The notes under the pieces were generated by a model. It did not search any database. It was not told the DNA's origin and was given only the letters and a program-made list of their open reading frames with translations. The position numbers were made by a program, and so were the translations under genes. Shown here one piece after another: positions 1-64,000 of a stretch of DNA of 64,000 nt. How positions within the stretch are numbered: position 1 is the stretch's first letter; the number at the start of each line of letters is the position of its first letter. Source of the stretch: a virus; IMG/VR virus record IMGVR_UViG_3300027908_000006, positions 1-64,000 of that record; one strand, 5' to 3'.

Positions 1-1446
1 ATTCTCGGCAAGGCACTGACGCAACACCGGCGCAGCCTCATCATCCGGCGGGAGGCCAAGGACTTGCAGGCGCTCATCGACGCCTGCCGGGAGATCGTTG
101 GTAAGCAGGGGTCGTTCAACGCGAATCTCAATATCTGGCGGGACTTGCCGGGTGGCCGGACGATCCAGTTTGGTGGTTTGAAAGACCCCGGCGACGAGCA
201 GCACTTCCGCGGTAATCCGCACGACCTGATCGGGCTGGACGAGGCGGACCAGATACCAGAGTACCAGGCGCGCTTTGTGATGGGCTGGCTACGGACGACG
301 GACAAGAACCAGCACTGTCAGGTCATCATTTGCTTCAACCCGCCGCACGACCCGGAAGGCGAGTGGCTCATCCGCTTCTTCGCGCCGTGGTTGGATGACG
401 AGCATCCGAACAAGGCGCTACCGGGAGAGCCGCGCTGGTTTGCGATGGTCAATGGTAAGGAGACGGAGTTTACGAAGCCGGACAAGATTAAGATCGGCGA
501 CGAGTGGGTGACTCCCAAGAGCCGGACATTCTTCCCTGCGCGAGTGCAGGACAACCGGGCGCTCTTCGACACGGGCTACCTCGATACTCTACTTGCTCTC
601 CCCTCGCCGCTCCGCGAGCAGCTGGCCTACGGCGACTTCAAGATTGGGCGGGTGGATGGCGCGTGGCAGGCGATCCCGACGAGTTTCATCAAGGCGGCTC
701 AGAAGCGGTGGACGCCCTCCTGTCCCTTCCCCGGCAAGATGACCGCGCTGGGGGCCGACATCTCGCGGGGCGGCACGGGAGCGACCTGTACGGCACCGCT
801 CTACGGGACGTGGTTCGGCGAGTTGGAGGCCGTCCGGGGGCCAGCCACGGACACGGGCCGGAAGGCTGCCAACATCGTCAAGGCACGGCATAAGGACGGC
901 TGCCCGATTAACATGGACATGAACGGCCTGGGGGTGGCGTGCTACGAGCATCTTCAAGAGATGCTCGGCCCGCAGTCGGGTTTGCTACGTGGACTCAATC
1001 CGGGCGACCCCTCGGACCTGCACGAGTCCTCCGGCAAGTTCCAGCTAATGAACCTGCGGGCGGCGATGGTGTGGAGCTTCCGGGAAGCACTGGACCCGGA
1101 GAATGGCAGCACGATTGCCCTGCCTCCCGATGACGAGTTGGCGCAGGACTTGGCGGCTCCCCGCTATCAGGTAGTGGGTGATAAGATCAAGATTGAGATG
1201 AAGTCGGACGTGGAAAAGCGCCTCGGTCGCTCCGTTGATCGTGGCGACGCTGTGGTGATGGCGTGGTGGCAATCCTCCGGGGTGGGGACGGTGCAGGGAC
1301 ACGGGGACCGGAACAAGGAGTGGGGGCTAGGCGTACCGCTCCAATCCACCTCCTTCGGATACGGGGATGAGGAAGAATCCATCCTCTTGTTTGGAGATGA
1401 ACCGACGCCGGACAGGGAAGACAAAGAATGGTGGCAAGATTTATGA
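1..1446 (+). CDS. terL: Terminase large subunit (5' end cut off by window edge)
   Basis: Frame is open from base 1, so the TTG at 64 is only the first in-window start. Walker-B-like LIGLDEADQ, then an acidic nuclease-type C-terminal half (GADISRGG, DRGDAVVMAWW). Directly precedes portal and head genes. Confidence 0.8.
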   Translation: MLGKALTQHRRSLIIRREAKDLQALIDACREIVGKQGSFNANLNIWRDLPGGRTIQFGGLKDPGDEQHFRGNPHDLIGLDEADQIPEYQARFVMGWLRTTDKNQHCQVIICFNPPHDPEGEWLIRFFAPWLDDEHPNKALPGEPRWFAMVNGKETEFTKPDKIKIGDEWVTPKSRTFFPARVQDNRALFDTGYLDTLLALPSPLREQLAYGDFKIGRVDGAWQAIPTSFIKAAQKRWTPSCPFPGKMTALGADISRGGTGATCTAPLYGTWFGELEAVRGPATDTGRKAANIVKARHKDGCPINMDMNGLGVACYEHLQEMLGPQSGLLRGLNPGDPSDLHESSGKFQLMNLRAAMVWSFREALDPENGSTIALPPDDELAQDLAAPRYQVVGDKIKIEMKSDVEKRLGRSVDRGDAVVMAWWQSSGVGTVQGHGDRNKEWGLGVPLQSTSFGYGDEEESILLFGDEPTPDREDKEWWQDL

Positions 1447-1772
1447 GCCGCGTAACGAACGTGATCCTACACATGGGGTGCGTTGGCGAAGATGAGGCGG
1501 GCGTGCTGCTGAGTCGCGTCAATTACTTTTTCAAGGATCAACCCGGTTTCGTGCTGGTCGATGATGAGAAGCTACCGCGTGGCTGGTACGGCGGCACGAA
1601 GATGTTGGAGTGCGACTTGGCCATCGGCGCCTTCAACTACCTAGACGTTGGAGCGTTGATCTTGTACCTACGCACTCTCGACTGGCCCGAGCGCGGCGAT
1701 GTGCAGTTAATGGTCAAGGAACAGGACGAGTCGAATTTCCGACTCATAAATGTGTTCCCGGAGGAACTGTGA
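1443..1772 (+). CDS. Hypothetical protein
   Basis: ATG 1443 overlaps the terL stop (ATGA coupling). 109 aa, no motif recognised. Confidence 0.45.
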   Translation: MSRVTNVILHMGCVGEDEAGVLLSRVNYFFKDQPGFVLVDDEKLPRGWYGGTKMLECDLAIGAFNYLDVGALILYLRTLDWPERGDVQLMVKEQDESNFRLINVFPEEL

Positions 1773-1908
1773 ACAATCCAGCACAGACTGGCATATACAG
1801 TGTGTTTCAGTGGCCGGAGTGGAAGGCATTCGCGGCGCGATTGGATATTGACATTCCCCGGCACTGCCGCTCCATGACGATCCTGCCAGCAAAGAGCGGA
1901 GAATAACC

Positions 1909-2202
1909 ATGCTGGTAGACAAGTTGCACGGCTGGCACTACCGTATTGTCCGCTACACTGCGGAGAAAGAAGTGGTCGAGATTTGCCATGTTCTCTTCGA
2001 TCAGCAGGAACGGCCGCAGTTGGCCAGACGATTATTTCAGCGGCGGTTGTCGGCGAGCGATCCCAGCACCTTGCGAGTCGAATGCGACGTGATAATCGAG
2101 GCCATTGACAAGGCCATGCGTTTCGCGCCCATTGATATTAACCCATCGTTAGTCGAGGAGCTAAACTTAGTCAATGACCGCTGGGAGAAGGTGTATCCGT
2201 GA
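1909..2202 (+). CDS. Hypothetical protein
   Basis: 97 aa. ATG preceded by GGAGAA. Co-directional with the head module. Confidence 0.45.
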   Translation: MLVDKLHGWHYRIVRYTAEKEVVEICHVLFDQQERPQLARRLFQRRLSASDPSTLRVECDVIIEAIDKAMRFAPIDINPSLVEELNLVNDRWEKVYP

Positions 2203-2516
2203 TCGAACGACTCAACGATACGCACCTGCTGTTCTCTTTCGGCCCCATCACCGCCTGTCTCGGCTGGTTCCACGGCTGGCTGCGACTCTGGGGCCACGGC
2301 GTCTCGTACAAGGACACGCGGCGGGTGGATCTGACGTTCTCACAGCGCTACCAGTTGGCCAAGTGCGTGTTGGTGGGTCCGTGGTGTTTCGAGTGGCTGG
2401 ACAAGGTTCCCGCCGAGATGCTGGGCAGGCCGGTCTATGGACCTTCGCCGTTACGGGTGGCGTGGGACACTTGGCAAACTTTTGAAGAGATCAAGCGAAT
2501 CCGGGCAGGACGATGA
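2199..2516 (+). CDS. Hypothetical protein
   Basis: GTG start overlaps the upstream stop (GTGA). 105 aa, Trp-rich and hydrophobic. Confidence 0.4.
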   Translation: MIERLNDTHLLFSFGPITACLGWFHGWLRLWGHGVSYKDTRRVDLTFSQRYQLAKCVLVGPWCFEWLDKVPAEMLGRPVYGPSPLRVAWDTWQTFEEIKRIRAGR

Positions 2517-3172
2517 CTTCGTACTCCTACTTCCTGACTGCTGCTATTGCCGGGAATCTGTCACTGCCCGAAGTGCAGATCGCTGCGGATTGCGCTGAGG
2601 AGTATGACCCAGAGCAGTTCGAGGCGGTCATGCGCCGCTGGATCATTATGGACAAGGACGATGACTTGCCGCGCCTGCGTTTGGCTGAGTGGTGGATCGG
2701 CAACGGACAGCGCGAACGGGGCGAATTCGTGAAAGTGCAGTGTGAAGCCGAGAAGGTCAGGGACAGGCTTCTTTTCTCAATCGACCCGAAAGACGCCGAA
2801 AAGTACAGCGAATTGCGGCGCATTGAGGAGCAGTTGCGAAAGTGCGATTCCTTTCCGTGCTGGATACAGGATGCGATTCGGAAACACATGGGATGGAGTT
2901 GCTTTCGTCGCGGTTTTATTCAGGAGATACATTGTACAGGTGAAAACTTCTTAAAGCACGCGGATCGTATTCTATGTCGTGAGCCAATCTGTCAGGTGTC
3001 GCTGAACAAATGGCCTATAACTGTTTTCAGGAACATGACTAACAGAAAAGGCCAGTATTCCATTGGTGGTGGTCGCTTGCGAGGATTATTCAGGAGGCCA
3101 GGCGGTATCGACATGGCGCAAGTCATTAAAGCCGAGTGGCCAAGTATCAAATTCACCTGGCCACTCGACTAA
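2513..3172 (+). CDS. TIGR02996-like (Gemmata-type repeat-companion) domain protein
   Basis: ATGA overlap with the upstream stop. DDDLPRLRLAEWWIGNGQRERGEFVKVQCE matches the PRLVYADWLEE.GD..GEFIRVQCE signature as I recall it. The rest is unassigned. Confidence 0.5.
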   Translation: MTSYSYFLTAAIAGNLSLPEVQIAADCAEEYDPEQFEAVMRRWIIMDKDDDLPRLRLAEWWIGNGQRERGEFVKVQCEAEKVRDRLLFSIDPKDAEKYSELRRIEEQLRKCDSFPCWIQDAIRKHMGWSCFRRGFIQEIHCTGENFLKHADRILCREPICQVSLNKWPITVFRNMTNRKGQYSIGGGRLRGLFRRPGGIDMAQVIKAEWPSIKFTWPLD

Positions 3173-5784
3173 CTCCTTGCTACGCCAATCCCTTCCGTGT
3201 TATGCTGTCCAGCATGGCAAAAGAAGTTTATTATTTCCCGACCGATTGGTCCAACGGCGCCCCGGACGATCCGAAGAGTCGCGGGCTGCTCGGCAGCCTG
3301 CGCCGCTTCTTCGGAGGCTGGTTCGGACCCCGCTATCGAACGGCGGCGCTGGAGTACGTCACCGAGGAGAAGGTAGCGTCCTCCCCGCAGAACGTGCGGT
3401 TGCCGTGGTTTCTACCTTACGAGGAGTACGACACCGGCACGGGCGAGACGCAGAACATGCGCAACCTGTACCGCAAGGGACTCGCCTTTCCGCCAGTGAA
3501 GGCCGCCCTCTTGAATAAGGTCTTCGGCGTCGCGGCCCTCAAGTTGCAAATCCACCCAGCGGACAAGCGGAACGATTACGACCAGCAAGTAGCGGATGGG
3601 GTGCGGTGGAACCTGGTGCGGCGGCTGGGTGGCGGCGTGCCGCGATTGGCGTGGAACCTGTTGACTCCGGCCTGTCTGGATGGCTACTCCGTCAACGAGA
3701 AGATTTGGCAGACGCAGGACACGGGTAAGTACGCCGGGAGGATCGCGCTGACGAACCTCAAGATGAAGGACACGGGGTTTGATTTGGTCCCGAAGGTGGA
3801 CCAGTTCAGCAACATCACGTCCTTCCTGGGGCTGCGCTACAACGGAGGCAAGGAGTTCCACCCGTCCGACTTCGTGACCTACGCGCACCTCAAGATGTAC
3901 GAGCGGCCCACGGGCCTCTCGGACCTGCGCGCTGTATTCGAGGCGATGTGGCTCTACGACACCGTTTGGAAGCTGCGCAGGATCGGCCTGACCACGAAAT
4001 CCTTCCCGTTCCTGAAAGGGATGTACGAGCAGGAGAGTCAGCAGCCGGGATTGAATGCGGCCTTGCGGAAGGCGAAGTCGCTCTCCTTCCTTACCGTGCC
4101 GAAGGGTTGCATGGTGGAGGCAATTGAACTGGCGGGCGGCAGCGCCGATGAGTTTAAGAACTGTATTCAGGACTTGCGGGAAGAGATTCTGATGGGGATT
4201 ACCGGGGCGTTCATGCACCAGATGGGGGCCGGTCAGAACGTCAAGCGCGGCAGTTCCGAGAAGGCGGAAAGCGTCTCAGACCTCTTCAAGTGGTTCTTGG
4301 CCGAAGAGGTGTGCGGACTCCTGAACAACGAGGATACCGGCGTCATCAAGGAGATGGTGGACTTAAACCACGTCGTCAGTGAGTACCCCACGGCGTCTCT
4401 CGACGCGATCAGCTGGGAGGAGATGCTCCAATTCGCCAACATCATCGACAAGGCGCGGACGTGGGGGATGCCGCTCTCGAAGGAGTGGTTGTCCGAGAAG
4501 TTGTCCCTGGAAGCTCCGCACGCGGATACGCCGGGAGACGCCTTGGCACCAGCACCGACGCCGGGTGCGCCTGGTTCCACAAATGGAACCAGCCCGCCAA
4601 ACGGGACGCCGTCGGATGGTGGAGGTTCCACTGTATCCCCCGATACAGTTGACAGTCCCAAGGGCGGTACGGGCGGTTCTCCCATCGACGCGGAACCGCA
4701 TAAGTTCTCAGAAGAGTACGTCGCGGAACTGGAAACCTTCGCCGCCAAGCACGGTTGGGAACCGGCGGTGCGGATGGGACACCGTGGCGGACTCAAGGGC
4801 GGTCCCGCCCGCGCCCAATCGCTTACCAAGGAGGAGATGCACAAGATCGCCGTCCAGGGCGGCAAGGCGCGGCAGGCGGGTGAACACGCTATCGGGGTAA
4901 AGAAGAACGCGGACGCTGCCACGGTGAGCGTCTTGACGGCGCAACCGAAGGTGCAGCAGTTCGCGGGCGGCTTTGACGAATCTCTTCATCCGCGAGACGA
5001 TCACGGGCAGTTCGTGGACAAGGGTGAGTTGGAGGCTGCGAAGGCCGATCTGGGCAAGGCACAGGAACTCCGCAAGAAAGTGACGAAGCCAGTGGAGCGG
5101 GCCAAGTTGGAGCAGCACTTGAAGGGGGCGGACTGGTACGGGAAGAAGGGTGGCGCGAAGCAGTCTGTGCCCTATCCTGAAACCGCTGGACACGCACTCG
5201 AGCAGGGAAAGAAGTTCGGCGTGCGGATCGTCGAAGGGGCGAGCGGTACATCGGTGAGCAAGGATCAACTGCACTCCGTCAATGAGCAAGTGGCCAAGAT
5301 TCCGGCGAAGGCATTAGAGGCCGTCACCAAGGCGGGGAGCGGTATAGACGTGGTGGGTGGCAAAGGCATCACGGATCACCCGCACAACGCTCACTTGAAA
5401 GGTGTTGTACCTCGCGGCTGGGAGAAGACCGGCAAGACATGGGACGACGTGCCCGGCGGCGGCGCGCAACATCCCAACCAGCGGACCATCATCGCGGCTC
5501 GTGGTGCTGCCAATCCTTACAGTCACGGTAGCGCCAATCTGGTCCTGCACGAACATGGGCACACCGTCGATGCGTGTTCACGAGACAGCAACAACCAGCG
5601 TCCTTCCGATCAGGCGGACTGGAAAGCAATCCACGGCAAGGTGAAGTGGCCGTCACCGTACCAGCAAGCTTATGCCGAAGAAGCATGGGCTGAGAGTTTC
5701 GCCAAGATGTACAATGGCGAGCAGACCCGCGCCGCACTGCCGCCCGAAGTGCAAGCGTATTTCACACAGAGGTTCGGCACATGA
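3136..5784 (+). CDS. Portal protein (Mu gp29/DUF935-like by context) fused to a C-terminal HExxH metalloprotease domain (PPEP / anthrax-LF-like, M34-type)
   Basis: 882-aa ORF after the terL block. The N-terminal ~460 aa is portal-sized and in portal position within a Mu-like head module. A Pro/Gly/Ser/Thr linker starts at ~4540, followed by LHPRDDHGQF (HPRD = 4987-4998). Then RGWEKTGKTWDDVPGGG...LVLHEHGHTVD (HEHGH = 5548-5562) and YAEEAWAESFAKMY. Start is uncertain: GTG 3136 overlaps the upstream gene; ATG 3202 and 3214 are alternatives. Confidence 0.7.
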   Translation: MAKYQIHLATRLTPCYANPFRVMLSSMAKEVYYFPTDWSNGAPDDPKSRGLLGSLRRFFGGWFGPRYRTAALEYVTEEKVASSPQNVRLPWFLPYEEYDTGTGETQNMRNLYRKGLAFPPVKAALLNKVFGVAALKLQIHPADKRNDYDQQVADGVRWNLVRRLGGGVPRLAWNLLTPACLDGYSVNEKIWQTQDTGKYAGRIALTNLKMKDTGFDLVPKVDQFSNITSFLGLRYNGGKEFHPSDFVTYAHLKMYERPTGLSDLRAVFEAMWLYDTVWKLRRIGLTTKSFPFLKGMYEQESQQPGLNAALRKAKSLSFLTVPKGCMVEAIELAGGSADEFKNCIQDLREEILMGITGAFMHQMGAGQNVKRGSSEKAESVSDLFKWFLAEEVCGLLNNEDTGVIKEMVDLNHVVSEYPTASLDAISWEEMLQFANIIDKARTWGMPLSKEWLSEKLSLEAPHADTPGDALAPAPTPGAPGSTNGTSPPNGTPSDGGGSTVSPDTVDSPKGGTGGSPIDAEPHKFSEEYVAELETFAAKHGWEPAVRMGHRGGLKGGPARAQSLTKEEMHKIAVQGGKARQAGEHAIGVKKNADAATVSVLTAQPKVQQFAGGFDESLHPRDDHGQFVDKGELEAAKADLGKAQELRKKVTKPVERAKLEQHLKGADWYGKKGGAKQSVPYPETAGHALEQGKKFGVRIVEGASGTSVSKDQLHSVNEQVAKIPAKALEAVTKAGSGIDVVGGKGITDHPHNAHLKGVVPRGWEKTGKTWDDVPGGGAQHPNQRTIIAARGAANPYSHGSANLVLHEHGHTVDACSRDSNNQRPSDQADWKAIHGKVKWPSPYQQAYAEEAWAESFAKMYNGEQTRAALPPEVQAYFTQRFGT

Positions 5785-5993
5785 TCGTACTCGTTCCCGT
5801 ACTGGACGATGAGGGCAACATCGTCGGCGATATGCCAGTAGAGGCTCCCGATGGGACGCCTATGGACGATCCGCGCTTCTTCCCTGACTACAGCAAGCCT
5901 GTCGAGAAGCACGCCGAACACCACTATAGCAGCGAATCACCGGGCAACGGGTGGACGCAGGTGGAAGTGGGGCACTGGACGAAGGAGAAGTGA
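5781..5993 (+). CDS. Hypothetical protein
   Basis: ATGA overlap with the portal stop. 70 aa, acidic. Confidence 0.4.
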   Translation: MIVLVPVLDDEGNIVGDMPVEAPDGTPMDDPRFFPDYSKPVEKHAEHHYSSESPGNGWTQVEVGHWTKEK

Positions 5994-5994
5994 A

Positions 5995-6276
5995 ATGACC
6001 GACCAAGAACGCGAAGAGATGAACGCCAAGATCAAGGCGGTGAAGGAGCGGTTCGGGGCTGCCACATCGTCGCTGTCCGTGAGCAATGGCGATGTGCTGG
6101 TACTCAAGATACCAAAGTGCAATTGGGGAAATCTTTCCGAAATCGAAGATGCGCACACGGCCATGAAACAATTGCGTGGGTGGTTCAAGGATAAAGGCGT
6201 CACGGTCCAATACTTCGTAATCCCTGACGATTACGACCTATCGCTGTTTCGGGAAATCATGGGCGAACCGCTCTAA
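5995..6276 (+). CDS. Hypothetical protein
   Basis: ATG 5995 lies just after the upstream stop. 93 aa. The track start at 5851 lies inside the upstream gene. Confidence 0.45.
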   Translation: MTDQEREEMNAKIKAVKERFGAATSSLSVSNGDVLVLKIPKCNWGNLSEIEDAHTAMKQLRGWFKDKGVTVQYFVIPDDYDLSLFREIMGEPL

Positions 6277-6289
6277 AAACGGAATTAAC

Positions 6290-6318
6290 TTGACAACCTT
6301 CACACTTGTCTAAACAAT
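6290..6318 (+). promoter_or_regulatory. Sigma70-like promoter candidate
   Basis: TTGACA at 6290-6295, then TAAACA/AACAAT 15-17 nt downstream. Pattern match only; host promoter rules are unknown. Confidence 0.2.
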
Positions 6319-6438
6319 CATCGTTACGAGGTTTCTCCGTGCGGGCCAGACGGTTCATCGGGATCGTCATGCAAACTTGAATGGCTGAACCGGGGTAAGC
6401 TCCCGGAAGATGCCTAGAACGTCGTTGTCCTTTCTTGG

Positions 6439-6477
6439 AGGCCAGCGATCCATTAGATGGATCGTCTGGCCTTTTTT
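6439..6477 (+). terminator. Rho-independent terminator
   Basis: aGGCCAGcGATCCAT-tag-ATGGATCgtCTGGCCt forms a ~14-bp stem with a small bulge, followed by a T run (6472-6477). Confidence 0.65.
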
Positions 6478-6545
6478 CGTTGCTTGAGGTTACGCTGGTG
6501 CCGCTCCTGAAAGGAAAGTCCAATATCGGACATAACGTGTCCGAG

Positions 6546-8108
6546 ATGGAAAAGGCTGGCCACCCCAAGGACCAAAGCATCGCCGCCGCTCTCCGCACGG
6601 CAGGCGTGCCGCCGAAGAAGAAGCACGCGGAGTCTGGTGCGCGATCGCGCACCAGCACGGAGCGAGCGCCGGAGTGGGAGAAGTTGCGGGACGTGGAAGC
6701 CTTCTCCACAGGTCGGAAGCGGGACAAGGAGTACACGCCGGAAGACTTAAAGGACATCGTGGACAACTTCCACAAGTTTGGCAAGGGCCAGCGTCCCGGC
6801 TTTGACGTGCCCGGCGTGTACGGGCACAAGGAGAAGACCCCTGCGGATCAAGAGCGCTTTCTGGAGGACACCTCCATACCGGCGAAAGCGTGGGTGGAGG
6901 ACGCCAAGACGGACGGCAAGAAACTCTACCTCGACCTGCGGGCCTCACCGGAGTTGGCCAGGGCCATCCGGGACGGCAACTACGGCGCTGTCTCGATCGA
7001 GATTTACGACAAGCCGCCGCAAGGGATTCCAGGCAAAGGCAAGATGATGCGCCGTCTCGCCTTCCTGGGCGGGGAGATACCGCAGGACAAGAATCTCCGG
7101 CGACTGCCGATGCCGGAGAAGTACAGCGAGGCTCAGCGGCGACGGTTAGTGCAGCGCCACTTACTCACGACTCACCTGCGGGACTGTGTTCCGCACGAAG
7201 GATACGTCACCTGTTTCTCCGAGGTTTCCATGATGCAAGAGACGATGCCGGGTCAGGGGATGAAACCCGGACGAGACGAGATGATGCAGAAGCTCGCCGA
7301 GAAGGGCGTCAACCCCGACGCGATGAAGGCCGCTCCCGACGAGTGTCTCGCCGAGATGTGCCGCATGGCCGAGGACATGGGCAAGAAGGACGAACTCGAT
7401 TGGGACCACGAGCCGGAACCGCCCAAGAGTCCCGAAGAGAAGAAGATGTACGGCGAACTGCACAAGAAGATGAGTGCCTACGCCGAGAAGCTCAAGAAGT
7501 TCACCGAAGACCCACTCCCAGGCGTCACCGCCGTCCACCCCGGCCCGTCCGGTTCCGAGAAGTCCGGCCTGGGCGGTCCCTCTGAGGACGTGAAGAAGAT
7601 GAGCGAGATGGTAGCCAACCTCATCGACCAGAAGTTCGCCATTCTCCGTGCCGAGATCAAGCCGGTCGTGGACCGGGCACAGGAGTCCGATCAACTCGAA
7701 GTCTTCAACTTCTGCGAGGTTCAGGTCAAGGCGGGCAAGCTCACCGCCGCACAGGTGGACCGCAAGGACAAGTTCTCCGTTCTCAATGAACTCTTAGACC
7801 TGGACAACACACAGGTCGTGGACAAGTTCTCGGAGAACGGTCGAGAGATCGCGTTGACCAAACGCCGTAAGCGGATGGAACAGATCAAGCGCGGCCCGAC
7901 TGTCTGGAAGAACTCCGAAGTGGCTCACGGCGGTGATCTAAACACGGTGCTGGGCGGCACGGCAGACCAGGACGAGGCCCGGATCGAGCGGTTCTGCGAG
8001 GACAAGGGTATCTCTAAGGAATCGCACCGCAAGGAGATCAAGGAAGGGTGGCTCGCCTTCCGCAAGGCCAACCCGGACGGCAGCGTGGTCGATTACCTGA
8101 GCGTGTAA
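6546..8108 (+). CDS. Prohead protease / scaffold protein (Mu gpI-like)
   Basis: Lies between the portal and capsid genes. The N-terminal third (YTPEDLKDIVDNFHKFG, GVYGHKEK, AKAWVEDAKTDGKKLYLDLRASPELARAIRDGNYGAVSIEIY) follows the Mu-like prophage protein I pattern as I recall it. The C-terminal half is a charged coiled coil, scaffold-like. Start set at ATG 6546 (GTG 6537 possible) because the track start 6435 reads through the terminator hairpin. Confidence 0.55.
   Translation: MEKAGHPKDQSIAAALRTAGVPPKKKHAESGARSRTSTERAPEWEKLRDVEAFSTGRKRDKEYTPEDLKDIVDNFHKFGKGQRPGFDVPGVYGHKEKTPADQERFLEDTSIPAKAWVEDAKTDGKKLYLDLRASPELARAIRDGNYGAVSIEIYDKPPQGIPGKGKMMRRLAFLGGEIPQDKNLRRLPMPEKYSEAQRRRLVQRHLLTTHLRDCVPHEGYVTCFSEVSMMQETMPGQGMKPGRDEMMQKLAEKGVNPDAMKAAPDECLAEMCRMAEDMGKKDELDWDHEPEPPKSPEEKKMYGELHKKMSAYAEKLKKFTEDPLPGVTAVHPGPSGSEKSGLGGPSEDVKKMSEMVANLIDQKFAILRAEIKPVVDRAQESDQLEVFNFCEVQVKAGKLTAAQVDRKDKFSVLNELLDLDNTQVVDKFSENGREIALTKRRKRMEQIKRGPTVWKNSEVAHGGDLNTVLGGTADQDEARIERFCEDKGISKESHRKEIKEGWLAFRKANPDGSVVDYLSV
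6634..6655. repeat. 22-bp perfect palindrome CTGGTGCGCGATCGCGCACCAG, copy 1
   Basis: Self-complementary 22-mer inside the protease/scaffold ORF, encoding GARSRTS. An identical copy lies at 45046-45067. Confidence 0.95.
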
Positions 8109-8235
8109 CCCGGTCAAACCCAACAGAGAGTCTACGAAAGGGGTACTAGCCATTAGTAATACAACGGGTCTGACCAACAAGGTTCAGCAGACACCCTGGA
8201 CAACCGACCGCAAGCTGGAACTCGGCTGCGAGACA

Positions 8236-8928
8236 GTGTCGTTGACGACGTTCTTCTACGACGGGCAGGCCGTGGGCCGCGACTCCAGCGGCAACATGGT
8301 CAACATGGACGACACGGCCAAGTGCGAGTTCATCGGCATCTTGCAATGTGTCGTGGACGCGCAGCAGGTGAACACCACGGATTCGGTCGGCGACACCATC
8401 TTTCGCGTCTTGCAACCGCAGATGTTCACCGTCAACATCGCCTCCGCCGTTGCCGGGCAGGAAGGCAAGAAGGTCTACTGGCAGTACAACGAGACGGTGG
8501 CCTATAACGGCCTGACCAACTTCAATTACGCGGGCTACGTCTGGCAGGTCTTGTCCTCGACGCAGGTCGTGGTAATCCCGCCGTGGATGGGAGGTGGGCC
8601 TTTTGGTCCCGGCAGCTGGGAGGCCACTGTGCCGGGGCCGAACAGCGGTACGACGACCTTCAACAAGTACGACGTGCGCCGCACCTATCTCTGTAACGAC
8701 ACGGCCAGTCTGACGATCAACCTGCCCGTCTCCACGACCTGTTCTCCGGGTGACGAAATCGCGTTCATCAAGCTCGGCACGGGCAACGACACGTTCAACT
8801 TCAAGCCCTCCGGTACGGATTCGATCAACAGTTCGACCGCGACCTTCGCCTCCGGTTCGGCAACCGTGCAGTTCCACAAGACGGTAGTGACTACCGACGC
8901 TGCGGGCAATTGGTACACGGCGGGATAG
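8236..8928 (+). CDS. Head decoration/cement-like protein (DUF2190-like N-terminal part), tentative
   Basis: Lies between the protease/scaffold and capsid genes. VAGQEGKKVYWQ resembles the DUF2190 pattern. The frame stays open through the upstream intergenic region (GAAAGGGG then ATT 8152), so the real N-terminus may be longer than the GTG 8236 start. Confidence 0.4.
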   Translation: MSLTTFFYDGQAVGRDSSGNMVNMDDTAKCEFIGILQCVVDAQQVNTTDSVGDTIFRVLQPQMFTVNIASAVAGQEGKKVYWQYNETVAYNGLTNFNYAGYVWQVLSSTQVVVIPPWMGGGPFGPGSWEATVPGPNSGTTTFNKYDVRRTYLCNDTASLTINLPVSTTCSPGDEIAFIKLGTGNDTFNFKPSGTDSINSSTATFASGSATVQFHKTVVTTDAAGNWYTAG

Positions 8929-9056
8929 ACGAAGCGCAAACAGCGGCTAGGACATCGAACCCGAAAATCTGACCTTCCCCGGTTGGACAAGCCGCTGCGA
9001 TCAAGGGGATTACCCGTTGGGGAACGGGCGTGAGCCGCTAGATGGCAGTGGGGCAG

Positions 9057-9602
9057 TTAAACAACGTGTTGCCAGATTCGCCCTTGAGCGATGGCATCAA
9101 TCAGCGGTTTGCTGACGTTGTGCTGCTGCGCAAGGACCACTCGCCTTACTCCTGCCGCCAGATCAACGCGAATCTGCCGAACTTTGTCATCATCCAATTT
9201 AGCAAGGCCGTTGCGGACGCCTACTCCACCGTGGCAATGGGAGCGTCGGCCTTTCTTGAGACAGTCGCGGAAGTTGTCACCAGCCGTGCCAAGAAAGAGG
9301 TGTGCCGGGTTGACGCAGGCGGGGTTGTCGCCGCCCGGACAGTTGTGGCAGACTTTCAGGCCGGATGGGATTGGTCCGTGAGTCAGCACCCATGCCAGAC
9401 GATGAGCGTAGATAGCGCGGTGCCGCCGTCGGTCGCTCGCCTCTCGTACTGTGCAAGCCGTGTAGAACCACCCGTAACCGAAGGGGTGGTGTCCTGCCTT
9501 GTCGTTCTGGAATATCCAGCACTCGCCCTTGATGACTTTGGACCAGAATCGCTCGGCTTCGTGGACGGGGAATGGAAACGGGATAGGATCAACCTTGGAC
9601 AT
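9057..9602 (-). CDS. HNH homing endonuclease
   Basis: 181 aa on the opposite strand to all neighbours. AHRLAWVLTHGPIPSGLKVCHNCPGGDNPACVNPAHLFLGTAGDN is an HNH_3-type motif. Confidence 0.8.
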   Translation of the reverse strand: MSKVDPIPFPFPVHEAERFWSKVIKGECWIFQNDKAGHHPFGYGWFYTACTVREASDRRRHRAIYAHRLAWVLTHGPIPSGLKVCHNCPGGDNPACVNPAHLFLGTAGDNFRDCLKKGRRSHCHGGVGVRNGLAKLDDDKVRQIRVDLAAGVRRVVLAQQHNVSKPLIDAIAQGRIWQHVV

Positions 9603-9671
9603 GGACGGCTCCTCGAAAGTCGTTTGTGTTCAGAACCGACGGGCGTTCGCGCGCCTGCCGGTTCATTTGTT

Positions 9672-9705
9672 TTAGCGGCCTGATCCGAATAGGCAAGGCC
9701 GCTAA
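9672..9705 (+). promoter_or_regulatory. Stem-loop overlapping the capsid-gene RBS
   Basis: TTAGCGGCCT (9672-9681) and AGGCCGCTAA (9696-9705) form a perfect 10-bp inverted repeat with a 14-nt loop. The 3' arm runs into AAGGAG (9704-9709), just before ATG 9711. Confidence 0.4.
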
Positions 9706-9710
9706 GGAGC

Positions 9711-10721
9711 ATGAAAATGCCGACAAGTCAGATGCTCGATGTCTATACGGCGCGCTTCAAGGCCGAGTTCTGGAAGGCGTGGAATGCCACTGCCGAACCG
9801 GCGCCGTGGGAGGCGTTCACACAGGTCGTGCCGAGTACCACGCGCATCGAACATTACCCGTACTTCACGCCGATCCCGCAAGTCTCGCTCTGGCAGGGCT
9901 ACCGCAATTACGGCAGCGTGTCGAGCAAGATTTACTCGCTCCAGAACTACCCGTATCACACGGAGTTCCAGTCCACCCTGGAAGACTTCGACGACGAGCA
10001 GACCGGCGCGCTGGCGATGAAGCCGAAGGAACTGGTGGAGAAGTGCAAGCTGTTCCCCGGACGGCAAACGCTCATCAGCCTGGGCAACGGCGCCTCGACG
10101 CCCTGCTTCGACGGCACCAACTTCTTCGCGGGATCGCACACCTACGGCACGGGCAACAACAACCTGACGTACACGAGCCTGGTCAACGACTCGACGACGC
10201 ACTACCTGTACGCGCTCTACTTCGGCAACAGTGTCCTCAAGCCGCTGATCTGGCAGAATCGGGCGGGGCCGGAACTGCGGACCATCGCGGGCACGGAGCA
10301 GAGCTACGAGTCGCGGCAGATTCGCTGGTGGTGCGACCTCCGCGGCGGCTACGGCTACGGCTACTGGTGGAACGCGATCAAGATGACGATTACGGGAACG
10401 CCGTCCGTCATCGACATGCTCTTGATCTTCCAACTGATTGACAACGCCTTCCGCTCCTTCACGCTACCGGTGACGCAGACGAACGAGAAACCGGAGTACA
10501 TCCACGAGCAGACGGTGTTCTCGGACAAGAACCTGTACATGATGGGCAGTATCAAGCTCCAGCAGGTTCTCCGGCAATCGCTGGGTCTGCCGGTCGTGCC
10601 GCAGTACCTCCCCGGCGGCCAGAACGTCGTCAGCGGCAACGTCCAGGCTCAGACAGTCCCTACTGTAAATCTGTACCACCAATTCGCAAGGTACGGTGTG
10701 TCGGCGCTACTAGGCACATAG
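9711..10721 (+). CDS. Major capsid protein (Mu gpT-like)
   Basis: 336 aa with a strong AAGGAG RBS. YTARFKAEFWKAWNATAEPAPWEAFTQVVPSTTRIEHYPYF follows the gpT-family N-terminal pattern. Positioned after the protease/scaffold gene. Confidence 0.7.
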   Translation: MKMPTSQMLDVYTARFKAEFWKAWNATAEPAPWEAFTQVVPSTTRIEHYPYFTPIPQVSLWQGYRNYGSVSSKIYSLQNYPYHTEFQSTLEDFDDEQTGALAMKPKELVEKCKLFPGRQTLISLGNGASTPCFDGTNFFAGSHTYGTGNNNLTYTSLVNDSTTHYLYALYFGNSVLKPLIWQNRAGPELRTIAGTEQSYESRQIRWWCDLRGGYGYGYWWNAIKMTITGTPSVIDMLLIFQLIDNAFRSFTLPVTQTNEKPEYIHEQTVFSDKNLYMMGSIKLQQVLRQSLGLPVVPQYLPGGQNVVSGNVQAQTVPTVNLYHQFARYGVSALLGT

Positions 10722-10763
10722 GTTGATGGTGGAAAAGTTCTGTGCCTCTTGAGGACTTGAGTA

Positions 10764-11156
10764 ATGCCAGCGGTCGCGGTACTCCCCCGGTGCAAGCAGT
10801 GCAAGGGCGATCTGGTGATGACGGACGTGTTCCGCTGTGGAATGTGCGGGGTGCCTTACCTCGTCAACGGCAAGCCCCTGAGTCTCGCACAGGCCCACGG
10901 CGAGGAACCGTTCCTCCGTGACGATCTCGAACCGGACCCGGACATGATCCCGCCGCACATGCGCCACATCATGCAGGGCGGCGAACCGGCCTCGCAAGAG
11001 GAGTTGCAGGCGCTCAACCCACTTCCAGAAAAGGAAGTGGCCTCACCTGCGGACCTGATTTCCGCTGAGCCAGCGAAGCCGGTGGTGGACCTGACGCCCG
11101 TGCCGGAGAAGCCTCTGTTTCGGGTGGACAAGAAGAATCGGTTGATCACGGAGTAG
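10764..11156 (+). CDS. Hypothetical protein with N-terminal zinc ribbon
   Basis: CKQCKG...CGMCG pair; 130 aa. Confidence 0.45.
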   Translation: MPAVAVLPRCKQCKGDLVMTDVFRCGMCGVPYLVNGKPLSLAQAHGEEPFLRDDLEPDPDMIPPHMRHIMQGGEPASQEELQALNPLPEKEVASPADLISAEPAKPVVDLTPVPEKPLFRVDKKNRLITE

Positions 11157-11159
11157 GTA

Positions 11160-11447
11160 ATGGCAGCGCCGGTAGACCAATTTGCCGCGATCATCCAGCA
11201 GAGCAACGGCATCGTGTCGCTGTCCGACCCAGCCTCCGACTTCATCGCCATTACGCCGAGTGACACAATCCAATTCGCTCCGACGCGCGGCGTCTACGTC
11301 GGTGGTGCTGGGACGCTGGTTGTCGATGGTGCTTACGGTGGTACGTCTGTAACGCTATCTGGACTTCTCGCCGGTATGGTCTACCCGTTTCGCATCAATC
11401 GCGCCTACACGGCCAGTTCCGCCACAGGCATCGTCGGCCTCTACTGA
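11160..11447 (+). CDS. Small conserved virion-type protein (hypothetical)
   Basis: 95 aa. The ITPSD...GVYVGGAGTLVVDG...VYPFRI pattern is reminiscent of small head-spike/connector proteins of GTA-like particles. This is recollection only. Confidence 0.4.
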   Translation: MAAPVDQFAAIIQQSNGIVSLSDPASDFIAITPSDTIQFAPTRGVYVGGAGTLVVDGAYGGTSVTLSGLLAGMVYPFRINRAYTASSATGIVGLY

Positions 11448-11461
11448 GTGGAGGCCATTCC

Positions 11462-11815
11462 TTGAACACCACCGTTCAGACGACCGGGACCGTCGTTCTC
11501 ACTTCGGGTTCGACGGAGACGTTCTTGACCGGCAACGACTCCCTCTCCGGCACCTCGAATCTCTTTCTCAACGGTCAACCGTGGAACCTGTCGGGCGGGT
11601 CGGTGTCGCTGGTGTTCATTGATCCGAGCAACAACCGCTCCTCCGTCAGCGCGACCATCTCGCCGGACGGCTTCACGGCGACGGCGACGTGGGTCGTGCC
11701 GAGCAGCCCGTTAGGACCGTGGGCGCGGTGCTGGGTTATCACCCCGGCGACAGGTAGCCCGCAGGTGTCGCGGAGCATCCGGTTCAACGTGGTCAATCCA
11801 CCGACGCAGGGGTAG
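11462..11815 (+). CDS. Hypothetical structural protein
   Basis: TTG start; 117 aa, Ser/Thr-rich. Confidence 0.35.
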   Translation: MNTTVQTTGTVVLTSGSTETFLTGNDSLSGTSNLFLNGQPWNLSGGSVSLVFIDPSNNRSSVSATISPDGFTATATWVVPSSPLGPWARCWVITPATGSPQVSRSIRFNVVNPPTQG

Positions 11816-12008
11816 CCGTGTGGACAATCTACTACTACTTCTTCTTTCAACCGCAGGTGGGAACGCAACCGACAGGCGTCGTTACGATCCGGGACACGTT
11901 GACCTTTGCGCACCCTGTCGCAGACGCACTCACTTTCGTTCATCCGATCCGCGACACGCTCTACTTCACATGACGATATTCTTTTAGACAACACTCGTTC
12001 CGACGAGT

Positions 12009-12506
12009 ATGATGGGCAGCATGTTCCTACCGGACAACAGCCTGATCGAGAGCATTCTTGGAACCCAGCTCAAGCAAGGGTCATTTGCAGCGTTGCCGGA
12101 ATACTGGACCAACATCGTCGGGGTGTCGCACCCGAAGGCGTACAACGAAATCTACATGGCGCTGATGCGCCGTGGCTTTACAGCAGCGCAGATTAACGCC
12201 TGGGATAGTGGAGCCGAGTACGAACTGGACATCAGCCTGTGGTGGTGTCTGGTGTACGGGGCTGGCTTACAAGCTTACGATCCAAAGTGGGTGGCACAAC
12301 TCGACCGCCGCCGGAATATGCTGCCCACGGTGGAAATCAGCAACGCTGGTGTCTGGCAGGCACCGGGCATCCCGCCTCCCACGGGACCGGGACAGGCATA
12401 CGCGGCACCGCAGGAGCGGTGGAATTGGGGTTTCGGACCTCCGCTGCGGAGTGGCTGTTATGGCGGTTACACGCAGGGCGAGTCAAACCCATACTTCGAG
12501 CAGTGA
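12009..12506 (+). CDS. Hypothetical protein
   Basis: 165 aa, in the head-tail region. Confidence 0.45.
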   Translation: MMGSMFLPDNSLIESILGTQLKQGSFAALPEYWTNIVGVSHPKAYNEIYMALMRRGFTAAQINAWDSGAEYELDISLWWCLVYGAGLQAYDPKWVAQLDRRRNMLPTVEISNAGVWQAPGIPPPTGPGQAYAAPQERWNWGFGPPLRSGCYGGYTQGESNPYFEQ

Positions 12507-12514
12507 GGCGAGTT

Positions 12515-12901
12515 ATGCTTCGACGTTCATTCTTCGGGCGAGTGTTCGGCGTCATCGGCTGCCTCTTCGCGCCACATACGGCACAGTCCGTGGCGAAAGA
12601 GTTGGTCGATGGGCTGCGTGATGGGTCGGTTGTCCTTCCTGATCCGTTGGCCGTGGCGCAGAGCGACAAAGACCGTAACGGCAATTGTGTGGCCCAAGTC
12701 TTTCGCAAGGGGACGGACGGCTACTACTACCACATTCACCGCAACGAAGTCCGTGCGGGTGATGAGTGTATCGTTATCGGCCTTGACGGAAAGCGACTCT
12801 GGCGCGTCGATGCCTACAAGGTCCATGAACGTGGCTATACGCGAATGGATGAATTGGAAGGCGCTTACGTCGATGGTGAAATCAAGAGTTTGCTCAAGTG
12901 A
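12515..12901 (+). CDS. Hypothetical protein
   Basis: ATG 12515, 9 nt after the upstream stop. The track start at 12239 overlaps the upstream gene. Confidence 0.45.
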   Translation: MLRRSFFGRVFGVIGCLFAPHTAQSVAKELVDGLRDGSVVLPDPLAVAQSDKDRNGNCVAQVFRKGTDGYYYHIHRNEVRAGDECIVIGLDGKRLWRVDAYKVHERGYTRMDELEGAYVDGEIKSLLK

Positions 12902-12907
12902 CCACCC

Positions 12908-13267
12908 ATGAAGATTGAATCCTCCAAGGTGAAGATTCGCGTGGAAGATGACGCCGTGGTGATCCTCCTCGATGCTCCCACGGATGGCTTTCTGACGCCG
13001 TGGCAAGACGCTTACCAGATCGGCTGGGCTTTGCGGGAACAGGCGTTGCACTTGCCGGAAGTGTTCGCCGTGGATTGGAAGGCTGTCACGCAAGAACTGG
13101 CTCAGTTGCAGGTTTCGCAGAAGGACGGTGTGGTCCTGCTCCGCTTCGCGTGGACGGATCGGCTTCGGTTCTCCAAGGCGGCTGGGTTGAAGATGGCCAA
13201 GACGCTGCGGATGGTGGCCGTTCAGGGACAGGTGGCACAGAAACAGTTGTTGGAGATGAAGGCGTGA
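12908..13267 (+). CDS. Hypothetical protein
   Basis: 119 aa, co-directional. Confidence 0.45.
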   Translation: MKIESSKVKIRVEDDAVVILLDAPTDGFLTPWQDAYQIGWALREQALHLPEVFAVDWKAVTQELAQLQVSQKDGVVLLRFAWTDRLRFSKAAGLKMAKTLRMVAVQGQVAQKQLLEMKA

Positions 13268-13698
13268 ACCAGCCGCTTGATTTCACGACGATGTTCGAGA
13301 CGGAGATCGTGCGGATTATCCGTGTGGCCACTGCCGAGAATTTCCTATTCGGGCGCACCCCGGACGGTAGACCGTGGGATGCCGTGACACAGTTTACTCT
13401 GGATCACCGCGAAAACTCGGCCAAGCATGATGACGAGTTGCCGCTTCAAGACACCGGACACCTGATGGGTCAGGCGCTCTTCAACCCGGAAATCGTGGCA
13501 ACGCCCGACACGCTCCACTACATCGTGGACGTGCCGTATGCCGCCCGCCACCAGTTCGGCGGCGAGAGCGAGAGCGGTAAGCAAGTCCCGCAGCGGAAGT
13601 TTCTCGGTTGGACGCCGGAGATGATCGCGGAGGCGAAGAAGGCCGTGGGTGCGGAGGCGGCGGCACAGTTGCGGGCCAGATTTCGGAGGGCGGGCTAA
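13264..13698 (+). CDS. Head-tail joining / virion-morphogenesis-type protein (tentative)
   Basis: GTG 13264 overlaps the upstream stop (GTGA). Assigned by size and position only. Confidence 0.35.
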   Translation: MNQPLDFTTMFETEIVRIIRVATAENFLFGRTPDGRPWDAVTQFTLDHRENSAKHDDELPLQDTGHLMGQALFNPEIVATPDTLHYIVDVPYAARHQFGGESESGKQVPQRKFLGWTPEMIAEAKKAVGAEAAAQLRARFRRAG

Positions 13699-14205
13699 AT
13701 GCCAGTCACCCCATCGCTCTCCGTCCACGAGCGGTTGATCTTGGCGGACAAGGCGTTGATCCAGTCGCTCCTGCCGAATCAGACCTTGTTCCCGGACCTG
13801 ACGGCGCAGTGGGTGCTGGATCAGATCATCGAGAATCAGGACGTAGTGCAGGCTCCGGGAGTGCTGGTCAGCTGCGAAGGCTGCAAGGTGACGTATGAGG
13901 CCATCGACGAGTTCAACGATGCAGTGATGCGTCAGGTACTCATCGCTGTCGTAGCCCGGAACGATCCGAAGTACGTCGCCTTCCGGCCGAAGTTCATGCT
14001 CTGGGAGCAGTCGCTCATGAAGGTCTTTCGTCTGGGGCCGACGCAGGGCTTGAATCCGGTGCTGGCGACTGTGCCGGAAGTGTCGGCGTGCTGGATGGAC
14101 CCGCAGCCGGTCATCGACAAGACCAGCAAGGTGTACCAGAACTTCCGGGGCGGGTTCCTGCTCAAGTACCGCTGTATCGAGCCAAGGGGCGTTGCGGGCC
14201 AGTAA
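13699..14205 (+). CDS. Hypothetical head-tail protein
   Basis: ATG one nt after the upstream stop; 168 aa. Confidence 0.4.
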   Translation: MPVTPSLSVHERLILADKALIQSLLPNQTLFPDLTAQWVLDQIIENQDVVQAPGVLVSCEGCKVTYEAIDEFNDAVMRQVLIAVVARNDPKYVAFRPKFMLWEQSLMKVFRLGPTQGLNPVLATVPEVSACWMDPQPVIDKTSKVYQNFRGGFLLKYRCIEPRGVAGQ

Positions 14206-14220
14206 CCAAAGGGGTTTCCC

Positions 14221-14793
14221 ATGCCAGTCTTCGGCACGTCCACGATCACCGTCACGGCCGCGCTCAATACGGGTGTAAACCTTAATTACACGGTATCGGA
14301 CCCAGCGCCGTCTTCCGGCTACACGTCAACGAACAATACTACCGAACCGCAGACGTTCAAATCCGGCAGCGGGGTATTGCAAATCAATCAGGCTGTGACG
14401 CAGCAGGTCGTCCTGCCAGCCTCCGGTGCCGACACCTTCAACCTGAATACCGGAGCCGTGAGCGGTTCCACCACGGCCCCGCTTGTCTATCCGGGCACGG
14501 GCGGGGCGACGTTCACGACGACGAAGCTCAACCTCTTGGAAATCGACCTCTTCCCCGGTGGTTCACAGACTGTGACTGTGACGCCAGCGGCCAGCAATGG
14601 TTTTGGCGGCCCGATCTCTGGTTCCGGTTCGATCACCATCAACGGTAGCGACAGTACCGGCCTGGGTGGGTCGTTCCGCGCTGAGCGGTCGGATAGCATC
14701 GGCTGGCCGGTGTCGTCCAGTAAGTGCAATCTGGTCGTCCTGAACAACGATTCGATCAACGCCGCCACCTTCACCGTCACCTTCGGAGGCTAG
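14221..14793 (+). CDS. Virion structural protein (hypothetical)
   Basis: 190 aa, Thr/Ser/Gly-rich beta-type sequence. Confidence 0.4.
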   Translation: MPVFGTSTITVTAALNTGVNLNYTVSDPAPSSGYTSTNNTTEPQTFKSGSGVLQINQAVTQQVVLPASGADTFNLNTGAVSGSTTAPLVYPGTGGATFTTTKLNLLEIDLFPGGSQTVTVTPAASNGFGGPISGSGSITINGSDSTGLGGSFRAERSDSIGWPVSSSKCNLVVLNNDSINAATFTVTFGG

Positions 14794-14797
14794 TACA

Positions 14798-15235
14798 ATG
14801 GCTCTCCCGACAGAATTTTCCGGTCTATTGCTGGCCATTCGCTTTGTCACGGCCAGTGGCAACGGCATCATCTACAAGGCACAGCGGACCCGCGTTCACA
14901 TTCACGGTGATACTGGCGACGTTACAAGTGGTGAGGATTTAACGAAGAAACGGATCGGCACGGTTCCAGATTTCGAGGTGACAATCACCAAGGCATCCTA
15001 CGATCCTGCCAATAATCCATTCACTGGCATGATGAACTTCCGGCTGTTCATGTACATTGTCACGACAAGTATCTTTCCGGGCGGTGTTGGGACCGGACAT
15101 TCTTTCTCGTTTTATAACGCCATCTTGGATGACTTCGAGTTGGATCAGGATGCCAACATGCTCGAACCACTGTCGTTGCACATGGTGTCTGGCGATGGTA
15201 GCCAATCGCCGTCTACCTGGTACTCGCTCGACTAA
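14798..15235 (+). CDS. Putative major tail (tube) protein
   Basis: Assigned by position only: two to three genes upstream of the tape measure, with no sheath-sized gene nearby. Confidence 0.35.
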   Translation: MALPTEFSGLLLAIRFVTASGNGIIYKAQRTRVHIHGDTGDVTSGEDLTKKRIGTVPDFEVTITKASYDPANNPFTGMMNFRLFMYIVTTSIFPGGVGTGHSFSFYNAILDDFELDQDANMLEPLSLHMVSGDGSQSPSTWYSLD

Positions 15236-15243
15236 AGGACTCT

Positions 15244-15747
15244 ATGAGCCAAGAGAATGCCTCGCTCGGTCGCCCGTTCCCCTTCACCTTTGAGGGCCAG
15301 TCGCTCCCCATCGGTGTCTGCACGGGCGACGTGGAGTTGCACTTCACGTCCTGGCTGGAGCTGCATGCCCGCGACAAACTCGCTCGCCGCAAGGAAGAGT
15401 TGCGTGACGAGTACGCCTGGTACGTCAACCTGTGGCTCCAGAAGGTCGAGACGGAAGAATACGAGTGGACCGGCTACATCTCTACCCGCATCCGCAAGAC
15501 GGAGGCGGGCAAGAAGGCACTCCTATTGCTGATGATGCAGTCGGCTGGTGCGCTAGTCTCGGCGGAACTCATCGACCGCATCTTCCAGTGCCCCGAAAAG
15601 GTGGACGAACTGTTCAACGATGACGTGGTTCTGGATGAGAATAAGCAACCGCTCCCGGCGGCGGGTCTGTACTGGAAGTCGATCGCGCAGGGGCGCCCTA
15701 CTGTCCCGGTCCCGAACAAGGCGGAACCGGCCGCGACTTCAAAATGA
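15244..15747 (+). CDS. Tail assembly chaperone candidate
   Basis: Assigned by position upstream of the tape measure. Acidic, helical. Confidence 0.35.
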   Translation: MSQENASLGRPFPFTFEGQSLPIGVCTGDVELHFTSWLELHARDKLARRKEELRDEYAWYVNLWLQKVETEEYEWTGYISTRIRKTEAGKKALLLLMMQSAGALVSAELIDRIFQCPEKVDELFNDDVVLDENKQPLPAAGLYWKSIAQGRPTVPVPNKAEPAATSK

Positions 15748-16058
15748 CGTGGACCTACGTCTGTCAGGTTCTCTGCGACCCGCACTCGCCATCTCGCTTC
15801 AGCCGCGAGGAAGTGCTGTCCTACTCGTGGCAGTACGTCCTTGCCGTGCTGTTCTGCAACCGGGACAAGAACCGCAACCCCATCGTGCCGCGTAAGTCGG
15901 AAGAGAAGCCCAAGGACACCAAGGCAGCGTTGCGGAAGATGTACTGGAAGCAAGGCTATCCAGAGCATATCATCAAGGCCAAGGTGCAGGAATTCTTGGA
16001 CCGACAGAAGGCGGCGGAAATCGCAGCAATGGCGGCAAGACAGGCGCGAGGGCAGTAA
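15744..16058 (+). CDS. Hypothetical protein (chaperone-position)
   Basis: ATGA overlap with the upstream gene. Confidence 0.35.
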   Translation: MTWTYVCQVLCDPHSPSRFSREEVLSYSWQYVLAVLFCNRDKNRNPIVPRKSEEKPKDTKAALRKMYWKQGYPEHIIKAKVQEFLDRQKAAEIAAMAARQARGQ

Positions 16059-16079
16059 ACCACTCAACAGGAGAATCCG

Positions 16080-16427
16080 ATGGAAGACTACAAAACGAAC
16101 TACGGACCCACAGAAAACGTCACGCTTTCACCCGTGAAGTTCCTCCATGTCGGCGGCTACAGCTTCAACCTGGCGAACATCTGCTGTCAGTGGAGCAGTG
16201 ACGGGTCTGTGTCCGTGACCGACGTATCGCAGAAGTGCGTGAAGCTGACGGGTCTGGAACGTGACCTCGTGGCCGAGGCGGTCTGTCTGCCTTCTCCGGC
16301 GGAATTGGCCGCGCTCCGGGCCGGTGTGACAGAGCGGCGCGCCAAGGCCGCTACGGATGAGGCGACGGCACGCAAGGCGAAGGAAGATGCGGAGAAGGCA
16401 GAGCAGGCGAAGACTGTCGAGAAGTGA
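16080..16427 (+). CDS. Hypothetical protein
   Basis: 115 aa with a charged C-terminal helix. Confidence 0.4.
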   Translation: MEDYKTNYGPTENVTLSPVKFLHVGGYSFNLANICCQWSSDGSVSVTDVSQKCVKLTGLERDLVAEAVCLPSPAELAALRAGVTERRAKAATDEATARKAKEDAEKAEQAKTVEK

Positions 16428-16437
16428 GGGGTGAGGC

Positions 16438-18327
16438 GTGGCCGACAGCGACGACAACATCGTTGAACTAATCCTTAGAGTCAATGCGGACAATGTATCT
16501 CCCGACGTGAAGAAAGCCATCCAGCAGGCGCAGCAGGAAGCCGACAAGAACCCGGTCAACATCGCGGCCAACACCGGTTCATCGACTGCCGGTCCCAGCG
16601 CCAGTACCATCGAAAAGCTCGCTAAATTACGGGCCAAAGAGGTTGCTCAAGGTTCCACCGCCGACAAGGATGCCCAACGGGCGCAGCGGGCACAGGATCG
16701 GGCCTTGCAGAACCAGGCTACTCGTGAGGCAAGCCAGCGATTACGAGAGGCCCGACAACCGCCGATGCAGCACGTCGCCGACTTCCGCGCCCAGCAAAAG
16801 GCGGATGCGGCGGCGTTGAAGCAGCAAGCCAAAAATCAACCTGAACAGCATCTCGCCGATTGGAAGGCTCAGCAGAAGGCCGACGCTCTCGAACTGAAGC
16901 GGCAGGTAGCCAATCCTCCAGGACAGCACGTCGAGGACTTTCGCGCTCAGCAGCGGGAAATGGAACGACAGGCGAAACTGGCCAAGGCAGAAGAAGTAAA
17001 AGCGCTGAGACAGCAAGCCGCTAACCCGATGGACCAGCATCTTCGGGACCGCACAGCCTATGAACAGACTCAAGCCCAACGCTGGCTCGACACGGAGAAG
17101 AACCGTAAGACGCAAGAGAAGGCCGATGCCGCCGCCGTGAAACAACAGCCGCGCATGGAGCAGCACGTTGCCGATTTCCGGGCACACCAGAAGCGAGTGC
17201 CGGAGGGCGAGACGGTCTATATGTCGCAGTGGCAAGCCGACCGCGCTTTGAAGCAGTTGACGCGGACGCAGGAGGACGCGAAGAAAAAGGTTCAACAGTT
17301 GGGCGACACCGCCAAGAAGACCGGCGGCGGTGTCCAGACGTTAGCAACCACGCTCGGCACGGTGGCCAGCAGTTTTACTGGCGTTTCTCTGAGCGTTGCT
17401 GGTGCTGCATATCTGACCAAAGGAATGGTCGATTATTACCAGCACACGGCGGCAGTGGCGAACCCGAACTTGGCCGCCACTGCGGAAATTAGCCAGAAAC
17501 TCTACGACGCCACGGCAGGAGCCGAACGCGGCGACTACCTGCGTTACAAGGCGGCCCTGGCTCAACAACACGCCCGCAACCCGAACAAGCCAGGCGTGGC
17601 TGAATTTGAGGCGATCAGCAACGTGACCGGCGATTTCCCAAAGTGGCTCGCATTCCAGTTAAGCAGCCAGAAAGAGTTGGATAAATTCCTCAAAGAGAAC
17701 CCAACGCTGAAATCCTTCGCGGGACTGCCACAGTCCCAACAGTTCGCGGGCATGGCCGAATGGCACGCTGCCATAACACAAGAGAATATGAACATGGGTC
17801 CGGCTGAGCGAGAACTGTGGCGAAAACAATTGAATGAGACGATGAAGGACTGGAACGGCGAACGGGCAGCGGCAGCAGATGCAAGAGAAGAACAAGCAAA
17901 GAAAATTGCTACGGGTGTGGCGGCCCAAGAACAACGGCCAGACCTGGAACAACCATCACTGTTTGGTCCGGCAGGGGAAGCAGCAGTTTTGGCTGGCAAA
18001 AAAGTAATGAATGAAGCGGCCAATGCGTGGTACAACATCCGTAATGCGACGGGTGGCGGGTACGATGAAATCCCGCCGCCATTTCCAGAGGCAGGTAGGA
18101 TGCGCGGTATATCGCCGGAAGCCTTTACAGGTGGTGGCGGTGGTCCTGTTTTTGGGCCAATGCCTCAACAATCCATTCCCGACAAGGATAAGATGCTACC
18201 CGACATCCAGACGCAACCGGGCACGAGTACACCGTTGGACGGTAAGATCGACGAATTGATTACGGCTATCAACAACCAGGCTCTCGTCATCGCCGCTGGC
18301 GTCGGCAAGGCCGTCACGGGGATGTAG
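16438..18327 (+). CDS. Tail tape measure protein
   Basis: 629 aa, helical. Tandem ~26-aa repeats at 16768-17193 (QHVADFRAQQKADAAALKQQAKNQPE / QHLADWKAQQKADALELKRQVANPPG / QHVEDFRAQQ... / QHVADFRAHQK). Hydrophobic Gly/Ala/Ser segment TLATTLGTVASSFTGVSLSVAGAAYL. Position fits. Confidence 0.75.
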   Translation: MADSDDNIVELILRVNADNVSPDVKKAIQQAQQEADKNPVNIAANTGSSTAGPSASTIEKLAKLRAKEVAQGSTADKDAQRAQRAQDRALQNQATREASQRLREARQPPMQHVADFRAQQKADAAALKQQAKNQPEQHLADWKAQQKADALELKRQVANPPGQHVEDFRAQQREMERQAKLAKAEEVKALRQQAANPMDQHLRDRTAYEQTQAQRWLDTEKNRKTQEKADAAAVKQQPRMEQHVADFRAHQKRVPEGETVYMSQWQADRALKQLTRTQEDAKKKVQQLGDTAKKTGGGVQTLATTLGTVASSFTGVSLSVAGAAYLTKGMVDYYQHTAAVANPNLAATAEISQKLYDATAGAERGDYLRYKAALAQQHARNPNKPGVAEFEAISNVTGDFPKWLAFQLSSQKELDKFLKENPTLKSFAGLPQSQQFAGMAEWHAAITQENMNMGPAERELWRKQLNETMKDWNGERAAAADAREEQAKKIATGVAAQEQRPDLEQPSLFGPAGEAAVLAGKKVMNEAANAWYNIRNATGGGYDEIPPPFPEAGRMRGISPEAFTGGGGGPVFGPMPQQSIPDKDKMLPDIQTQPGTSTPLDGKIDELITAINNQALVIAAGVGKAVTGM

Positions 18328-18331
18328 TAGC

Positions 18332-19429
18332 ATGGCTGGCCTCATCAACGGCGCTCCCACTGTCGGCTTCACTTACACCGAACGATCCACGGTCACGCCC
18401 TCTCCGGACGATCAAGACATGTCCGACTCGATGCGCCTGATCCGTGAGTTGAACATCATTCCGGGCACGATGGCTGCCCGCTACGCTGCCAAGAAAGCGT
18501 TCCTCGGTTATCCCACGCTGGATTCCTTCCCCATTGGCTCGGCTCCCGGTACGGTGCGTTGGGTGAAACGCACGTTGCCGGACATCAAGACGTGGACCGA
18601 CTTCCCCAACGCCCTCATCGCCGTGGAGACTCGCGGGCGCGCCAGCGTCGGCGTGCCGGACGGCGCGAAGCCGACGTACAACGTCCAGTACCAGATCAAC
18701 GAATACGCGCAGACAGTGATGACGGTGGAGTACCGCAGCACGAACTACACCGTCTTGCCGGACAGTCAGTGCGTGGCCGGTGGCTATTTCCAGACCAATT
18801 TCGGTCTGAACTTGCCCGACGAAGGGTTGATGCAGCGGTACATCAGCCGTTTCTGGCGTTACGCCGGGCACATCGTTACGATCCCGGTCGGTTTCACCGG
18901 CATCGGCGCCGACACGGCGAGCATGAACGCGGACACCTTCGGTGCCGTGCCGAACAAGGGCGGCTCTCCAGTCCGCGTACCGCTGATCGAACTGACGTAC
19001 ATCCAGCACGAATTGCCGCTGGGAGCCGTGCCGACGCAGACGATTTTAGCAACCATCGGCGCCATGACTTCGGTCTACTTCGACCCCTTCGGCTGGAATG
19101 TGCCCCCCTACTGCGCGCTCTACATCGGGGCCGAACCGCGGAACTACGGGAAGCTAATTACCGGCGAACAGGGTTGCTCGATGGAGCATAAGTTTTTGGT
19201 GGCTCCCAACGTCGTTCAGTACGGACCTCAAGCGGGCGTCTTCGGTGGTTGGCGCCGCGTCTTAGCGCCCTTGCCGCCGCTGGCCGGTACAGGAAGCGGA
19301 GGCAAGGCGGTTGCCGACTATCGAGAATTGCGCGTCTATTACGCCAATACGACTCTGGCCTCATCGCTCGGCAACTTCGTCATTCCGGTCATGGACTTCA
19401 CCGCCCTCTTTCGGCCGCCACAGACATGA
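18332..19429 (+). CDS. Distal tail protein (tentative)
   Basis: First gene after the tape measure; 365 aa. Confidence 0.45.
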   Translation: MAGLINGAPTVGFTYTERSTVTPSPDDQDMSDSMRLIRELNIIPGTMAARYAAKKAFLGYPTLDSFPIGSAPGTVRWVKRTLPDIKTWTDFPNALIAVETRGRASVGVPDGAKPTYNVQYQINEYAQTVMTVEYRSTNYTVLPDSQCVAGGYFQTNFGLNLPDEGLMQRYISRFWRYAGHIVTIPVGFTGIGADTASMNADTFGAVPNKGGSPVRVPLIELTYIQHELPLGAVPTQTILATIGAMTSVYFDPFGWNVPPYCALYIGAEPRNYGKLITGEQGCSMEHKFLVAPNVVQYGPQAGVFGGWRRVLAPLPPLAGTGSGGKAVADYRELRVYYANTTLASSLGNFVIPVMDFTALFRPPQT

Positions 19430-21513
19430 GCGAAGAGACGCCTGCACACCCGCAGTTCAAGAAAGAGGACTGGCCGCTGCACAACAGCGCTCAGCTGGAC
19501 GAACTGCGCCGTCTCGACCGGGAGGCCAAGCGCCTGACGCCGCCGTTCCGGGCCGACGTGAGCGGTGAGGACGTGGGCAGCTGGGAAGACGCCGGAGGCA
19601 CGTCCAACTTCAACACCACGCCACAGCACGTTCTGGGACGGATCACCGGGCAGTTCAGCGGGGGCGGCTACCCGTGGTATTCCTTCTCGACGGAGACGTT
19701 CTACAACGGCGGTCCGCCCCCTTCGCTGACCGTCTCCCCATCGAACACGACCTTCACCTACATGGGAGGGGTTAATGACCCGACCACGTTCAATGCCCTG
19801 GAACTCAACGGCAACGAACACGTTCCGGTGGGTTCAGACTCCGCTCAGACCGGCGCTATCTGTCTGTTCTGGCCTCTTGAGGATGGCCAATCGTGGGGCT
19901 TCTTCTACCAGCCTCCCAACGATACGACCTTCACACTGACCACGACCGATAACGTCAACACCGACCCTGACACGTCCACGATCACAGTCGGCTACGGGCT
20001 TAAATACAGCAAGGGAACGGGCGGCAGTGCGGGCAACGACACCTTCTCATCCGATTCGTGGACGCTAAAAGTCAAGTTGCCGCCCGGTGGGATTCAGGCA
20101 TGCGCCAGCGATTCGCCGGGCAGCGCGACGTGCAGCATCTACACGCTCCAGGGTGGGGTGTTGACCGATACCGGCTCCGTGACGACCGTCTTCAACAACT
20201 CCTACGCGCCGACACCGGGGACTCAGTTCGATGAGGCGGTGCTGGGCGGCGACGCATCGACCTACTTCGCGCCCTTCTCCGGTGAGGGCATGGCCGTCCA
20301 GGGCGGCAATCCCACCTTCGCCCAGCCGAATATCGACATCCAGTCGGCCGACACGACGCTGCTCACGGTCACGCTGGCCAATGATAATGTCGGCCATATC
20401 GGGCACTACACGCTGCGGCCTGTCGGCGGCACGAGCGTTCAAATCAACACGACCTCGCCGACGTACAAGTTCAACCTGCTCAATTTGGTAGCAGGCACGA
20501 ACATCAAGATGAATCTGGCCTCGGACACGCCGTCCGCAGGAGTGTTCCGCAGCAGCGATACGATCACTTCGGGGCTGTACGTCTCCGACTCGTTTGGTTC
20601 CTCTGATTCATTCGCGGAGTCCATCGCGTTCGTCGGCCTCGGCATTGCCACAGTCACATTGACGCCGGGGGCCGGTGGCAACGATACGGTCACAGTCAAT
20701 GTGGCCTCTCAGACGCTCAAAGGGTACACGGGCAACACGGCGATTCCCGCTTGTGTCAGCGGCGGCGGGGGCGATACGCCGGGCACGGCGACGATAGCAA
20801 TTTACTACCTGTTGGGTGGGGTGCTGTTGCCCACAGGTTCTTCGTCGCCGGTGTTCAACAACGCGTTCGTGCCGGTTCCGGCCTACTCGTATGTGGACAT
20901 CATCACGGAACCGGTTTCGGGCGGCAAACTGACGACTTTCGACGGGGAGGGGTTCGAGCATAACGACGATTCGACGACATTGTTTGCGGCGCAAATTGCC
21001 GATTTCCAGGACAATCCAGGCAATGTGTCGTTTTCGGTCACACAAGATGCGCCGGGCCACCGGGCGAAGATCAAGGCGACGGCGCCGGCAAGCGGCATCA
21101 CGACAGGGTCTAATGCACTGTCCACGAACTACACTCTAACAGCCTCGGACACGGTAATTTTCAGTTTAACGCTACCGGCGGCTGGCATATACTTGCTGAG
21201 CGCGCAGGCTTTGTGTTACTTTGCCAGTATACCCATGCCGAATCAGGAGCGGATCGTTCTGTACCTCTACGATTCGACCAATTCGCAATACATCGAGACG
21301 ACTCAAGCGCTCACCACAATGCAGACTCCCGGAATCGAAGTTTACCAGACGCTAACGATACAGCCGATTTCGTACACTGCTATCGGTCCAACGGTTATCA
21401 GCCTGTACGGGCATGAGGAAAATGGAGGTCATTCGGCAACGGGACTGGCTATCATTCATGCCGGTCTATTCGTCCACACGGCAACCAGTATCAATTGGGA
21501 AAAGATCGGCTAA
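19426..21513 (+). CDS. Tail hub / baseplate-associated protein (tentative)
   Basis: ATG 19426 overlaps the upstream stop (ATGA). 695 aa, Thr/Ser/Gly-rich. Confidence 0.45.
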   Translation: MSEETPAHPQFKKEDWPLHNSAQLDELRRLDREAKRLTPPFRADVSGEDVGSWEDAGGTSNFNTTPQHVLGRITGQFSGGGYPWYSFSTETFYNGGPPPSLTVSPSNTTFTYMGGVNDPTTFNALELNGNEHVPVGSDSAQTGAICLFWPLEDGQSWGFFYQPPNDTTFTLTTTDNVNTDPDTSTITVGYGLKYSKGTGGSAGNDTFSSDSWTLKVKLPPGGIQACASDSPGSATCSIYTLQGGVLTDTGSVTTVFNNSYAPTPGTQFDEAVLGGDASTYFAPFSGEGMAVQGGNPTFAQPNIDIQSADTTLLTVTLANDNVGHIGHYTLRPVGGTSVQINTTSPTYKFNLLNLVAGTNIKMNLASDTPSAGVFRSSDTITSGLYVSDSFGSSDSFAESIAFVGLGIATVTLTPGAGGNDTVTVNVASQTLKGYTGNTAIPACVSGGGGDTPGTATIAIYYLLGGVLLPTGSSSPVFNNAFVPVPAYSYVDIITEPVSGGKLTTFDGEGFEHNDDSTTLFAAQIADFQDNPGNVSFSVTQDAPGHRAKIKATAPASGITTGSNALSTNYTLTASDTVIFSLTLPAAGIYLLSAQALCYFASIPMPNQERIVLYLYDSTNSQYIETTQALTTMQTPGIEVYQTLTIQPISYTAIGPTVISLYGHEENGGHSATGLAIIHAGLFVHTATSINWEKIG

Positions 21514-21516
21514 AAC

Positions 21517-21954
21517 ATGGGACTGACTGCCAACTATGTCATCACGACAGACGGCAACAGCATTTTCTGGGGGCCGGCGCCATCGGGTCTGCCTTCAGTG
21601 GTTGCAGGGGCCGATCTAACTGGCCAGACTGCGGCAGTCGCTTCAGTGGTAGCCTATACGACCAGCGCGGATGGAACGTATCGGGTGGCGGTCTACCTGA
21701 CTGTTACCGCTGTCACGCTGGACGTGATTCAGGTCAAAGTGACATACACGGATGAGACGAACACGAGCAGAACGCAGGCGTTCTTCCCAACGGGAGTTAC
21801 TTCGGCCAATGTCTCGACAGTAGGAGCTTTCGCTTTTGCACCCATAAACATCCGCGTTAAATCAGGAACGACGATCACGATCGCTACCACACTGGTGACC
21901 GGATCAGGGACTATCGCTTACGATGTAGGGGCGACTATCGAGCAGCTTCGGTAA
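21517..21954 (+). CDS. Hypothetical tail-associated protein
   Basis: 145 aa, beta-rich. Confidence 0.4.
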   Translation: MGLTANYVITTDGNSIFWGPAPSGLPSVVAGADLTGQTAAVASVVAYTTSADGTYRVAVYLTVTAVTLDVIQVKVTYTDETNTSRTQAFFPTGVTSANVSTVGAFAFAPINIRVKSGTTITIATTLVTGSGTIAYDVGATIEQLR

Positions 21955-21997
21955 CTGTGGGGCCAATGAAGATGACAGACTCGGTAGGTGCATGGGA

Positions 21998-22357
21998 CTA
22001 CTCCGTGAATAGGTTGACAACGACTGTGCGATCTACAGGCGACACCAGTTCCCATTCGATCCAGGGAATCTCCTTCCCATCCGCCTTGTATTGCTCGATG
22101 CAGCCCAGAGCGGCTTCCTTGACGTTCGCCAGAGCTTCCGCCTCCGTCTCGCCCTGGCTGGCCACGCCGGGGAGGTTGCGAGCGATGGCTGAGAAACCGC
22201 CTTCCTTCTCCGCAATCAGGCGGACGTAGAGGCGGTGGGTGAAGTCCGGCAGAAGTTGCACCCATACGGGCTGATTGGGCTGCTGTGGTTCGGACCAAGG
22301 GTTGACGGTGGTTATCGTGTGCACGGCATTCTCCGAAGTGGTATACTGTCCTAACAT
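21998..22357 (-). CDS. hicB: HicB-family antitoxin-like protein (UPF0150 fold), orphan
   Basis: YVRLIAEKEGGFSAIARNLPGVASQGETEAEALANVKEAALGCIEQYKADGKEIPW is the classic HicB N-terminal domain pattern. Start set at ATG 22357 (Met-57 of the track ORF). Minus strand inside a plus-strand tail module. Confidence 0.7.
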   Translation of the reverse strand: MLGQYTTSENAVHTITTVNPWSEPQQPNQPVWVQLLPDFTHRLYVRLIAEKEGGFSAIARNLPGVASQGETEAEALANVKEAALGCIEQYKADGKEIPWIEWELVSPVDRTVVVNLFTE

Positions 22358-22501
22358 TGTACGCAGAGGGCCACGTCTCGCGCTGTGGTTGAAACGTCGC
22401 TGGTGTTGGTTACGCTGGCTACCGTGGCTTGGCGGTATCGTCTGGACATGGGCGGATAACCGCGTCGATGCGTGGCACGTTACCGAAGGCAGGGCTGTTT
22501 G

Positions 22502-22517
22502 AGAGGGCCGGTCCGAT
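22502..22517 (+). repeat. 16-bp direct repeat AGAGGGCCGGTCCGAT, copy 1
   Basis: Immediately precedes ATG 22518. An identical 16-mer lies at 22732-22747. Confidence 0.9.
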
Positions 22518-22733
22518 ATGACCAATGGAATTCTAAACGAGCGTGGTCTAAAAGCTCTAGCAAGTGGCGAGTTGAAGCGCTGTCGGCAATGCGGCTGTGT
22601 CTACGAGGCAGCCGGAGCAGACTTCCGGCACTTCGGTTATTGTTCGCCGGGTTGCCGCGATTATTACATCGGCAGTATCCCGCGGCTGAGCGAGTTTGTG
22701 TCATGGTTGCCAGAAGAGTACCTGGAAAAGTAG
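22518..22733 (+). CDS. Small Cys-rich protein
   Basis: 71 aa with CRQCGC...CSPGC. Bracketed by the 16-bp direct repeats. Confidence 0.4.
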   Translation: MTNGILNERGLKALASGELKRCRQCGCVYEAAGADFRHFGYCSPGCRDYYIGSIPRLSEFVSWLPEEYLEK

Positions 22734-22747
22734 AGGGCCGGTCCGAT
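22732..22747 (+). repeat. 16-bp direct repeat AGAGGGCCGGTCCGAT, copy 2
   Basis: Overlaps the stop of the small ORF and the ATG (22746) of the fibre gene. Confidence 0.9.
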
Positions 22748-25193
22748 GCCGATGGGCTTGTACATGGGACTGAGGATCGACAGCAACCAAGGCGGGGGCG
22801 GTTCGTCATCGGTCACGCTCGGCAAGTACGGTTCCAACCCCGGCGTCCTGCTCTCCACGCCTTCCACGATCCTCGTTCCCACGCCGAACGCGGGTAACCC
22901 ACTGATTGCGATTGGCAGCACGTCCTATCCCACCAACGGCGAACTACGGGACGGCAAGGCCGTGACCGATGGCACGACAGACACTTGGATCATGACGGCG
23001 CCAGTGACATTCAACAACGTCGCCAATCCCTTCCCAGTCCTGGTCCGATACACGTCCCCCGCTGGAGCCAACACCTGGACGCCGCACGGCACGGTTATTG
23101 GCCTGGGCGCCGCGGGCAGGTGGAATGCTGGTGGTTCGTTTGCGCCATCCAAGCCGATCCTCTCCGGCGGCCTGTGGCACATCTATGTTTGTGGTGTACT
23201 CAACACTAATTTCTACTGGGGGTTTGAAGGTTCAACGTGTGCGCTCGGGCACTACACATCCCCGGACCTAATCACCTGGACGGAGGACGTGAACAACCCC
23301 GTCCTTGTCCCCGACCAGCCGTGGGAGGGCAGCAACGGCGTCTATGCAGCGTCGGTGATTCCCTATGCCAGTGGCGGCTGGCTGATGCAGTATTCCACGT
23401 TTAACAACCTCACCGGCGCGTGGGCCAATGCGCTGGCCGTATCGACTAATTTAAGCAGCTGGACGAAACAGGGTTTGGGGTCGCTCTCGTCTGGGGTAAC
23501 GCAGGCTCAGCGCAATGCCAGCCCGCCGCAGGGCTACGTCAAGGAGCAACCGGAGTACCTGCAATATGCGGGGTTGGTCTGGAACGTGACCGACAACATC
23601 CCGAACAACGCCGTGTTCGTCAGTGCGGACGGCGTGAACGAGATGTTCTTCAAGACGATACTCTCGACCAGTTCCATCGGCTGGACTGCCGGGAGTCAGG
23701 GTAGTTGCGGAATGATACTCAACGCCGACAACTCGCTGAACATCGTCTACAACGCGGCCAACAGCAGCAATCGCAACCAAGACGGCGTGGCCAGCGTGCC
23801 CGCATTCCTGAACTTCGGGCCAACGTGGATTGCCGACGCTCCGTCATTTCTGCCCGGTCAAACGTGGTCTATCGGTTGCGACAGCACGGGGACGCAGTAC
23901 GCTTGTCTACCTGGAAAGTATCTGGCGTTTACGACGAGCTTCACCCTGTCGGCTTGTGTGAAGCGCAACGATGGGACGAAGCTGACGACGCTGTTTTCCA
24001 AGCGGTCTTCGGCCGATGCCTCTCTGCTGGAATATGCCCTGTACTGGAATGCGAGCGGCGCTTCTCCGGCCAACAAGCTGCGCTCCGACATTAGCATTGC
24101 CGGGTCGAATCAGGACGTGACCGGCACGGCGGCACACGCGCAAACCGCGTCCTGGCATTTGGCGCATTTGCGTGTCAACGTGGCTGGCGGGAATACGACC
24201 GTTGGGTTCGCATTCGACGGTTCACCGGACGGTTCCTCTACCTTCGCCGGGGCGCCGACGACGTTCGTTAACGACGTGCTGATCGGCGTCGATGAATTGG
24301 TGGATAGCGCTGGCACTTACGCCAATGCCCAATTCTGCGAACTGAACGTCTGGAATCGCTACCTCTCGGACGCCGAAATAGCCGCTCAATTCACCGGCAC
24401 GCCGCCCGCGACGACGAACCAGATATCCCGGATCAAATGTAATGATGGGAGCGGCAAAATCCTGACCGACGCGATAGCCTTCACGCCGTTCACGCCACCG
24501 ACTGCGCTACCTGCGGCGCCGACGCAGCCTGTCTCGCTCTGGCAAGCGGTATTCACACCGAACGGCATCGTCTCCGGCGGGACGCTCACGAATATCTTCG
24601 ACACCGGCCCAGCGAAGAACGATCTGACGTGCAGCGGCAGTGTCTTGCTCGAAGGCAACGTCGCCAACGGCTGGCCCGCCGTGCGCGAGGATGGTTCGAC
24701 TGGCACTTGCACGATGACGACGGGACTCAGTGCGCCGCCGCTTTCTTACATCGCGGTTCTCAAGCCGTCTGCGGCAGGCGTGGCGGCTGGCAACATGGCG
24801 ATTCTCAGCGGGACTGTCGGTGGCATCGAATGGCAGATCACCCAGACCTCGGCCAAGCAAGCACTTAACAAAGCCTTTGTGTCCAACCTTGGCGTGTCCA
24901 ACACGTCGCTGTCTACCTCAGTCCCGCAGATGGTGGGACTGACCATCGACGGTTCGGGGAATGGCAATTTCTATTTGAACGGTGTCGGCGATGGCACGTT
25001 CTCCATCGGCGCCAACACGTTTACCTTCACCCAAGGTTACGTCGGCGCTCAGAACACTGGGGGCACGACGATTGCCGAGCGCTTTGCAGGCGATTGGTAT
25101 GTGATCGGCGTTGATAGCGTGCCGCTGGTGTACACGCCGGCGCAAATGGCGGCCTGGAACACGCGCTGGGCGGCACAGTTCGGGATTAGTTGA
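22746..25193 (+). CDS. Tail fibre / receptor-binding protein with LamG (concanavalin-like) domains
   Basis: 815 aa. LamG_3-type signature ELNVWNRYLSDAEIAAQF. The N-terminal third has a beta-propeller/glycosidase-like flavour (WTEDVNNPVLVP), unverified. Confidence 0.5.
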   Translation: MPMGLYMGLRIDSNQGGGGSSSVTLGKYGSNPGVLLSTPSTILVPTPNAGNPLIAIGSTSYPTNGELRDGKAVTDGTTDTWIMTAPVTFNNVANPFPVLVRYTSPAGANTWTPHGTVIGLGAAGRWNAGGSFAPSKPILSGGLWHIYVCGVLNTNFYWGFEGSTCALGHYTSPDLITWTEDVNNPVLVPDQPWEGSNGVYAASVIPYASGGWLMQYSTFNNLTGAWANALAVSTNLSSWTKQGLGSLSSGVTQAQRNASPPQGYVKEQPEYLQYAGLVWNVTDNIPNNAVFVSADGVNEMFFKTILSTSSIGWTAGSQGSCGMILNADNSLNIVYNAANSSNRNQDGVASVPAFLNFGPTWIADAPSFLPGQTWSIGCDSTGTQYACLPGKYLAFTTSFTLSACVKRNDGTKLTTLFSKRSSADASLLEYALYWNASGASPANKLRSDISIAGSNQDVTGTAAHAQTASWHLAHLRVNVAGGNTTVGFAFDGSPDGSSTFAGAPTTFVNDVLIGVDELVDSAGTYANAQFCELNVWNRYLSDAEIAAQFTGTPPATTNQISRIKCNDGSGKILTDAIAFTPFTPPTALPAAPTQPVSLWQAVFTPNGIVSGGTLTNIFDTGPAKNDLTCSGSVLLEGNVANGWPAVREDGSTGTCTMTTGLSAPPLSYIAVLKPSAAGVAAGNMAILSGTVGGIEWQITQTSAKQALNKAFVSNLGVSNTSLSTSVPQMVGLTIDGSGNGNFYLNGVGDGTFSIGANTFTFTQGYVGAQNTGGTTIAERFAGDWYVIGVDSVPLVYTPAQMAAWNTRWAAQFGIS

Positions 25194-26425
25194 GGTTTTA
25201 CGTGGCCAACAACACACCATCATCGGTGACAGCGAGCCTACCTGTAGGGGTGGGTCCGAAGTTCCTCCAGTACCCGATCGTGGTGGGTAGCAGCATCTTC
25301 ACGGGCGCGTCCTGCAACCTCTTCTACATCATCGGCGGTGATGCGACGAACGGCTTCACGACGCAGGACGTGAATCTGACAGCTGGGATGCCGACGAATG
25401 TCGTGCAACTCAACAGCGCCGCCATTGCCGTTGGCAGCGGCACTACGACAACCGGGACGCAGCGGGTAGCGGTAGCGACGGACAACACGGTCACGGTGGC
25501 CGGGTCAGTATCGGCCACGCTTCAGGGAAACAGTAGCGTCACGCTCACGGCAGGGTCCGTATCGCTCGCGGCGGGTGGAAATCACGTCGTCGTCGATTCG
25601 GGTACGGTCACGGTCAACGGCAGTGTGTCGGCCACATTGAATAACAGTAGTGTGAGCATAAACGGCACGGTTCCGGTCAGTGGGACGTTTTTCCAAGCAA
25701 CGCAACCAGTCAGCGGTACGATTTCACTGAGCGGCAATCCGACGTTCTCGCTCGGCTCGTCAACGCTTCCTGTCTCCCAGACAGGTTCGCCGTGGCCGGT
25801 CGTGTTGGAGGCAGGTTCCGCCTCAACGCCGCTTGGGTCCGCAACGGTCTACGAAGGGGGTACTTGGAACGTAGGTATCACGGGGACGCCGACATTCTCG
25901 CTAGGTGCATCGACTGTGCCGGTGTCGCTCACCGGCAACTCCTCCGTCTCGCTCAATGCGAGCACGCAAATAGTCGGCAAGGTGGGAATTGATCAGACGA
26001 CGCCTGGGGCAACCAACCGTGTGTCACTCAGTACGGATACGGTCACGATGACGCCGGTGTATACCGGCACTTACACGTCCATCCTGGGCAGCGCCACGAT
26101 GGGGGCCAGCAGCGCCAACGTCACCACATCGGCGATCAACCTATGGACTAATGGGGCGCCGGTCGAGATCACGCTGAACATGGCGATCTACAACGGTTCT
26201 TCCTCGCCAAGCGTCGGTGGTTCAGCGACGGTTCAGGTAGCCAACTCGTTCGCAGCGCCAGTGTGGTATAATTTTGGCGGCCCGTTGAACGCGGGCACGA
26301 CTGGCAGCACGACTTACCCGCTAAACATGGAGATTCCACCGGGCTATCGCGGCTTGCAAATCATCTACGGTGGAAATACCGGACAAACAACCTTCATCAG
26401 TGCTGACATTAACGTGGTGACGTGA
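25190..26425 (+). CDS. Tail fibre protein with short beta repeats
   Basis: VTVAGSVSATL / VTVNGSVSATL and TFSLGSSTLPVS / TFSLGASTVPVS repeats; 411 aa. Confidence 0.5.
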   Translation: MRFYVANNTPSSVTASLPVGVGPKFLQYPIVVGSSIFTGASCNLFYIIGGDATNGFTTQDVNLTAGMPTNVVQLNSAAIAVGSGTTTTGTQRVAVATDNTVTVAGSVSATLQGNSSVTLTAGSVSLAAGGNHVVVDSGTVTVNGSVSATLNNSSVSINGTVPVSGTFFQATQPVSGTISLSGNPTFSLGSSTLPVSQTGSPWPVVLEAGSASTPLGSATVYEGGTWNVGITGTPTFSLGASTVPVSLTGNSSVSLNASTQIVGKVGIDQTTPGATNRVSLSTDTVTMTPVYTGTYTSILGSATMGASSANVTTSAINLWTNGAPVEITLNMAIYNGSSSPSVGGSATVQVANSFAAPVWYNFGGPLNAGTTGSTTYPLNMEIPPGYRGLQIIYGGNTGQTTFISADINVVT

Positions 26426-26907
26426 TGCTTAGTCCAGCTGGCTTGTTTTTGCAGACTGAATTACTCAATGACCCGCTCGGCATCGGCTATGCCACGATGA
26501 CTGATGCTCAGATCGTGGCATCATTGAATGCTACAACCATCGCCGTACTCGGCAGCGTTCCCATGTCACAAGTGTTGATATGGGCAGCGCCGTCCGTGCT
26601 GGGTCTGGTCAACGCCGGGCAGACGCAGGCGACAGCCATTAGTGGTGTACCAGCAGAGATGGTTCAAAGCATCTGTCAGGCCGCGATCAAGATGCTTAAT
26701 ATGTCCGAACCGCTGGACCTCACGAATCCTGCGATCAACGGAGGTAGCGGGATGCTTCAGGTGTTGGTCGCCATCGGGTTCGTCACGCCGACTCAGCTGG
26801 CTGCCTTGCTGGCGCTGGGCACGACCTACACCAGTCGCGCTTTGTCTCTGACTGGTTGGGGTGTCCACGTTCAGATTCTTGACGTGCAAGCCGCACGAGG
26901 TTCTTGA
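26422..26907 (+). CDS. Hypothetical protein (fibre-associated)
   Basis: Start overlaps the upstream stop; 161 aa. Confidence 0.4.
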   Translation: MMLSPAGLFLQTELLNDPLGIGYATMTDAQIVASLNATTIAVLGSVPMSQVLIWAAPSVLGLVNAGQTQATAISGVPAEMVQSICQAAIKMLNMSEPLDLTNPAINGGSGMLQVLVAIGFVTPTQLAALLALGTTYTSRALSLTGWGVHVQILDVQAARGS

Positions 26908-27605
26908 TGATTGCCAAGCCAATTAGCCCCATGTTGCAGCGCCAGAAGCCGGTAACCAACGGCCTCGCCCTCGGTCTGCCGTTCACTGAAGGCAGCGGCA
27001 CGACGGTCTATGACCAGAGCGGCAACGGCAACAATGGGACGCTCAGCGGCGGCGTGACGTGGACGGGCGGGCCGAGCGGCTGGACTTTGAACTTCAATGG
27101 CAGCACGGGCTACGTCACTTACCCACTGGCCAAAGCCGCACCGGCGCTCAGTAAATTCACGTTGATGACGTGGTTCGGGTGCAACGCCTTGACCGGCACA
27201 TACCAGATGATTATTAGCGTGACCACGACCGGCAACCCAACCGAATTGCGGCTATTAGGCAACACCACCCGACTCGAATTGTCGATGGGCAGCACGGGCG
27301 ACTTGATCCTGGCCGGTTCCCTGAGTCTAAAAACGTGGTATCACCTGACGGCGACCTACGATGGGACAAACATCCTGCTTTACGTCAATGGCGCGTTGCA
27401 GGGATCAGGAACTTACACGGGGGCGATTTCCAACACCACGAACCCTTGCGTCATCGGCGGTCGCGCGGGGTCGTTCTTCGTCAACGGGATGATTGACACG
27501 CCGAAAATATACAACCGCGCCCTGTCACCAGCCGAGATCGCCGCCGACTACTTTGACAGCGCCGCCATCTACCGGCGGAAGTCGCTGCTGCGGAGGATCG
27601 CATAG
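26904..27605 (+). CDS. LamG-domain protein
   Basis: GNNGTLSGGVTWTGG, WYHLTATYDG, IDTPKIYNRALSPAEIAADY: Laminin_G_3-type pattern. Confidence 0.6.
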   Translation: MMIAKPISPMLQRQKPVTNGLALGLPFTEGSGTTVYDQSGNGNNGTLSGGVTWTGGPSGWTLNFNGSTGYVTYPLAKAAPALSKFTLMTWFGCNALTGTYQMIISVTTTGNPTELRLLGNTTRLELSMGSTGDLILAGSLSLKTWYHLTATYDGTNILLYVNGALQGSGTYTGAISNTTNPCVIGGRAGSFFVNGMIDTPKIYNRALSPAEIAADYFDSAAIYRRKSLLRRIA

Positions 27606-27728
27606 GGCGCGGCGGCACTAGCTGCGTTAGAGAATAGATTATGCACCTAACATGGCTATACCTCTTCTTTTTCCAGCCGCCGGGCTGATTCAGAACATGG
27701 CCAAGTGCGTCGGTATCCCTCTACCGTG

Positions 27729-27974
27729 ATGGGAAAAGAGGCAGCATTTCGGGCGGGAAGGAGCATTAGAGTGAATGAGACACAACAACGACTGGAAAAG
27801 ACCGCTCTGGACGACGCCTACCAGAGCGGGATACGGCAACTGTTCTCCGTGCTGCTGGACGATTGGGGTGACGATAGGTGCTTGCCTGCTTTCGGGAAAG
27901 GCTTGCAAGAGTTGCGGGATGCCTACGACACGGCCCGTGAGCGTATGGGCATCAAGGCGACGAACGGAGGGTGA
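27729..27974 (+). CDS. Hypothetical protein
   Basis: ATG 27729 after an AT-richer gap (27606-27728); 81 aa. Confidence 0.35.
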   Translation: MGKEAAFRAGRSIRVNETQQRLEKTALDDAYQSGIRQLFSVLLDDWGDDRCLPAFGKGLQELRDAYDTARERMGIKATNGG

Positions 27975-27977
27975 GCG

Positions 27978-28442
27978 ATGGGCGACATCAGCATGAACGG
28001 GGCGACGCTGGCCGTTGTCAGCGGCATCATCGGCGCTATCGTGTTGGCGTTGACGACAATATTCCGGTTGTACGTTGCGGCGCTCCAGAACCAAATCAGC
28101 GACTTGAAAGAGCGACTAGCCTCCATGCAAAAGCTCGCGGAGAAGAACGTCGATGAGTGGAAGGACGCAGCTAAAGCGGAACTGGCCTCGAAGGGTATGA
28201 CTGGGGCAGCGCTCTTGGCCGCTGTGCCTGCGAGTCACAATTCTCCCGTGTCCGAGCAGCAGCAATTCGCGGCTGATTTCGAGAGTTTGAAGGCTCAGCA
28301 GATCGCCGCGGAACTGGCTCTGACGCAAGCCATCACAAATTCTGATACAATACCCACGACCCCTCAGTCCGTAAGGATAGACGAAATCAGTCCAAAGGCG
28401 GCGGCAGCGATCGCGGAAGCGGCGAAGGAGAAGCAACCGTGA
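27978..28442 (+). CDS. Membrane-anchored coiled-coil protein (holin/spanin-like, tentative)
   Basis: GGAGGG RBS. N-terminal TM segment LAVVSGIIGAIVLALTTIF, then a coiled coil. Confidence 0.4.
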   Translation: MGDISMNGATLAVVSGIIGAIVLALTTIFRLYVAALQNQISDLKERLASMQKLAEKNVDEWKDAAKAELASKGMTGAALLAAVPASHNSPVSEQQQFAADFESLKAQQIAAELALTQAITNSDTIPTTPQSVRIDEISPKAAAAIAEAAKEKQP

Positions 28443-28449
28443 GGTCGCT

Positions 28450-28653
28450 ATGGGTAGGAAGCTCACCGACGAACCGCGGTACAAGATTATCCGCCGGGTA
28501 ACCACGGACGAGCCGCCGCTGATGATCGGTGAGAATCTGATGGAACAGGCGATCCGAACCTTCTACGTCAACCGGCAGCGGATACTGAGCGAACAGGAGA
28601 AGAGCTGTGAGCGCACAGATTCGGGAATTTCAACGAAAGACCATTTGTCGTGA
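28450..28653 (+). CDS. Hypothetical protein
   Basis: 67 aa. Overlaps the next ORF by 47 nt, so one of the two starts is uncertain. Confidence 0.3.
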   Translation: MGRKLTDEPRYKIIRRVTTDEPPLMIGENLMEQAIRTFYVNRQRILSEQEKSCERTDSGISTKDHLS

Positions 28654-28819
28654 TTGTCCTTTCGCGGCGGGCAAACCGTCTGGGGACGTATCGGCAGCTA
28701 AGGAACCAGGCGATCCAGTCGTGATGCTCTGTCACGAGAGCGGTAGTCTGGACGGCACGGGGCCTGACATGGTGTGCAAGGGGTTCACTGACGCACAATC
28801 CTACGGGAACAAAACATGA
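28607..28819 (+). CDS. Small Cys-rich protein
   Basis: CRDCPF...LCHES...VCKGF cysteine pattern; 70 aa. Confidence 0.35.
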   Translation: MSAQIREFQRKTICRDCPFAAGKPSGDVSAAKEPGDPVVMLCHESGSLDGTGPDMVCKGFTDAQSYGNKT

Positions 28820-29031
28820 GCAATAACCCCACATTGGCCGACGATGAACGGCAGATCGTGAAGGCGTTGGAAGGTATCGAGGCGAGGCTCGACGCGCAGA
28901 ACGTGCTACTGAGCAGTGCGGTGACGGCGCTGGCCTCTATCGCGTCCTCACTGGCCTCTATCGCGGCAGAGGATCAGCCGTCACCGCAGACGCCTTCCGG
29001 TCTCGACATCTCTCCGACAGTCGGGAGTTGA
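28816..29031 (+). CDS. Hypothetical protein
   Basis: ATGA overlap; 71 aa with an Ala/Ser-rich helix. Confidence 0.4.
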   Translation: MSNNPTLADDERQIVKALEGIEARLDAQNVLLSSAVTALASIASSLASIAAEDQPSPQTPSGLDISPTVGS

Positions 29032-29080
29032 TAGAATGGATCCAAGACGAAAGTTCTTTTTCTACCAAGGAGTCTCGAAC

Positions 29081-29470
29081 ATGCCAAAGACCATCAAGGC
29101 CAATCTCTACCCGAAGTCCGCGAAGAAGAAGGCCGAACCGCCGGTACAGCTGACGGCGGACACGACCGGGATCGTGTTCACGACCTTGGATCAGAACGGC
29201 AACCCGATGAATCCTCCTCCAGCGCCGACAGACGTGACGACTGATTTGACCGTGGACAACGTGGTTCCCGGCGTCGTCGTCGCTCCCGGTGCGGACGATC
29301 TGCACTTCACGGTCACGTTTCCGGCCAATTCGACCGGGACGTTCACACTGACGGGTACTGAGACGTACAACGCGCCGACGCCGGGTTCCCCGTTCACTAA
29401 CCAGCTGCCGTGTATCTGCCCCGTGCCGCCGTTGCAAGTGCCGACGACGTTGCAGATTTCCTTACAGTAG
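29081..29470 (+). CDS. Hypothetical protein
   Basis: ATG 29081 preceded by AAGGAG; 129 aa. Confidence 0.45.
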   Translation: MPKTIKANLYPKSAKKKAEPPVQLTADTTGIVFTTLDQNGNPMNPPPAPTDVTTDLTVDNVVPGVVVAPGADDLHFTVTFPANSTGTFTLTGTETYNAPTPGSPFTNQLPCICPVPPLQVPTTLQISLQ

Positions 29471-29589
29471 CGTACACCGTCCTCGGGCGCGAACGGTGTG
29501 CCTGTCACCAACCCGACAGGCGGCCCGGCTTCTCCGATAGGGCGACGGAGGGCCGGGCCATTGCTTCTCTTGCGAAAGACAGGTGCAAC

Positions 29590-29808
29590 GTGATTCGGGC
29601 TGCCGGTGTGTTTCTGCTCGGTTGTTTGATGCTCATGATAATCCTTTACGGATTACACGAGGTCATTCCGATGCTCGGATTGCCAGCTGAGATAGCCCAT
29701 TTCGCCACAGTCATCTTCGGCATTTTGGGTTTGTTGTGCTTGTGCTATCTCGCCTGGCGCGTCTTCTCCGCTGGTGGACCTCCCGGTGGTCCGCCGTCGA
29801 TCTGGTGA
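29590..29808 (+). CDS. Small membrane protein (holin candidate)
   Basis: GTG 29590. Two hydrophobic helices (AGVFLLGCLMLMIILYG, VIFGILGLLCLCYLAW). Confidence 0.4.
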   Translation: MIRAAGVFLLGCLMLMIILYGLHEVIPMLGLPAEIAHFATVIFGILGLLCLCYLAWRVFSAGGPPGGPPSIW

Positions 29809-29908
29809 GCCATGAGCGATGCCGACTTCTATTACTGGACGACAATCGTTCTGTTCGCCATCTCACTCGGCTTCGCCGGCAGTGGACTGTCGATTTAGTA
29901 GGTGTGAC

Positions 29909-30079
29909 ATGACCGACGGCGACACATCAGTATTATCCCAGACAGTTACGGCGATCCTGTTTGTCCTCGCCGTCTTCTTTTTCGCCATGTGGAAAACAGC
30001 GGAGGCGGAAAAGGAAGCTTTGAAAGCTCTTATTCTGAAAGATTCGAGCGAAGAAGTGGAGGCCGACGAAGAGAAATGA
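29909..30079 (+). CDS. Small membrane protein
   Basis: 56 aa; one TM segment (VTAILFVLAVFFFAMW) and an acidic tail. Confidence 0.4.
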   Translation: MTDGDTSVLSQTVTAILFVLAVFFFAMWKTAEAEKEALKALILKDSSEEVEADEEK

Positions 30080-30372
30080 GCAACGGGATACCACAACCCG
30101 CACAGTCCGAAACGCCCGTCAACGGTATGACCGGTTTGCTGGCCAAGATCGCACAGGGCACGGCAGTCGGCGGCATCACGGTCATGCTGTTCGTGGACGT
30201 GATATACCTCGGGCCGCAACGCGAGCAACGTGCCATGCAGATGTTCCAACAGCAACAAGAGCAAGCTGACGCGCGGTACGACCGGCTCCTGTCAGAGATC
30301 GTGACGAACCAAAACATCGCCCGGCAGAACAAGCAGGCGCTTCAGAAGATCGACGCGAAGACGCCGCCGTAA
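30076..30372 (+). CDS. Small membrane protein
   Basis: ATGA overlap. TM segment GTAVGGITVMLFVDVIYLG, then a coiled coil. Confidence 0.4.
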   Translation: MSNGIPQPAQSETPVNGMTGLLAKIAQGTAVGGITVMLFVDVIYLGPQREQRAMQMFQQQQEQADARYDRLLSEIVTNQNIARQNKQALQKIDAKTPP

Positions 30373-30379
30373 GGGGAAC

Positions 30380-30649
30380 GTGACCATGAAGACCAGCCAA
30401 GAAGAATTGCTCAAGCGGATTGCGGACCTCGAAGAACGGCTGGCGCGTTCGGAGGCGCGTATCGCTTATCTGGAGGCACGGCCAGTGTATCCGGTGATCT
30501 TCTATCCGCAATCGCTGCCGCCTCTGTATCCGCAACCGCCACTGTGCGTGTGGTATCTGGCCACCAATGCTTCGCCTCCGAGCGTGCCCACCGGGTTGCT
30601 CTCAGGCATTCGGAACCACATGGAAATGACCGCGCGATGCGGCGGGTGA
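30380..30649 (+). CDS. Hypothetical protein
   Basis: 89 aa; N-terminal coiled coil, Pro-rich middle. Confidence 0.4.
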   Translation: MTMKTSQEELLKRIADLEERLARSEARIAYLEARPVYPVIFYPQSLPPLYPQPPLCVWYLATNASPPSVPTGLLSGIRNHMEMTARCGG

Positions 30650-30840
30650 AAACCGTGATGGGATGTCTCGGTTGGCTGATCGTGATTCCGTACCTGCTGC
30701 TGCACGATCTGTGGCAGGGGATATTGCACGGTTCTCGCTGTCCGGCGTGCTACGGCATAAAGATCGAGAATACAGAGGTAGCGGGCGTATTCCGGCGGTG
30801 TCACCTGTGCAACGGGAGAGGACGGTTGCGATGCGATTGA
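30646..30840 (+). CDS. Small membrane protein with CxxC...CxxC knuckle
   Basis: GTGA overlap. TM segment GCLGWLIVIPYLLL, then CPACYG...CHLCNGRG. Confidence 0.35.
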   Translation: MKTVMGCLGWLIVIPYLLLHDLWQGILHGSRCPACYGIKIENTEVAGVFRRCHLCNGRGRLRCD

Positions 30841-31127
30841 TGGAGTTGGACCCGCATTGGACGTGCGACGATTTGACCCGACACGGAATGGGCATCTCGT
30901 TCGACTGTCCTATTCACCGAACGCATCGGTTGGCGGTAGCTTTCGCCAATCCTGTTGACGGTGGCAAGAGGATGGAAGGGTGTAAGTATCATTGGAATCG
31001 CACCGGGGAAACCTTTGACACCCTGACGCTTGGCCCGTCCATCGACGCTTCCGGTTTCACGACGGGAACGCATGACGTGGTAACACCTTGCTGGCATGGT
31101 TTTATCAGGAATGGTGCAATCGAATGA
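30840..31127 (+). CDS. Hypothetical protein
   Basis: TGATG overlap. The TLTLGPSIDASG...CWHGFIRNGAI end resembles a recurrent phage family of unknown function. Confidence 0.4.
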   Translation: MELDPHWTCDDLTRHGMGISFDCPIHRTHRLAVAFANPVDGGKRMEGCKYHWNRTGETFDTLTLGPSIDASGFTTGTHDVVTPCWHGFIRNGAIE

Positions 31128-31573
31128 CTAATCCCGAAGACCTCCCCGACCTGATCGACCATCTTGACACGGAGTCAGGCGGCACGTTGACGCCGGAAGA
31201 GCTTCACCAACGGGTGCGGGACGTTGTGATACATGGAGCGCCGATACCACGAAAGCCGCCGAATTGGTTTACACGCCGCCACCGCGATCCGCTGAACCCG
31301 CCGTACTTCGCATGGGTCGGGGAACTTCCCTTCGTTTGTATTATGGCGCACTGCCTCTGCGCCGCTGTGGTGGTAGAGTTCGCGGCCCATTGGGGCGGAA
31401 TGTGGTGGCCGTGTGGTGCTGTCCTTACCGTAGCTGCCTGGAAAGAGTTCTGGCTCGACCTTCAGCCGTGGTGGGAGGGCGACTCCTATCAGGATGGTGT
31501 GTACGACTGGCTGGAATACCTGCTCGGCTGCATCCTGGGGATCATCTTGTGCTGTCTGAGGGGGCCATCATGA
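31124..31573 (+). CDS. Membrane protein
   Basis: ATGA overlap; several hydrophobic helices in the C-terminal half. Confidence 0.4.
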   Translation: MTNPEDLPDLIDHLDTESGGTLTPEELHQRVRDVVIHGAPIPRKPPNWFTRRHRDPLNPPYFAWVGELPFVCIMAHCLCAAVVVEFAAHWGGMWWPCGAVLTVAAWKEFWLDLQPWWEGDSYQDGVYDWLEYLLGCILGIILCCLRGPS

Positions 31574-31677
31574 GAGCGACCGAGTTCCTGCTGCTGCTGG
31601 CCGTCGTGCTGTGGCTCGAAATCGGGCTGCAATGGGCGGTGTTCGCGGTGTTGCTGCTGACGGGGGTGGCGCGATGA
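31570..31677 (+). CDS. Very small membrane protein
   Basis: 35 aa, almost entirely hydrophobic; ATGA overlaps at both ends. Confidence 0.3.
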   Translation: MRATEFLLLLAVVLWLEIGLQWAVFAVLLLTGVAR

Positions 31678-32036
31678 GTGCCGTGACGCTGACGATGCTG
31701 GATCAGACAACCAAGGTCGCCGATCTTGACGTTTCCTCCGACCCTGCCGCCCTTGTTTGTGGTAGCAGGGTATTTACGCGGCAACCAGCGTATGGGTCGG
31801 GCATCTTCTACAACGAAGTGTCGGCGATGGTGATTGATTTGTCGCCGAAAACCCTTGGCGTATTTGAGCTTCGGCAAATGCTGCTTACGCTCTCGTGGAA
31901 GACGTTACGGGTTTTCCACGTCAAGGAAGAAGCCGTCAAGCGTTGGACGGAATGCTATAAGGAAGACCCGCTGGGGCATTACGGCGTTGTGGACATGGCC
32001 AGCGGCGAATACATACCAGAAGCGATGCCGATATGA
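31674..32036 (+). CDS. Hypothetical protein
   Basis: ATGA overlap; 120 aa. Confidence 0.4.
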   Translation: MSAVTLTMLDQTTKVADLDVSSDPAALVCGSRVFTRQPAYGSGIFYNEVSAMVIDLSPKTLGVFELRQMLLTLSWKTLRVFHVKEEAVKRWTECYKEDPLGHYGVVDMASGEYIPEAMPI

Positions 32037-32067
32037 GTGCGATGTTGCTGCTGGCGGGAGTGGCGTA

Positions 32068-32391
32068 ATGAACTGCACCAACTGTGGCCACACACGAGAG
32101 CAACACTCCAACGGCAACGCTTGCACCGTCTGCGATTGCCAATGGTTTATGGCGCCGCCCTACTTCCCTGACCAACAGAGACACATGGCTCCTTACGTCT
32201 ACTGGACCGCAATCGCTCTGGTGTTCTGGTCTATCGCCGGGGCCGGGGCGTGCAATTTCGTACTGTGGTTGGCTGGGCGAGAAACGATCAGTGCGTACCT
32301 GAGACTGAACCCGTTGTATTTCATCCTGCCCGTGGGAGCAACGGTGTTGTTCTTAGGGGTGTTGTCCCTACACCTAATTTATAACGGGTGA
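32068..32391 (+). CDS. Membrane protein with N-terminal Cys/His knuckle
   Basis: CTNCGH...CTVCDC, then three hydrophobic helices. Confidence 0.4.
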   Translation: MNCTNCGHTREQHSNGNACTVCDCQWFMAPPYFPDQQRHMAPYVYWTAIALVFWSIAGAGACNFVLWLAGRETISAYLRLNPLYFILPVGATVLFLGVLSLHLIYNG

Positions 32392-32445
32392 GCCGTGACT
32401 TTCGACGATATCCATCGCCCCCTATCCCAAAACAAAGGAGCATCC

Positions 32446-33744
32446 ATGAAGCGTGTGATTCTGTTCTCTCCTGTTATCGCTTTCGTGTTCGTCGCGTTGT
32501 CGTTCGTCGATGCCCGGCAGGACGTTGAGAAGAAAGTGCCCGGCTGCTGCCCCGGCGTCCAACAGGTTGCCCAGGTCGATCCGAAGAAGGCCGACGACAA
32601 GGCCAAGCCAAAGGCCGACCTCAAGAAGCACGGCCGCGGTTTCAAGTTGCCACCGAAGCATGTCCGCGACGCGATCCACCGCATCAGCGAGGCGAAGTAC
32701 GGTCACATTCGCAAGGCGTTGCCGGTTGCCACGGCAGCGGTCTATGACGCCCGCGTGCAAGGTGTCATTCCGCCCGTGGGCAATCAAGACGGCTGCGGTG
32801 ACTGCTACATGTGGTCAGGCTGTAAGGCTGGCGCGTCGGCACAGATGGTTGCGGGAGTCGTGCCGAAGGATGGCAAGTTTATGCTCGCGCCGTCTTTCGG
32901 CCTCGACTGTCACCCAGAGCTAGGAGGTTGTGATGGAGGCGACGAGCAACAGGTTGCTCAGCTGATTGCCAGTGCTGGCTGGCCGTCTGTGGCTCAGTAT
33001 GGTGGCGACGGCTACACACCGGGAACTTGCAAGCCGACGACAGGCATGACGCTGTACACGCTGTCATCCGTGATGATGGTCAGTCCGTCGTCGGGAATCG
33101 CGTCAACCCAGGACATCAAAAACGCGATTCAGGCATACGGCTTTTGCAGCATCGCGGCGGCGGCTGGCAGTGATTGGGACAACCTCGGCGGCGGCTGCAC
33201 GATCACCGGCAGCAGCACGGACATCAACCACGCGATTGGCTATGTTGGGTGGGACGACAACCATGACAACGGGGATGGTTCCAAGGGAGCTGGCATCATG
33301 CAGAACAATTGGGACACCAGTTGGGGCTGCAACTGTGCCAACACAGTCAATCCGAATCCGTCCGAGCCGGGTGGATATGCTTGGGTGAAGTGGGGTGCTG
33401 ACTCCGCAGGGACCGAAGCGTTCGTCTGCATCGCTGCCGCTGGACCTGTCCCGCCGCAACCGCCAGTGCCTCCCGTGCCGCCGATTCCCCCAACCCCGCC
33501 GACGCCGGGTATGAACCCCATCGTGTCGATCGTGGCGACGTTCCAAGATGGGACGACGCAGACGCTCATGGGTGTGCCAACGCCGGGCACGACCATCACG
33601 CCGACGACGACGTTGCAACAGCTGCTCGACATGATGCAGAAACCAATGGCGCCGCCGAAGAAGCCGGGACAAACCATGCTGGATCGACAACTGGAGTACA
33701 ACCGGCGCGAGTTGGAAGAGTCATTCGCCCCGGTGAAGCCATGA
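32446..33744 (+). CDS. Secreted papain-family (C1-like) cysteine protease
   Basis: AAAGGAG RBS and signal peptide MKRVILFSPVIAFVFVALSFVDA. Catalytic-type motifs NQDGCGDCYMWS (Cys), INHAIGYVGWDD (His) and MQNNWDTSWG (Asn/Trp). Followed by a PVPPQPPVPPVPPIPPTPPTPG linker and a short C-terminal domain. Confidence 0.65.
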   Translation: MKRVILFSPVIAFVFVALSFVDARQDVEKKVPGCCPGVQQVAQVDPKKADDKAKPKADLKKHGRGFKLPPKHVRDAIHRISEAKYGHIRKALPVATAAVYDARVQGVIPPVGNQDGCGDCYMWSGCKAGASAQMVAGVVPKDGKFMLAPSFGLDCHPELGGCDGGDEQQVAQLIASAGWPSVAQYGGDGYTPGTCKPTTGMTLYTLSSVMMVSPSSGIASTQDIKNAIQAYGFCSIAAAAGSDWDNLGGGCTITGSSTDINHAIGYVGWDDNHDNGDGSKGAGIMQNNWDTSWGCNCANTVNPNPSEPGGYAWVKWGADSAGTEAFVCIAAAGPVPPQPPVPPVPPIPPTPPTPGMNPIVSIVATFQDGTTQTLMGVPTPGTTITPTTTLQQLLDMMQKPMAPPKKPGQTMLDRQLEYNRRELEESFAPVKP

Positions 33745-33944
33745 AATGTGGCATCAAACACGGATTCGGAGATCAAACTTGCATCCGCGAAAAAGGACAC
33801 GACGGACTGTGCCGATGCAAAGCTGAGCGCGGGCATACAGGAACCATCACCTACAGCGAGTGGGTTTCCAAGGATGGCAAGTTTCACCGGCACGTTGGCT
33901 ACCAGACCACTTATCCAAAGAATGCGGTGAAGCATGACCGATGA
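33741..33944 (+). CDS. Small Cys/His-rich protein
   Basis: ATGA overlap; 67 aa. Confidence 0.35.
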   Translation: MKCGIKHGFGDQTCIREKGHDGLCRCKAERGHTGTITYSEWVSKDGKFHRHVGYQTTYPKNAVKHDR

Positions 33945-34299
33945 ATTGCTGGGCAAGCTCCGTCTCTTGGAGTTCAAGTGCCGCGACCGCTGGGAACGTG
34001 CTGCTGCTGCGATGCAAGAGGCAAGCAAGGGCGTCACGGCATACCCCCATACTCAGGATGAGATGGAGCAGCTTGAAATTGACATGCTCTGGACACAAGC
34101 GGACTTGGCCCGTGCGGAGGATGAGGCCCAGGACGACGCTCCGTGCCCCACGACGCCGGTCAACACGCTGACCACGACGATTTCGCTGTCAGGCAGTTAT
34201 TATCCAACCGAAGGAACCGAATTGAAATTCGGAGAGGCGTTGCCGGCGGGGAACTACGACGTGACCTTCACGCCGATTCCATCGGAGGCTGGAGCATGA
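33934..34299 (+). CDS. Hypothetical protein
   Basis: 121 aa with an N-terminal coiled coil. Confidence 0.4.
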   Translation: MTDELLGKLRLLEFKCRDRWERAAAAMQEASKGVTAYPHTQDEMEQLEIDMLWTQADLARAEDEAQDDAPCPTTPVNTLTTTISLSGSYYPTEGTELKFGEALPAGNYDVTFTPIPSEAGA

Positions 34300-34931
34300 C
34301 GCTACCATTCTATTGTGTGACCTGCAACCACATGCGCACCGACCACGTTGAGGGTGCGGGCGCGTGCCAGTGGGTGGATCGTGCGGACCACCAGTGTACC
34401 TGTCAGAAATTTGTCTCGCCCTTTCTCGAAGGAGCAGCCAAAGACGATTTGCTAATGGCGGCGTGTCATACCGTGGCCGCTCGGTGTCTCTCGCCGTTTC
34501 GAGCAGACGAGCAAGCCCTCAACCAAGCAACTTCATTGATTTACGATTTTGTTACCAGTCACATGACCGGACATTCACCACTACTCGAAGGAGATTCCAT
34601 GCAAGCTACCGCTTCCCAAGCGTCCGAGTTGAAATCCAAGCACGGCGCGTCGGACGCGCAGGTGTCCGCCATCGCCTCCAAGCTGGCCGTCGTGCCGGGG
34701 TTCTCGTGGACGGCGCTACTCGCGTTCCTGTCCGCAGTGGCGTCCGGGACTCCGACGCTGCAAGAATTCTTGGCGATCTTCGGCCTCGGCGGAAACTGCT
34801 CCATCGCCGATTGCTGCAAGGTCGCTCTCGCGTTCCCGACGTTCAATTGGGCGCTGTTCGTCGCCTATTTGCAGGCCGTGAGCAACGGCACGGCGACGTT
34901 GGCGATGTTCCTGGCAATTTTTTCCTTGTGA
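34296..34931 (+). CDS. Hypothetical protein with an internal duplication
   Basis: ATGA overlap. Cys/His N-terminus, then two similar segments (PGFSWTALLAFLSAVASGTPTLQEFLAIFGL / PTFNWALFVAYLQAVSNGTATLAMFLAIFSL). Confidence 0.4.
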   Translation: MTLPFYCVTCNHMRTDHVEGAGACQWVDRADHQCTCQKFVSPFLEGAAKDDLLMAACHTVAARCLSPFRADEQALNQATSLIYDFVTSHMTGHSPLLEGDSMQATASQASELKSKHGASDAQVSAIASKLAVVPGFSWTALLAFLSAVASGTPTLQEFLAIFGLGGNCSIADCCKVALAFPTFNWALFVAYLQAVSNGTATLAMFLAIFSL

Positions 34932-34950
34932 AGCGGCCCCGAGGTGAAAA

Positions 34951-35166
34951 ATGCTCTACACCTTCGTGACGCAACCGGACAACCAATGCCTCGTGGGGCC
35001 GATCCCGCCCGCGAGCGGCCCGTACCTGTTCACCAATCTAGACGGCGTGACTGTGGGGAAGTACCTGCTCTTCGCCACGCAAACCGTCAACCTGTACTAC
35101 CTGCTGCCGTTCGCGGGAGTTGCCCCGCTCAAGGACGGCGAGTACAGTTTGGAGCCTGTGCTATGA
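34951..35166 (+). CDS. Hypothetical protein
   Basis: 71 aa. Confidence 0.35.
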   Translation: MLYTFVTQPDNQCLVGPIPPASGPYLFTNLDGVTVGKYLLFATQTVNLYYLLPFAGVAPLKDGEYSLEPVL

Positions 35167-35384
35167 GAGCGATCATCAATGCCCTGCTGTTCCTTCTATA
35201 CCTACCGCTGGCTCCGGGGCTATGGTTGTTTTGCCGATTGACTGCTCAGCGATGCCCAAACTGTGTATCGAAGTGGCGAACCGAGCTTATTGGTGAATGG
35301 GGCGACGAGGATTGGCATTGTCACAACTGCGGGCAATTCTGGTCTGTGCCTTATGCAACTTCGCCAATTGATCCACCTGTTTAG
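35163..35384 (+). CDS. Small membrane protein with zinc ribbon
   Basis: ATGA overlap. TM segment INALLFLLYLPLAPGLWLF, then CPNC...CHNCG. Confidence 0.4.
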   Translation: MRAIINALLFLLYLPLAPGLWLFCRLTAQRCPNCVSKWRTELIGEWGDEDWHCHNCGQFWSVPYATSPIDPPV

Positions 35385-35488
35385 CTGGAACCTCGCAGGT
35401 GGTTTGTTTCCGAAAGGCGGGTGATGTGTAGTGGAACGGCTTGCAAAGATCAATCAGCGTAATAAGCCTGGTTCAATTGAGTAGATTC

Positions 35489-35542
35489 GCCGCCGGGATG
35501 CCGTACGAGTTGAGGATTGTTTCCTCAGTGTCCCGGCGGCGA
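35489..35542. repeat. Inverted repeat / hairpin upstream of tnpB
   Basis: CGCCGCCGGGA (35489-35499) and TCCCGGCGGCG (35532-35542): an 11-bp perfect stem with a 32-nt loop and no T tract. Confidence 0.8.
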
Positions 35543-35610
35543 TGACTTTCCTCGAAAGGAAGCGAGTTACTGACCTGTCTTTTATTAACAGATTGTGTTA
35601 GTCTCTAACT

Positions 35611-36777
35611 ATGATCCTGACCTATTCCTACAAGCTGTATTTGAGCGCCACGCAAGAAAAGACTCTTGAGCGATGGTTGCGTACCTGTTGTTGGATTTAC
35701 AACCGCGCGTTGGAGCATCGCATTAAAGCGTACCAGCGGCGTAAGGAATCCGTCAGCTATCGGGATCAGCAATCATTATTGACCGAATGGCGTGGACGAA
35801 TGGGGAACTTGCGTCTTGTGCCGGTCGAATTCGAGCGCGATGCGTTGCGTCGGGTGGATCATGGTTTCAAGGCTTTCTTTCGACGACTAGCTGATGGGGA
35901 AAAGAAAGTCGGTTTTCCACGCTTTCGTTCGCACCGCAGGTATCGGTCGCTCGAATGTCTGTTTGTGCAACCGTACTTGCGTGGCGACAGAATTCGCATT
36001 CCGAACCTTGGTTTAGTCCGATGTCGTGGGCGACTCCTGCCCATTGGCAAACAACGGGGCTTACGGATTATCCATCGGGAGGGCGGCTGGTACGCGCAGA
36101 TACTCTTGGACAATGGCGTACAGGTTCCTCCGTGCAAAACGCAAACTAGCATCGGTATCGACGTGGGCCTGACTTCGTTCGCTACGCTCAGTAACGGTGA
36201 AAAGGTTGATAATCCGCGTTTTGGGCGAAAGGCTGAACGTAAGATATGTTCTCTGCAACGGCGGGTATCGCGGCGACAGGAAGGCAGTGCCAACCGCCGC
36301 AAGGTTGCTCAACGGCTGGCAAGGCAACACGAGCGAATCGCATCTCAACGACGTGCGTTCTGCCATGTCGAAGCGCGGAAGATCGTCAACCGTTTCAACC
36401 TGATTGCTTTCGAGAGCCTAAACATCACCGATATGGTGAGAAACCATAAGTTTGCGCGTTCGGTTATGGACGCGGCTTGGGGCTTCTTCGCCTTCTGCCT
36501 GATCTACAAAGCTGCAAATGCTGGTGGTCAGGCAGTTGGCGTCGATCCTCGCAGGACAAGTCAGGAATGTCCGTGGTGTGGCAAGATCGTCCCGAAGAAA
36601 CTTTCTGAGCGTCGTCACCAGTGCGAATGCAAGCCGGGTGTGGTCATCGACAGGGACCACGCGGCGGCTCTGGTGATTCTTGCTCGCGCCGTTGCTGGTA
36701 AGCGCGGCGAATCGCTTGTGGAGGAATCGACCTCTACCGCGCCATCTGTTGGTGGTGTCGGCATGTCGTTCCGGTGA
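35611..36777 (+). CDS. tnpB: TnpB (OrfB) RNA-guided endonuclease
   Basis: 388 aa. RuvC-I IGIDVG (D184), RuvC-II IAFESL (E268), zinc finger CPWCG-x14-CEC, RuvC-III VIDRDHAAALVI (D347/D349). N-terminus YKLYLSATQEKTLERWLRTCCWIYNRAL is typical of OrfB_IS605. Confidence 0.85.
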   Translation: MILTYSYKLYLSATQEKTLERWLRTCCWIYNRALEHRIKAYQRRKESVSYRDQQSLLTEWRGRMGNLRLVPVEFERDALRRVDHGFKAFFRRLADGEKKVGFPRFRSHRRYRSLECLFVQPYLRGDRIRIPNLGLVRCRGRLLPIGKQRGLRIIHREGGWYAQILLDNGVQVPPCKTQTSIGIDVGLTSFATLSNGEKVDNPRFGRKAERKICSLQRRVSRRQEGSANRRKVAQRLARQHERIASQRRAFCHVEARKIVNRFNLIAFESLNITDMVRNHKFARSVMDAAWGFFAFCLIYKAANAGGQAVGVDPRRTSQECPWCGKIVPKKLSERRHQCECKPGVVIDRDHAAALVILARAVAGKRGESLVEESTSTAPSVGGVGMSFR

Positions 36778-36836
36778 AGCAAGTATGCGTGCTGGCTCTA
36801 ACGAACCAAGTATGTAATTACCAAAGGAAGCGTTCC

Positions 36837-37316
36837 ATGTTGAGTCTTCTCCTGTCCGCGACCCTGTTTCTACCCTTCGCCGAGAAACCGCTGTGTCCGT
36901 GCCTCTCCACCTGCCGGTGCGATGCTGACAGCTGCTTCTGTGATGCCAACGAGAAATGCACCAAGAGTTGCTACTGCGACACGCTCTTCGCCCAGGCCGT
37001 TGTGCCGGTTCCTGCTCCTGTCAAGACCATTCCCGGCGCCCCGTTCGAGTGGCGCTACACCGACGACCGGACGCAGGCCGGACTGTTTCAGGACGGCGTG
37101 CAAGTGGGAGCTTGGCGCTTCGCTGATAAGGCGTTCCGCAAGCTCAATGGCAATGTGTGGGGCGAGTTCTGCCCGTGTCCGACTGTGCCGCCGTCTGAGC
37201 CGACCGTGACGTATACGCAGACGTTCCAGGGGGGTGGTGGCTCCGCTTGCTCTGGTCCGGGTTGTGGTACTTCGGCCCCGCGCGTCGGCATCCTCGGGCG
37301 GAGGCAGAAGAAGTGA
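36837..37316 (+). CDS. Secreted Cys-rich protein (repeated CxC motifs)
   Basis: AAAGGAAG RBS and hydrophobic N-terminus MLSLLLSATLFLPFA. Cluster CPCLSTCRCDADSCFCDANEKCTKSCYC. Confidence 0.45.
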   Translation: MLSLLLSATLFLPFAEKPLCPCLSTCRCDADSCFCDANEKCTKSCYCDTLFAQAVVPVPAPVKTIPGAPFEWRYTDDRTQAGLFQDGVQVGAWRFADKAFRKLNGNVWGEFCPCPTVPPSEPTVTYTQTFQGGGGSACSGPGCGTSAPRVGILGRRQKK

Positions 37317-37492
37317 GCGAGCAATACTACTATTCCGAAGGCGCAATTCGCGCCCTCATTTTGACTAACATCAAGAGCAGGAATCCTGCGACGAAGGTTG
37401 ACATTATGGACATTCGCATCGAAGGCGTTGACCGTCTGCGAGGCTCCATATCGGTGACAGTAGAGCCACGCCACCGACAGGAGGAGAAGTAA
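37313..37492 (+). CDS. Hypothetical protein
   Basis: GTGA overlap; 59 aa. Confidence 0.35.
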   Translation: MSEQYYYSEGAIRALILTNIKSRNPATKVDIMDIRIEGVDRLRGSISVTVEPRHRQEEK

Positions 37493-37571
37493 GACGAATC
37501 CGCTTGACCTTCCCCCTCTCCCACGGTTACACTCTGCGGGCTGTTTCATGTGCGGGCCGTCTTTTTCGTTG

Positions 37572-37600
37572 TTGCAATCTTAGCCGAAATGCGATACACT
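37572..37600 (+). promoter_or_regulatory. Sigma70-like promoter candidate for the XRE gene
   Basis: TTGCAA (37572-37577), 17-nt spacer, TACACT (37595-37600). ATG 37607 lies 6 nt after the -10, so the transcript may be leaderless. A second TTGACC-N18-TACACT lies at 37504-37533. Confidence 0.35.
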
Positions 37601-37606
37601 CTCGAT

Positions 37607-37849
37607 ATGAGACGCCTCCGCACCTACACACCGACCCGTCTCGGCTCTATGCTCCGCGAGCGGCGCAAGTCTCTCGGCATCCCCTGCCACGCGCTGGCGG
37701 CACAGGCTGGCCTACACCACACGCTCGTCTACCGGATTGAGTCCGGCCAGACTCCCGACCCCAGCTGGTCCACTGTCTGCCGGATCGCGGCCGTTCTGGG
37801 ACTATCTCTAGACTCGCTTCTGGCCGAAAAATCCAATTCCGCGTCCTAA
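37607..37849 (+). CDS. XRE-family helix-turn-helix regulator (Cro/CI-like)
   Basis: LGSMLRERRKSLGIPCHALAAQAGLHHTLVYRIESGQTPDPSWSTVCRIAAVLGLSLDSLL is the HTH_3 pattern. Start could instead be ATG 37589. Confidence 0.75.
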   Translation: MRRLRTYTPTRLGSMLRERRKSLGIPCHALAAQAGLHHTLVYRIESGQTPDPSWSTVCRIAAVLGLSLDSLLAEKSNSAS

Positions 37850-38062
37850 CTCCATACGCAGACACGACTAAAAATCTTTCGCAAAAATGCTAAACTGGTG
37901 TAGACACCGGATAGCTAATCTGCGATACTATAGGTGTGGACTGAACGAAGGAAACACGGAGAACGAAAGATGTGGATCATCAAGGTTTTCGGAGTGGCGT
38001 GATTCGATCAACTATGGTACGTGGGGCGGCAATTGGGCCGCTCCCTTGGAGGACTGGAACCG

Positions 38063-38326
38063 ATGAAAGCACAGTGCCGCTACTGTCGGAGGTTCGTCCG
38101 AGTCGTGGACGGGAGTTTCATCCACGGCCACTACACAGAGGTCGGAGGAAGCGAGATTTGTAAGGGCGGGTTGACCGAGCATCGGTACGCCATTCCACCC
38201 GTTGAACCGACGATGGAACGCCTCTACCGCTACGCCACGCCTGACGAACGACTCGCGGCGCTCAACGGGATGCTGAGCGAACACCGCACCCTGGGCGAGC
38301 AAATGCGGGCCGGAGAATTGCCATGA
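38063..38326 (+). CDS. Hypothetical protein (Cys/His N-terminus)
   Basis: ATG 38063 preceded by GGAGGA; 87 aa. Confidence 0.4.
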   Translation: MKAQCRYCRRFVRVVDGSFIHGHYTEVGGSEICKGGLTEHRYAIPPVEPTMERLYRYATPDERLAALNGMLSEHRTLGEQMRAGELP

Positions 38327-38703
38327 GTCATCAATGTATCGCAGATGCCTTTGCTCCCTGGGAAATCCGGTACAAAGCCCAAATTATGGCGCAGACGTGG
38401 GGGCATCTTGCGCCGAAGAAGGGGAAGACGTACAGCGGATACGTCGTGTTCGCATTAGGTTGCTTCGGCAGCGACCCCCTAAACCCGACCCCGCTGGAAT
38501 GCGAGTTGAATGGCTTGGATTCTTCGCCGTGGTTCTTTGACGCCTTAATTGAATTTCTTCAGTCGATAAAGGCTGAAACCGGCGGCGTGTACCGCTGGGA
38601 CGGCACGTTCCGCAACTACGAATTCGTTGGCGTAGTTCAGAGATTGCGAGTGGAGAATTCGACGACAGCCGGGCTTGACGCGCCCGGCAATCGTGTGCGA
38701 TAG
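38323..38703 (+). CDS. Hypothetical protein
   Basis: ATGA overlap; 126 aa. Confidence 0.4.
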   Translation: MSHQCIADAFAPWEIRYKAQIMAQTWGHLAPKKGKTYSGYVVFALGCFGSDPLNPTPLECELNGLDSSPWFFDALIEFLQSIKAETGGVYRWDGTFRNYEFVGVVQRLRVENSTTAGLDAPGNRVR

Positions 38704-38837
38704 TCTCTTGCCGCGTCTGCGGCCCGCGGAGTTGTGCCTGCGGAAACTCACCTGACCGAACAACGGCTCTCGCATTGGGGCGCGGAATCACCGCTGCGGC
38801 ACAATCCCCATTGCGAGGCCGTACCCACGGAGGAATT

Positions 38838-39059
38838 ATGCACTTCCTGCGACCGACCGAAGAGCAGCAGCAACGATTGCTCGACACAATCAACGCTCTA
38901 CCTGCTTTTTGGGAACGATCCAAAAACATGAACGGGCCTTGGCAGCGAGTGCGGCGCGTCCCGCCGACTGTGCTGCGGAAATACACGAAGAGACAGGCTC
39001 GCGGTGAAACAGATTTGGTGATTCCTGCCTACTCGTACTACTATCGCCACACCCTGTAA
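38838..39059 (+). CDS. Hypothetical protein
   Basis: GGAGGA RBS; 73 aa. Confidence 0.4.
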   Translation: MHFLRPTEEQQQRLLDTINALPAFWERSKNMNGPWQRVRRVPPTVLRKYTKRQARGETDLVIPAYSYYYRHTL

Positions 39060-39082
39060 CAGTTCGCCCCACGGAGGAGAAT

Positions 39083-39382
39083 ATGACTCTCGAAATCGTA
39101 GAAAACGATGAGTCTCGGATAAACGCTCAGCGCTCGAGGGACAGCCAAGACGCCCGCCGCACGCGCCGGGCCAGGATCAAGGAACTGAACGCCTCACCGA
39201 ATAGACCCCGCTGTGCCTATTGCGGGGAGTTACTTTCAGTTGACCGCTATTTCGACACAGAATTTGGCATCGCCAGGGGCCGTAAGTGGGGCTATGACGG
39301 GGAGGGCGTGTTCTGCACGCTACGCTGTGGGTACGAGTTTGCGAAGCTGGCTGTCGAGGCCGGTTTCGTGGCGAAGCGTTGA
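39083..39382 (+). CDS. Hypothetical protein (C-terminal Cys cluster)
   Basis: GGAGGAG RBS; CAYCG...FCTLRCGYEF. Confidence 0.4.
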   Translation: MTLEIVENDESRINAQRSRDSQDARRTRRARIKELNASPNRPRCAYCGELLSVDRYFDTEFGIARGRKWGYDGEGVFCTLRCGYEFAKLAVEAGFVAKR

Positions 39383-39497
39383 CACGGAGGAACGCGGAAT
39401 CGACTCTTTCACCGACGTCTGCTTGGCTGTGGCCGTGCTGTGGGCAATGAGCCTGCTGGCCGCTGTTCTCGATGCAATGATGGGGAGGGATGACGAG

Positions 39498-39899
39498 ATG
39501 GAAAGCTGGCGTAAGGTCTGGCGTGACGGTATCGCGCCGCTCCTATCCCGCGAGCAGTTGGAGGCGTGCCTTGAAGCGTTGGTCAACGACGACCCCCGTC
39601 TCTTGCAGGGCGCTACGACTACGCCGCCGCCGTTGCAATGCGTATTTGATTGGCCAGTTGAGGCCGCGTGCCTGCTCGGACTGTGCGGCGTGGTTGAACA
39701 CGGTGGCTTTATGGAAGCCAAAGTCTGCGAGGCCGAAGAAGTGTTCGCCAAGCTCTGCTATGAGTGCGATCAGTTGCTTCAAGAACCCGCCGGGGTGCGA
39801 TGGTTCTTGAATTGGGCAGACGAAACGCCACGCGACGAAATGCGGCTGGCAATGATTCCCGAAGTCAAATTGGCTCTTACTCGGAGGGAATTGAAATGA
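39498..39899 (+). CDS. Hypothetical protein
   Basis: ATG 39498 preceded by GGGAGGG. Earlier in-frame starts (39423-39447) are possible. Confidence 0.35.
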   Translation: MESWRKVWRDGIAPLLSREQLEACLEALVNDDPRLLQGATTTPPPLQCVFDWPVEAACLLGLCGVVEHGGFMEAKVCEAEEVFAKLCYECDQLLQEPAGVRWFLNWADETPRDEMRLAMIPEVKLALTRRELK

Positions 39900-40246
39900 T
39901 GGTAACGATGTTCGCCACTGGCGGCGACAAATTCGCTGTGAAGGCTTCAACGGTCAACGGCAAGAAACCCGGCGTTTGCCTATCAATCGACGACAGCCGC
40001 AAAGGGGAGCTTGACCTGCATCTCGACACGCCGGGGGAATTGATCGCGTTCGGGAAGTCGATTGTCAAAGAGGGTCTGCGGCTCGCTCTAGAAGCCGACG
40101 AGAAAGCCAGCGTTGCTGATCCGAGCTACACCCCGACCGTCGAGGAAGCGGCACGCAACCCGGCCGAGTTCGTCGCCGGAATGACAGAGACTCGGCAGCT
40201 GAACCACGGCATCCCCGATTTCCGCGGCAAGCCGTTGCCGAAGTGA
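39896..40246 (+). CDS. Hypothetical protein
   Basis: ATGA overlap; 116 aa. Confidence 0.4.
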   Translation: MMVTMFATGGDKFAVKASTVNGKKPGVCLSIDDSRKGELDLHLDTPGELIAFGKSIVKEGLRLALEADEKASVADPSYTPTVEEAARNPAEFVAGMTETRQLNHGIPDFRGKPLPK

Positions 40247-40409
40247 ACCACTCCCGCCGATTCCGCGGCGGCATACAACCCGTGTTGCTCCGTGCGGGGT
40301 GGAATAACGGAGCTTTGAACCACGAGCGAGCCGGGTAACGAGTAAGGATTGACCGGATGGCATGGTAAATAGCCTGTCGCTTTCAGTTCGCCCAATACTA
40401 GGAGAGAAA

Positions 40410-40689
40410 ATGGTACTGATCGATAAATTCATGCTCCTACGGACGCGGGATGCAGGCGTGCATTGCGGGATCATCCTCGCAATCTCGCAGGACGGTAAGA
40501 CCGTGGACGTGAAGGACTGCCGTCGTATCTGGCGGTGGGAGAAAGCGTTCTCGCTGAACGAGATGGCAAACCACGGTTGCGGCGAGAACAGCCGCATCAG
40601 TGAACCGACAGCGTTCAACCAGCTGTCGGATGTGATTGAAAAGATTCTCTGCACCGACAAGGCCCGCAAGAACCTGGAGCGCAGCCGCA

Positions 40690-40706
<17 letters not shown>
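40410..40706 (+). CDS. Hypothetical protein
   Basis: AGGAGAG RBS; 98 aa. RIWRWEKAFSLNEMANHG...SRISEP is a recurrent phage family of unknown function. Confidence 0.45.
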
Positions 40707-41118
<412 letters not shown>

Positions 41119-41169
41119 CGTAATTCAAAGTGGCAATATTGAGTTCGCCCAACACTACTAGAGGGAATT

Positions 41170-41907
41170 ATGGCCGACCTAGTTGAAAGCCCGTCCGAGA
41201 TGGACTGGCTTGAACGCATCGTGGCGAGGGGGGTCATCGACCCCGACGCTATCGGGAAGTTGATCGACCTGAAGTGCAAGATGGAAGATCGGCTTGCGAG
41301 GGCCGCTTACGCCCGCGACATGAACGCTTGCCAGGGTGAGACGACTACCATCATCCGCGGGACGAAGAACAGTCGCACCGGCAAAATGTACGCCAGTCTT
41401 GAGACGGTTCTCGCTGCCGTCAAGCCTCTCTACATCAAGTACGGCTTCTCGCTCAGCTTCGGAGAGGGGGAATCGCACTTGCCGGACCACACGCGGATCA
41501 TCCTGGACATCCGACACCGAGAGGGGCACGGCGAGCGCTATCAGGGAGACTATCCACTGGACGGGAAGGGAGCCAAGGGCGGCGAAGTGATGAACGCGAT
41601 TCAAGGGCATGTCTCAAGCAACACATACGGACAGCGGGACATGATCCGCAAGGCGTTCTCGCTCGTCATCGCTGACACCGACTTGGACGGCGAACCGACG
41701 ACGCACTACGCCGATGCGGAGGACATCCGGCAAATCAACGAACTGCTCGACAAGATGGGTGAGGGAAAGCCGGTCGCGGTTCACTCAAAGAAGGTCGCAG
41801 CATTCTTCAAGTGGCTGAACGTGGACACCTTGGAGAACCTGACAGCCGAGGGCGTTCAGAAGGCGTTGCAGGAACTGCGGCGACAGGCGAACGAGGTCAA
41901 GTCATGA
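41170..41907 (+). CDS. ERF-family single-strand annealing protein
   Basis: KMYASLETVLAAVKPLYIKYGFSLSF and the following beta-rich core match the ERF pattern as I recall it. Located next to a YqaJ-type exonuclease. Confidence 0.6.
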   Translation: MADLVESPSEMDWLERIVARGVIDPDAIGKLIDLKCKMEDRLARAAYARDMNACQGETTTIIRGTKNSRTGKMYASLETVLAAVKPLYIKYGFSLSFGEGESHLPDHTRIILDIRHREGHGERYQGDYPLDGKGAKGGEVMNAIQGHVSSNTYGQRDMIRKAFSLVIADTDLDGEPTTHYADAEDIRQINELLDKMGEGKPVAVHSKKVAAFFKWLNVDTLENLTAEGVQKALQELRRQANEVKS

Positions 41908-42152
41908 ACGAGCCGATATGCGGCAAATGCGGTCAGGTGATGACTCCGCAGAATAGCCGTGTCCATCCCGAACTGTTCTTACACGATGCCTGTTTGCCGG
42001 CCCAGGACGAATGGGACGAAGACTTTGACGGCGATTCCAGCGTGTGCCCTGCTTGCCACGGCAGCGGAGGAGGAGCCGATCCTGCTCTCGGCTGTCGCCA
42101 GTGCCGCGGTTCGGGGCTGTACCGGCCCTGTTTGGAGGATGACGAGCCATGA
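41904..42152 (+). CDS. Small zinc-finger protein
   Basis: ATGA overlap; CGKCG...CPACHGSG...CRQCRGSG. Confidence 0.4.
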   Translation: MNEPICGKCGQVMTPQNSRVHPELFLHDACLPAQDEWDEDFDGDSSVCPACHGSGGGADPALGCRQCRGSGLYRPCLEDDEP

Positions 42153-42418
42153 ATTGCCCAACGTGCTGTAACGTGATGGTGACTTACACGATGGGATACT
42201 TCCATTGTGCGATTTGCGGAACCTTGAAAATGATTCCGGGCGTTCAGGGTCAACCGGCCAGCGTGTTCGTCCCGAAGCTGGTCGAACGCTGCCGGGAGTT
42301 CGAGAACGTCGCCGCACTCGCCGAGAAGGTTGGCTTCAAAAAAGGCTGGATAGCCGTCGAATGGCAGCGTCTCGGCATCGCCGAGGTAATCAACCCACCA
42401 GAAGGGAGGCCGACGTGA
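42149..42418 (+). CDS. Small zinc-ribbon protein
   Basis: ATGA overlap; CPTCC...CAICG. Confidence 0.4.
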   Translation: MNCPTCCNVMVTYTMGYFHCAICGTLKMIPGVQGQPASVFVPKLVERCREFENVAALAEKVGFKKGWIAVEWQRLGIAEVINPPEGRPT

Positions 42419-43044
42419 AATACTTCGACGTGATCCAGGGCGAAGAGCCTTGGTTCAAACTCCGCAATGGTGTACCTACCGCGAGCCGGTTCGACATGAT
42501 TCTGACGCCGAAGGAAGGCAAGCCGAGTACCCAGCAGGAGAAACTCATCAATCAGCTTGTGGGAGAAAGGCTTTCCTTGATCCCGCCCGAAGGTGTCGAG
42601 AACTACACCAACAGGGCGATGCGTTGGGGCGCCCAATGTGAGGCCGAAGCACGGGCTTACTTTTGCTTCAAGACCAGTCTTGAGGTTTACAACGGTGGCT
42701 TCTGCCTGGACGACAGCGGACGATACGGCGCATCGCCGGACGCCTTGGTTGGCACGGAAACGGCTACGACCGGAGCATTGGAACTCAAGGCGCCGCAAGC
42801 CGAGACACAAGTGGAATACCTCCGCAACGGTGGCTTGCCTCCGGCCTATCGTTGGCAATGTCAGGGGCATCTTTTGGTGACTGGCTTGCCGGTGTGCTGG
42901 TTCCTTTCGTACAGTCCAGGGCTACCGCCGCTGCTCATTCGTGTTGAGCGCGGCCCCGACACCGAAAAGCTCGCTGTCGCCCTCAACGAATTCTGGGACC
43001 GATTCATGGAAGCATTCGAGAAAGTGAAAGGAAGTGCCGGATGA
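42415..43044 (+). CDS. YqaJ-like (lambda Exo / PDDEXK) recombination exonuclease
   Basis: GTGA overlap. QGEEPWFKLRNGVPTASRFDMILT (the YqaJ W..R.G..TAS motif) and GASPDALV...ALELKAP (D...E.K). Confidence 0.65.
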   Translation: MKYFDVIQGEEPWFKLRNGVPTASRFDMILTPKEGKPSTQQEKLINQLVGERLSLIPPEGVENYTNRAMRWGAQCEAEARAYFCFKTSLEVYNGGFCLDDSGRYGASPDALVGTETATTGALELKAPQAETQVEYLRNGGLPPAYRWQCQGHLLVTGLPVCWFLSYSPGLPPLLIRVERGPDTEKLAVALNEFWDRFMEAFEKVKGSAG

Positions 43045-43376
43045 CCAAGCACCTGAAAATCAGCGACACGGAGCTTGAGTTTCGCCGCAACGCCGGGGCG
43101 ACGTACCGCGAACTGGCGAAGATTGCCGGATCGAAACTCCACACGATCTATGGAAAACTCGACAGGCTTGGCGTCCCGCGACGACGCCATTGGGCAAAAC
43201 CGAAACCGCCGAAACCACCTTACATTCCTCCGGTCAAGAACATGGAGCGCCGGGCGAGAGCAGCCGAGTTGCGGTCGCAGGGCTTGACGTTGACTAGGAT
43301 TGGAGCGGAGATGGGAGTCACGAAAGAACGGGCGCGTCAATATCTCAAGGATTTGGAGGTGTCCAGTGAAGTCTGA
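43041..43376 (+). CDS. HTH DNA-binding protein (sigma-70 region-4-like)
   Basis: Two HTH-like segments (ATYRELAKIAGS; LTLTRIGAEMGVTKERARQYL). Confidence 0.45.
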   Translation: MTKHLKISDTELEFRRNAGATYRELAKIAGSKLHTIYGKLDRLGVPRRRHWAKPKPPKPPYIPPVKNMERRARAAELRSQGLTLTRIGAEMGVTKERARQYLKDLEVSSEV

Positions 43377-43563
43377 ACGGGAATTACGAGCGTTTCTGGC
43401 CATGTGCGAGGAAGCCTACCAACTGCAAGCGGACTGTCACCGCTGCAAGGATTGCTACGCGCTGGCCGTGCAAATCCGTTTTTTGAAATGGATTCTCAAT
43501 GGCGACTCAGACTTCGACCGGCAAGTTGAGGAATTCGCCGCTGCGTTGGCGGAAAGCCGTTGA
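43366..43563 (+). CDS. Hypothetical protein
   Basis: GTG 43366; 65 aa. Confidence 0.35.
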   Translation: MKSERELRAFLAMCEEAYQLQADCHRCKDCYALAVQIRFLKWILNGDSDFDRQVEEFAAALAESR

Positions 43564-43717
43564 CAGCGGGCCGGTCGCACGTTCTAATGTCCGAAGTCTC
43601 CCGCGAGAGACCCACAGAAACAATCTGAGAAACGCCGTCGTCACGGACGCATATCCGTCGCGGGAGACATCTTTCGTGGCGGCGGCGCGTACTAGGACCA
43701 ATTACAGGAGTCCATCA

Positions 43718-44620
43718 ATGCCTCTGATTTGCTACACGCCCCGGAAGTTCAGCCGAAACTCTCAGACGCTCATCGACCACGCGAATACGATCTTCGCGGA
43801 GTATCAGGCCCAAGGGTATGTGCTTACCCTCCGTCAACTTTTTTACCAGTTCGTGTCCAGGGACTTGATTCCGAACACCATGCCGAGTTACAAGAATCTC
43901 GGCAGCGTCATCAATGACGCGCGCTTGGCCGGGCTGGTCGATTGGGCTTTGATGGAAGATCGGACCCGGAACCTCAAGAGCCAGCCGTGCTGGGCTTCTC
44001 CGTCGTCGATCATCTCGGCTTGTGCGGATCAGTTCCGCATCGACAAGTGGGCCAGTCAGACTCACCGGCCTGAAATCTGGATTGAGAAAGACGCGCTCGC
44101 TGGTGTGTTCGAGCGGGTCTGTCAGGAGTTGCAAGTGCCCTACTTCTCTTGCCGTGGCTACACGTCGCAGTCGGAAATGTGGGTTGCCGGTCAGCGGTTG
44201 AAAGGCTGGCTCAAGGCCGATCAGAAGCCGGTTATCTTCCACTTCGGTGACCACGACCCCAGCGGGATCGACATGAGCCGCGACATTACGGAGCGGCTTG
44301 AACTGTTCATGGGCGGCGTGCAGTTCAACCGATTGGCCTTGAACATGGAACAGGTGGAAGAATACGAACCACCGCCGAACCCGGCGAAGATCACGGACAG
44401 CCGCGCAGCTGAATACATCCGCGTTTACGGCCGCGAGTCGTGGGAGTTGGACGCACTCCCGCCGGATGTACTGGCCGGTCTGGTGCGAGACTCCATCCTC
44501 TCCATCCGCGACGAGTACGCCTGGCAAGAGGCGGTCGAACGGGAAGAGACGCATCGTCGGCAGCTGGCGGCGGTATCCGAACAATGGGCTACTATCACGG
44601 AGAATCTATCCGATGAATAA
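43718..44620 (+). CDS. Spo11 / TopoVI-A / JetD-like winged-helix + Toprim protein
   Basis: AGGAG RBS. LTLRQLFYQFVSR (5Y-CAP-like Tyr), EIWIEKDALAGVFE (Toprim Glu) and HFGDHDPSGIDM (DxD). Confidence 0.55.
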   Translation: MPLICYTPRKFSRNSQTLIDHANTIFAEYQAQGYVLTLRQLFYQFVSRDLIPNTMPSYKNLGSVINDARLAGLVDWALMEDRTRNLKSQPCWASPSSIISACADQFRIDKWASQTHRPEIWIEKDALAGVFERVCQELQVPYFSCRGYTSQSEMWVAGQRLKGWLKADQKPVIFHFGDHDPSGIDMSRDITERLELFMGGVQFNRLALNMEQVEEYEPPPNPAKITDSRAAEYIRVYGRESWELDALPPDVLAGLVRDSILSIRDEYAWQEAVEREETHRRQLAAVSEQWATITENLSDE

Positions 44621-45629
44621 GTCTCTGCTACTCAGTGAAATCAGGATCGACGGCGGCACACAGATGCGCGTAGAGATCGACCAAGAGTACGTCGAAGAAC
44701 TGGCCGATGTGCTACGCGGCGGCGGGAAACTTCCGAATGCCGTCGTCTTCCACGACGGGGCGCATTACTGGCTGGGGGGTGGCTTCCACCGCTACATCGG
44801 TCACGAGAAAGCCGGAATACCTGCAATGCCCTGCGAGGTCCGCGTAGGCACTCAGCGTGACGCGATTATCTTCGCGGCAGGTGACAATTCCGACCACGGC
44901 TTGCGAAGGTCCAATGAGGACAAGCGTAAGGCCGTGACGGCGCTGCTAACTGACGAGCAGTGGTCGCAGGCGAGCAACCGATGGGTTGCGGAGCAATGTA
45001 AGGTCGGGGATCAGTTGGTTGCCACTGTCCGAGAAGAGATAGAGGCTGGTGCGCGATCGCGCACCAGCGACAATAACGGATCGACTAACGGGCAAACTCG
45101 CACGGATAGGCGTGGTCGTCAGCAACCGGCGAAGAAGCCGAAACCCGGTCGTAAACTCTGTCCGGCCTGCACGCGGAAAGGCGTTCGCGCCAACTGTCCC
45201 GATTGCCGCGACCTGAACCGCAAGGAAGGTAAGCCCAACAAAAAGGCAGGCACGGCTACAGACCCCAGCGGTGAGAAGGACTGTTTCGGGAACGAGGTTC
45301 CGAAGCGCTGCCGCGATGCTCTCTTCGATCCGTGGATACAGGACACCTTCGACATGCTTGCGGCGATGAACGACAAGATCCTCGCCGCACGCATTCCCGA
45401 CAGTATCGAGAAGCGGAAGAAGCGTTACCCGTTCTTTGACGCGAAGGACATAGCCGACGGCGCGATCTTCGTCCAGCAATACCTTGACAAACTTCTTGAC
45501 CACGTTAAGGAAAATCGCCCTGCCGCTGTCTGTCCAATGTGTCAAGGGAAAGGCTGCTCTGACTGCCGAAGTTCTGGTCTTGTGTCCCGCAATCTTTATC
45601 AGCAGTTGAAGGACAAGTTGAAATGTTGA
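44613..45629 (+). CDS. ParB/Sulfiredoxin-domain protein with a Cys-rich C-terminal region
   Basis: IRIDGGTQMR...VVFHDGAHYWLGGGFHRYIGHEKAG is the ParB N-terminal domain pattern. A basic linker carries the 22-bp palindrome. CPAC/CPDC and CPMCQGKGCSDC clusters follow. Confidence 0.65.
   Translation: MNKSLLLSEIRIDGGTQMRVEIDQEYVEELADVLRGGGKLPNAVVFHDGAHYWLGGGFHRYIGHEKAGIPAMPCEVRVGTQRDAIIFAAGDNSDHGLRRSNEDKRKAVTALLTDEQWSQASNRWVAEQCKVGDQLVATVREEIEAGARSRTSDNNGSTNGQTRTDRRGRQQPAKKPKPGRKLCPACTRKGVRANCPDCRDLNRKEGKPNKKAGTATDPSGEKDCFGNEVPKRCRDALFDPWIQDTFDMLAAMNDKILAARIPDSIEKRKKRYPFFDAKDIADGAIFVQQYLDKLLDHVKENRPAAVCPMCQGKGCSDCRSSGLVSRNLYQQLKDKLKC
45046..45067. repeat. 22-bp perfect palindrome CTGGTGCGCGATCGCGCACCAG, copy 2
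   Basis: Identical to 6634-6655. It sits in the same reading phase and again encodes GARSRTS, inside the ParB-like gene. Confidence 0.95.
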
Positions 45630-46111
45630 ATATCAAAACGCGGATTCTTTTCAATGGGAGTCCAAGATTCTGTAGATTGTGCAATCAGGACAAACCGCTT
45701 GTCGAATTCTACAAGGCCAAGCAAAGGAATGGAAAGTGGTATTTCTTGCCCTATTGTAAACGATGCTATCTTGACCGCATCGCAAAGTGGAAGAAAGACA
45801 ATCCAGGCAAAAACTCTGCCGCTGCCCGAAGGTGTCATATCCGCACCAAATACGGAATGACCCAGCAAGAATACGATTCGCTGGTGGAGGCACAAGGAAA
45901 TCTCTGTGAAATCTGCCAGCGTCCAGAGACGAGTATTACGAAAAAAACCGGCGTTGTTCATCCATTGTCTGTCGATCACGACCACGAAACGAACGCAGTG
46001 CGAGGTTTGCTTTGCGGGGCTTGTAACCGAATGCTTGGTTGTGCTGGAGACGATATTACTGTGCTGCGGTCAGCAATCGAATATCTCACAAGAAATCAGG
46101 TGGTCGCGTGA
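45623..46111 (+). CDS. Endonuclease VII-family (T4 gp49-like) junction-resolving nuclease
   Basis: CEICQRPE...LSVDHDHETNAVRGLLCGACNRMLG is the Endonuclease_7 signature. The gene is noticeably AT-richer by eye. Confidence 0.75.
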   Translation: MLNIKTRILFNGSPRFCRLCNQDKPLVEFYKAKQRNGKWYFLPYCKRCYLDRIAKWKKDNPGKNSAAARRCHIRTKYGMTQQEYDSLVEAQGNLCEICQRPETSITKKTGVVHPLSVDHDHETNAVRGLLCGACNRMLGCAGDDITVLRSAIEYLTRNQVVA

Positions 46112-47571
46112 GCCAGACCTTGAAGCCTCTACAGGTGGACTTCTACAACCGCCTCCGTGCCGCGCGTGCCTCGGGCGCCCGCATCATCGTGGCGCAAGCC
46201 GCCACGGGGTTCGGGAAGAACACCGTCGCGGCGTTTATGTGCCAACAGGCTATGCAGAAGAACGTGCCGACGCTTTTCATGGTCCACCGCCGCCGCCTCG
46301 TGGATCAAATATCCGAACGACTCCGTGAGTTCACGGTGCCGCACGGTGTCATCATGCGCGGCAAAGGATCGAATTCCTCGCATCTCGTCCAAGTGGCTTC
46401 GCGTGATACGCTTATCTCGCGGTGTGTAAACAATGAGTGGCTCGATATGCCTCCGGCCGGACTGCTCATCGTGGATGAGGCGCACTTGGCAGCTGCTCCG
46501 AAGTCCGAGTACCGTCGGATCATTGGTCACTACCCGGCGGCAACGGTGTTGCTTCTGACAGCTACTCCCGTGGGGCCGGACGGCGCCGGGTTGGGGCCGT
46601 GGGCACAGAGCATAGTCTGTGCGGCGCCGACGACTCAGCTGGTGCGGGAAGGTTATCTCGTGCCAGTGAAAATCTTTGCACCGGCACGAAAGAGGAAGGG
46701 CAAGCGATTGCTCAAGGGCATCGCAGGAGATCTTGTGGAGAGTTGGCAGCAGTACGGCGAGGATCGGCCTACTGTGTTGTTCTGCGCTCGCGTACAGCAC
46801 AGTCTGGACGCGGTGAAGGCTTATCAGGAACAGGGTATCACGGCGGCGCACATTGACGCCGACACACCGGATGATGAACGCGATCGCATCTTCGACGACG
46901 TGCGCGCCGGACGGATCAAGATACTCTCCAACGTCGGGATCGTGGGAGTGGGCTTCGACCTGCCGGAGTTGGGAACCTGTCAGTTCTTTTGCAACGTGGG
47001 CAGCCGTGTCCGCTGGATTCAGGGAATGGGCCGTGTCATGCGGACGGCAGAAGGTAAGGAGTATGGCATCGGCATCGACCACGGTGGCAACGTCTTCGAC
47101 CACGGCTTCACCGACGAGGACACGGAATGGACGCTTCTAGGCAACGTGGATGCCAAATGGAAGGAGAAGCACGCTGCCGGAGAGACGGAGAAGGCGTACT
47201 ACTGCAAGCACTGTGAACTGGCCTACCACGGGCAGAAGGCGTGTCCGCAGTGCGGTCGGGCGCCTGCGAAGCCGCCGAAGTCGATCTTTGAGGCGCCGCC
47301 GGTGAGGTCGCGGAATGAGATTCTGACTGAGGCGGAACGGACGGCGGATGCTAAGACCTACTCCCGCGAAGAGAAGATCAAAACGTGGTTCGCTTGCCTT
47401 GGAATGGCTGCTCACAGGAACGGGACGTTCAAGATGGCGAGCCGACAATACCACAACAAATACGGCCAGTGGCCTGATGCGGACTTCCCTTGCCTTCCTC
47501 CGTGGGAACAGCGCGGAGAAAAGGTCAGCGACGTGCATCCGAACTTCGGGCGAAAGAAGGTGCAATCGTGA
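46108..47571 (+). CDS. SF2 DEAH-box helicase
   Basis: GTGA overlap. AATGFGKN (Walker A), IVDEAH, LLLTATP and a helicase-C region (ILSNVGIVGVGFDLPE, GMGRVMR). C-terminal CKHC...CPQCG ribbon. Confidence 0.75.
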   Translation: MSQTLKPLQVDFYNRLRAARASGARIIVAQAATGFGKNTVAAFMCQQAMQKNVPTLFMVHRRRLVDQISERLREFTVPHGVIMRGKGSNSSHLVQVASRDTLISRCVNNEWLDMPPAGLLIVDEAHLAAAPKSEYRRIIGHYPAATVLLLTATPVGPDGAGLGPWAQSIVCAAPTTQLVREGYLVPVKIFAPARKRKGKRLLKGIAGDLVESWQQYGEDRPTVLFCARVQHSLDAVKAYQEQGITAAHIDADTPDDERDRIFDDVRAGRIKILSNVGIVGVGFDLPELGTCQFFCNVGSRVRWIQGMGRVMRTAEGKEYGIGIDHGGNVFDHGFTDEDTEWTLLGNVDAKWKEKHAAGETEKAYYCKHCELAYHGQKACPQCGRAPAKPPKSIFEAPPVRSRNEILTEAERTADAKTYSREEKIKTWFACLGMAAHRNGTFKMASRQYHNKYGQWPDADFPCLPPWEQRGEKVSDVHPNFGRKKVQS

Positions 47572-48146
47572 AAGCTCACTCCCCATTGCGTGAACTTACC
47601 TTGTTGGCAGAAGCCGCTCTGTCTGGCGAGTATGTCGCTTCACAGATGGCTCTCGATTGGCTCAGGGAACACGGCCACGACGACATAGCGGATTTGTTCG
47701 CTCACCAGCAAAAGCCCAATCGGAAAGGCGAGGACGTGGGGCATTGGGTGATAGCCTTTTGCCGGTCTATGGAGTTCCAGGCAGTTCTTGACAGGTTCGA
47801 TCCTGCCGAGGTCGTGACGGTACACACTGGTAGGGGTCTTTCGCTGAAAGAGCGGGCGAACTTGTGCCGCGCATTGTTCCGCAGCTGGTGCTTACCTCAC
47901 GTTCGGGTCTACTTGCCGACTGGCAGAAATTCCCATTGGGTCCACGTCGATTACCCGAAGGTCTTCCACCTTGCAATTCGTGACGTGCAGTTAGAACAGC
48001 GGACGGATTATAAGGTGGAACATCAGATACTCTTTCGAGCGTTCCCCGATTACACGGACGAATCGGATTATCAGAGCGACTACTTCGCGCCGTCATGGTA
48101 CGTTCGCGGAGCAATGCCAATGCACAAGACTACTTCGCCATTCTGA
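47568..48146 (+). CDS. Hypothetical protein with a TIGR02996-like N-terminal motif
   Basis: GTGA overlap; QMALDWLREHGHDDIADLF. Confidence 0.4.
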   Translation: MKAHSPLRELTLLAEAALSGEYVASQMALDWLREHGHDDIADLFAHQQKPNRKGEDVGHWVIAFCRSMEFQAVLDRFDPAEVVTVHTGRGLSLKERANLCRALFRSWCLPHVRVYLPTGRNSHWVHVDYPKVFHLAIRDVQLEQRTDYKVEHQILFRAFPDYTDESDYQSDYFAPSWYVRGAMPMHKTTSPF

Positions 48147-48198
48147 GGTGACACCATGTCCAAGCAGAAGAAACCGGACGACGTGAAGTGGTGATGCG

Positions 48199-48411
48199 AT
48201 GCTCTACGTTTTATCGCCGTGGTCTGGTCGATTGGTGCAGGCGACTTGGCATGCCGATGTAAGGCGTGTCGGTTGTGTCGCTGGCGTCGTCGCCTACTCT
48301 GCGGAACTGGTTATCGTGGGCGACGTTGATCCCGAAAGTGTCGGTCTGCAATCGCTGCTCATAAAGTGGGGCTATTGGAACGTGCGGATACAAGCAGAAA
48401 GCATATGGTGA
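48199..48411 (+). CDS. Hypothetical protein
   Basis: 70 aa. Confidence 0.3.
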   Translation: MLYVLSPWSGRLVQATWHADVRRVGCVAGVVAYSAELVIVGDVDPESVGLQSLLIKWGYWNVRIQAESIW

Positions 48412-48415
48412 CACG

Positions 48416-48598
48416 ATGACCCTCGAAGAACTGGCCGCGATGGTCCGGCTGATGCGAGCGCACCAGAAGGATTATTTTAAGACGCGAAGGATAGAATCGC
48501 TCCACAAGGCACAGGAGATGGAGAAGCGGGTGGACAAGGCTCTCGAAGCTCTGGCTGCTGGACCTGACCTGTTCGACAAGAAACCGGAGGAAACATGA
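48416..48598 (+). CDS. Hypothetical protein
   Basis: 60 aa, helical. Confidence 0.4.
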   Translation: MTLEELAAMVRLMRAHQKDYFKTRRIESLHKAQEMEKRVDKALEALAAGPDLFDKKPEET

Positions 48599-49227
48599 TC
48601 GACGCGACATTCCTGAAATCACTAACCAAAGAGCATCCTGAGTGGATGAGTAACGTCTACCTCATCACACTGGACGGAGAACCGTACTACGCCGCCACGA
48701 ACAGTGCTATCTGCGTAGCGATCAGGAACACTATCAGCGGGGTAGAGGCGATTCCCGAACTCAAGGAGCGCTTGCCGAATATCCTCAATCATCCGGCCAC
48801 CATCCCACTCGACTACGCGGCATTCAAGGCATGGGTTGGACCATTTACACCGCAGACAACCAAACCGTGCCCTGAGTGCAACGGTTGGGGCAAGTACAAC
48901 TGTCGTTGTGGCAACGCCTGTTGTCAGGGCTACGTCGATCCGTGTGATGCGTGCGCTGGTGATAAGGTCGTGACAGTCGAACGCGACCGACGCTACGCTC
49001 TTCTCGGCAAGCACGTCGTAGACTGCGCGCTGTTGGCCGATGCGTTCGCTCACCTGGACGCGATTGAGGCCACGATCGGCACCTTCACCACCTCAGGTAA
49101 AAATTACGGAACTGGCTTCATCGTGCGGACTCCAGATTGGGTGGTTGCATTCATGGAATGCACACCCGATCCCGATAAGGTGCATGGTGCGCCATTCCCA
49201 TTGGAAGCGGAGAAGGTGACAGCATGA
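48595..49227 (+). CDS. Zinc-knuckle protein, paralogue A
   Basis: ATGA overlap. YYAATNSAICVAI, then CPECNGWG...CRCG...CDAC. Similar layout to 49541-50278. Confidence 0.45.
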   Translation: MIDATFLKSLTKEHPEWMSNVYLITLDGEPYYAATNSAICVAIRNTISGVEAIPELKERLPNILNHPATIPLDYAAFKAWVGPFTPQTTKPCPECNGWGKYNCRCGNACCQGYVDPCDACAGDKVVTVERDRRYALLGKHVVDCALLADAFAHLDAIEATIGTFTTSGKNYGTGFIVRTPDWVVAFMECTPDPDKVHGAPFPLEAEKVTA

Positions 49228-49544
49228 ACCGCGAAGCCTTCACCGACGACGACATTATCACGGCTCTGGAAACGCTCCTTGCCGAGACAGAAGAATGCCG
49301 CCTGGACGTAGCCGTGACTCTTGGCAACATCGGCCACGATGCGAAAGCCATGCGAAGGGCACTTAATTCCGGCGAGGAACCCATGTTGCCGCTTGTCGTG
49401 CCGGAGGACTGGAAAGCCAAGAAACTGCTGAAACACTTGTCCTTGATCTACTGGAATGCGGTTCAGGCGCTGGAATGCCTCGAACCGGCTAAACCCAAAC
49501 CAGCCGTCAATGGGACGGCGAAACAACCGGAGAAACGAACGTGA
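49224..49544 (+). CDS. Hypothetical protein
   Basis: ATGA overlap; 106 aa. Confidence 0.4.
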   Translation: MNREAFTDDDIITALETLLAETEECRLDVAVTLGNIGHDAKAMRRALNSGEEPMLPLVVPEDWKAKKLLKHLSLIYWNAVQALECLEPAKPKPAVNGTAKQPEKRT

Positions 49545-50278
49545 ACCGCCGCGAAGCATTGCTGACGATGACCGCGAGCTTAGTCGCCTTCATCCTGCCG
49601 TCGCCGCGAAAGCGGATCGACCTGAAAACCTTCTGCTCACGCGAGGCACGGCCAAAGTATGACATGCGCCTGCCCTACGAATTTCAGGAATACACCTACG
49701 CGACGAACGGGATCGTCTGCGTCCAGGTGCGGCCACAGCTGGGCGACGTGGTAGACCACAAGGGAAAGGTTCCGCCGTTCGATATGCTCTCGTGGAATCA
49801 CGATCGCTTACAGTGCTGGCGTCCGTTGCCGAACCTGTCACCGATTGTCGCTGCCGATTCGGATTGCCCTGTCTGCGATGGGTACGGGCACACTGGAAAT
49901 GGACCTTGGCAGGAGTGCGAGGCGTGTCAGGGCGTTGGGAATGTCTGGGTCGGGAGCAACTATCATATCTCGTATCCGAAGCAGTGCCCAAAGTGCAAGG
50001 GATCTGGCCATTTCCCGCCAACGGGATCGAGGCCGTGCCCGAACTGCAACGGCAACGCTATCGGTTCTTTCCCGGCGTTCGTGGAGATCGAGGGCGACTA
50101 CTTCAACGCGGCGATTTATCGCAAGGTGCAAGCCCTGGACGGCGAGTTTTGCCGCGACTGCTGGCAGGGAATGGGCAAGTTCCCGCTGTTGAAATTCCGC
50201 TTCGACGGCGGCTGCGGACAGATGATCGGCGTGGAAACCGCAAGGGCCGTCCAACGGATTAAGGAAGCCAAGAGTTGA
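49541..50278 (+). CDS. Zinc-knuckle protein, paralogue B (Tat-like N-terminus)
   Basis: MNRREALLTMTASLVAFILP, YTYATNGIVCVQV, then CPVCDGYG, CEACQGVG, CPKCKGSG and CPNCNG (DnaJ-type CxxCxGxG). Confidence 0.45.
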   Translation: MNRREALLTMTASLVAFILPSPRKRIDLKTFCSREARPKYDMRLPYEFQEYTYATNGIVCVQVRPQLGDVVDHKGKVPPFDMLSWNHDRLQCWRPLPNLSPIVAADSDCPVCDGYGHTGNGPWQECEACQGVGNVWVGSNYHISYPKQCPKCKGSGHFPPTGSRPCPNCNGNAIGSFPAFVEIEGDYFNAAIYRKVQALDGEFCRDCWQGMGKFPLLKFRFDGGCGQMIGVETARAVQRIKEAKS

Positions 50279-50313
50279 ATCACCCGGTCGGCAACCTTCA
50301 ACCGGAGAACCCC

Positions 50314-50511
50314 ATGATGAACTGGCTGTTCGGCTCTTGGTCCGCTCGCATTCTTCGGAAGGTGGAACAGAAGCTCGACGCGCCGCTTCTTATGGTTCCG
50401 CCCGGAATGCTTACGCCGCCCATTGCTCGCCTCATCACCGGCGGGCCAAGGTTTCAACAACTGCTCCGACTCAGAACTTACTTGCTCAAGAGAATCGAGA
50501 GGAATCCATGA
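50314..50511 (+). CDS. Hypothetical protein
   Basis: ATG 50314 (the track TTG at 50275 is possible); 65 aa. Confidence 0.35.
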   Translation: MMNWLFGSWSARILRKVEQKLDAPLLMVPPGMLTPPIARLITGGPRFQQLLRLRTYLLKRIERNP

Positions 50512-50729
50512 CCACCGAAGATAACAGCACCGTAATGGAACCGCCGAACCCGCCGATCGGCAAGCGCAGCCGAGGGCAGGCCAAGCAGACACGAGCAAAG
50601 CGAAGCTACGCCACGGAACTGAAAGATTTGGAGCGCAGCGTCGCTCTCGCGCGGAAACTACTTCTCAAGGCAGAGAAGGTGGAAACCGATCCGATCCTTT
50701 CCGCCGTCATTGACCTTTTAAGCCCTTGA
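50508..50729 (+). CDS. Hypothetical protein
   Basis: ATGA overlap; 73 aa, basic. Confidence 0.4.
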   Translation: MTTEDNSTVMEPPNPPIGKRSRGQAKQTRAKRSYATELKDLERSVALARKLLLKAEKVETDPILSAVIDLLSP

Positions 50730-50755
50730 CTTGGCGGCGGTGTCCGTGGTAATCT
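50726..50755 (+). promoter_or_regulatory. Sigma70-like promoter candidate upstream of an HNH-like gene
   Basis: TTGACT (50726-50731), 18-nt spacer, TAATCT (50750-50755). Confidence 0.3.
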
Positions 50756-50868
50756 CTTTCTCTGGCCCGCCAGCCAAACACCTGAAAAACGCCGGTCCTT
50801 TGCGCGTCTCGTCTCTGGCGGGCCGAACATGCCAAAGGATCGGCGCGTACCTTCCGCCAGAGGTTGCT

Positions 50869-51306
50869 ATGAGTGGAAAACCACGTCACGGTTATGCTCG
50901 CAGGGGAATGAAACGCAATCGAACTTACAATGCTTGGGCGGGAATGAAACAGCGATGCAACGATCCGAAGCACAAATATTATGATCGTTACGGCGGTCGC
51001 GGCATCAATGTCTGTGAGCGGTGGAGTGAATCATTCGAGGCGTTCCTGGCGGATATGGGTGAATGTCCGCATGGAAAGAGTATCGACCGCTTCCCGAATA
51101 ACGACGGCAATTACGAACCGGGCAACTGTCGCTGGGCAACCGCGAAAGAGCAAAACAATAACCGTTCCGGGAATCACCTGTTAGAGTTCCAAGGAAAGCG
51201 ACTGACAATCAGCCAATGGGCCAGCGAGTTAAATATCAATCCTGGCAACATCGCAATGCGAGTTTTTCGCGGATGGACGATTGAAAGGGCGTTGACGACA
51301 CCATGA
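50869..51306 (+). CDS. HNH-like homing endonuclease (HNH_3-type)
   Basis: NAWAGMKQRCNDPKHKYYDRYGGRGINVCERW...SIDRFPNNDGNYEPGNCRWATAKEQNNN is a widespread phage HNH-like pattern. Confidence 0.65.
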   Translation: MSGKPRHGYARRGMKRNRTYNAWAGMKQRCNDPKHKYYDRYGGRGINVCERWSESFEAFLADMGECPHGKSIDRFPNNDGNYEPGNCRWATAKEQNNNRSGNHLLEFQGKRLTISQWASELNINPGNIAMRVFRGWTIERALTTP

Positions 51307-51620
51307 AACGCTACCCCCCAAACGAAAAACTGCTGGCCACTTTCCGCGGCGAAGGCGTTTGCGAGGCGTGTGGCCGCTTCGTATCGGCGCGCGAGGCGGC
51401 CCACATCCTTGGAAAAGGAATGGGTGGAGGCAGACGGATTGACCACCCCCTGAACTTAGTTAGTCTCTGCGCGCCGTTCAGCGGAGGTAACGATTGCCAC
51501 GGACGGCACCACTTGGGCCAGTCACCGACAGCTGAGGAATTGTGGGAGATAGCCGGGAAACGCGAAGGCGTGACCGGAGAACAGGCAGAGGCAGAAATCA
51601 ACAGAATCAGGCGACTATGA
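51303..51620 (+). CDS. Hypothetical Cys/His protein (possible HNH-like)
   Basis: ATGA overlap; CEACG...AHILGKG...CHGRHH. Confidence 0.35.
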   Translation: MKRYPPNEKLLATFRGEGVCEACGRFVSAREAAHILGKGMGGGRRIDHPLNLVSLCAPFSGGNDCHGRHHLGQSPTAEELWEIAGKREGVTGEQAEAEINRIRRL

Positions 51621-51814
51621 ACCAAACATCCGAAGAGATTTGCGAAGCTCTGGTCCGGCACGTTGAAATGTCCGGCTCGGAAGTGTTCGAGAAGAACTTC
51701 GTCAAGGATGAGCAAATGCTCTGTACCGTGTGGTGTGTCATCGGCCCCAACGCCGAGGAATTCAACCGCATGGTTTGCGAATGGATGGATCAAAATGGAT
51801 TCAAACCGGACTGA
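51617..51814 (+). CDS. Hypothetical protein
   Basis: ATGA overlap; 65 aa. Confidence 0.4.
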   Translation: MNQTSEEICEALVRHVEMSGSEVFEKNFVKDEQMLCTVWCVIGPNAEEFNRMVCEWMDQNGFKPD

Positions 51815-51835
51815 TCGAACCCAAGAGGTGAACCG

Positions 51836-52036
51836 ATGAAACCGGAAGAAATCGAGTACGAGGACAAGCCAGGCTACCACCGGCACTCCTGCGCTGCCTG
51901 TGGCTTCATTTGGGAGCATCGGGACTCTTGCAAGGCCGATGACTCTGCTCACGTCTGCCCGGCTTGTGGAGAACCGGAGCAAACGTGGAAATACAATGGC
52001 CCTTGCGCCCCGGAGAACGTCGATGAAAAAGTCTAA
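51836..52036 (+). CDS. Small zinc-ribbon protein
   Basis: Preceded by the GAGGTGAACCGATGAA junction; CAACG...CPACG. Confidence 0.4.
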   Translation: MKPEEIEYEDKPGYHRHSCAACGFIWEHRDSCKADDSAHVCPACGEPEQTWKYNGPCAPENVDEKV

Positions 52037-52250
52037 AGAGAAAATGAAAACCCTGGACCTGACCGTGAACGGCCACACTCTCCACGGAGAGAAAGTGATC
52101 GGCGCGTGGTTTTTCGTCTGCCCTGACTGGCCCGAAATCGACGACGAATACTACGGCTCTGCGGAGACCGGCCCCGTCATCGAAGCATTCATGGCCCACG
52201 CGTTGGCCGGTGCAATCACTGTGATTGAGAAAATGAAAGGCGGCGTCTAA
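52023..52250 (+). CDS. Hypothetical protein
   Basis: ATG 52023 (ATG 52044 is an alternative). Confidence 0.35.
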   Translation: MKKSKEKMKTLDLTVNGHTLHGEKVIGAWFFVCPDWPEIDDEYYGSAETGPVIEAFMAHALAGAITVIEKMKGGV

Positions 52251-52475
52251 ATGAAGCGCTGTCGAACGTGCGGCAAGACAAAGCCGCTCAGTGACTTCCC
52301 GCTCACCACTCCTCACCGGATAACTGGCGCGCGGTGGGAGCGAAACACCTGCCGAGTCTGCACGAATAAACGCCAACTGGAGTTGAAGAAGATACGGGAA
52401 GCAAAGGCACGCTTCCGCCGGTCCCAAGAGAAGAGGTTGCTCGGAACCAGTCCCAATCCTGCAAGTACGGGGTGA
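52251..52475 (+). CDS. Small zinc-ribbon protein
   Basis: CRTCGKTKPLSDF...CRVC; its end lies inside the 28-bp junction repeat. Confidence 0.4.
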   Translation: MKRCRTCGKTKPLSDFPLTTPHRITGARWERNTCRVCTNKRQLELKKIREAKARFRRSQEKRLLGTSPNPASTG

Positions 52476-52478
52476 ACC
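52451..52478 (+). repeat. 28-bp junction repeat TCCCAATCCTGCAAGTACGGGGTGAACC, copy 1
   Basis: Spans the stop of 52251-52475 and the RBS of 52479. The second copy at 53239-53266 has one mismatch. Confidence 0.9.
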
Positions 52479-52811
52479 ATGAAGCCGATTATCGTCTGTC
52501 TCTGCGGTTCGACCAAGTTCAAGCAAGCCTTCATCGACGCGAACTTCCGCGAGACGATGGCTGGCAAGATCGTGCTGAGTGTCGGCCTCTACAGCCACGC
52601 CGACGCGGAGGTGTACACGCCCACGGAAGCTGAAAAGCTCGCCCTGGATGAATTGCACTTCCGCAAGATCGACTTGGCCGATGAAGTGCTGATCCTTAAT
52701 GTCGACGGCTATACGGGCTACTCGACACGCCGCGAGATTAACTACGCAATGTCACAGAACAAAAAGATTCGCTATCTTTACCCGGAGGTTGTCGTCCATG
52801 CCTACAGCTAG
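52479..52811 (+). CDS. Nucleoside 2-deoxyribosyltransferase-like protein (tentative)
   Basis: MKPIIVCLCGS...KIDLADEVLILNVDGYTGYSTRREINYAMSQNKKI resembles the Rossmann-like pattern of that superfamily. Confidence 0.35.
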   Translation: MKPIIVCLCGSTKFKQAFIDANFRETMAGKIVLSVGLYSHADAEVYTPTEAEKLALDELHFRKIDLADEVLILNVDGYTGYSTRREINYAMSQNKKIRYLYPEVVVHAYS

Positions 52812-53023
52812 AATCAGCAGAGAGCTGGAGGCTCAGATCATCGCCATGCCCGGCACGGCGGCGTTTCTTACGGCGCAAGGTCTTCTTCCGTGGCGGTCTA
52901 TGCTTAGACATAGAGCCTCCAGGTAAGAGCGCAGCCTGTTTGTCGGCTTCCCCAGTGTGCTTCCAAAACAGACGGGGAACCGTCCAGTACGGACAGGGCT
53001 GCTAAACCGACAGGATCAGCGAG

Positions 53024-53052
53024 GACCGGAGTGTGCAACCACTCCGGTCTTT
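53024..53052 (+). terminator. Terminator-like hairpin in a non-coding gap
   Basis: GACCGGAGTG (53024-53033), 6-nt loop, CACTCCGGTC (53040-53049): a perfect 10-bp stem followed by TTTGCCGGGTTTC. Confidence 0.45.
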
Positions 53053-53067
53053 GCCGGGTTTCAGGGA

Positions 53068-53271
53068 ATGATGGGCATTCTCTACCGGATCGACGACGGG
53101 ATTGCGGAGGACGACGCCTGCGCAATGCTGGACGGCATCCGCGAAGAACTGGCCGAGTTCGCGGCTATGGTCCAGAGAGGGGAGCGGTCGCTCTACAGCG
53201 GAAGTGGAAGAAGAAACGGGAGGCTCTCAAGTGAACAATCCCAATCCTGCAAGTACGAGGTGAACCGATGA
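53068..53271 (+). CDS. Hypothetical protein
   Basis: ATG 53068. Its C-terminal codons lie in the 28-bp junction repeat, but in a different frame from copy 1. Confidence 0.35.
   Translation: MMGILYRIDDGIAEDDACAMLDGIREELAEFAAMVQRGERSLYSGSGRRNGRLSSEQSQSCKYEVNR
53239..53266 (+). repeat. 28-bp junction repeat, copy 2
   Basis: TCCCAATCCTGCAAGTACGAGGTGAACC, immediately before ATG 53268. Confidence 0.9.
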
Positions 53272-53699
53272 AAACCAAAAAAGCGCCGCCGATCCCCAAA
53301 AAGTATCGGAAGCCCCGGAAGGTGCATTTCTGGGGCCAAGAGTACACCGTGACTCCGGCGGTGTGCGAAGCTCACCACGGCAACGGCGAGCTACTCCTGT
53401 GGTTTGAGCCGCTGAATACGCGGCCCGACTATTACCTTATCCGCGTCGATTCCGACTTCTTCGCGGCGCCGGACTCGAACGGTTACGACCAGATCGACGC
53501 CGTGATCGACCTGCTGATCGACGAGTTTTCTGAGAAGGAACGCGAGCGTGAAAATCTCGCCGAAGACCTACGCGAGCAGGGCATTGAGCCGAACGGCGAC
53601 AACACCGACCTGGCTGGCAACGAAGAGCGGCTTGGCTGGCCGGTGCTGAGCCTGGACAGCGGTTATTCCTGGGGAGAGGTCTGCAAACTTAGAGGATGA
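53268..53699 (+). CDS. Hypothetical protein
   Basis: 143 aa. Confidence 0.4.
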   Translation: MKTKKAPPIPKKYRKPRKVHFWGQEYTVTPAVCEAHHGNGELLLWFEPLNTRPDYYLIRVDSDFFAAPDSNGYDQIDAVIDLLIDEFSEKERERENLAEDLREQGIEPNGDNTDLAGNEERLGWPVLSLDSGYSWGEVCKLRG

Positions 53700-53703
53700 A
53701 CCA

Positions 53704-54141
53704 ATGGGCATCGACCCGAATTCCGAGCTTGGCCGGAAGTGTCTCGCTCTGGCCGGACTCGCCGAGCCGGTCAAGCCGCTCCAGACGGTGTTCTCCTGCG
53801 TTCTGCCGTTGCCTCCGTCCACTAATAATCTCTTCGCTTCTGTCGGTAAGCGGCGTGTCAAGAGCAAGGCGTACCGCGATTGGATTACAGAAGCGATTCA
53901 ATCTGTGGAAGAGGTCTTCAGTGTCGCTACGCCTGTCTCTATCACACTGACGCTGACAGGACAGGTGAATGAACAACGCGACCTTGCGAACATCGAAAAA
54001 GCAAGCGTCGATTTGCTTGTGGCGTGGGACGTGATTCCCGATGACAGCCTGAAATTCGTGCATTCAATTAACCTTCGCTATCTGCCTAGCGATTCCTCTC
54101 CGTGTGTCCAAGTTGAAGTAAGGACTATTGACAATGCCTAG
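53704..54141 (+). CDS. rusA: RusA-family Holliday junction resolvase
   Basis: LPLPPSTNNLF...SKAYRDW...QRDLANIEKASVDLLVAWDVIPDDS is the RusA pattern. Confidence 0.65.
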   Translation: MGIDPNSELGRKCLALAGLAEPVKPLQTVFSCVLPLPPSTNNLFASVGKRRVKSKAYRDWITEAIQSVEEVFSVATPVSITLTLTGQVNEQRDLANIEKASVDLLVAWDVIPDDSLKFVHSINLRYLPSDSSPCVQVEVRTIDNA

Positions 54142-54351
54142 CGATACTGCGAGGCACGAAGAGAAAATCGTGGTGGGCCTACTGTGCCGATCATCTGTGC
54201 GGCCGGAAGATTGAGGACGGAAAAGTGATGCACCAAGTTCGCCGGGATTCCGCTTGACACGGCCAAGCCGCCGGAGATTTCGTAGAATGAAGAACGGCAG
54301 TCGGGTACGAACCGACTGCCGTTCAACACAACCCGCAGTGGAGTGCAGGTC

Positions 54352-54891
54352 ATGCCTGAGTTCGATTCTACGCTTGAGTACCGCGATGTTCCAGAGTTTC
54401 CCGGCTATCGCGTCGGTTCAGACGGCTCTGTATGGAGCGGCAAAACTGGCTCCTGGAAAGAACTGAAAGGTAGCCGTGTCGGAGAAATGGGCTATCGAGC
54501 AGTCTTGCTCAACGCTACAACCAGCCGCAAGGTCCACCGCCTTGTCTTGGAAGCGTTCGTCGGTCCATGCCCAGAAGGAATGGTGGCGGCCCATCATCCT
54601 GATCCCAACCCATTGAACTGTTCGCTTTCAAACTTGCGTTGGGCAACTCGGAAAGAAAACGAACAGGACAAGTTCAGACAGGGACGCCGCAAGTGCGTGT
54701 ACTTGGAAAAGAAACGCGCCGGGCAAGCCCAACGGCTCGCCGCACGGTTGGAGAGGAAAGCGGCGAGGGCGCTACTGCCAAGTCGTCAAGTCCTCTGGCA
54801 ACGAAAGATGCTCGCTCAGGGACGATGTGTTCAATGTGGCAAGAAACACAGCGGCAACAAAAAGCGTTGCGGATCGTGCCTTGCGAAATGA
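54352..54891 (+). CDS. HNH homing endonuclease with NUMOD4-like N-terminus
   Basis: YRDVPEFPGYRVGSDGSVWS...GYRAVLL...VHRLVLEAFVGPCPEGMVAAHHPDPNPLNCSLSNLRWATRKEN. Confidence 0.75.
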   Translation: MPEFDSTLEYRDVPEFPGYRVGSDGSVWSGKTGSWKELKGSRVGEMGYRAVLLNATTSRKVHRLVLEAFVGPCPEGMVAAHHPDPNPLNCSLSNLRWATRKENEQDKFRQGRRKCVYLEKKRAGQAQRLAARLERKAARALLPSRQVLWQRKMLAQGRCVQCGKKHSGNKKRCGSCLAK

Positions 54892-55158
54892 AGCTGATAC
54901 TCGCCCGCACGGTAGGGTACTCGACACACCGAGAACGTGTCGTACCTCAGCAGGACCGCTGCAAACCGCGGCGGATAAAGGCTATGTCAGCCAAATGACT
55001 AGGGGCCGCTCTTGGTGAGCGGCGAGCGTTGCTGTCGTAAGCAACCCCGGCCTGTTGAGATTGACCTTCGCTTCCTCTTCCCCTTCAAAGGGGGTAAGGG
55101 GGTTTATCCGCCTTGCAGTTCCAACAAGTAGCCGCTCAGCAGTGAGCGAGGGGGCAAC

Positions 55159-55635
55159 ATACTGACAATCTCTCTGTGGCAACCCTGGGCAACTCTGCTC
55201 GTGAACGGGGAGAAGCGGATCGAAACCCGCTCTTGGCCGTTTCCGCGTCCCATGCCGTGTGTTCTCGTAATACACGCCGCGAAAAAGTGGAATACGGAAC
55301 TGGAAAGCATGACTACCATTCCGCCGTTTCAACCAGCGTTACAATGGAGCCTGCGGAAACAATTCGGCCGGTATCTGCACGAGGACTTCGACCGCTCTTT
55401 CGGTGCTGTCGTTGGTATCGTCCGAGTGGCTTCTTGTGTACCTACCGAGACGTTGTTCCGCGAGGTTGTCGGGCCAAAGGAACTGGCGTTCGGTGATTAT
55501 TCACCGGGTAGGTTCGCGTGGATTTGCGACCGCTTCCACGCTCTGCCGGTTCCTGTTCCTTGCAAGGGTCGGCAAGCTTTGTTTCAGTGGCTACCGACAC
55601 CGGATGTAATCCTTCCTGAGTGGGCAACTGAGTGA
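55159..55635 (+). CDS. ASCH-domain protein
   Basis: (I)LTISLWQPWATLLVNGEKRIETRSWP...FGAVVGIVRV...GRFAWICDRFHALPVPVPCKGRQALF is the ASCH pattern. The homologous N-terminus lies upstream of the track GTG 55201. In-frame candidates are ATA 55159 and CTG 55162, with no ATG. Confidence 0.6.
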   Translation: MLTISLWQPWATLLVNGEKRIETRSWPFPRPMPCVLVIHAAKKWNTELESMTTIPPFQPALQWSLRKQFGRYLHEDFDRSFGAVVGIVRVASCVPTETLFREVVGPKELAFGDYSPGRFAWICDRFHALPVPVPCKGRQALFQWLPTPDVILPEWATE

Positions 55636-55649
55636 GCGAGGGGGAGCCG

Positions 55650-56000
55650 ATGAGCGACCTGAGCCAGCTGAGTCCGGCGCCGTGGCGAGTCGAAGAGGGA
55701 TGGAGTGACATTGTCGGCAAGGTCTGGCAAGTGTTTGGTCCGTCTGGTGTTGTCGGCAAATTCCTTTCGGAAGAAGATGCCAATCAATTCGTTCTGGCCC
55801 GCAACGCCTTAGAGGTGATGATGTGGCGCGGGTGGTACGCTTATCCGTCGAATCTGATGGATACTGTGTTGTGGACAGTTGCGGGGATGCCGATAGCAGT
55901 AGAACGAGAATTCGGCAAGTGTCAATATCGTGACCCGTTCACGGCTCTGGTCGAAGCGGAAAAGTGGTACAGGAACCATATTCAAGCCGCTCAGCAGTAA
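55650..56000 (+). CDS. Hypothetical protein
   Basis: ATG 55650 within the junction repeat; 116 aa. Confidence 0.45.
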   Translation: MSDLSQLSPAPWRVEEGWSDIVGKVWQVFGPSGVVGKFLSEEDANQFVLARNALEVMMWRGWYAYPSNLMDTVLWTVAGMPIAVEREFGKCQYRDPFTALVEAEKWYRNHIQAAQQ

Positions 56001-56018
56001 GCGAGAAAGGACCGAACG

Positions 56019-56180
56019 ATGATCGGGAAAAGAAAAGCTAAAGCCGCTACTCCAAAATGCAGGCGGTGCGGAGACAAACCGCGTGGGGTACATTCTCCCA
56101 AAGGTGGCTGGGTGACGTGTCCCGACTGTGGAGGCGCGGCTCTGAAACGACTTCTTGAAGGAAACAAAGCTCAGCAGTGA
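56019..56180 (+). CDS. Small zinc-ribbon protein (below the ORF-track size cut-off)
   Basis: 53 aa: MIGKRKAKAATPKCRRCGDKPRGVHSPKGGWVTCPDCGGAALKRLLEGNKAQQ. Bounded by junction repeats. Confidence 0.4.
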   Translation: MIGKRKAKAATPKCRRCGDKPRGVHSPKGGWVTCPDCGGAALKRLLEGNKAQQ

Positions 56181-56196
56181 GCGAGGGGGAAGGAAG

Positions 56197-56430
56197 ATGA
56201 AAGTTTGGGAAGCAACTATGATCGTGCTAAGGAAAACGGACAATCCAGCGGTTATGTGGGGAGATGAAGGATTACTCCATCTAATCGCCGATGAGTTGGG
56301 ATGGAAACACGACGCCTGGAAAACGAGTGAGCGAGTTCTGGCCGCTTTACGGAAGACGCCGGGGCCGTTGAGTAAGGGATTGACTCGCTGCCACAATCGC
56401 CTTGTGTCTATTTTTAGAATGCCTGAGTGA
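56197..56430 (+). CDS. Hypothetical protein
   Basis: ATG 56197 after the GAGGGGGAAGGAAG RBS; 77 aa. Confidence 0.45.
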   Translation: MKVWEATMIVLRKTDNPAVMWGDEGLLHLIADELGWKHDAWKTSERVLAALRKTPGPLSKGLTRCHNRLVSIFRMPE

Positions 56431-56444
56431 GCGAGGGGGAGCCG

Positions 56445-56570
56445 ATGGCACATTTGTTTCTGGCAGGAATGTGGTTGAGCGGTATCGACAACTCGGTGTT
56501 CGTGATCTATTACCGCGATCTGCCGAGGTTGCCGAGGTTGGCGTATCAAGGTCCGATCTGCCTGAACTGA
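56445..56570 (+). CDS. Very small hypothetical protein
   Basis: 41 aa starting at the ATG of the fifth junction repeat. Contains a 9-bp tandem duplication (GCCGAGGTT twice). Confidence 0.25.
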   Translation: MAHLFLAGMWLSGIDNSVFVIYYRDLPRLPRLAYQGPICLN

Positions 56571-56580
56571 AGGAGAACCG

Positions 56581-56862
56581 ATGAAATGCCGACATTGCGG
56601 TCACGTCCGGGCGAATCGACCGAGGCGACTTTGTCACCGCTGCTTCTACGACCTGAGTATCCGCGACCTGTACCCACCGTCGAAGATGTCGCCGGGTCCA
56701 GAGCCAACGGAATCCGAGTTGCTCGCCATGATCGCTGAGCAGCTGCCGACGATGCCACCAAAGGAATGCGAGGATTACGACGCCGTTCGTGATCCAGCAT
56801 TGTACGCACCGCGGATCGTGCGAATAGCCACGGCGAGAAAGCCCATGCGTAAGGAGTGGTGA
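56581..56862 (+). CDS. Hypothetical protein (N-terminal CxxC..CxxC)
   Basis: AAGGAGAACCGATG start region; 93 aa. Confidence 0.45.
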   Translation: MKCRHCGHVRANRPRRLCHRCFYDLSIRDLYPPSKMSPGPEPTESELLAMIAEQLPTMPPKECEDYDAVRDPALYAPRIVRIATARKPMRKEW

Positions 56863-57134
56863 TGAGCAAGTCGGCAAGAGCAGCGATGGCTCGATTGATC
56901 TGGAGAGGTAGGTACGGCAAGATTGACGCTTGCCGTCCGAGTTACGCCATACCTAAAGAGCAGCTTCGATTTTTCACCTTTGGTCCAGTGGCGAACAGAA
57001 TGGACGTGCGGGCTGCCTTTTACAAATCGCCAGAGCGCTTGGCTCGTGTTGCAGCTTTGGAGGAAATAGTCCAGAGAGACTTGAAGGCGATAGGTGGCCG
57101 TTGGTGGCTTACAGAGGTTCCGATCGTGGCCTGA
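56856..57134 (+). CDS. Hypothetical protein
   Basis: 92 aa. Confidence 0.4.
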   Translation: MVMSKSARAAMARLIWRGRYGKIDACRPSYAIPKEQLRFFTFGPVANRMDVRAAFYKSPERLARVAALEEIVQRDLKAIGGRWWLTEVPIVA

Positions 57135-57157
57135 CAATGCGGAAGGAGTGGTGAACG

Positions 57158-57361
57158 ATGACCACAGTACAACTCAAGTACGCAGCGGAAGACGCATTCG
57201 ATGCGTGGCTCGACTGTCCCCTGAACGCGAGTCGCCAGCGCAAGGAAAAACTACGGGCAGCGGCACACGTAGCCCAGAAGGAGTACGAGCGGGCTGCCGG
57301 GATCGTGCAGAAGAAGCATATCCGGGGCGCGGACGTGCCTTACTTCAGCGCCACACGTTGA
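57158..57361 (+). CDS. Hypothetical protein
   Basis: GGAAGGAG RBS; 67 aa. Confidence 0.4.
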   Translation: MTTVQLKYAAEDAFDAWLDCPLNASRQRKEKLRAAAHVAQKEYERAAGIVQKKHIRGADVPYFSATR

Positions 57362-57380
57362 TCGAACAAGCTGCCGATAC

Positions 57381-57408
57381 TTGACTATCACAAAGCACAG
57401 CGTACTAT
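57381..57408 (+). promoter_or_regulatory. Sigma70-like promoter candidate
   Basis: TTGACT (57381-57386), 16-nt spacer, TACTAT (57403-57408), in the gap before the second XRE gene. Confidence 0.4.
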
Positions 57409-57519
57409 AACGGTGTCTCCTCAACAAGCCGGGTCGGTTGCCGAAGTGATGAGCGGTGGCCGGTCCTGCTTCACTGGCGGCTCCTTCTACGCTCAAGCTC
57501 GCACATAGGTTAGAACGTC

Positions 57520-57987
57520 ATGTCTATCCCTTTCGCGGTTGCTTTGGAGGACTCGCGTCAGATCGGCCCTGACCTACACGAAGTCCCTGCCGCGCTGTCG
57601 GATTCTCCGGCGCCGGATTCCACGGCAGACGCCGCAGGATCGCCGCTGCTGGCCTCACAGGACCATGCCGACCCGGATAGCGTCTCGAAGCAGAATCGTA
57701 AGCCACGCGCCAAGCCTGGCAGCGGTAGCCAAGCCTGGCAGCGGGCGGCCCGCACCTTCGGCGGCCGACTGCGGGAGTTGCGTCGCGCGGCGGGGTTGAC
57801 TCAGGTCCAGCTGGCGGAGCGCTGCGGGATGCACTATCAGGCGGTGGCACAGCTCGAGCGCGGACCAGACCGGAGCGCTCCGAAACGCGGCGCGGCCGGT
57901 CCGGTATGGGGCGCAGTGGTGGCACTGGCGGCCGCGCTAGGAGTCCAAGTGACGGACTTCCTCCCGGACGACGCAGGAACGCATTAG
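57520..57987 (+). CDS. XRE-family HTH regulator with a long disordered N-terminus
   Basis: FGGRLRELRRAAGLTQVQLAERCGMHYQAVAQLERG is the HTH_3 pattern in the C-terminal half. Confidence 0.65.
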   Translation: MSIPFAVALEDSRQIGPDLHEVPAALSDSPAPDSTADAAGSPLLASQDHADPDSVSKQNRKPRAKPGSGSQAWQRAARTFGGRLRELRRAAGLTQVQLAERCGMHYQAVAQLERGPDRSAPKRGAAGPVWGAVVALAAALGVQVTDFLPDDAGTH

Positions 57988-58365
57988 CCGCTAGATCGGA
58001 GCGCGAGCCGGACCGATACCCTACTCGGCTCTCCGCGCGGTGGCGCCCCTGTTTTCGGCAGTGTACGGAAGCGTTGTAGCGATACTGCTCTATTTGTGCA
58101 GAATGATACACCAATATCAGCAGAATGAGGCAGTCAGAGACTAGCACCGTCTTTAATTCCGTCCGTGCCATTCGACGCGGTTGAATTTTCATCTCGTTAC
58201 ACCATATAGACTTACGGCGATTGTGCGGCATGGTTTCCCATCATCAAACACGAACGGCACGGATACTGCTATATCTCTTCCTGCCCAACGCGGTCAAAGA
58301 AAACTCGATAGGCAGTCAGCGCCGGAGGGACTGCCGACGACTGACCTACTCGGAAGGATACGACA

Positions 58366-58578
58366 ATGCTACAGACAGACGATGGATTGTTCGACTTGAC
58401 GGCGTGCGGCACGTTGTCCGCACGCCTGACCGCCGCGCTCAATCCGCCGCCGTCCGAGATGGGTTTGCGGCGCATCAAGATCGCCGCGGGCATCCTGGAC
58501 GACATTCGGAGCGCGGAAGACCGGCTCGCGGGACTGTGCTGCGACTGTGCAGCACAGCGGGGAGATACGACCTACTAG
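58366..58578 (+). CDS. Hypothetical protein
   Basis: 70 aa. Confidence 0.35.
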   Translation: MLQTDDGLFDLTACGTLSARLTAALNPPPSEMGLRRIKIAAGILDDIRSAEDRLAGLCCDCAAQRGDTTY

Positions 58579-58590
58579 GGAGGACTAACC

Positions 58591-58728
58591 ATGCGAATCA
58601 AAGGTGAAGTCGTGTACGTCGTCATTGACGACGAAGGGAAATTACAGGGCGTCTATGCCGACAAGCACAGCGCCGACGTTGCGAGTGCGGCGGTGTGCGG
58701 AGAAATCCACGTCATACTCGTGCAATAA
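58591..58728 (+). CDS. Small hypothetical protein (below track cut-off)
   Basis: GGGAGGA RBS; 45 aa: MRIKGEVVYVVIDDEGKLQGVYADKHSADVASAAVCGEIHVILVQ. Confidence 0.35.
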   Translation: MRIKGEVVYVVIDDEGKLQGVYADKHSADVASAAVCGEIHVILVQ

Positions 58729-58988
58729 TGACCTACTCTCTCCGAAGGATACTGACCATGACCATGACGGAGTATCGGGACTACTGGCGATTGTGCGAGA
58801 CCGCTGGCCTCGCGCTGATCTGCCTCCGCGATCTACTCGCTCACCCGTCCCTTGACCTGGGGGACGGAGAGAGAGCCGAGTACGAGCTGGACTGTCAGGC
58901 ACTAGCCGACAGTCTGCCCGCGAAATGCCGCGCGGTCACGCGACCGACCGCGGCGCCGACAACCGAAGTGATTGATTGCCCCTTCTGA
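58728..58988 (+). CDS. Hypothetical protein
   Basis: TAATG overlap; 86 aa. Confidence 0.35.
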   Translation: MTYSLRRILTMTMTEYRDYWRLCETAGLALICLRDLLAHPSLDLGDGERAEYELDCQALADSLPAKCRAVTRPTAAPTTEVIDCPF

Positions 58989-59085
58989 GCGCTGCACGTT
59001 GCAGCGCTCCCTACCGTGGCCACGACGCACGAGACTGCCGATCCGCAGTGGCGCAGGACGGCACCTATACGAGAGGACGGATACT

Positions 59086-60114
59086 GTGATTACGATTACC
59101 GTCAGACTGAGTGAGGCAGGCCGCAAGGCGGACTTGCTCTCCGGCGGGACCGGAGAGCAGAAGCGGACTCTGACAGTCCCGCACACCGATCCGAGCTACG
59201 CCGGACTGCTGGCCGTCGCGCAACTGTGCGACGGTGGCGCGCTGATCAATCAAGACCACTCCGGCGCGCCGGAGTACGACGCGCTCCCGACGCCTGCCGA
59301 TGTACTCGCGGGTATCTGGACCCGCGAGCAGGCGGAAAAGTACAAGGTAGCGGCTCAGCTGGCCGAACGGCGGGAGGCCACGCTCGCCGTGCTGCGCGAG
59401 CGCAAGGTGTCAAGCGGTAGTGGCCACGTCGCACAGTACCGGCCAGAGGCCGTGACCTATGTCCAGCTGACCCCGGACTGGCCGTATTACGCGGACCAGT
59501 CCGTGAAGGAGTCGCCCGAAGCGGTCGCGTGGGTCGCAGAATTGGACGCGCAGAACGCGACCGCCAGAGCAGCTGCCGAAGTGGAGAGCGCGGCGAAACT
59601 GGCCGCGCTCCAGGTGGAAGCGGACGCCAAAGCCGCGCGGATTGCGGCGAAACGGGCAGAGCGCGGCCTCGCGGATGGTGACCTCGCGCTGAATATCGAG
59701 GACGGCGCGCTGACGCAGGTTCCTGCTGGCTGTTGGCAATCGCATAGCCGCGGCAAAAACTGGCTCGCCATTATCGGCACTAGCCCAGCGTCCCCCGGCG
59801 GACTGGCCCGCGACTTCGCGCCGAAAGCGAAGGGGGACAGCTACTATCTCCTGCCGGACTGGACCGCAGGGGACGCGCTGGAATTCGGGGCTGACTACTA
59901 TACCGGCAGCGGCCGGAAGAGCGCGAAGCGCTGGTACGGATACGTCGTGCGGATTGAGGCGGATTACGTCGTGCTGCGCGAGTGCAGCACGGGTAAAGCG
60001 GCGGTGAAAGCCGGTGCCGCGCACCGCAAGACCCTGACACCGGATACGCAGGTAGCCGGAGCTATCCTCCGCGTCAACGGAGAGGGCGCGATCGTTGAGA
60101 CGCCCGCAGAGTAG
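59086..60114 (+). CDS. Hypothetical protein
   Basis: GTG 59086 after GAGAGGA; 342 aa with a central Ala-rich coiled coil. Confidence 0.45.
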   Translation: MITITVRLSEAGRKADLLSGGTGEQKRTLTVPHTDPSYAGLLAVAQLCDGGALINQDHSGAPEYDALPTPADVLAGIWTREQAEKYKVAAQLAERREATLAVLRERKVSSGSGHVAQYRPEAVTYVQLTPDWPYYADQSVKESPEAVAWVAELDAQNATARAAAEVESAAKLAALQVEADAKAARIAAKRAERGLADGDLALNIEDGALTQVPAGCWQSHSRGKNWLAIIGTSPASPGGLARDFAPKAKGDSYYLLPDWTAGDALEFGADYYTGSGRKSAKRWYGYVVRIEADYVVLRECSTGKAAVKAGAAHRKTLTPDTQVAGAILRVNGEGAIVETPAE

Positions 60115-60212
60115 TTTCCGCGTCCGCTCCCCTCACAGTACGGGAGCGGACGCCTTACCGCTGGGGACTGTCCCCAGCGGTCGCACGGAGAAAACCATAC
60201 GGAGTACACACG

Positions 60213-60437
60213 ATGGATAGTCCCCTTGTCCCAACCGGGCAAATCGAATGGCTCGTCGCCCGCATACACGTCGGCACGCCGCGCGCAGCCGTAGTCCGTG
60301 ACTTCGTCCGTCGCATGCGCCGCAAGGATGGTGTCCGCGGCTATGCGTTCTCCAAACCGTTCCGCAAGGGATGCTACCGCGCTGCCCTCGCGGCGCATGA
60401 AGCCAATCGGCAGCTGTGCCGCGATTTCCGCCTTTGA
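60213..60437 (+). CDS. Hypothetical protein
   Basis: 74 aa. Confidence 0.35.
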   Translation: MDSPLVPTGQIEWLVARIHVGTPRAAVVRDFVRRMRRKDGVRGYAFSKPFRKGCYRAALAAHEANRQLCRDFRL

Positions 60438-60489
60438 TCCACACCACCAGTCCGGCGCCTCAGGGCGCCGGACGCATTGGAGTAACAAC

Positions 60490-60684
60490 GTGAAACAGTC
60501 CGAGTATCATCATTGTGGCACCTGCTCGTGCTGCGGCGGTCGCATACCCTGCGGCGATACGAACATTGTGCGCTGGACGCGGTCCGGGGAGTGTCCAGGC
60601 AGCGTCAATCACGACGGTACTTGCGGCGCCATCCGTAGCGCCAAACCACGGAAAAAAGAGAAACCCGGCGCCTGTCATAATTAA
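60490..60684 (+). CDS. Small Cys-rich protein
   Basis: GTG 60490; HHCGTCSCCGGRIPCG. Confidence 0.35.
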   Translation: MKQSEYHHCGTCSCCGGRIPCGDTNIVRWTRSGECPGSVNHDGTCGAIRSAKPRKKEKPGACHN

Positions 60685-60753
60685 CCTTGTTCCCCACGGG
60701 CGCGGCAACCGTTGCCGCGCCTCTCCACTGTCGCCCCGACAGGAGTACCACAA

Positions 60754-60984
60754 ATGGAACCGCTCGAATTGTTCGCCGCTGCGATACAGACGCTCGCAGG
60801 TGATGCGCTCGCAGACGGCGCCGACCACGGCTATGGCATCATCATGGAAGCGCTCGCACCGCTTGCCCAAGAAGAACTGCTAAGCGCCTTGTCTCACCTA
60901 AACCTTGCGAAGCAGTCCGTCAACCGTGCCCAGCTGCACAATGCGGCCGCGCTTGGCGCACGCAGCTATGTCCGCCGTTCCTGA
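60754..60984 (+). CDS. Hypothetical protein
   Basis: 76 aa, helical. Confidence 0.4.
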   Translation: MEPLELFAAAIQTLAGDALADGADHGYGIIMEALAPLAQEELLSALSHLNLAKQSVNRAQLHNAAALGARSYVRRS

Positions 60985-61019
60985 TTCCACTCTTTCGCCC
61001 AATGGAAGGATACAGACCG

Positions 61020-61250
61020 ATGACGAATAAACTGTACGATCCGAAAGAATTGAAGTGTGGTCAGTCCGTCACCTTTAGCGCGCACGATCGACTGTTCACT
61101 CTCAAGCGTATCAGCCGCGATTGCTGGAATCTCGCTCAGCACGGTTTGTACGAGCGTTCGCGCTTCGGCAACTTGGAGCAAATCCGCGAAGACCTGGAAC
61201 ACGTCCGCACGACTGGAATCATTCCCAAAGCGTGCGGAAGGAGATGGTAG
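61020..61250 (+). CDS. Hypothetical protein
   Basis: 76 aa. Confidence 0.4.
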   Translation: MTNKLYDPKELKCGQSVTFSAHDRLFTLKRISRDCWNLAQHGLYERSRFGNLEQIREDLEHVRTTGIIPKACGRRW

Positions 61251-61253
61251 CCC

Positions 61254-61517
61254 ATGCCCCTCCACCTCCCACGCCCCAAACTCCGAAAGGGACGTATCTC
61301 CATCGTCTCGATAGCCCCCGACTACGACGAGGACACCATACGGCCCCGCGGCGTCTACCGCCTCTCTAAACACGGCATCCTGGACCCACGAGGACCGCCA
61401 CCACTACCCGAAACGGTAGTCAGCCAGATTGAACTGGCCCTCTCACTCGGCACCGGCCAGGCCGAGATACCACACGACGGACGCATCCTCAGCTGGGAAT
61501 ACTTCCCCGACGATTGA
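61254..61517 (+). CDS. Hypothetical protein
   Basis: 87 aa. Confidence 0.35.
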   Translation: MPLHLPRPKLRKGRISIVSIAPDYDEDTIRPRGVYRLSKHGILDPRGPPPLPETVVSQIELALSLGTGQAEIPHDGRILSWEYFPDD

Positions 61518-61584
61518 CCCCCGCGAGACGGCAACGCCTACCGTCTCGCTTCACTTCCCCCAACACTTCCGCTATCCTGTCAGA

Positions 61585-62184
61585 ATGACAGCAGCAACGC
61601 AGACCACTCGCCGACGTAACTCCAATATCAACGCCACGGTCTATACCGACGACCAACGCGCTAACGCTCTCGCCGCGCTCGCCGCCAACGGAGGCAAGGA
61701 AACACCTGGAGCCATCTCCCTCACGGCACGGCAATTAGGTATGCCAGACCGCACCTTGCGCCAATGGGCAAACGCTGAAAGGCGTCCCCAAGCCCTTGCC
61801 TTGAGCGAGCAAAGGAAGGGTGATCTTGCTTCCGCTTTCGAGGTAATCGCTTGGCAGATACTCGACAGCATTTGCCCGGAAGACTTCAAGAAGGAACCAC
61901 TCTCGCGGCGCATGGTCGCGGCCGCCATCGCCGTTGACAAGATGCGTCTCCTGAGAGAGCAAGCGACGCACCTTTCCGGCCAGACGATGGACCCTGAAGC
62001 GAGAGACAAGCGGTTGCTCGAACTACTCCGTGCAGCAGCGGAACGAGCCGAGGCCAAGAAGAAGGCGACTGTCCAGCAGATTGAGCAGACTCCCACCACT
62101 GTACCCCCCCCCGGTACAGTGGAGCAACCCACACCAGCACCTCCGACCGATCCCGCACCACCGCCAGGCGAACCCACGTCCTGA
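61585..62184 (+). CDS. HTH DNA-binding protein; small-terminase candidate
   Basis: ISLTARQLGMPDRTLRQWANAE HTH, helical middle, Pro-rich tail. The terS idea rests on architecture only. Confidence 0.3.
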   Translation: MTAATQTTRRRNSNINATVYTDDQRANALAALAANGGKETPGAISLTARQLGMPDRTLRQWANAERRPQALALSEQRKGDLASAFEVIAWQILDSICPEDFKKEPLSRRMVAAAIAVDKMRLLREQATHLSGQTMDPEARDKRLLELLRAAAERAEAKKKATVQQIEQTPTTVPPPGTVEQPTPAPPTDPAPPPGEPTS

Positions 62185-62278
62185 CAGTCTGCGCGTACAG
62201 ACGCCGATTCCCTGTACGCGCACAGACCGGTTGCGCGTACAATAGCGGCGTGTTCTGTACGCGCAATGGAGGTGAACC

Positions 62279-62560
62279 GTGGAAAGGCTACACATCCGCA
62301 TCTCAGCGGAAGAGAAGACGTACTGGCAAGCCGAGGCATCCAAGGCCGGTCTATCCCTAACTGACTGGATACGCCAGCGTTGCAAGACCCAGGACGCCGA
62401 ACAGGTAGCCCCGCCTATCATCCCGGCACGGCCCGCGCCAGTCACCGCCCCCACAACGCCTGTCGCAAAGCCTAGCCGCTACACCTTCCGCTGTCAGCGC
62501 TGCGAACGGCTCGGACAACCGTCGTGTACCGACTGTCGCACCGCCAACGGGAGGTACTGA
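62279..62560 (+). CDS. Ribbon-helix-helix (CopG/MobC-like) protein
   Basis: RLHIRISAEEKTYWQAEASKAGLSLTDWIRQRC is an RHH pattern. C-terminal CxxC...CxxC. Confidence 0.5.
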   Translation: MERLHIRISAEEKTYWQAEASKAGLSLTDWIRQRCKTQDAEQVAPPIIPARPAPVTAPTTPVAKPSRYTFRCQRCERLGQPSCTDCRTANGRY

Positions 62561-62638
62561 CCCCAGGGGGGAGGTATGGAGGGACGGGATGAGGGACAGG
62601 TCAGCGTGCAATTTTTTTTGGGGATGGTTTACGGAGTA

Positions 62639-63353
62639 TCACACAGGGACGGTGACGGAGCGAGGGTGAGTTTCTTCGGCGGGGGGAAGTGGTATCAATC
62701 GTAACGAGTTTTCTTGAGGCAAGGTCGGCAATAGGGGAAGCCTTTTTTCGCCCGTTGGCCACAGGTGACACAGTTGGTCGAGGTATTTTTGGGCTGCAAC
62801 TACCGTGTGCGGTGCTGGGGATAAAAGGCGTACACCGTTGGCGAGCAGTCGCATATCGAGCAATGCACCGTTGAGCGTGTTTTGCAGGTACTCTTTTTGC
62901 TGGCTATCTCGGAGTAGGATTGCGTCGAGGCGTTCGACGTTCGGCCCTTGTTTTTTCTAGGCGGCGTATTGCCTTCTTTGTCTGGCCTCATGGCTGTTAC
63001 GTTACTGGTTTTGCGCTTGGCTTTGGGCGGTTGCGGGGCTATAGGGGAGGGGGCTTCTTTTTTCAGACGTTTAATGATCTCGGAAGAGAAATGGACGCCC
63101 TTTCCTTCCTTCTTGAGTAGTTCGTGTACAGTCTCGTGGTGTTGTTGACAGAGGGGAATAACGTCGGTGAGTCTCTCGTTGCCGAGGCGTTTGTACTCGT
63201 GATGATGCAGTTGAACCTCGCGGTTGTCGCAGACTGCGCAGCGTTGTGGCTGGATTGTCGATAGCGACTTTTGAAATTGGTCCAGTGTGGGCCTTGAAGG
63301 TAGGCGACGTAGCTATCGAATCCGAGCGTTGCCAGTTTATTCAAGAAGTGCAT
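62639..63353 (-). pseudogene. HNH-type endonuclease gene disrupted by frameshifts
   Basis: The N-terminus (MHFLNKLATLGFDSYVAYLQGPHWTNFKSRY) is in one frame. The HNH core (RCAVCDNREVQLHHHEYKRLGNERLTDVIPLCQQHHETVH) continues in the -1 frame from ~63260. A further helical segment (ERLDAILLRDSQQKEYLQNTL...) lies in the third frame. Confidence 0.55.
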
Positions 63354-63515
63354 GATCCAGCACCTTGCGGGTACGAATCGGTAGCCGTTTTCCGTTGTGG
63401 TGGATTGTTTTTCGGCGGAAGTGGTTTAGAATTCACTTTGCCGGGTACGATCCGGTCACATTCTCGGTGGTGGCAATCCACGCGAGAACAATGAGAGCGG
63501 CAAAGTCCGCTCAGT

Positions 63516-63545
63516 GCCGGTGGGAGCGATTCCACCGGCCTTTTT
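63516..63545 (+). terminator. Intrinsic-terminator-like hairpin (plus-strand polarity)
   Basis: GCCGGTGG (63516-63523), 8-nt loop, CCACCGGC (63532-63539), then CTTTTT. It lies between two minus-strand genes, so its role is unclear. Confidence 0.4.
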
Positions 63546-63582
63546 CATTTCTACACCGCAGCAAGCGGGTCGTCAACCAAAA

Positions 63583-64000
63583 TCACTTCTTTCCGAGGAT
63601 GAGGTCGAGAACCCAGCAGCCGCGTGCGTGGGTGGCGCGGTAGTCGCCGCTATTGTTACATTTGGCGCAGCGGTCGTTGTGTTGGTGGGGTTGTTCACCG
63701 GCCAGTAGTTCGTAGTACGGGTGGCATCGGCAGCAGCAGTAGCGTTCGTAGCGGCAGTGGCGGAGAATGGCCGGGTGGGTGCAACCGGCTTCTTCGAGGG
63801 CATCGGCCAGGATGGGGAGACTATAGAAGTCGCGCTGCTGGTAGATGTGGTCGGCGAGGTTACGGACAGTTCTATTGTTAGAGAAGCGGATGCTATCGCA
63901 TTGGGGGCAGCGGCGTCTACGGTCGCGGTGCTTGGTGTTGCAGAGGGTGTGTCCGGCGAAGGGGCGTGCATCGGGCCGGGCACCGTAGCCGCCGCAGGCT
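63583..64000 (-). CDS. Partial CDS (N-terminus beyond window) of a planctomycete-type paralogous family
   Basis: Not in the ORF track because no start lies in the window. Minus-strand frame from 63999 reads ...DFYSLPILADALEEAGCTHPAILRHCRY...HARGCWVLDLILGKK, with the stop at 63583-63585. Confidence 0.55.
   Translation of the reverse strand, partial: ACGGYGARPDARPFAGHTLCNTKHRDRRRRCPQCDSIRFSNNRTVRNLADHIYQQRDFYSLPILADALEEAGCTHPAILRHCRYERYCCCRCHPYYELLAGEQPHQHNDRCAKCNNSGDYRATHARGCWVLDLILGKK

Follow-up and report, generated by a model that had tools for sequence, protein, structure and literature searches.

A private family of stop-RBS-start repeats at consecutive small-gene junctions of a phage genome: probable local duplicates of one junction module

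In a 64,000-nt window of viral DNA (positions 1 to 64,000 of the IMG/VR record IMGVR_UViG_3300027908_000006), five consecutive gene boundaries carry the + strand element AGTGAGCGAG(GGGG), at 55141, 55631, 55996 (one mismatch), 56176, and 56426. We consider these repeats to be, with a probability of roughly 0.55, local duplicates of one junction module, created during recombinational gene gain and now serving as ordinary translational-coupling signals. Most likely they represent no new exchange machinery, only a modest variation on linker repeats already known from phages. An initial annotation, made from the letters alone, had reported a repeat at five stop-RBS-start junctions, and our analysis confirms this as a real repeat family, far beyond chance. 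The junction copies (J numbers), the genes between them, and other features of the window that bear on their origin are as follows.

37312..37321, +: solo 10-mer core on the stop codon of a 180-aa ORF that follows tnpB
41170-41907, +: ERF-family annealing protein
42205-43044, +: YqaJ exonuclease
54343-54891, +: HNH endonuclease gene, followed by a 239-nt structured non-coding stretch abutting J0 (to 55129)
55130..55154, +: J0, AGCCGCTCAGCAGTGAGCGAGGGGG, upstream of the ASCH gene and preceded only by a 10-codon ORF (ending AAQQ-stop)
55162..55635, +: cassette 1, ASCH-domain protein
55628..55652, +: J1, CTGAGTGAGCGAGGGGGAGCCGATG, boundary of the ASCH gene and the 116-aa ORF, 25/25 identical to J5
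55650..56000, +: cassette 2, 116-aa ORF
55985..56021, +: J2, AGCCGCTCAGCAGTAAGCGAGAAAGGACCGAACGATG, boundary of the 116-aa and 53-aa ORFs, a decayed copy
56019..56180, +: cassette 3, 53-aa zinc-ribbon ORF (CxxC...CxxC)
56169..56199, +: J3, GCTCAGCAGTGAGCGAGGGGGAAGGAAGATG, boundary of the 53-aa and 77-aa ORFs, 21/21 identical to J0
56197..56430, +: cassette 4, 77-aa ORF of a conserved phage family
56326..56335, +: internal AGTGAGCGAG within the 77-aa ORF, read AGT GAG CGA (Ser-Glu-Arg)
56423..56447, +: J5, CTGAGTGAGCGAGGGGGAGCCGATG, boundary of the 77-aa and 41-aa ORFs
56445..56570, +: cassette 5, 41-aa ORF, followed by a junction of the ordinary AAGGAGAACCGATG type
57520-57987: HTH regulator gene, about 1 kb downstream of the array

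Exact copies of AGTGAGCGAG on the + strand of the whole window lie at 55141, 55631, 56176, 56326, 56426, and 37312, and the one-mismatch variant at 55996 reads AGTAAGCGAG. The 14-mer core AGTGAGCGAGGGGG has four perfect copies in the array; leaving aside a tandem array of coding hexamers and a single coding word, it is the only 14-mer present at least three times in the 64 kb, and a search for 15-mer copies at up to three mismatches found no further credible ones. All copies share one orientation (+), and the site is asymmetric. Beyond the 14-nt core, identity is pairwise and mosaic, extending over 25 nt between J1 and J5 and over 21 nt between J0 and J3, while J0 and J2 share AGCCGCTCAGCAGT; J0 has 14 nt of 5' flank in common with J2 (55985) and 21 nt in common with J3. 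The 25/25 identity claimed earlier for the copies at 55628 and 56423 is exact (CTGAGTGAGCGAGGGGGAGCCGATG in both). Of a longer sequence said to be shared by three copies, the part concerning 55134 and 56169 stands (GCTCAGCAGTGAGCGAGGGGG, 21/21), but the copy at 55989 is only 81% identical. The starts then given for two of these copies, 55131 and 55986, lie 3 nt upstream of the GCTCAGCAGTGAGCGAGGGGG starts (55134 and 55989), because AGCCGCTCAGCAGT is common to 55130 and 55985. Independent assemblies give an identical contig, so the array is not an assembly artefact. The contig is present in ERR1700722 and in other samples.

Some of this likeness might be expected from chance, or from an RBS context preferred by the phage or its host, as stop codons of this genome commonly stand in the context AG-TGA-G (8 of the 10 AGTGAG sites) and CCGATG is a common combination of spacer and start. 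However, six of the seven + strand matches to the 10-mer (at up to one mismatch) fall within 1.3 kb, 9 matches being observed in all against 5 expected when one mismatch is allowed, and neither a four-copy 14-mer nor the 21- and 25-nt identities would be expected by chance. The SD of the motif, AGGGGG, is also rare in this role elsewhere in the genome, where the usual SDs are GGAGG, AAGGAG, and GAGGTGA; it occurs 15 times on the + strand, four of them in the array. The genome-wide check proposed earlier shows that the motif is not the general RBS context of the phage, and for this phage such an origin is effectively refuted and extremely improbable. Because AGGGGG is not the normal SD of the genome, its four adjacent occurrences argue for common descent and not for convergent selection for a strong RBS.

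The position of the repeat relative to the reading frames is regular. At 55631, 55996, 56176, 56426, and 37312, the upstream ORF terminates at the TGA or TAA within the motif, the stop-to-start gap at the array boundaries is a uniform 14-18 nt, and AGGGGG sits 5-9 nt before the ATG codons at 55650, 56197, and 56445 and the CTG at 55162. J1 is typical, with a TGA stop at 55633-55635, the AGGGGG SD, and the ATG at 55650. J2 has a TAA stop and an AAAGGA SD; it has lost the G-run and is missing a third of the core, but still precedes an intact gene. J0 is the copy that the initial annotation had described as following only a few sense codons and a non-coding gap of about 240 nt; indeed, the stop at 55141 closes just a 10-codon ORF, and the gap after the HNH gene measures 239 nt. 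Together, the HNH gene and this stretch probably arrived as a mobile insertion, cutting short the sequence formerly upstream of J0. On a readthrough or frameshift reading, which our interpretation does not use, the GTG inside the motif would open either MSEGEPM extensions in frame or mini-ORFs of 7 codons finishing on the following start.

The ORFs between the repeats have the sizes given earlier (ASCH, 116, 53, 77, and 41 aa). No ATG, GTG, or TTG lies ahead of the conserved N-terminus of the ASCH protein, and its gene probably starts at CTG 55162 or ATA 55159. The 116-aa ORF has only two distant homologues, one of which lies on a long contig (L019) whose phage context is unrelated, and the 53-aa ORF has weak coding statistics and no gene call in the public collection. 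The 77-aa ORF has 55 homologues at 47-73% identity. The conserved domain of this family ends in ...LPE and is followed in the homologues by variable tails of 0-17 aa; the copy in the window stops exactly at ...LPE, where the repeat begins, and J5 starts at the Pro-Glu codons closing the domain. No similarity was found among the cassette proteins, and AQQ-stop ends two of these unrelated proteins. Tandem gene duplication followed by divergence was rejected on the basis of this lack of mutual similarity.

The module consists of the last two to five codons of an upstream gene, its stop (the TGA in AG-TGA-G), and the unusual AGGGGG SD, and in two copies it also includes the spacer and the ATG. Whenever a small foreign gene entered the hypervariable early-gene block, recombination may have used or copied the resident junction, so that the newcomer would gain a stop while an RBS was retained for the next gene. 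The likely agent would be ERF/YqaJ annealing on short homologies, as judged from the known properties of these families, and it could have acted by unequal exchange or by a single crossover that integrated a circular or tandem intermediate. Today the copies would end one ORF and re-initiate the next by translational coupling. Identity between copies would reflect recent common descent, with older copies decaying, and the mosaic, pairwise flanks and the loss of the G-run in J2 point to such a history of duplication with decay and not to a fixed binding core with random flanks.

Two copies lie outside the array junctions. The 10-mer reported earlier at 37312-37321 is present, at the stop codon of the ORF following tnpB; it lies 18 kb from the array in the same phase on the stop codon, and its GTG probably starts a 59-aa ORF, with a GTGA overlap and GGAGG upstream. 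A functional stop/start context would account for this solo copy no less well than a duplication scar would. A link of the motif to a TnpB guide or target was considered and dropped, as no evidence for it was found. The second such copy, at 56326, was missed by the initial annotation. Residues TS(D/E)RV are conserved in the 77-aa family, and the homologue in the relative L169 has AGTGATCGGG at the place equivalent to 56326. Comparison with these native codons indicates that the 56326 copy is a coding look-alike and not a junction, two bases being different, one of which changes Asp to Glu.

The same two-base difference could mark a conversion patch, and this bears on another possible history, in which the junctions were made alike without gene turnover, either by short-patch gene conversion or by selection for an efficient coupling signal. 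The uniform stop-to-start distances of 14-18 nt would also suit it. By the rules of pairing with 16S 3' ends, though, AGGGGG is a weaker anti-SD match than the GGAGG usual in this phage, which makes selection for efficiency unlikely, and conversion leaves unexplained both the tail codons common to unrelated proteins and the remnant tail at J0. Homogenisation of this kind is therefore a distinctly unlikely account of the array.

Searches for the motif beyond this genome returned little. Among 2.9 million viral contigs in IMG/VR, the 14-mer occurs in 84, once in each and never twice in any other contig, these single matches being of a chance type; the 25-mer has 0 matches. Apparent multi-hit loci (L014, L133, L076, L145, and others) were set aside as chance or low-complexity matches. 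The motif is absent from the relatives L149, L152-L159, L122, L166, and L169. At the DNA level, 54300-58000 matched none of 50,697 phage records, and close relatives were not found in IMG/VR when sought via the 116-aa ORF and the helicase. The helicase group numbers 229 homologues. Searches with the ASCH protein in viral, metagenome, and genome collections recovered relatives of at most 48% identity, none with the motif; in other phages, the genes homologous to ASCH and to the 116-aa and 77-aa ORFs lie among different neighbours and lack it. By exact-sequence look-up, all ten proteins around the array form singleton clusters or nearly so, and the array proteins occur only on assemblies of the same phage; consequently, no presence/absence polymorphism is visible at the repeats. 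The sole variant among the array-region proteins, P0011, was discounted as a frameshifted read-level copy. Among variants of the relative P0039 (12 contigs), compared for indels at junctions, the only difference seen fits a 1-nt frameshift, as judged from called gene coordinates and not from an alignment. Neither a recombination event nor a population variant of the array was observed in the collections.

Similar repeats of other sequence occur in this phage and its relatives. Three further private junction-repeat families occur in the same genome, at positions including the following.

51825..53273, +: second family, GAGGTGAACCGATGAAA at 51825 and 53257, and a 19-nt TCCCAATCCTGCAAGTACG at 52451 and 53239
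56845..57154, +: third junction pair, ATGCG(T/G)AAGGAGTGGTGA at 56845 and 57137

The 19-nt repeat is read in different frames in the two upstream genes, and therefore it is DNA that was copied and not a peptide. Private repeats of 14-35 nt recur at neighbouring gene starts in the genome and in its relatives with 60-66% identical helicases, in some cases in differing frames: AGTGAGGTTCCGGAGAT marks three junctions in a row in L153, GGGGGTGACGACGTGA marks two junctions in L149, and in L149 a 21/21 direct repeat brackets a PAPS-reductase gene that is apparently inserted into an ORF. Of 29 local exact repeats of at least 14 nt, 10 have both copies at SD-supported starts, although only 11-19% of positions qualify. 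The region downstream of the helicase is hypervariable, sharing only one small gene with relatives, and the array itself is neighboured by HNH, RusA, and HTH genes. ERF and YqaJ (41170..43044) make up the phage's own recombination module.

The initial annotation had likened the repeats to recombination-prone linker sequences and proposed that they could form a dedicated cassette-exchange system for anti-defence genes. The comparison with linkers is a reasonable one, given the mosaic flanks, the hypervariable region, the other private junction repeats, and the ERF and YqaJ genes; the dedicated exchange system is not supported. Boundary or linker sequences of lambdoid phages are short sequences conserved between phages at module borders and are proposed to be preferred crossover points. 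Like these, the array has short conserved sequences at gene boundaries. Unlike them, its copies are tandem in one genome, and no other contig or related locus has the array motif. In integrons, every cassette end carries an attC site, an imperfect inverted repeat of about 60-140 bp, and a tyrosine integrase lies alongside, whereas the array consists of 14-25-nt direct repeats with no integrase within 10 kb and no adjoining site-specific recombinase. PeSL (promoter-early stem-loop) elements of T4-type phages combine a promoter with a terminator stem-loop (Arbiol et al. 2010, PMC2839356; PMC4122927). They are shared between related genomes and have been shown to form mini-circles, and genes are proposed to be gained and lost through recombination between adjacent copies (PMC2839356; PMC4122927). 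The array repeats resemble PeSLs in flanking small genes in a hypervariable region (ORFans and hyperplastic regions in the case of PeSLs), but they are stop-SD-start junctions inside an operon, lack a promoter or terminator, and are private to one genome.

Under the exchange proposal, the repeats would be selected crossover points, acting like PeSL mini-circles or integrons, through which accessory or anti-defence genes are excised, circularised, and swapped between co-infecting phages. In its favour, individual small genes of a hypervariable region lie between direct repeats, genes for ERF and YqaJ are present in the phage, one gene of a relative is enclosed by a perfect 21-nt direct repeat, and T4-type PeSL elements behave as exchange points (PMC2839356). 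Against this, the motif is not found as a repeat in any other genome, which leaves no exchange partner, and cassette homologues elsewhere are not flanked by it. Recombinase-type site architecture is absent from the repeats, which have no extended inverted repeat; lengths of 14-25 nt are short for efficient homologous exchange; and none of the cassettes has an anti-defence annotation. The sole promoter-like site that a sigma-70-type scan detected in 53500-58500 is at 57381, away from the repeats. A 5-6-bp hairpin (GCTCA-GCAG-TGAGC) is present at three of the five copies and has no U-tract, and a promoter or terminator role was accordingly rejected. We regard a dedicated exchange system as quite improbable. 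On the duplication reading, the copies may still be substrates for deletion or duplication, as 14-25-nt direct repeats, but this would be a by-product.

A regulatory role deserves closer comparison. Cluster K mycobacteriophages carry start-associated sequences (SAS) with the 13-bp consensus GGGATAGGAGCCC, in 11-19 copies over half the genome, conserved across subclusters and placed before different gene families (Pope et al. 2011, PMC3203893). The SAS lies 3-7 bp upstream of the starts of non-structural genes, joins an SD core to bases unable to pair with 16S rRNA, and sometimes takes in the upstream stop codon (PMC3203893); its function was still untested in 2025 (PMC12699233). Like the SAS, the array repeat is short, asymmetric, and in one orientation, with an SD core just before start codons. 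Unlike the SAS, it is not dispersed but has five copies within 1.3 kb and a single one elsewhere, it is not conserved in relatives, its identity reaches into the last codons of the upstream gene in a pairwise, mosaic manner, and its sequence differs. At up to two mismatches, the SAS consensus has two - strand matches in the window, at chance level (1.06 expected), and none at the array. Stoperators of Cluster A mycobacteriophages such as L5 (named in PMC3203893) are 13-bp asymmetric sites, about 20-30 per genome and dispersed. They lie in short gaps between genes, all facing one way relative to transcription, and the immunity repressor binds them to block transcription. Their orientation and intergenic position fit the array, but the array copies are clustered, and nothing in the sequence was found that links the motif to the HTH protein as a stoperator is linked to its repressor.

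By analogy with these systems, the motif might be a cis-regulatory mRNA or DNA site, with a factor encoded by phage or host recognising AGUGAGCGAGGGGGA at RBSs and co-switching the small genes. Its asymmetry, its single orientation, its overlap with an SD placed 5-9 nt ahead of the start codon, and conserved bases (AGTGAGCG) that 16S rRNA pairing does not explain are the defining properties of the Cluster K SAS (PMC3203893). The four perfect 14-nt cores and the solo copy, in phase at another stop/start overlap, point the same way, and candidate factors are at hand in the HTH regulator 1 kb downstream and the ASCH protein within the array, which is possibly RNA-binding. A phage CsrA was dropped as a candidate binder, being encoded by the relatives L152, L159, and L169 and not by the window. 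Selection on a site for a trans-acting factor could just as well have kept the 21/21 and 25/25 copies perfectly identical. Set against a regulatory site are its small copy number (five in 1.3 kb and one solo), its absence from all relatives fetched and from every IMG/VR contig as a multi-copy element, and the several other private junction repeats in the genome, each of which would need its own factor. The flanking identity shows no sharp core, J2 stands upstream of an intact gene without a third of the core, and the copies have no RNA structure in common. No shared or significant fold was found at the five copies, fold energies being no different from shuffles, and with no Rfam match in 53-59 kb the idea of an RNA element was rejected. 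We consider a regulatory site doubtful.

Also doubtful, and advanced here tentatively, is a wider proposal for the group, which probably infects planctomycetes: that its phages carry portable stop-SD-start linkers mediating the gain, loss, or exchange of small genes via ERF/YqaJ, for example as excised mini-circles, or else a SAS-like operator read by, for example, the ASCH protein. If linkers of this sort exist, the array described here would be their clearest instance. On either reading of the repeats the advance is incremental and overturns nothing. If the motif is a recognition site, it would provide a second, independent example of start-associated sequences. If duplication by recombination is correct, the array would be a fossil record of the addition of single small genes with translation of the operon kept intact, a ready-made linker of stop, RBS, and start passing to each newcomer. 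The PeSL idea, framed for transcription signals, would then apply to translation signals as well, and the accretion of morons and ORFans in a poorly studied group of phages would have a testable mechanism.

The repeat family that the initial annotation placed at consecutive gene boundaries is real and statistically solid. Its junction copies (J0, J1, J2, J3 and J5) and the other exact occurrences of AGTGAGCGAG in the window are as follows.

Copies of the repeat in the window
37312, + strand: solo exact copy of AGTGAGCGAG
55130, + strand: junction copy J0, AGTGAGCGAG exact at 55141
55628, + strand: junction copy J1, AGTGAGCGAG exact at 55631
55985, + strand: junction copy J2, AGTGAGCGAG with a single mismatch at 55996
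56169, + strand: junction copy J3, AGTGAGCGAG exact at 56176
56326, + strand: exact copy of AGTGAGCGAG inside a gene
56423, + strand: junction copy J5, AGTGAGCGAG exact at 56426

The sequence GCTCAGCAGTGAGCGAGGGGG is identical at 21/21 positions between 55134 and 56169, the 25/25 identity of CTGAGTGAGCGAGGGGGAGCCGATG reported earlier for 55628 and 56423 was confirmed, and AGCCGCTCAGCAGT is common to 55130 and 55985. The 14-mer AGTGAGCGAGGGGG has four copies and, besides a coding hexamer array (40850-41100) and one coding word, is the only 14-mer in the window with at least three; a search allowing three mismatches found no further credible copy of the motif in the window. In IMG/VR this 14-mer matches 84 contigs once per contig, which is the chance level, and the 25-mer CTGAGTGAGCGAGGGGGAGCCGATG has zero matches. 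An assembly artefact was ruled out because independent assemblies give the same contig.

In every junction copy, the upstream ORF ends at the TGA of AG-TGA-G (TAA in J2) and the G-run is the Shine-Dalgarno (SD) site of the following ORF, with 14-18 nt from stop to next start. The copies are stop-SD-start junctions, related by descent and private to this genome. A GTG within the motif overlaps the stop codon (GTGA); at 55632 and 56427 it is in frame with an ATG six codons on, reading MSEGEPM from the sequence, and at 55142 and 56177 it opens a seven-codon mini-ORF, the TGA of which overlaps the start that follows (CTGA at 55162, ATGA at 56197). The 56326 copy lies within the 77-aa gene o77, where it is read Ser-Glu-Arg; the TS(D/E)RV segment is conserved there across the o77 family, with AGTGATCGGG in one homologue, and this copy is treated here as a coding look-alike rather than a junction, although gene conversion may have affected it. 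The 10-mer copy noted earlier at 37312-37321 near tnpB proved to sit on the stop codon of a 180-aa ORF downstream of tnpB, and its GTG, with GGAGG upstream, probably starts a 59-aa ORF. Within 35611-37492, the TnpB gene of this phage combines OrfB_IS605 with a Cas12f-like TNB domain, and the 180-aa ORF whose stop bears the solo AGTGAGCGAG copy follows and overlaps it.

Because no ATG, GTG or TTG lies between the in-frame upstream stop (55129) and the conserved ASCH N-terminus TISLWQPW (window 55129-55201), translation of the ASCH gene must begin at CTG or ATA, or depend on coupling to the mini-ORF. It probably starts at CTG 55162 (or ATA 55159). Counting from this CTG, which overlaps the TGA of the mini-ORF that begins with the repeat's GTG, Pfam profile position 1 falls on residue 3, and matches to ASCH homologues begin at residue 2-3. 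A G5 run could also permit a -1 slip. In the public gene calls the gene is truncated to 108 aa.

The cassettes are real genes with no relationship to one another: pairwise BLASTP among the ASCH gene, the 116-, 53-, 77- and 41-aa ORFs (o116, o53, o77, o41) and their neighbors found no similarity. Pfam and PHROG matches support the identity of ASCH, and o77 is part of a 55-protein family with 47-73% identity. Two distant homologues of o116 were found, one on a long contig (L019) in unrelated, Mu-like surroundings and the other on a 525-bp contig. The mini-protein o53 (CxxC...CxxC) has weak zinc-ribbon matches and poor coding statistics and was left uncalled by the public gene caller; for o41 there is no homologue information, but among the three frames its own scores best for coding. 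Codon adaptation per codon is 0-0.24 in the cassettes versus 0.36 in core genes, as expected of recent or fast-evolving genes.

The possibility that the motif is simply the preferred ribosome-binding context of the phage, or a product of chance, is contradicted by its usage. The + strand has 91 occurrences of GGAGG, 28 of AAGGAG and seven of GAGGTGA, versus 15 of AGGGGG; four of these fall within the array, and of the rest only about two stand before a start. Because AGGGGG pairs with the anti-SD of 16S 3' ends only via G-U wobble, four adjacent uses argue for common descent and not convergence on a strong site. The favored spacer and start of the phage (CCGATG) and its frequent stop context (AG-TGA-G) account for part of the motif, but not for the 14-25-nt identities. 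This explanation is therefore excluded for the phage, and we assign it a negligible probability.

Identity beyond the core is pairwise and mosaic: J1 equals J5, J0 equals J3, and J0 goes with J2 on the 5' side. In J2 the G-run is gone and an AAAGGA SD is kept. The mosaic flanks and the decay of J2 are the mark of copies that differ in age, as opposed to a sharp-core binding site. The unrelated proteins o116 and o53 both terminate in AQQ*, and the same tail at J0 follows only ten sense codons, next to the HNH gene and a structured, non-coding stretch of 239 nt; the J0 tail resembles what is left when the body of a gene has been replaced. Homogenization of the junctions by gene conversion or selection would leave these shared tail codons unexplained, and we consider it improbable. 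Proteins of the o77 family share a conserved domain that ends ...FRLPE, and the tails after it vary from 0 to 17 residues; in the window, o77 ends precisely with PE, the point at which the repeat starts. The motif is absent from the o77 homologues in two other contigs (L166 and L169) and from the ASCH and o116 homologues, all of which have different neighbors and junctions.

Other private repeats mark junctions in the window.

Private junction repeats
51825 and 53257: GAGGTGAACCGATGAAA
52451 and 53239: TCCCAATCCTGCAAGTACG, translated in different frames by the two upstream genes
56845 and 57137: ATGCG(T/G)AAGGAGTGGTGA
22502 and 22732: AGAGGGCCGGTCCGAT

They make up three exact-repeat families of 16-19 nt at neighboring gene starts (51825-53273, 56845-57154 and 22502-22747). 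Among the relatives, L153 (3459-4083) carries AGTGAGGTTCCGGAGAT... at three consecutive junctions, where two unrelated proteins read it as their C-terminal tail SEVPEIRRRL and it stands just behind the TAG stop in a third; this repeat, like the motif of the window, opens with AGTGAG. In L149, GGGGGTGACGACGTGA is found at two adjacent starts, and a perfect 21-nt direct repeat (16802-16822 and 17931-17951) lies on either side of a PAPS-reductase gene. Its reading is LGWYRCT, and the ORF continues (...TGCRARQYCP...) from the second copy only, which suggests that the gene was inserted into a zinc-finger ORF (...LGWYRCTGC...) with duplication of the target. Across the window and seven relatives, a crude heuristic placed both copies of local exact repeats of at least 14 nt at SD-supported starts in 10/29 cases, although qualifying positions make up only 11-19%. 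In the block of small genes that follows the helicase, only one gene (o105, with a variable C-terminal tail) is shared with relatives, and no close relative or population variant was found in the collections searched.

Further elements were seen in these relatives. Four tandem 37-nt intergenic units in L153 (10685-10819; GTAGCCG...GAGTGAACCG) look like iterons or operators. In L122, a 46-nt repeat (13214-13259 and 15173-15218; 93% identical) ends in ATG upstream of two genes, and (CAGC)AAGACAAATG, with no SD-like sequence within it, recurs at four starts and may be a different initiation signal. In their small-gene regions, relatives carry genes for CsrA-like proteins, an RMF-like protein and an Acb2/Tad1-hairpin (anti-defense sponge) protein (L152 8685-8879, L159 5726-5929, L169 1237-1629, L154 4732-4947, L166 13271-13528); the window has no CsrA homologue.

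The window covers 64 kb of a 69-kb metagenomic contig with nearly all ORFs on the + strand, and L018 is identical to it across the 18,351 bases compared; gene calls beyond L018 are crude ones of our own. The contig encodes ERF and YqaJ recombination proteins, TnpB, Endonuclease VII, a DEAD-box helicase, RusA, an HNH endonuclease and an HTH regulator; ERF (annealing protein) and YqaJ (exonuclease) genes are also present in several relatives. No DNA match to 54300-58000 was found among 50,697 deposited phages. The phage is a member of a populated but uncultivated group, since its helicase has 229 homologues, the best at 60-66% identity on 15-70-kb contigs. A planctomycete host is plausible because the ASCH gene finds its best cellular match, at 48% identity, in a Phycisphaerales MAG. 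The HNH gene forms an island between RusA and the array (54141-55130) that looks like a mobile homing-endonuclease insertion, with a perfect 13-bp hairpin upstream (54292-54324) and, downstream, the 239-nt stretch (fold z = -2.7), whose pyrimidine tract CTTCCTCTTCCCCTT could pair with the G-rich SD of J0. A long, imperfect hexanucleotide tandem array directly upstream of the ERF gene (40850-41100; TGGCTC, TGGCTA and TGGCGA units) presumably encodes a Gly-Ser-Tyr-rich low-complexity segment, and comparable arrays occur in relatives (9-nt period in L122, 5318-5950; 12-nt in L004; 15-nt in L115).

We favor, with a probability of roughly 0.55, junction linkers that were duplicated within an accessory-gene block prone to recombination and now serve as translational-coupling signals. 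The copies would have arisen as genes were inserted or rearranged by recombination at a resident junction, which was either used or copied; a circular or tandem intermediate with short homology, integrating by a single crossover, would leave an insert flanked by direct repeats, which the PAPS-reductase case resembles. Selection would preserve only what translation needs, so that older copies such as J2 decay. The present role of the repeats would be ordinary translational coupling, though as direct repeats they could still drive deletions or duplications. That the array is something more active or regulatory seems doubtful. The dedicated cassette exchange first suggested found no support: there is no partner genome carrying the motif, no specialized site architecture as in integron attC sites, no recombinase nearby and no anti-defense annotation on any cassette, and we give it little credence.

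By geometry, the start-associated sequences (SAS) of Cluster K mycobacteriophages are the closest functional analog, and an operator of this kind recognized by a factor would fit the junctions well. However, the repeats differ from SAS in sequence, dispersal and conservation. The operator reading, conceivable but unlikely, is also weakened by the clustering and mosaic flanks of the copies, the lack of conservation of the motif in relatives, and the presence of several other private repeat families. The closest evolutionary analog is the promoter-early stem-loop (PeSL) cassettes of T4-type phages. The suggested likeness to recombination-prone linkers stands in the shared role of flanking ORFans in a hyperplastic region, but not as membership, as the repeats hold neither promoter nor terminator and, unlike lambdoid boundary sequences, are not conserved between genomes. 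The array of this phage extends the known phage linker and start-associated repeats by a variant.
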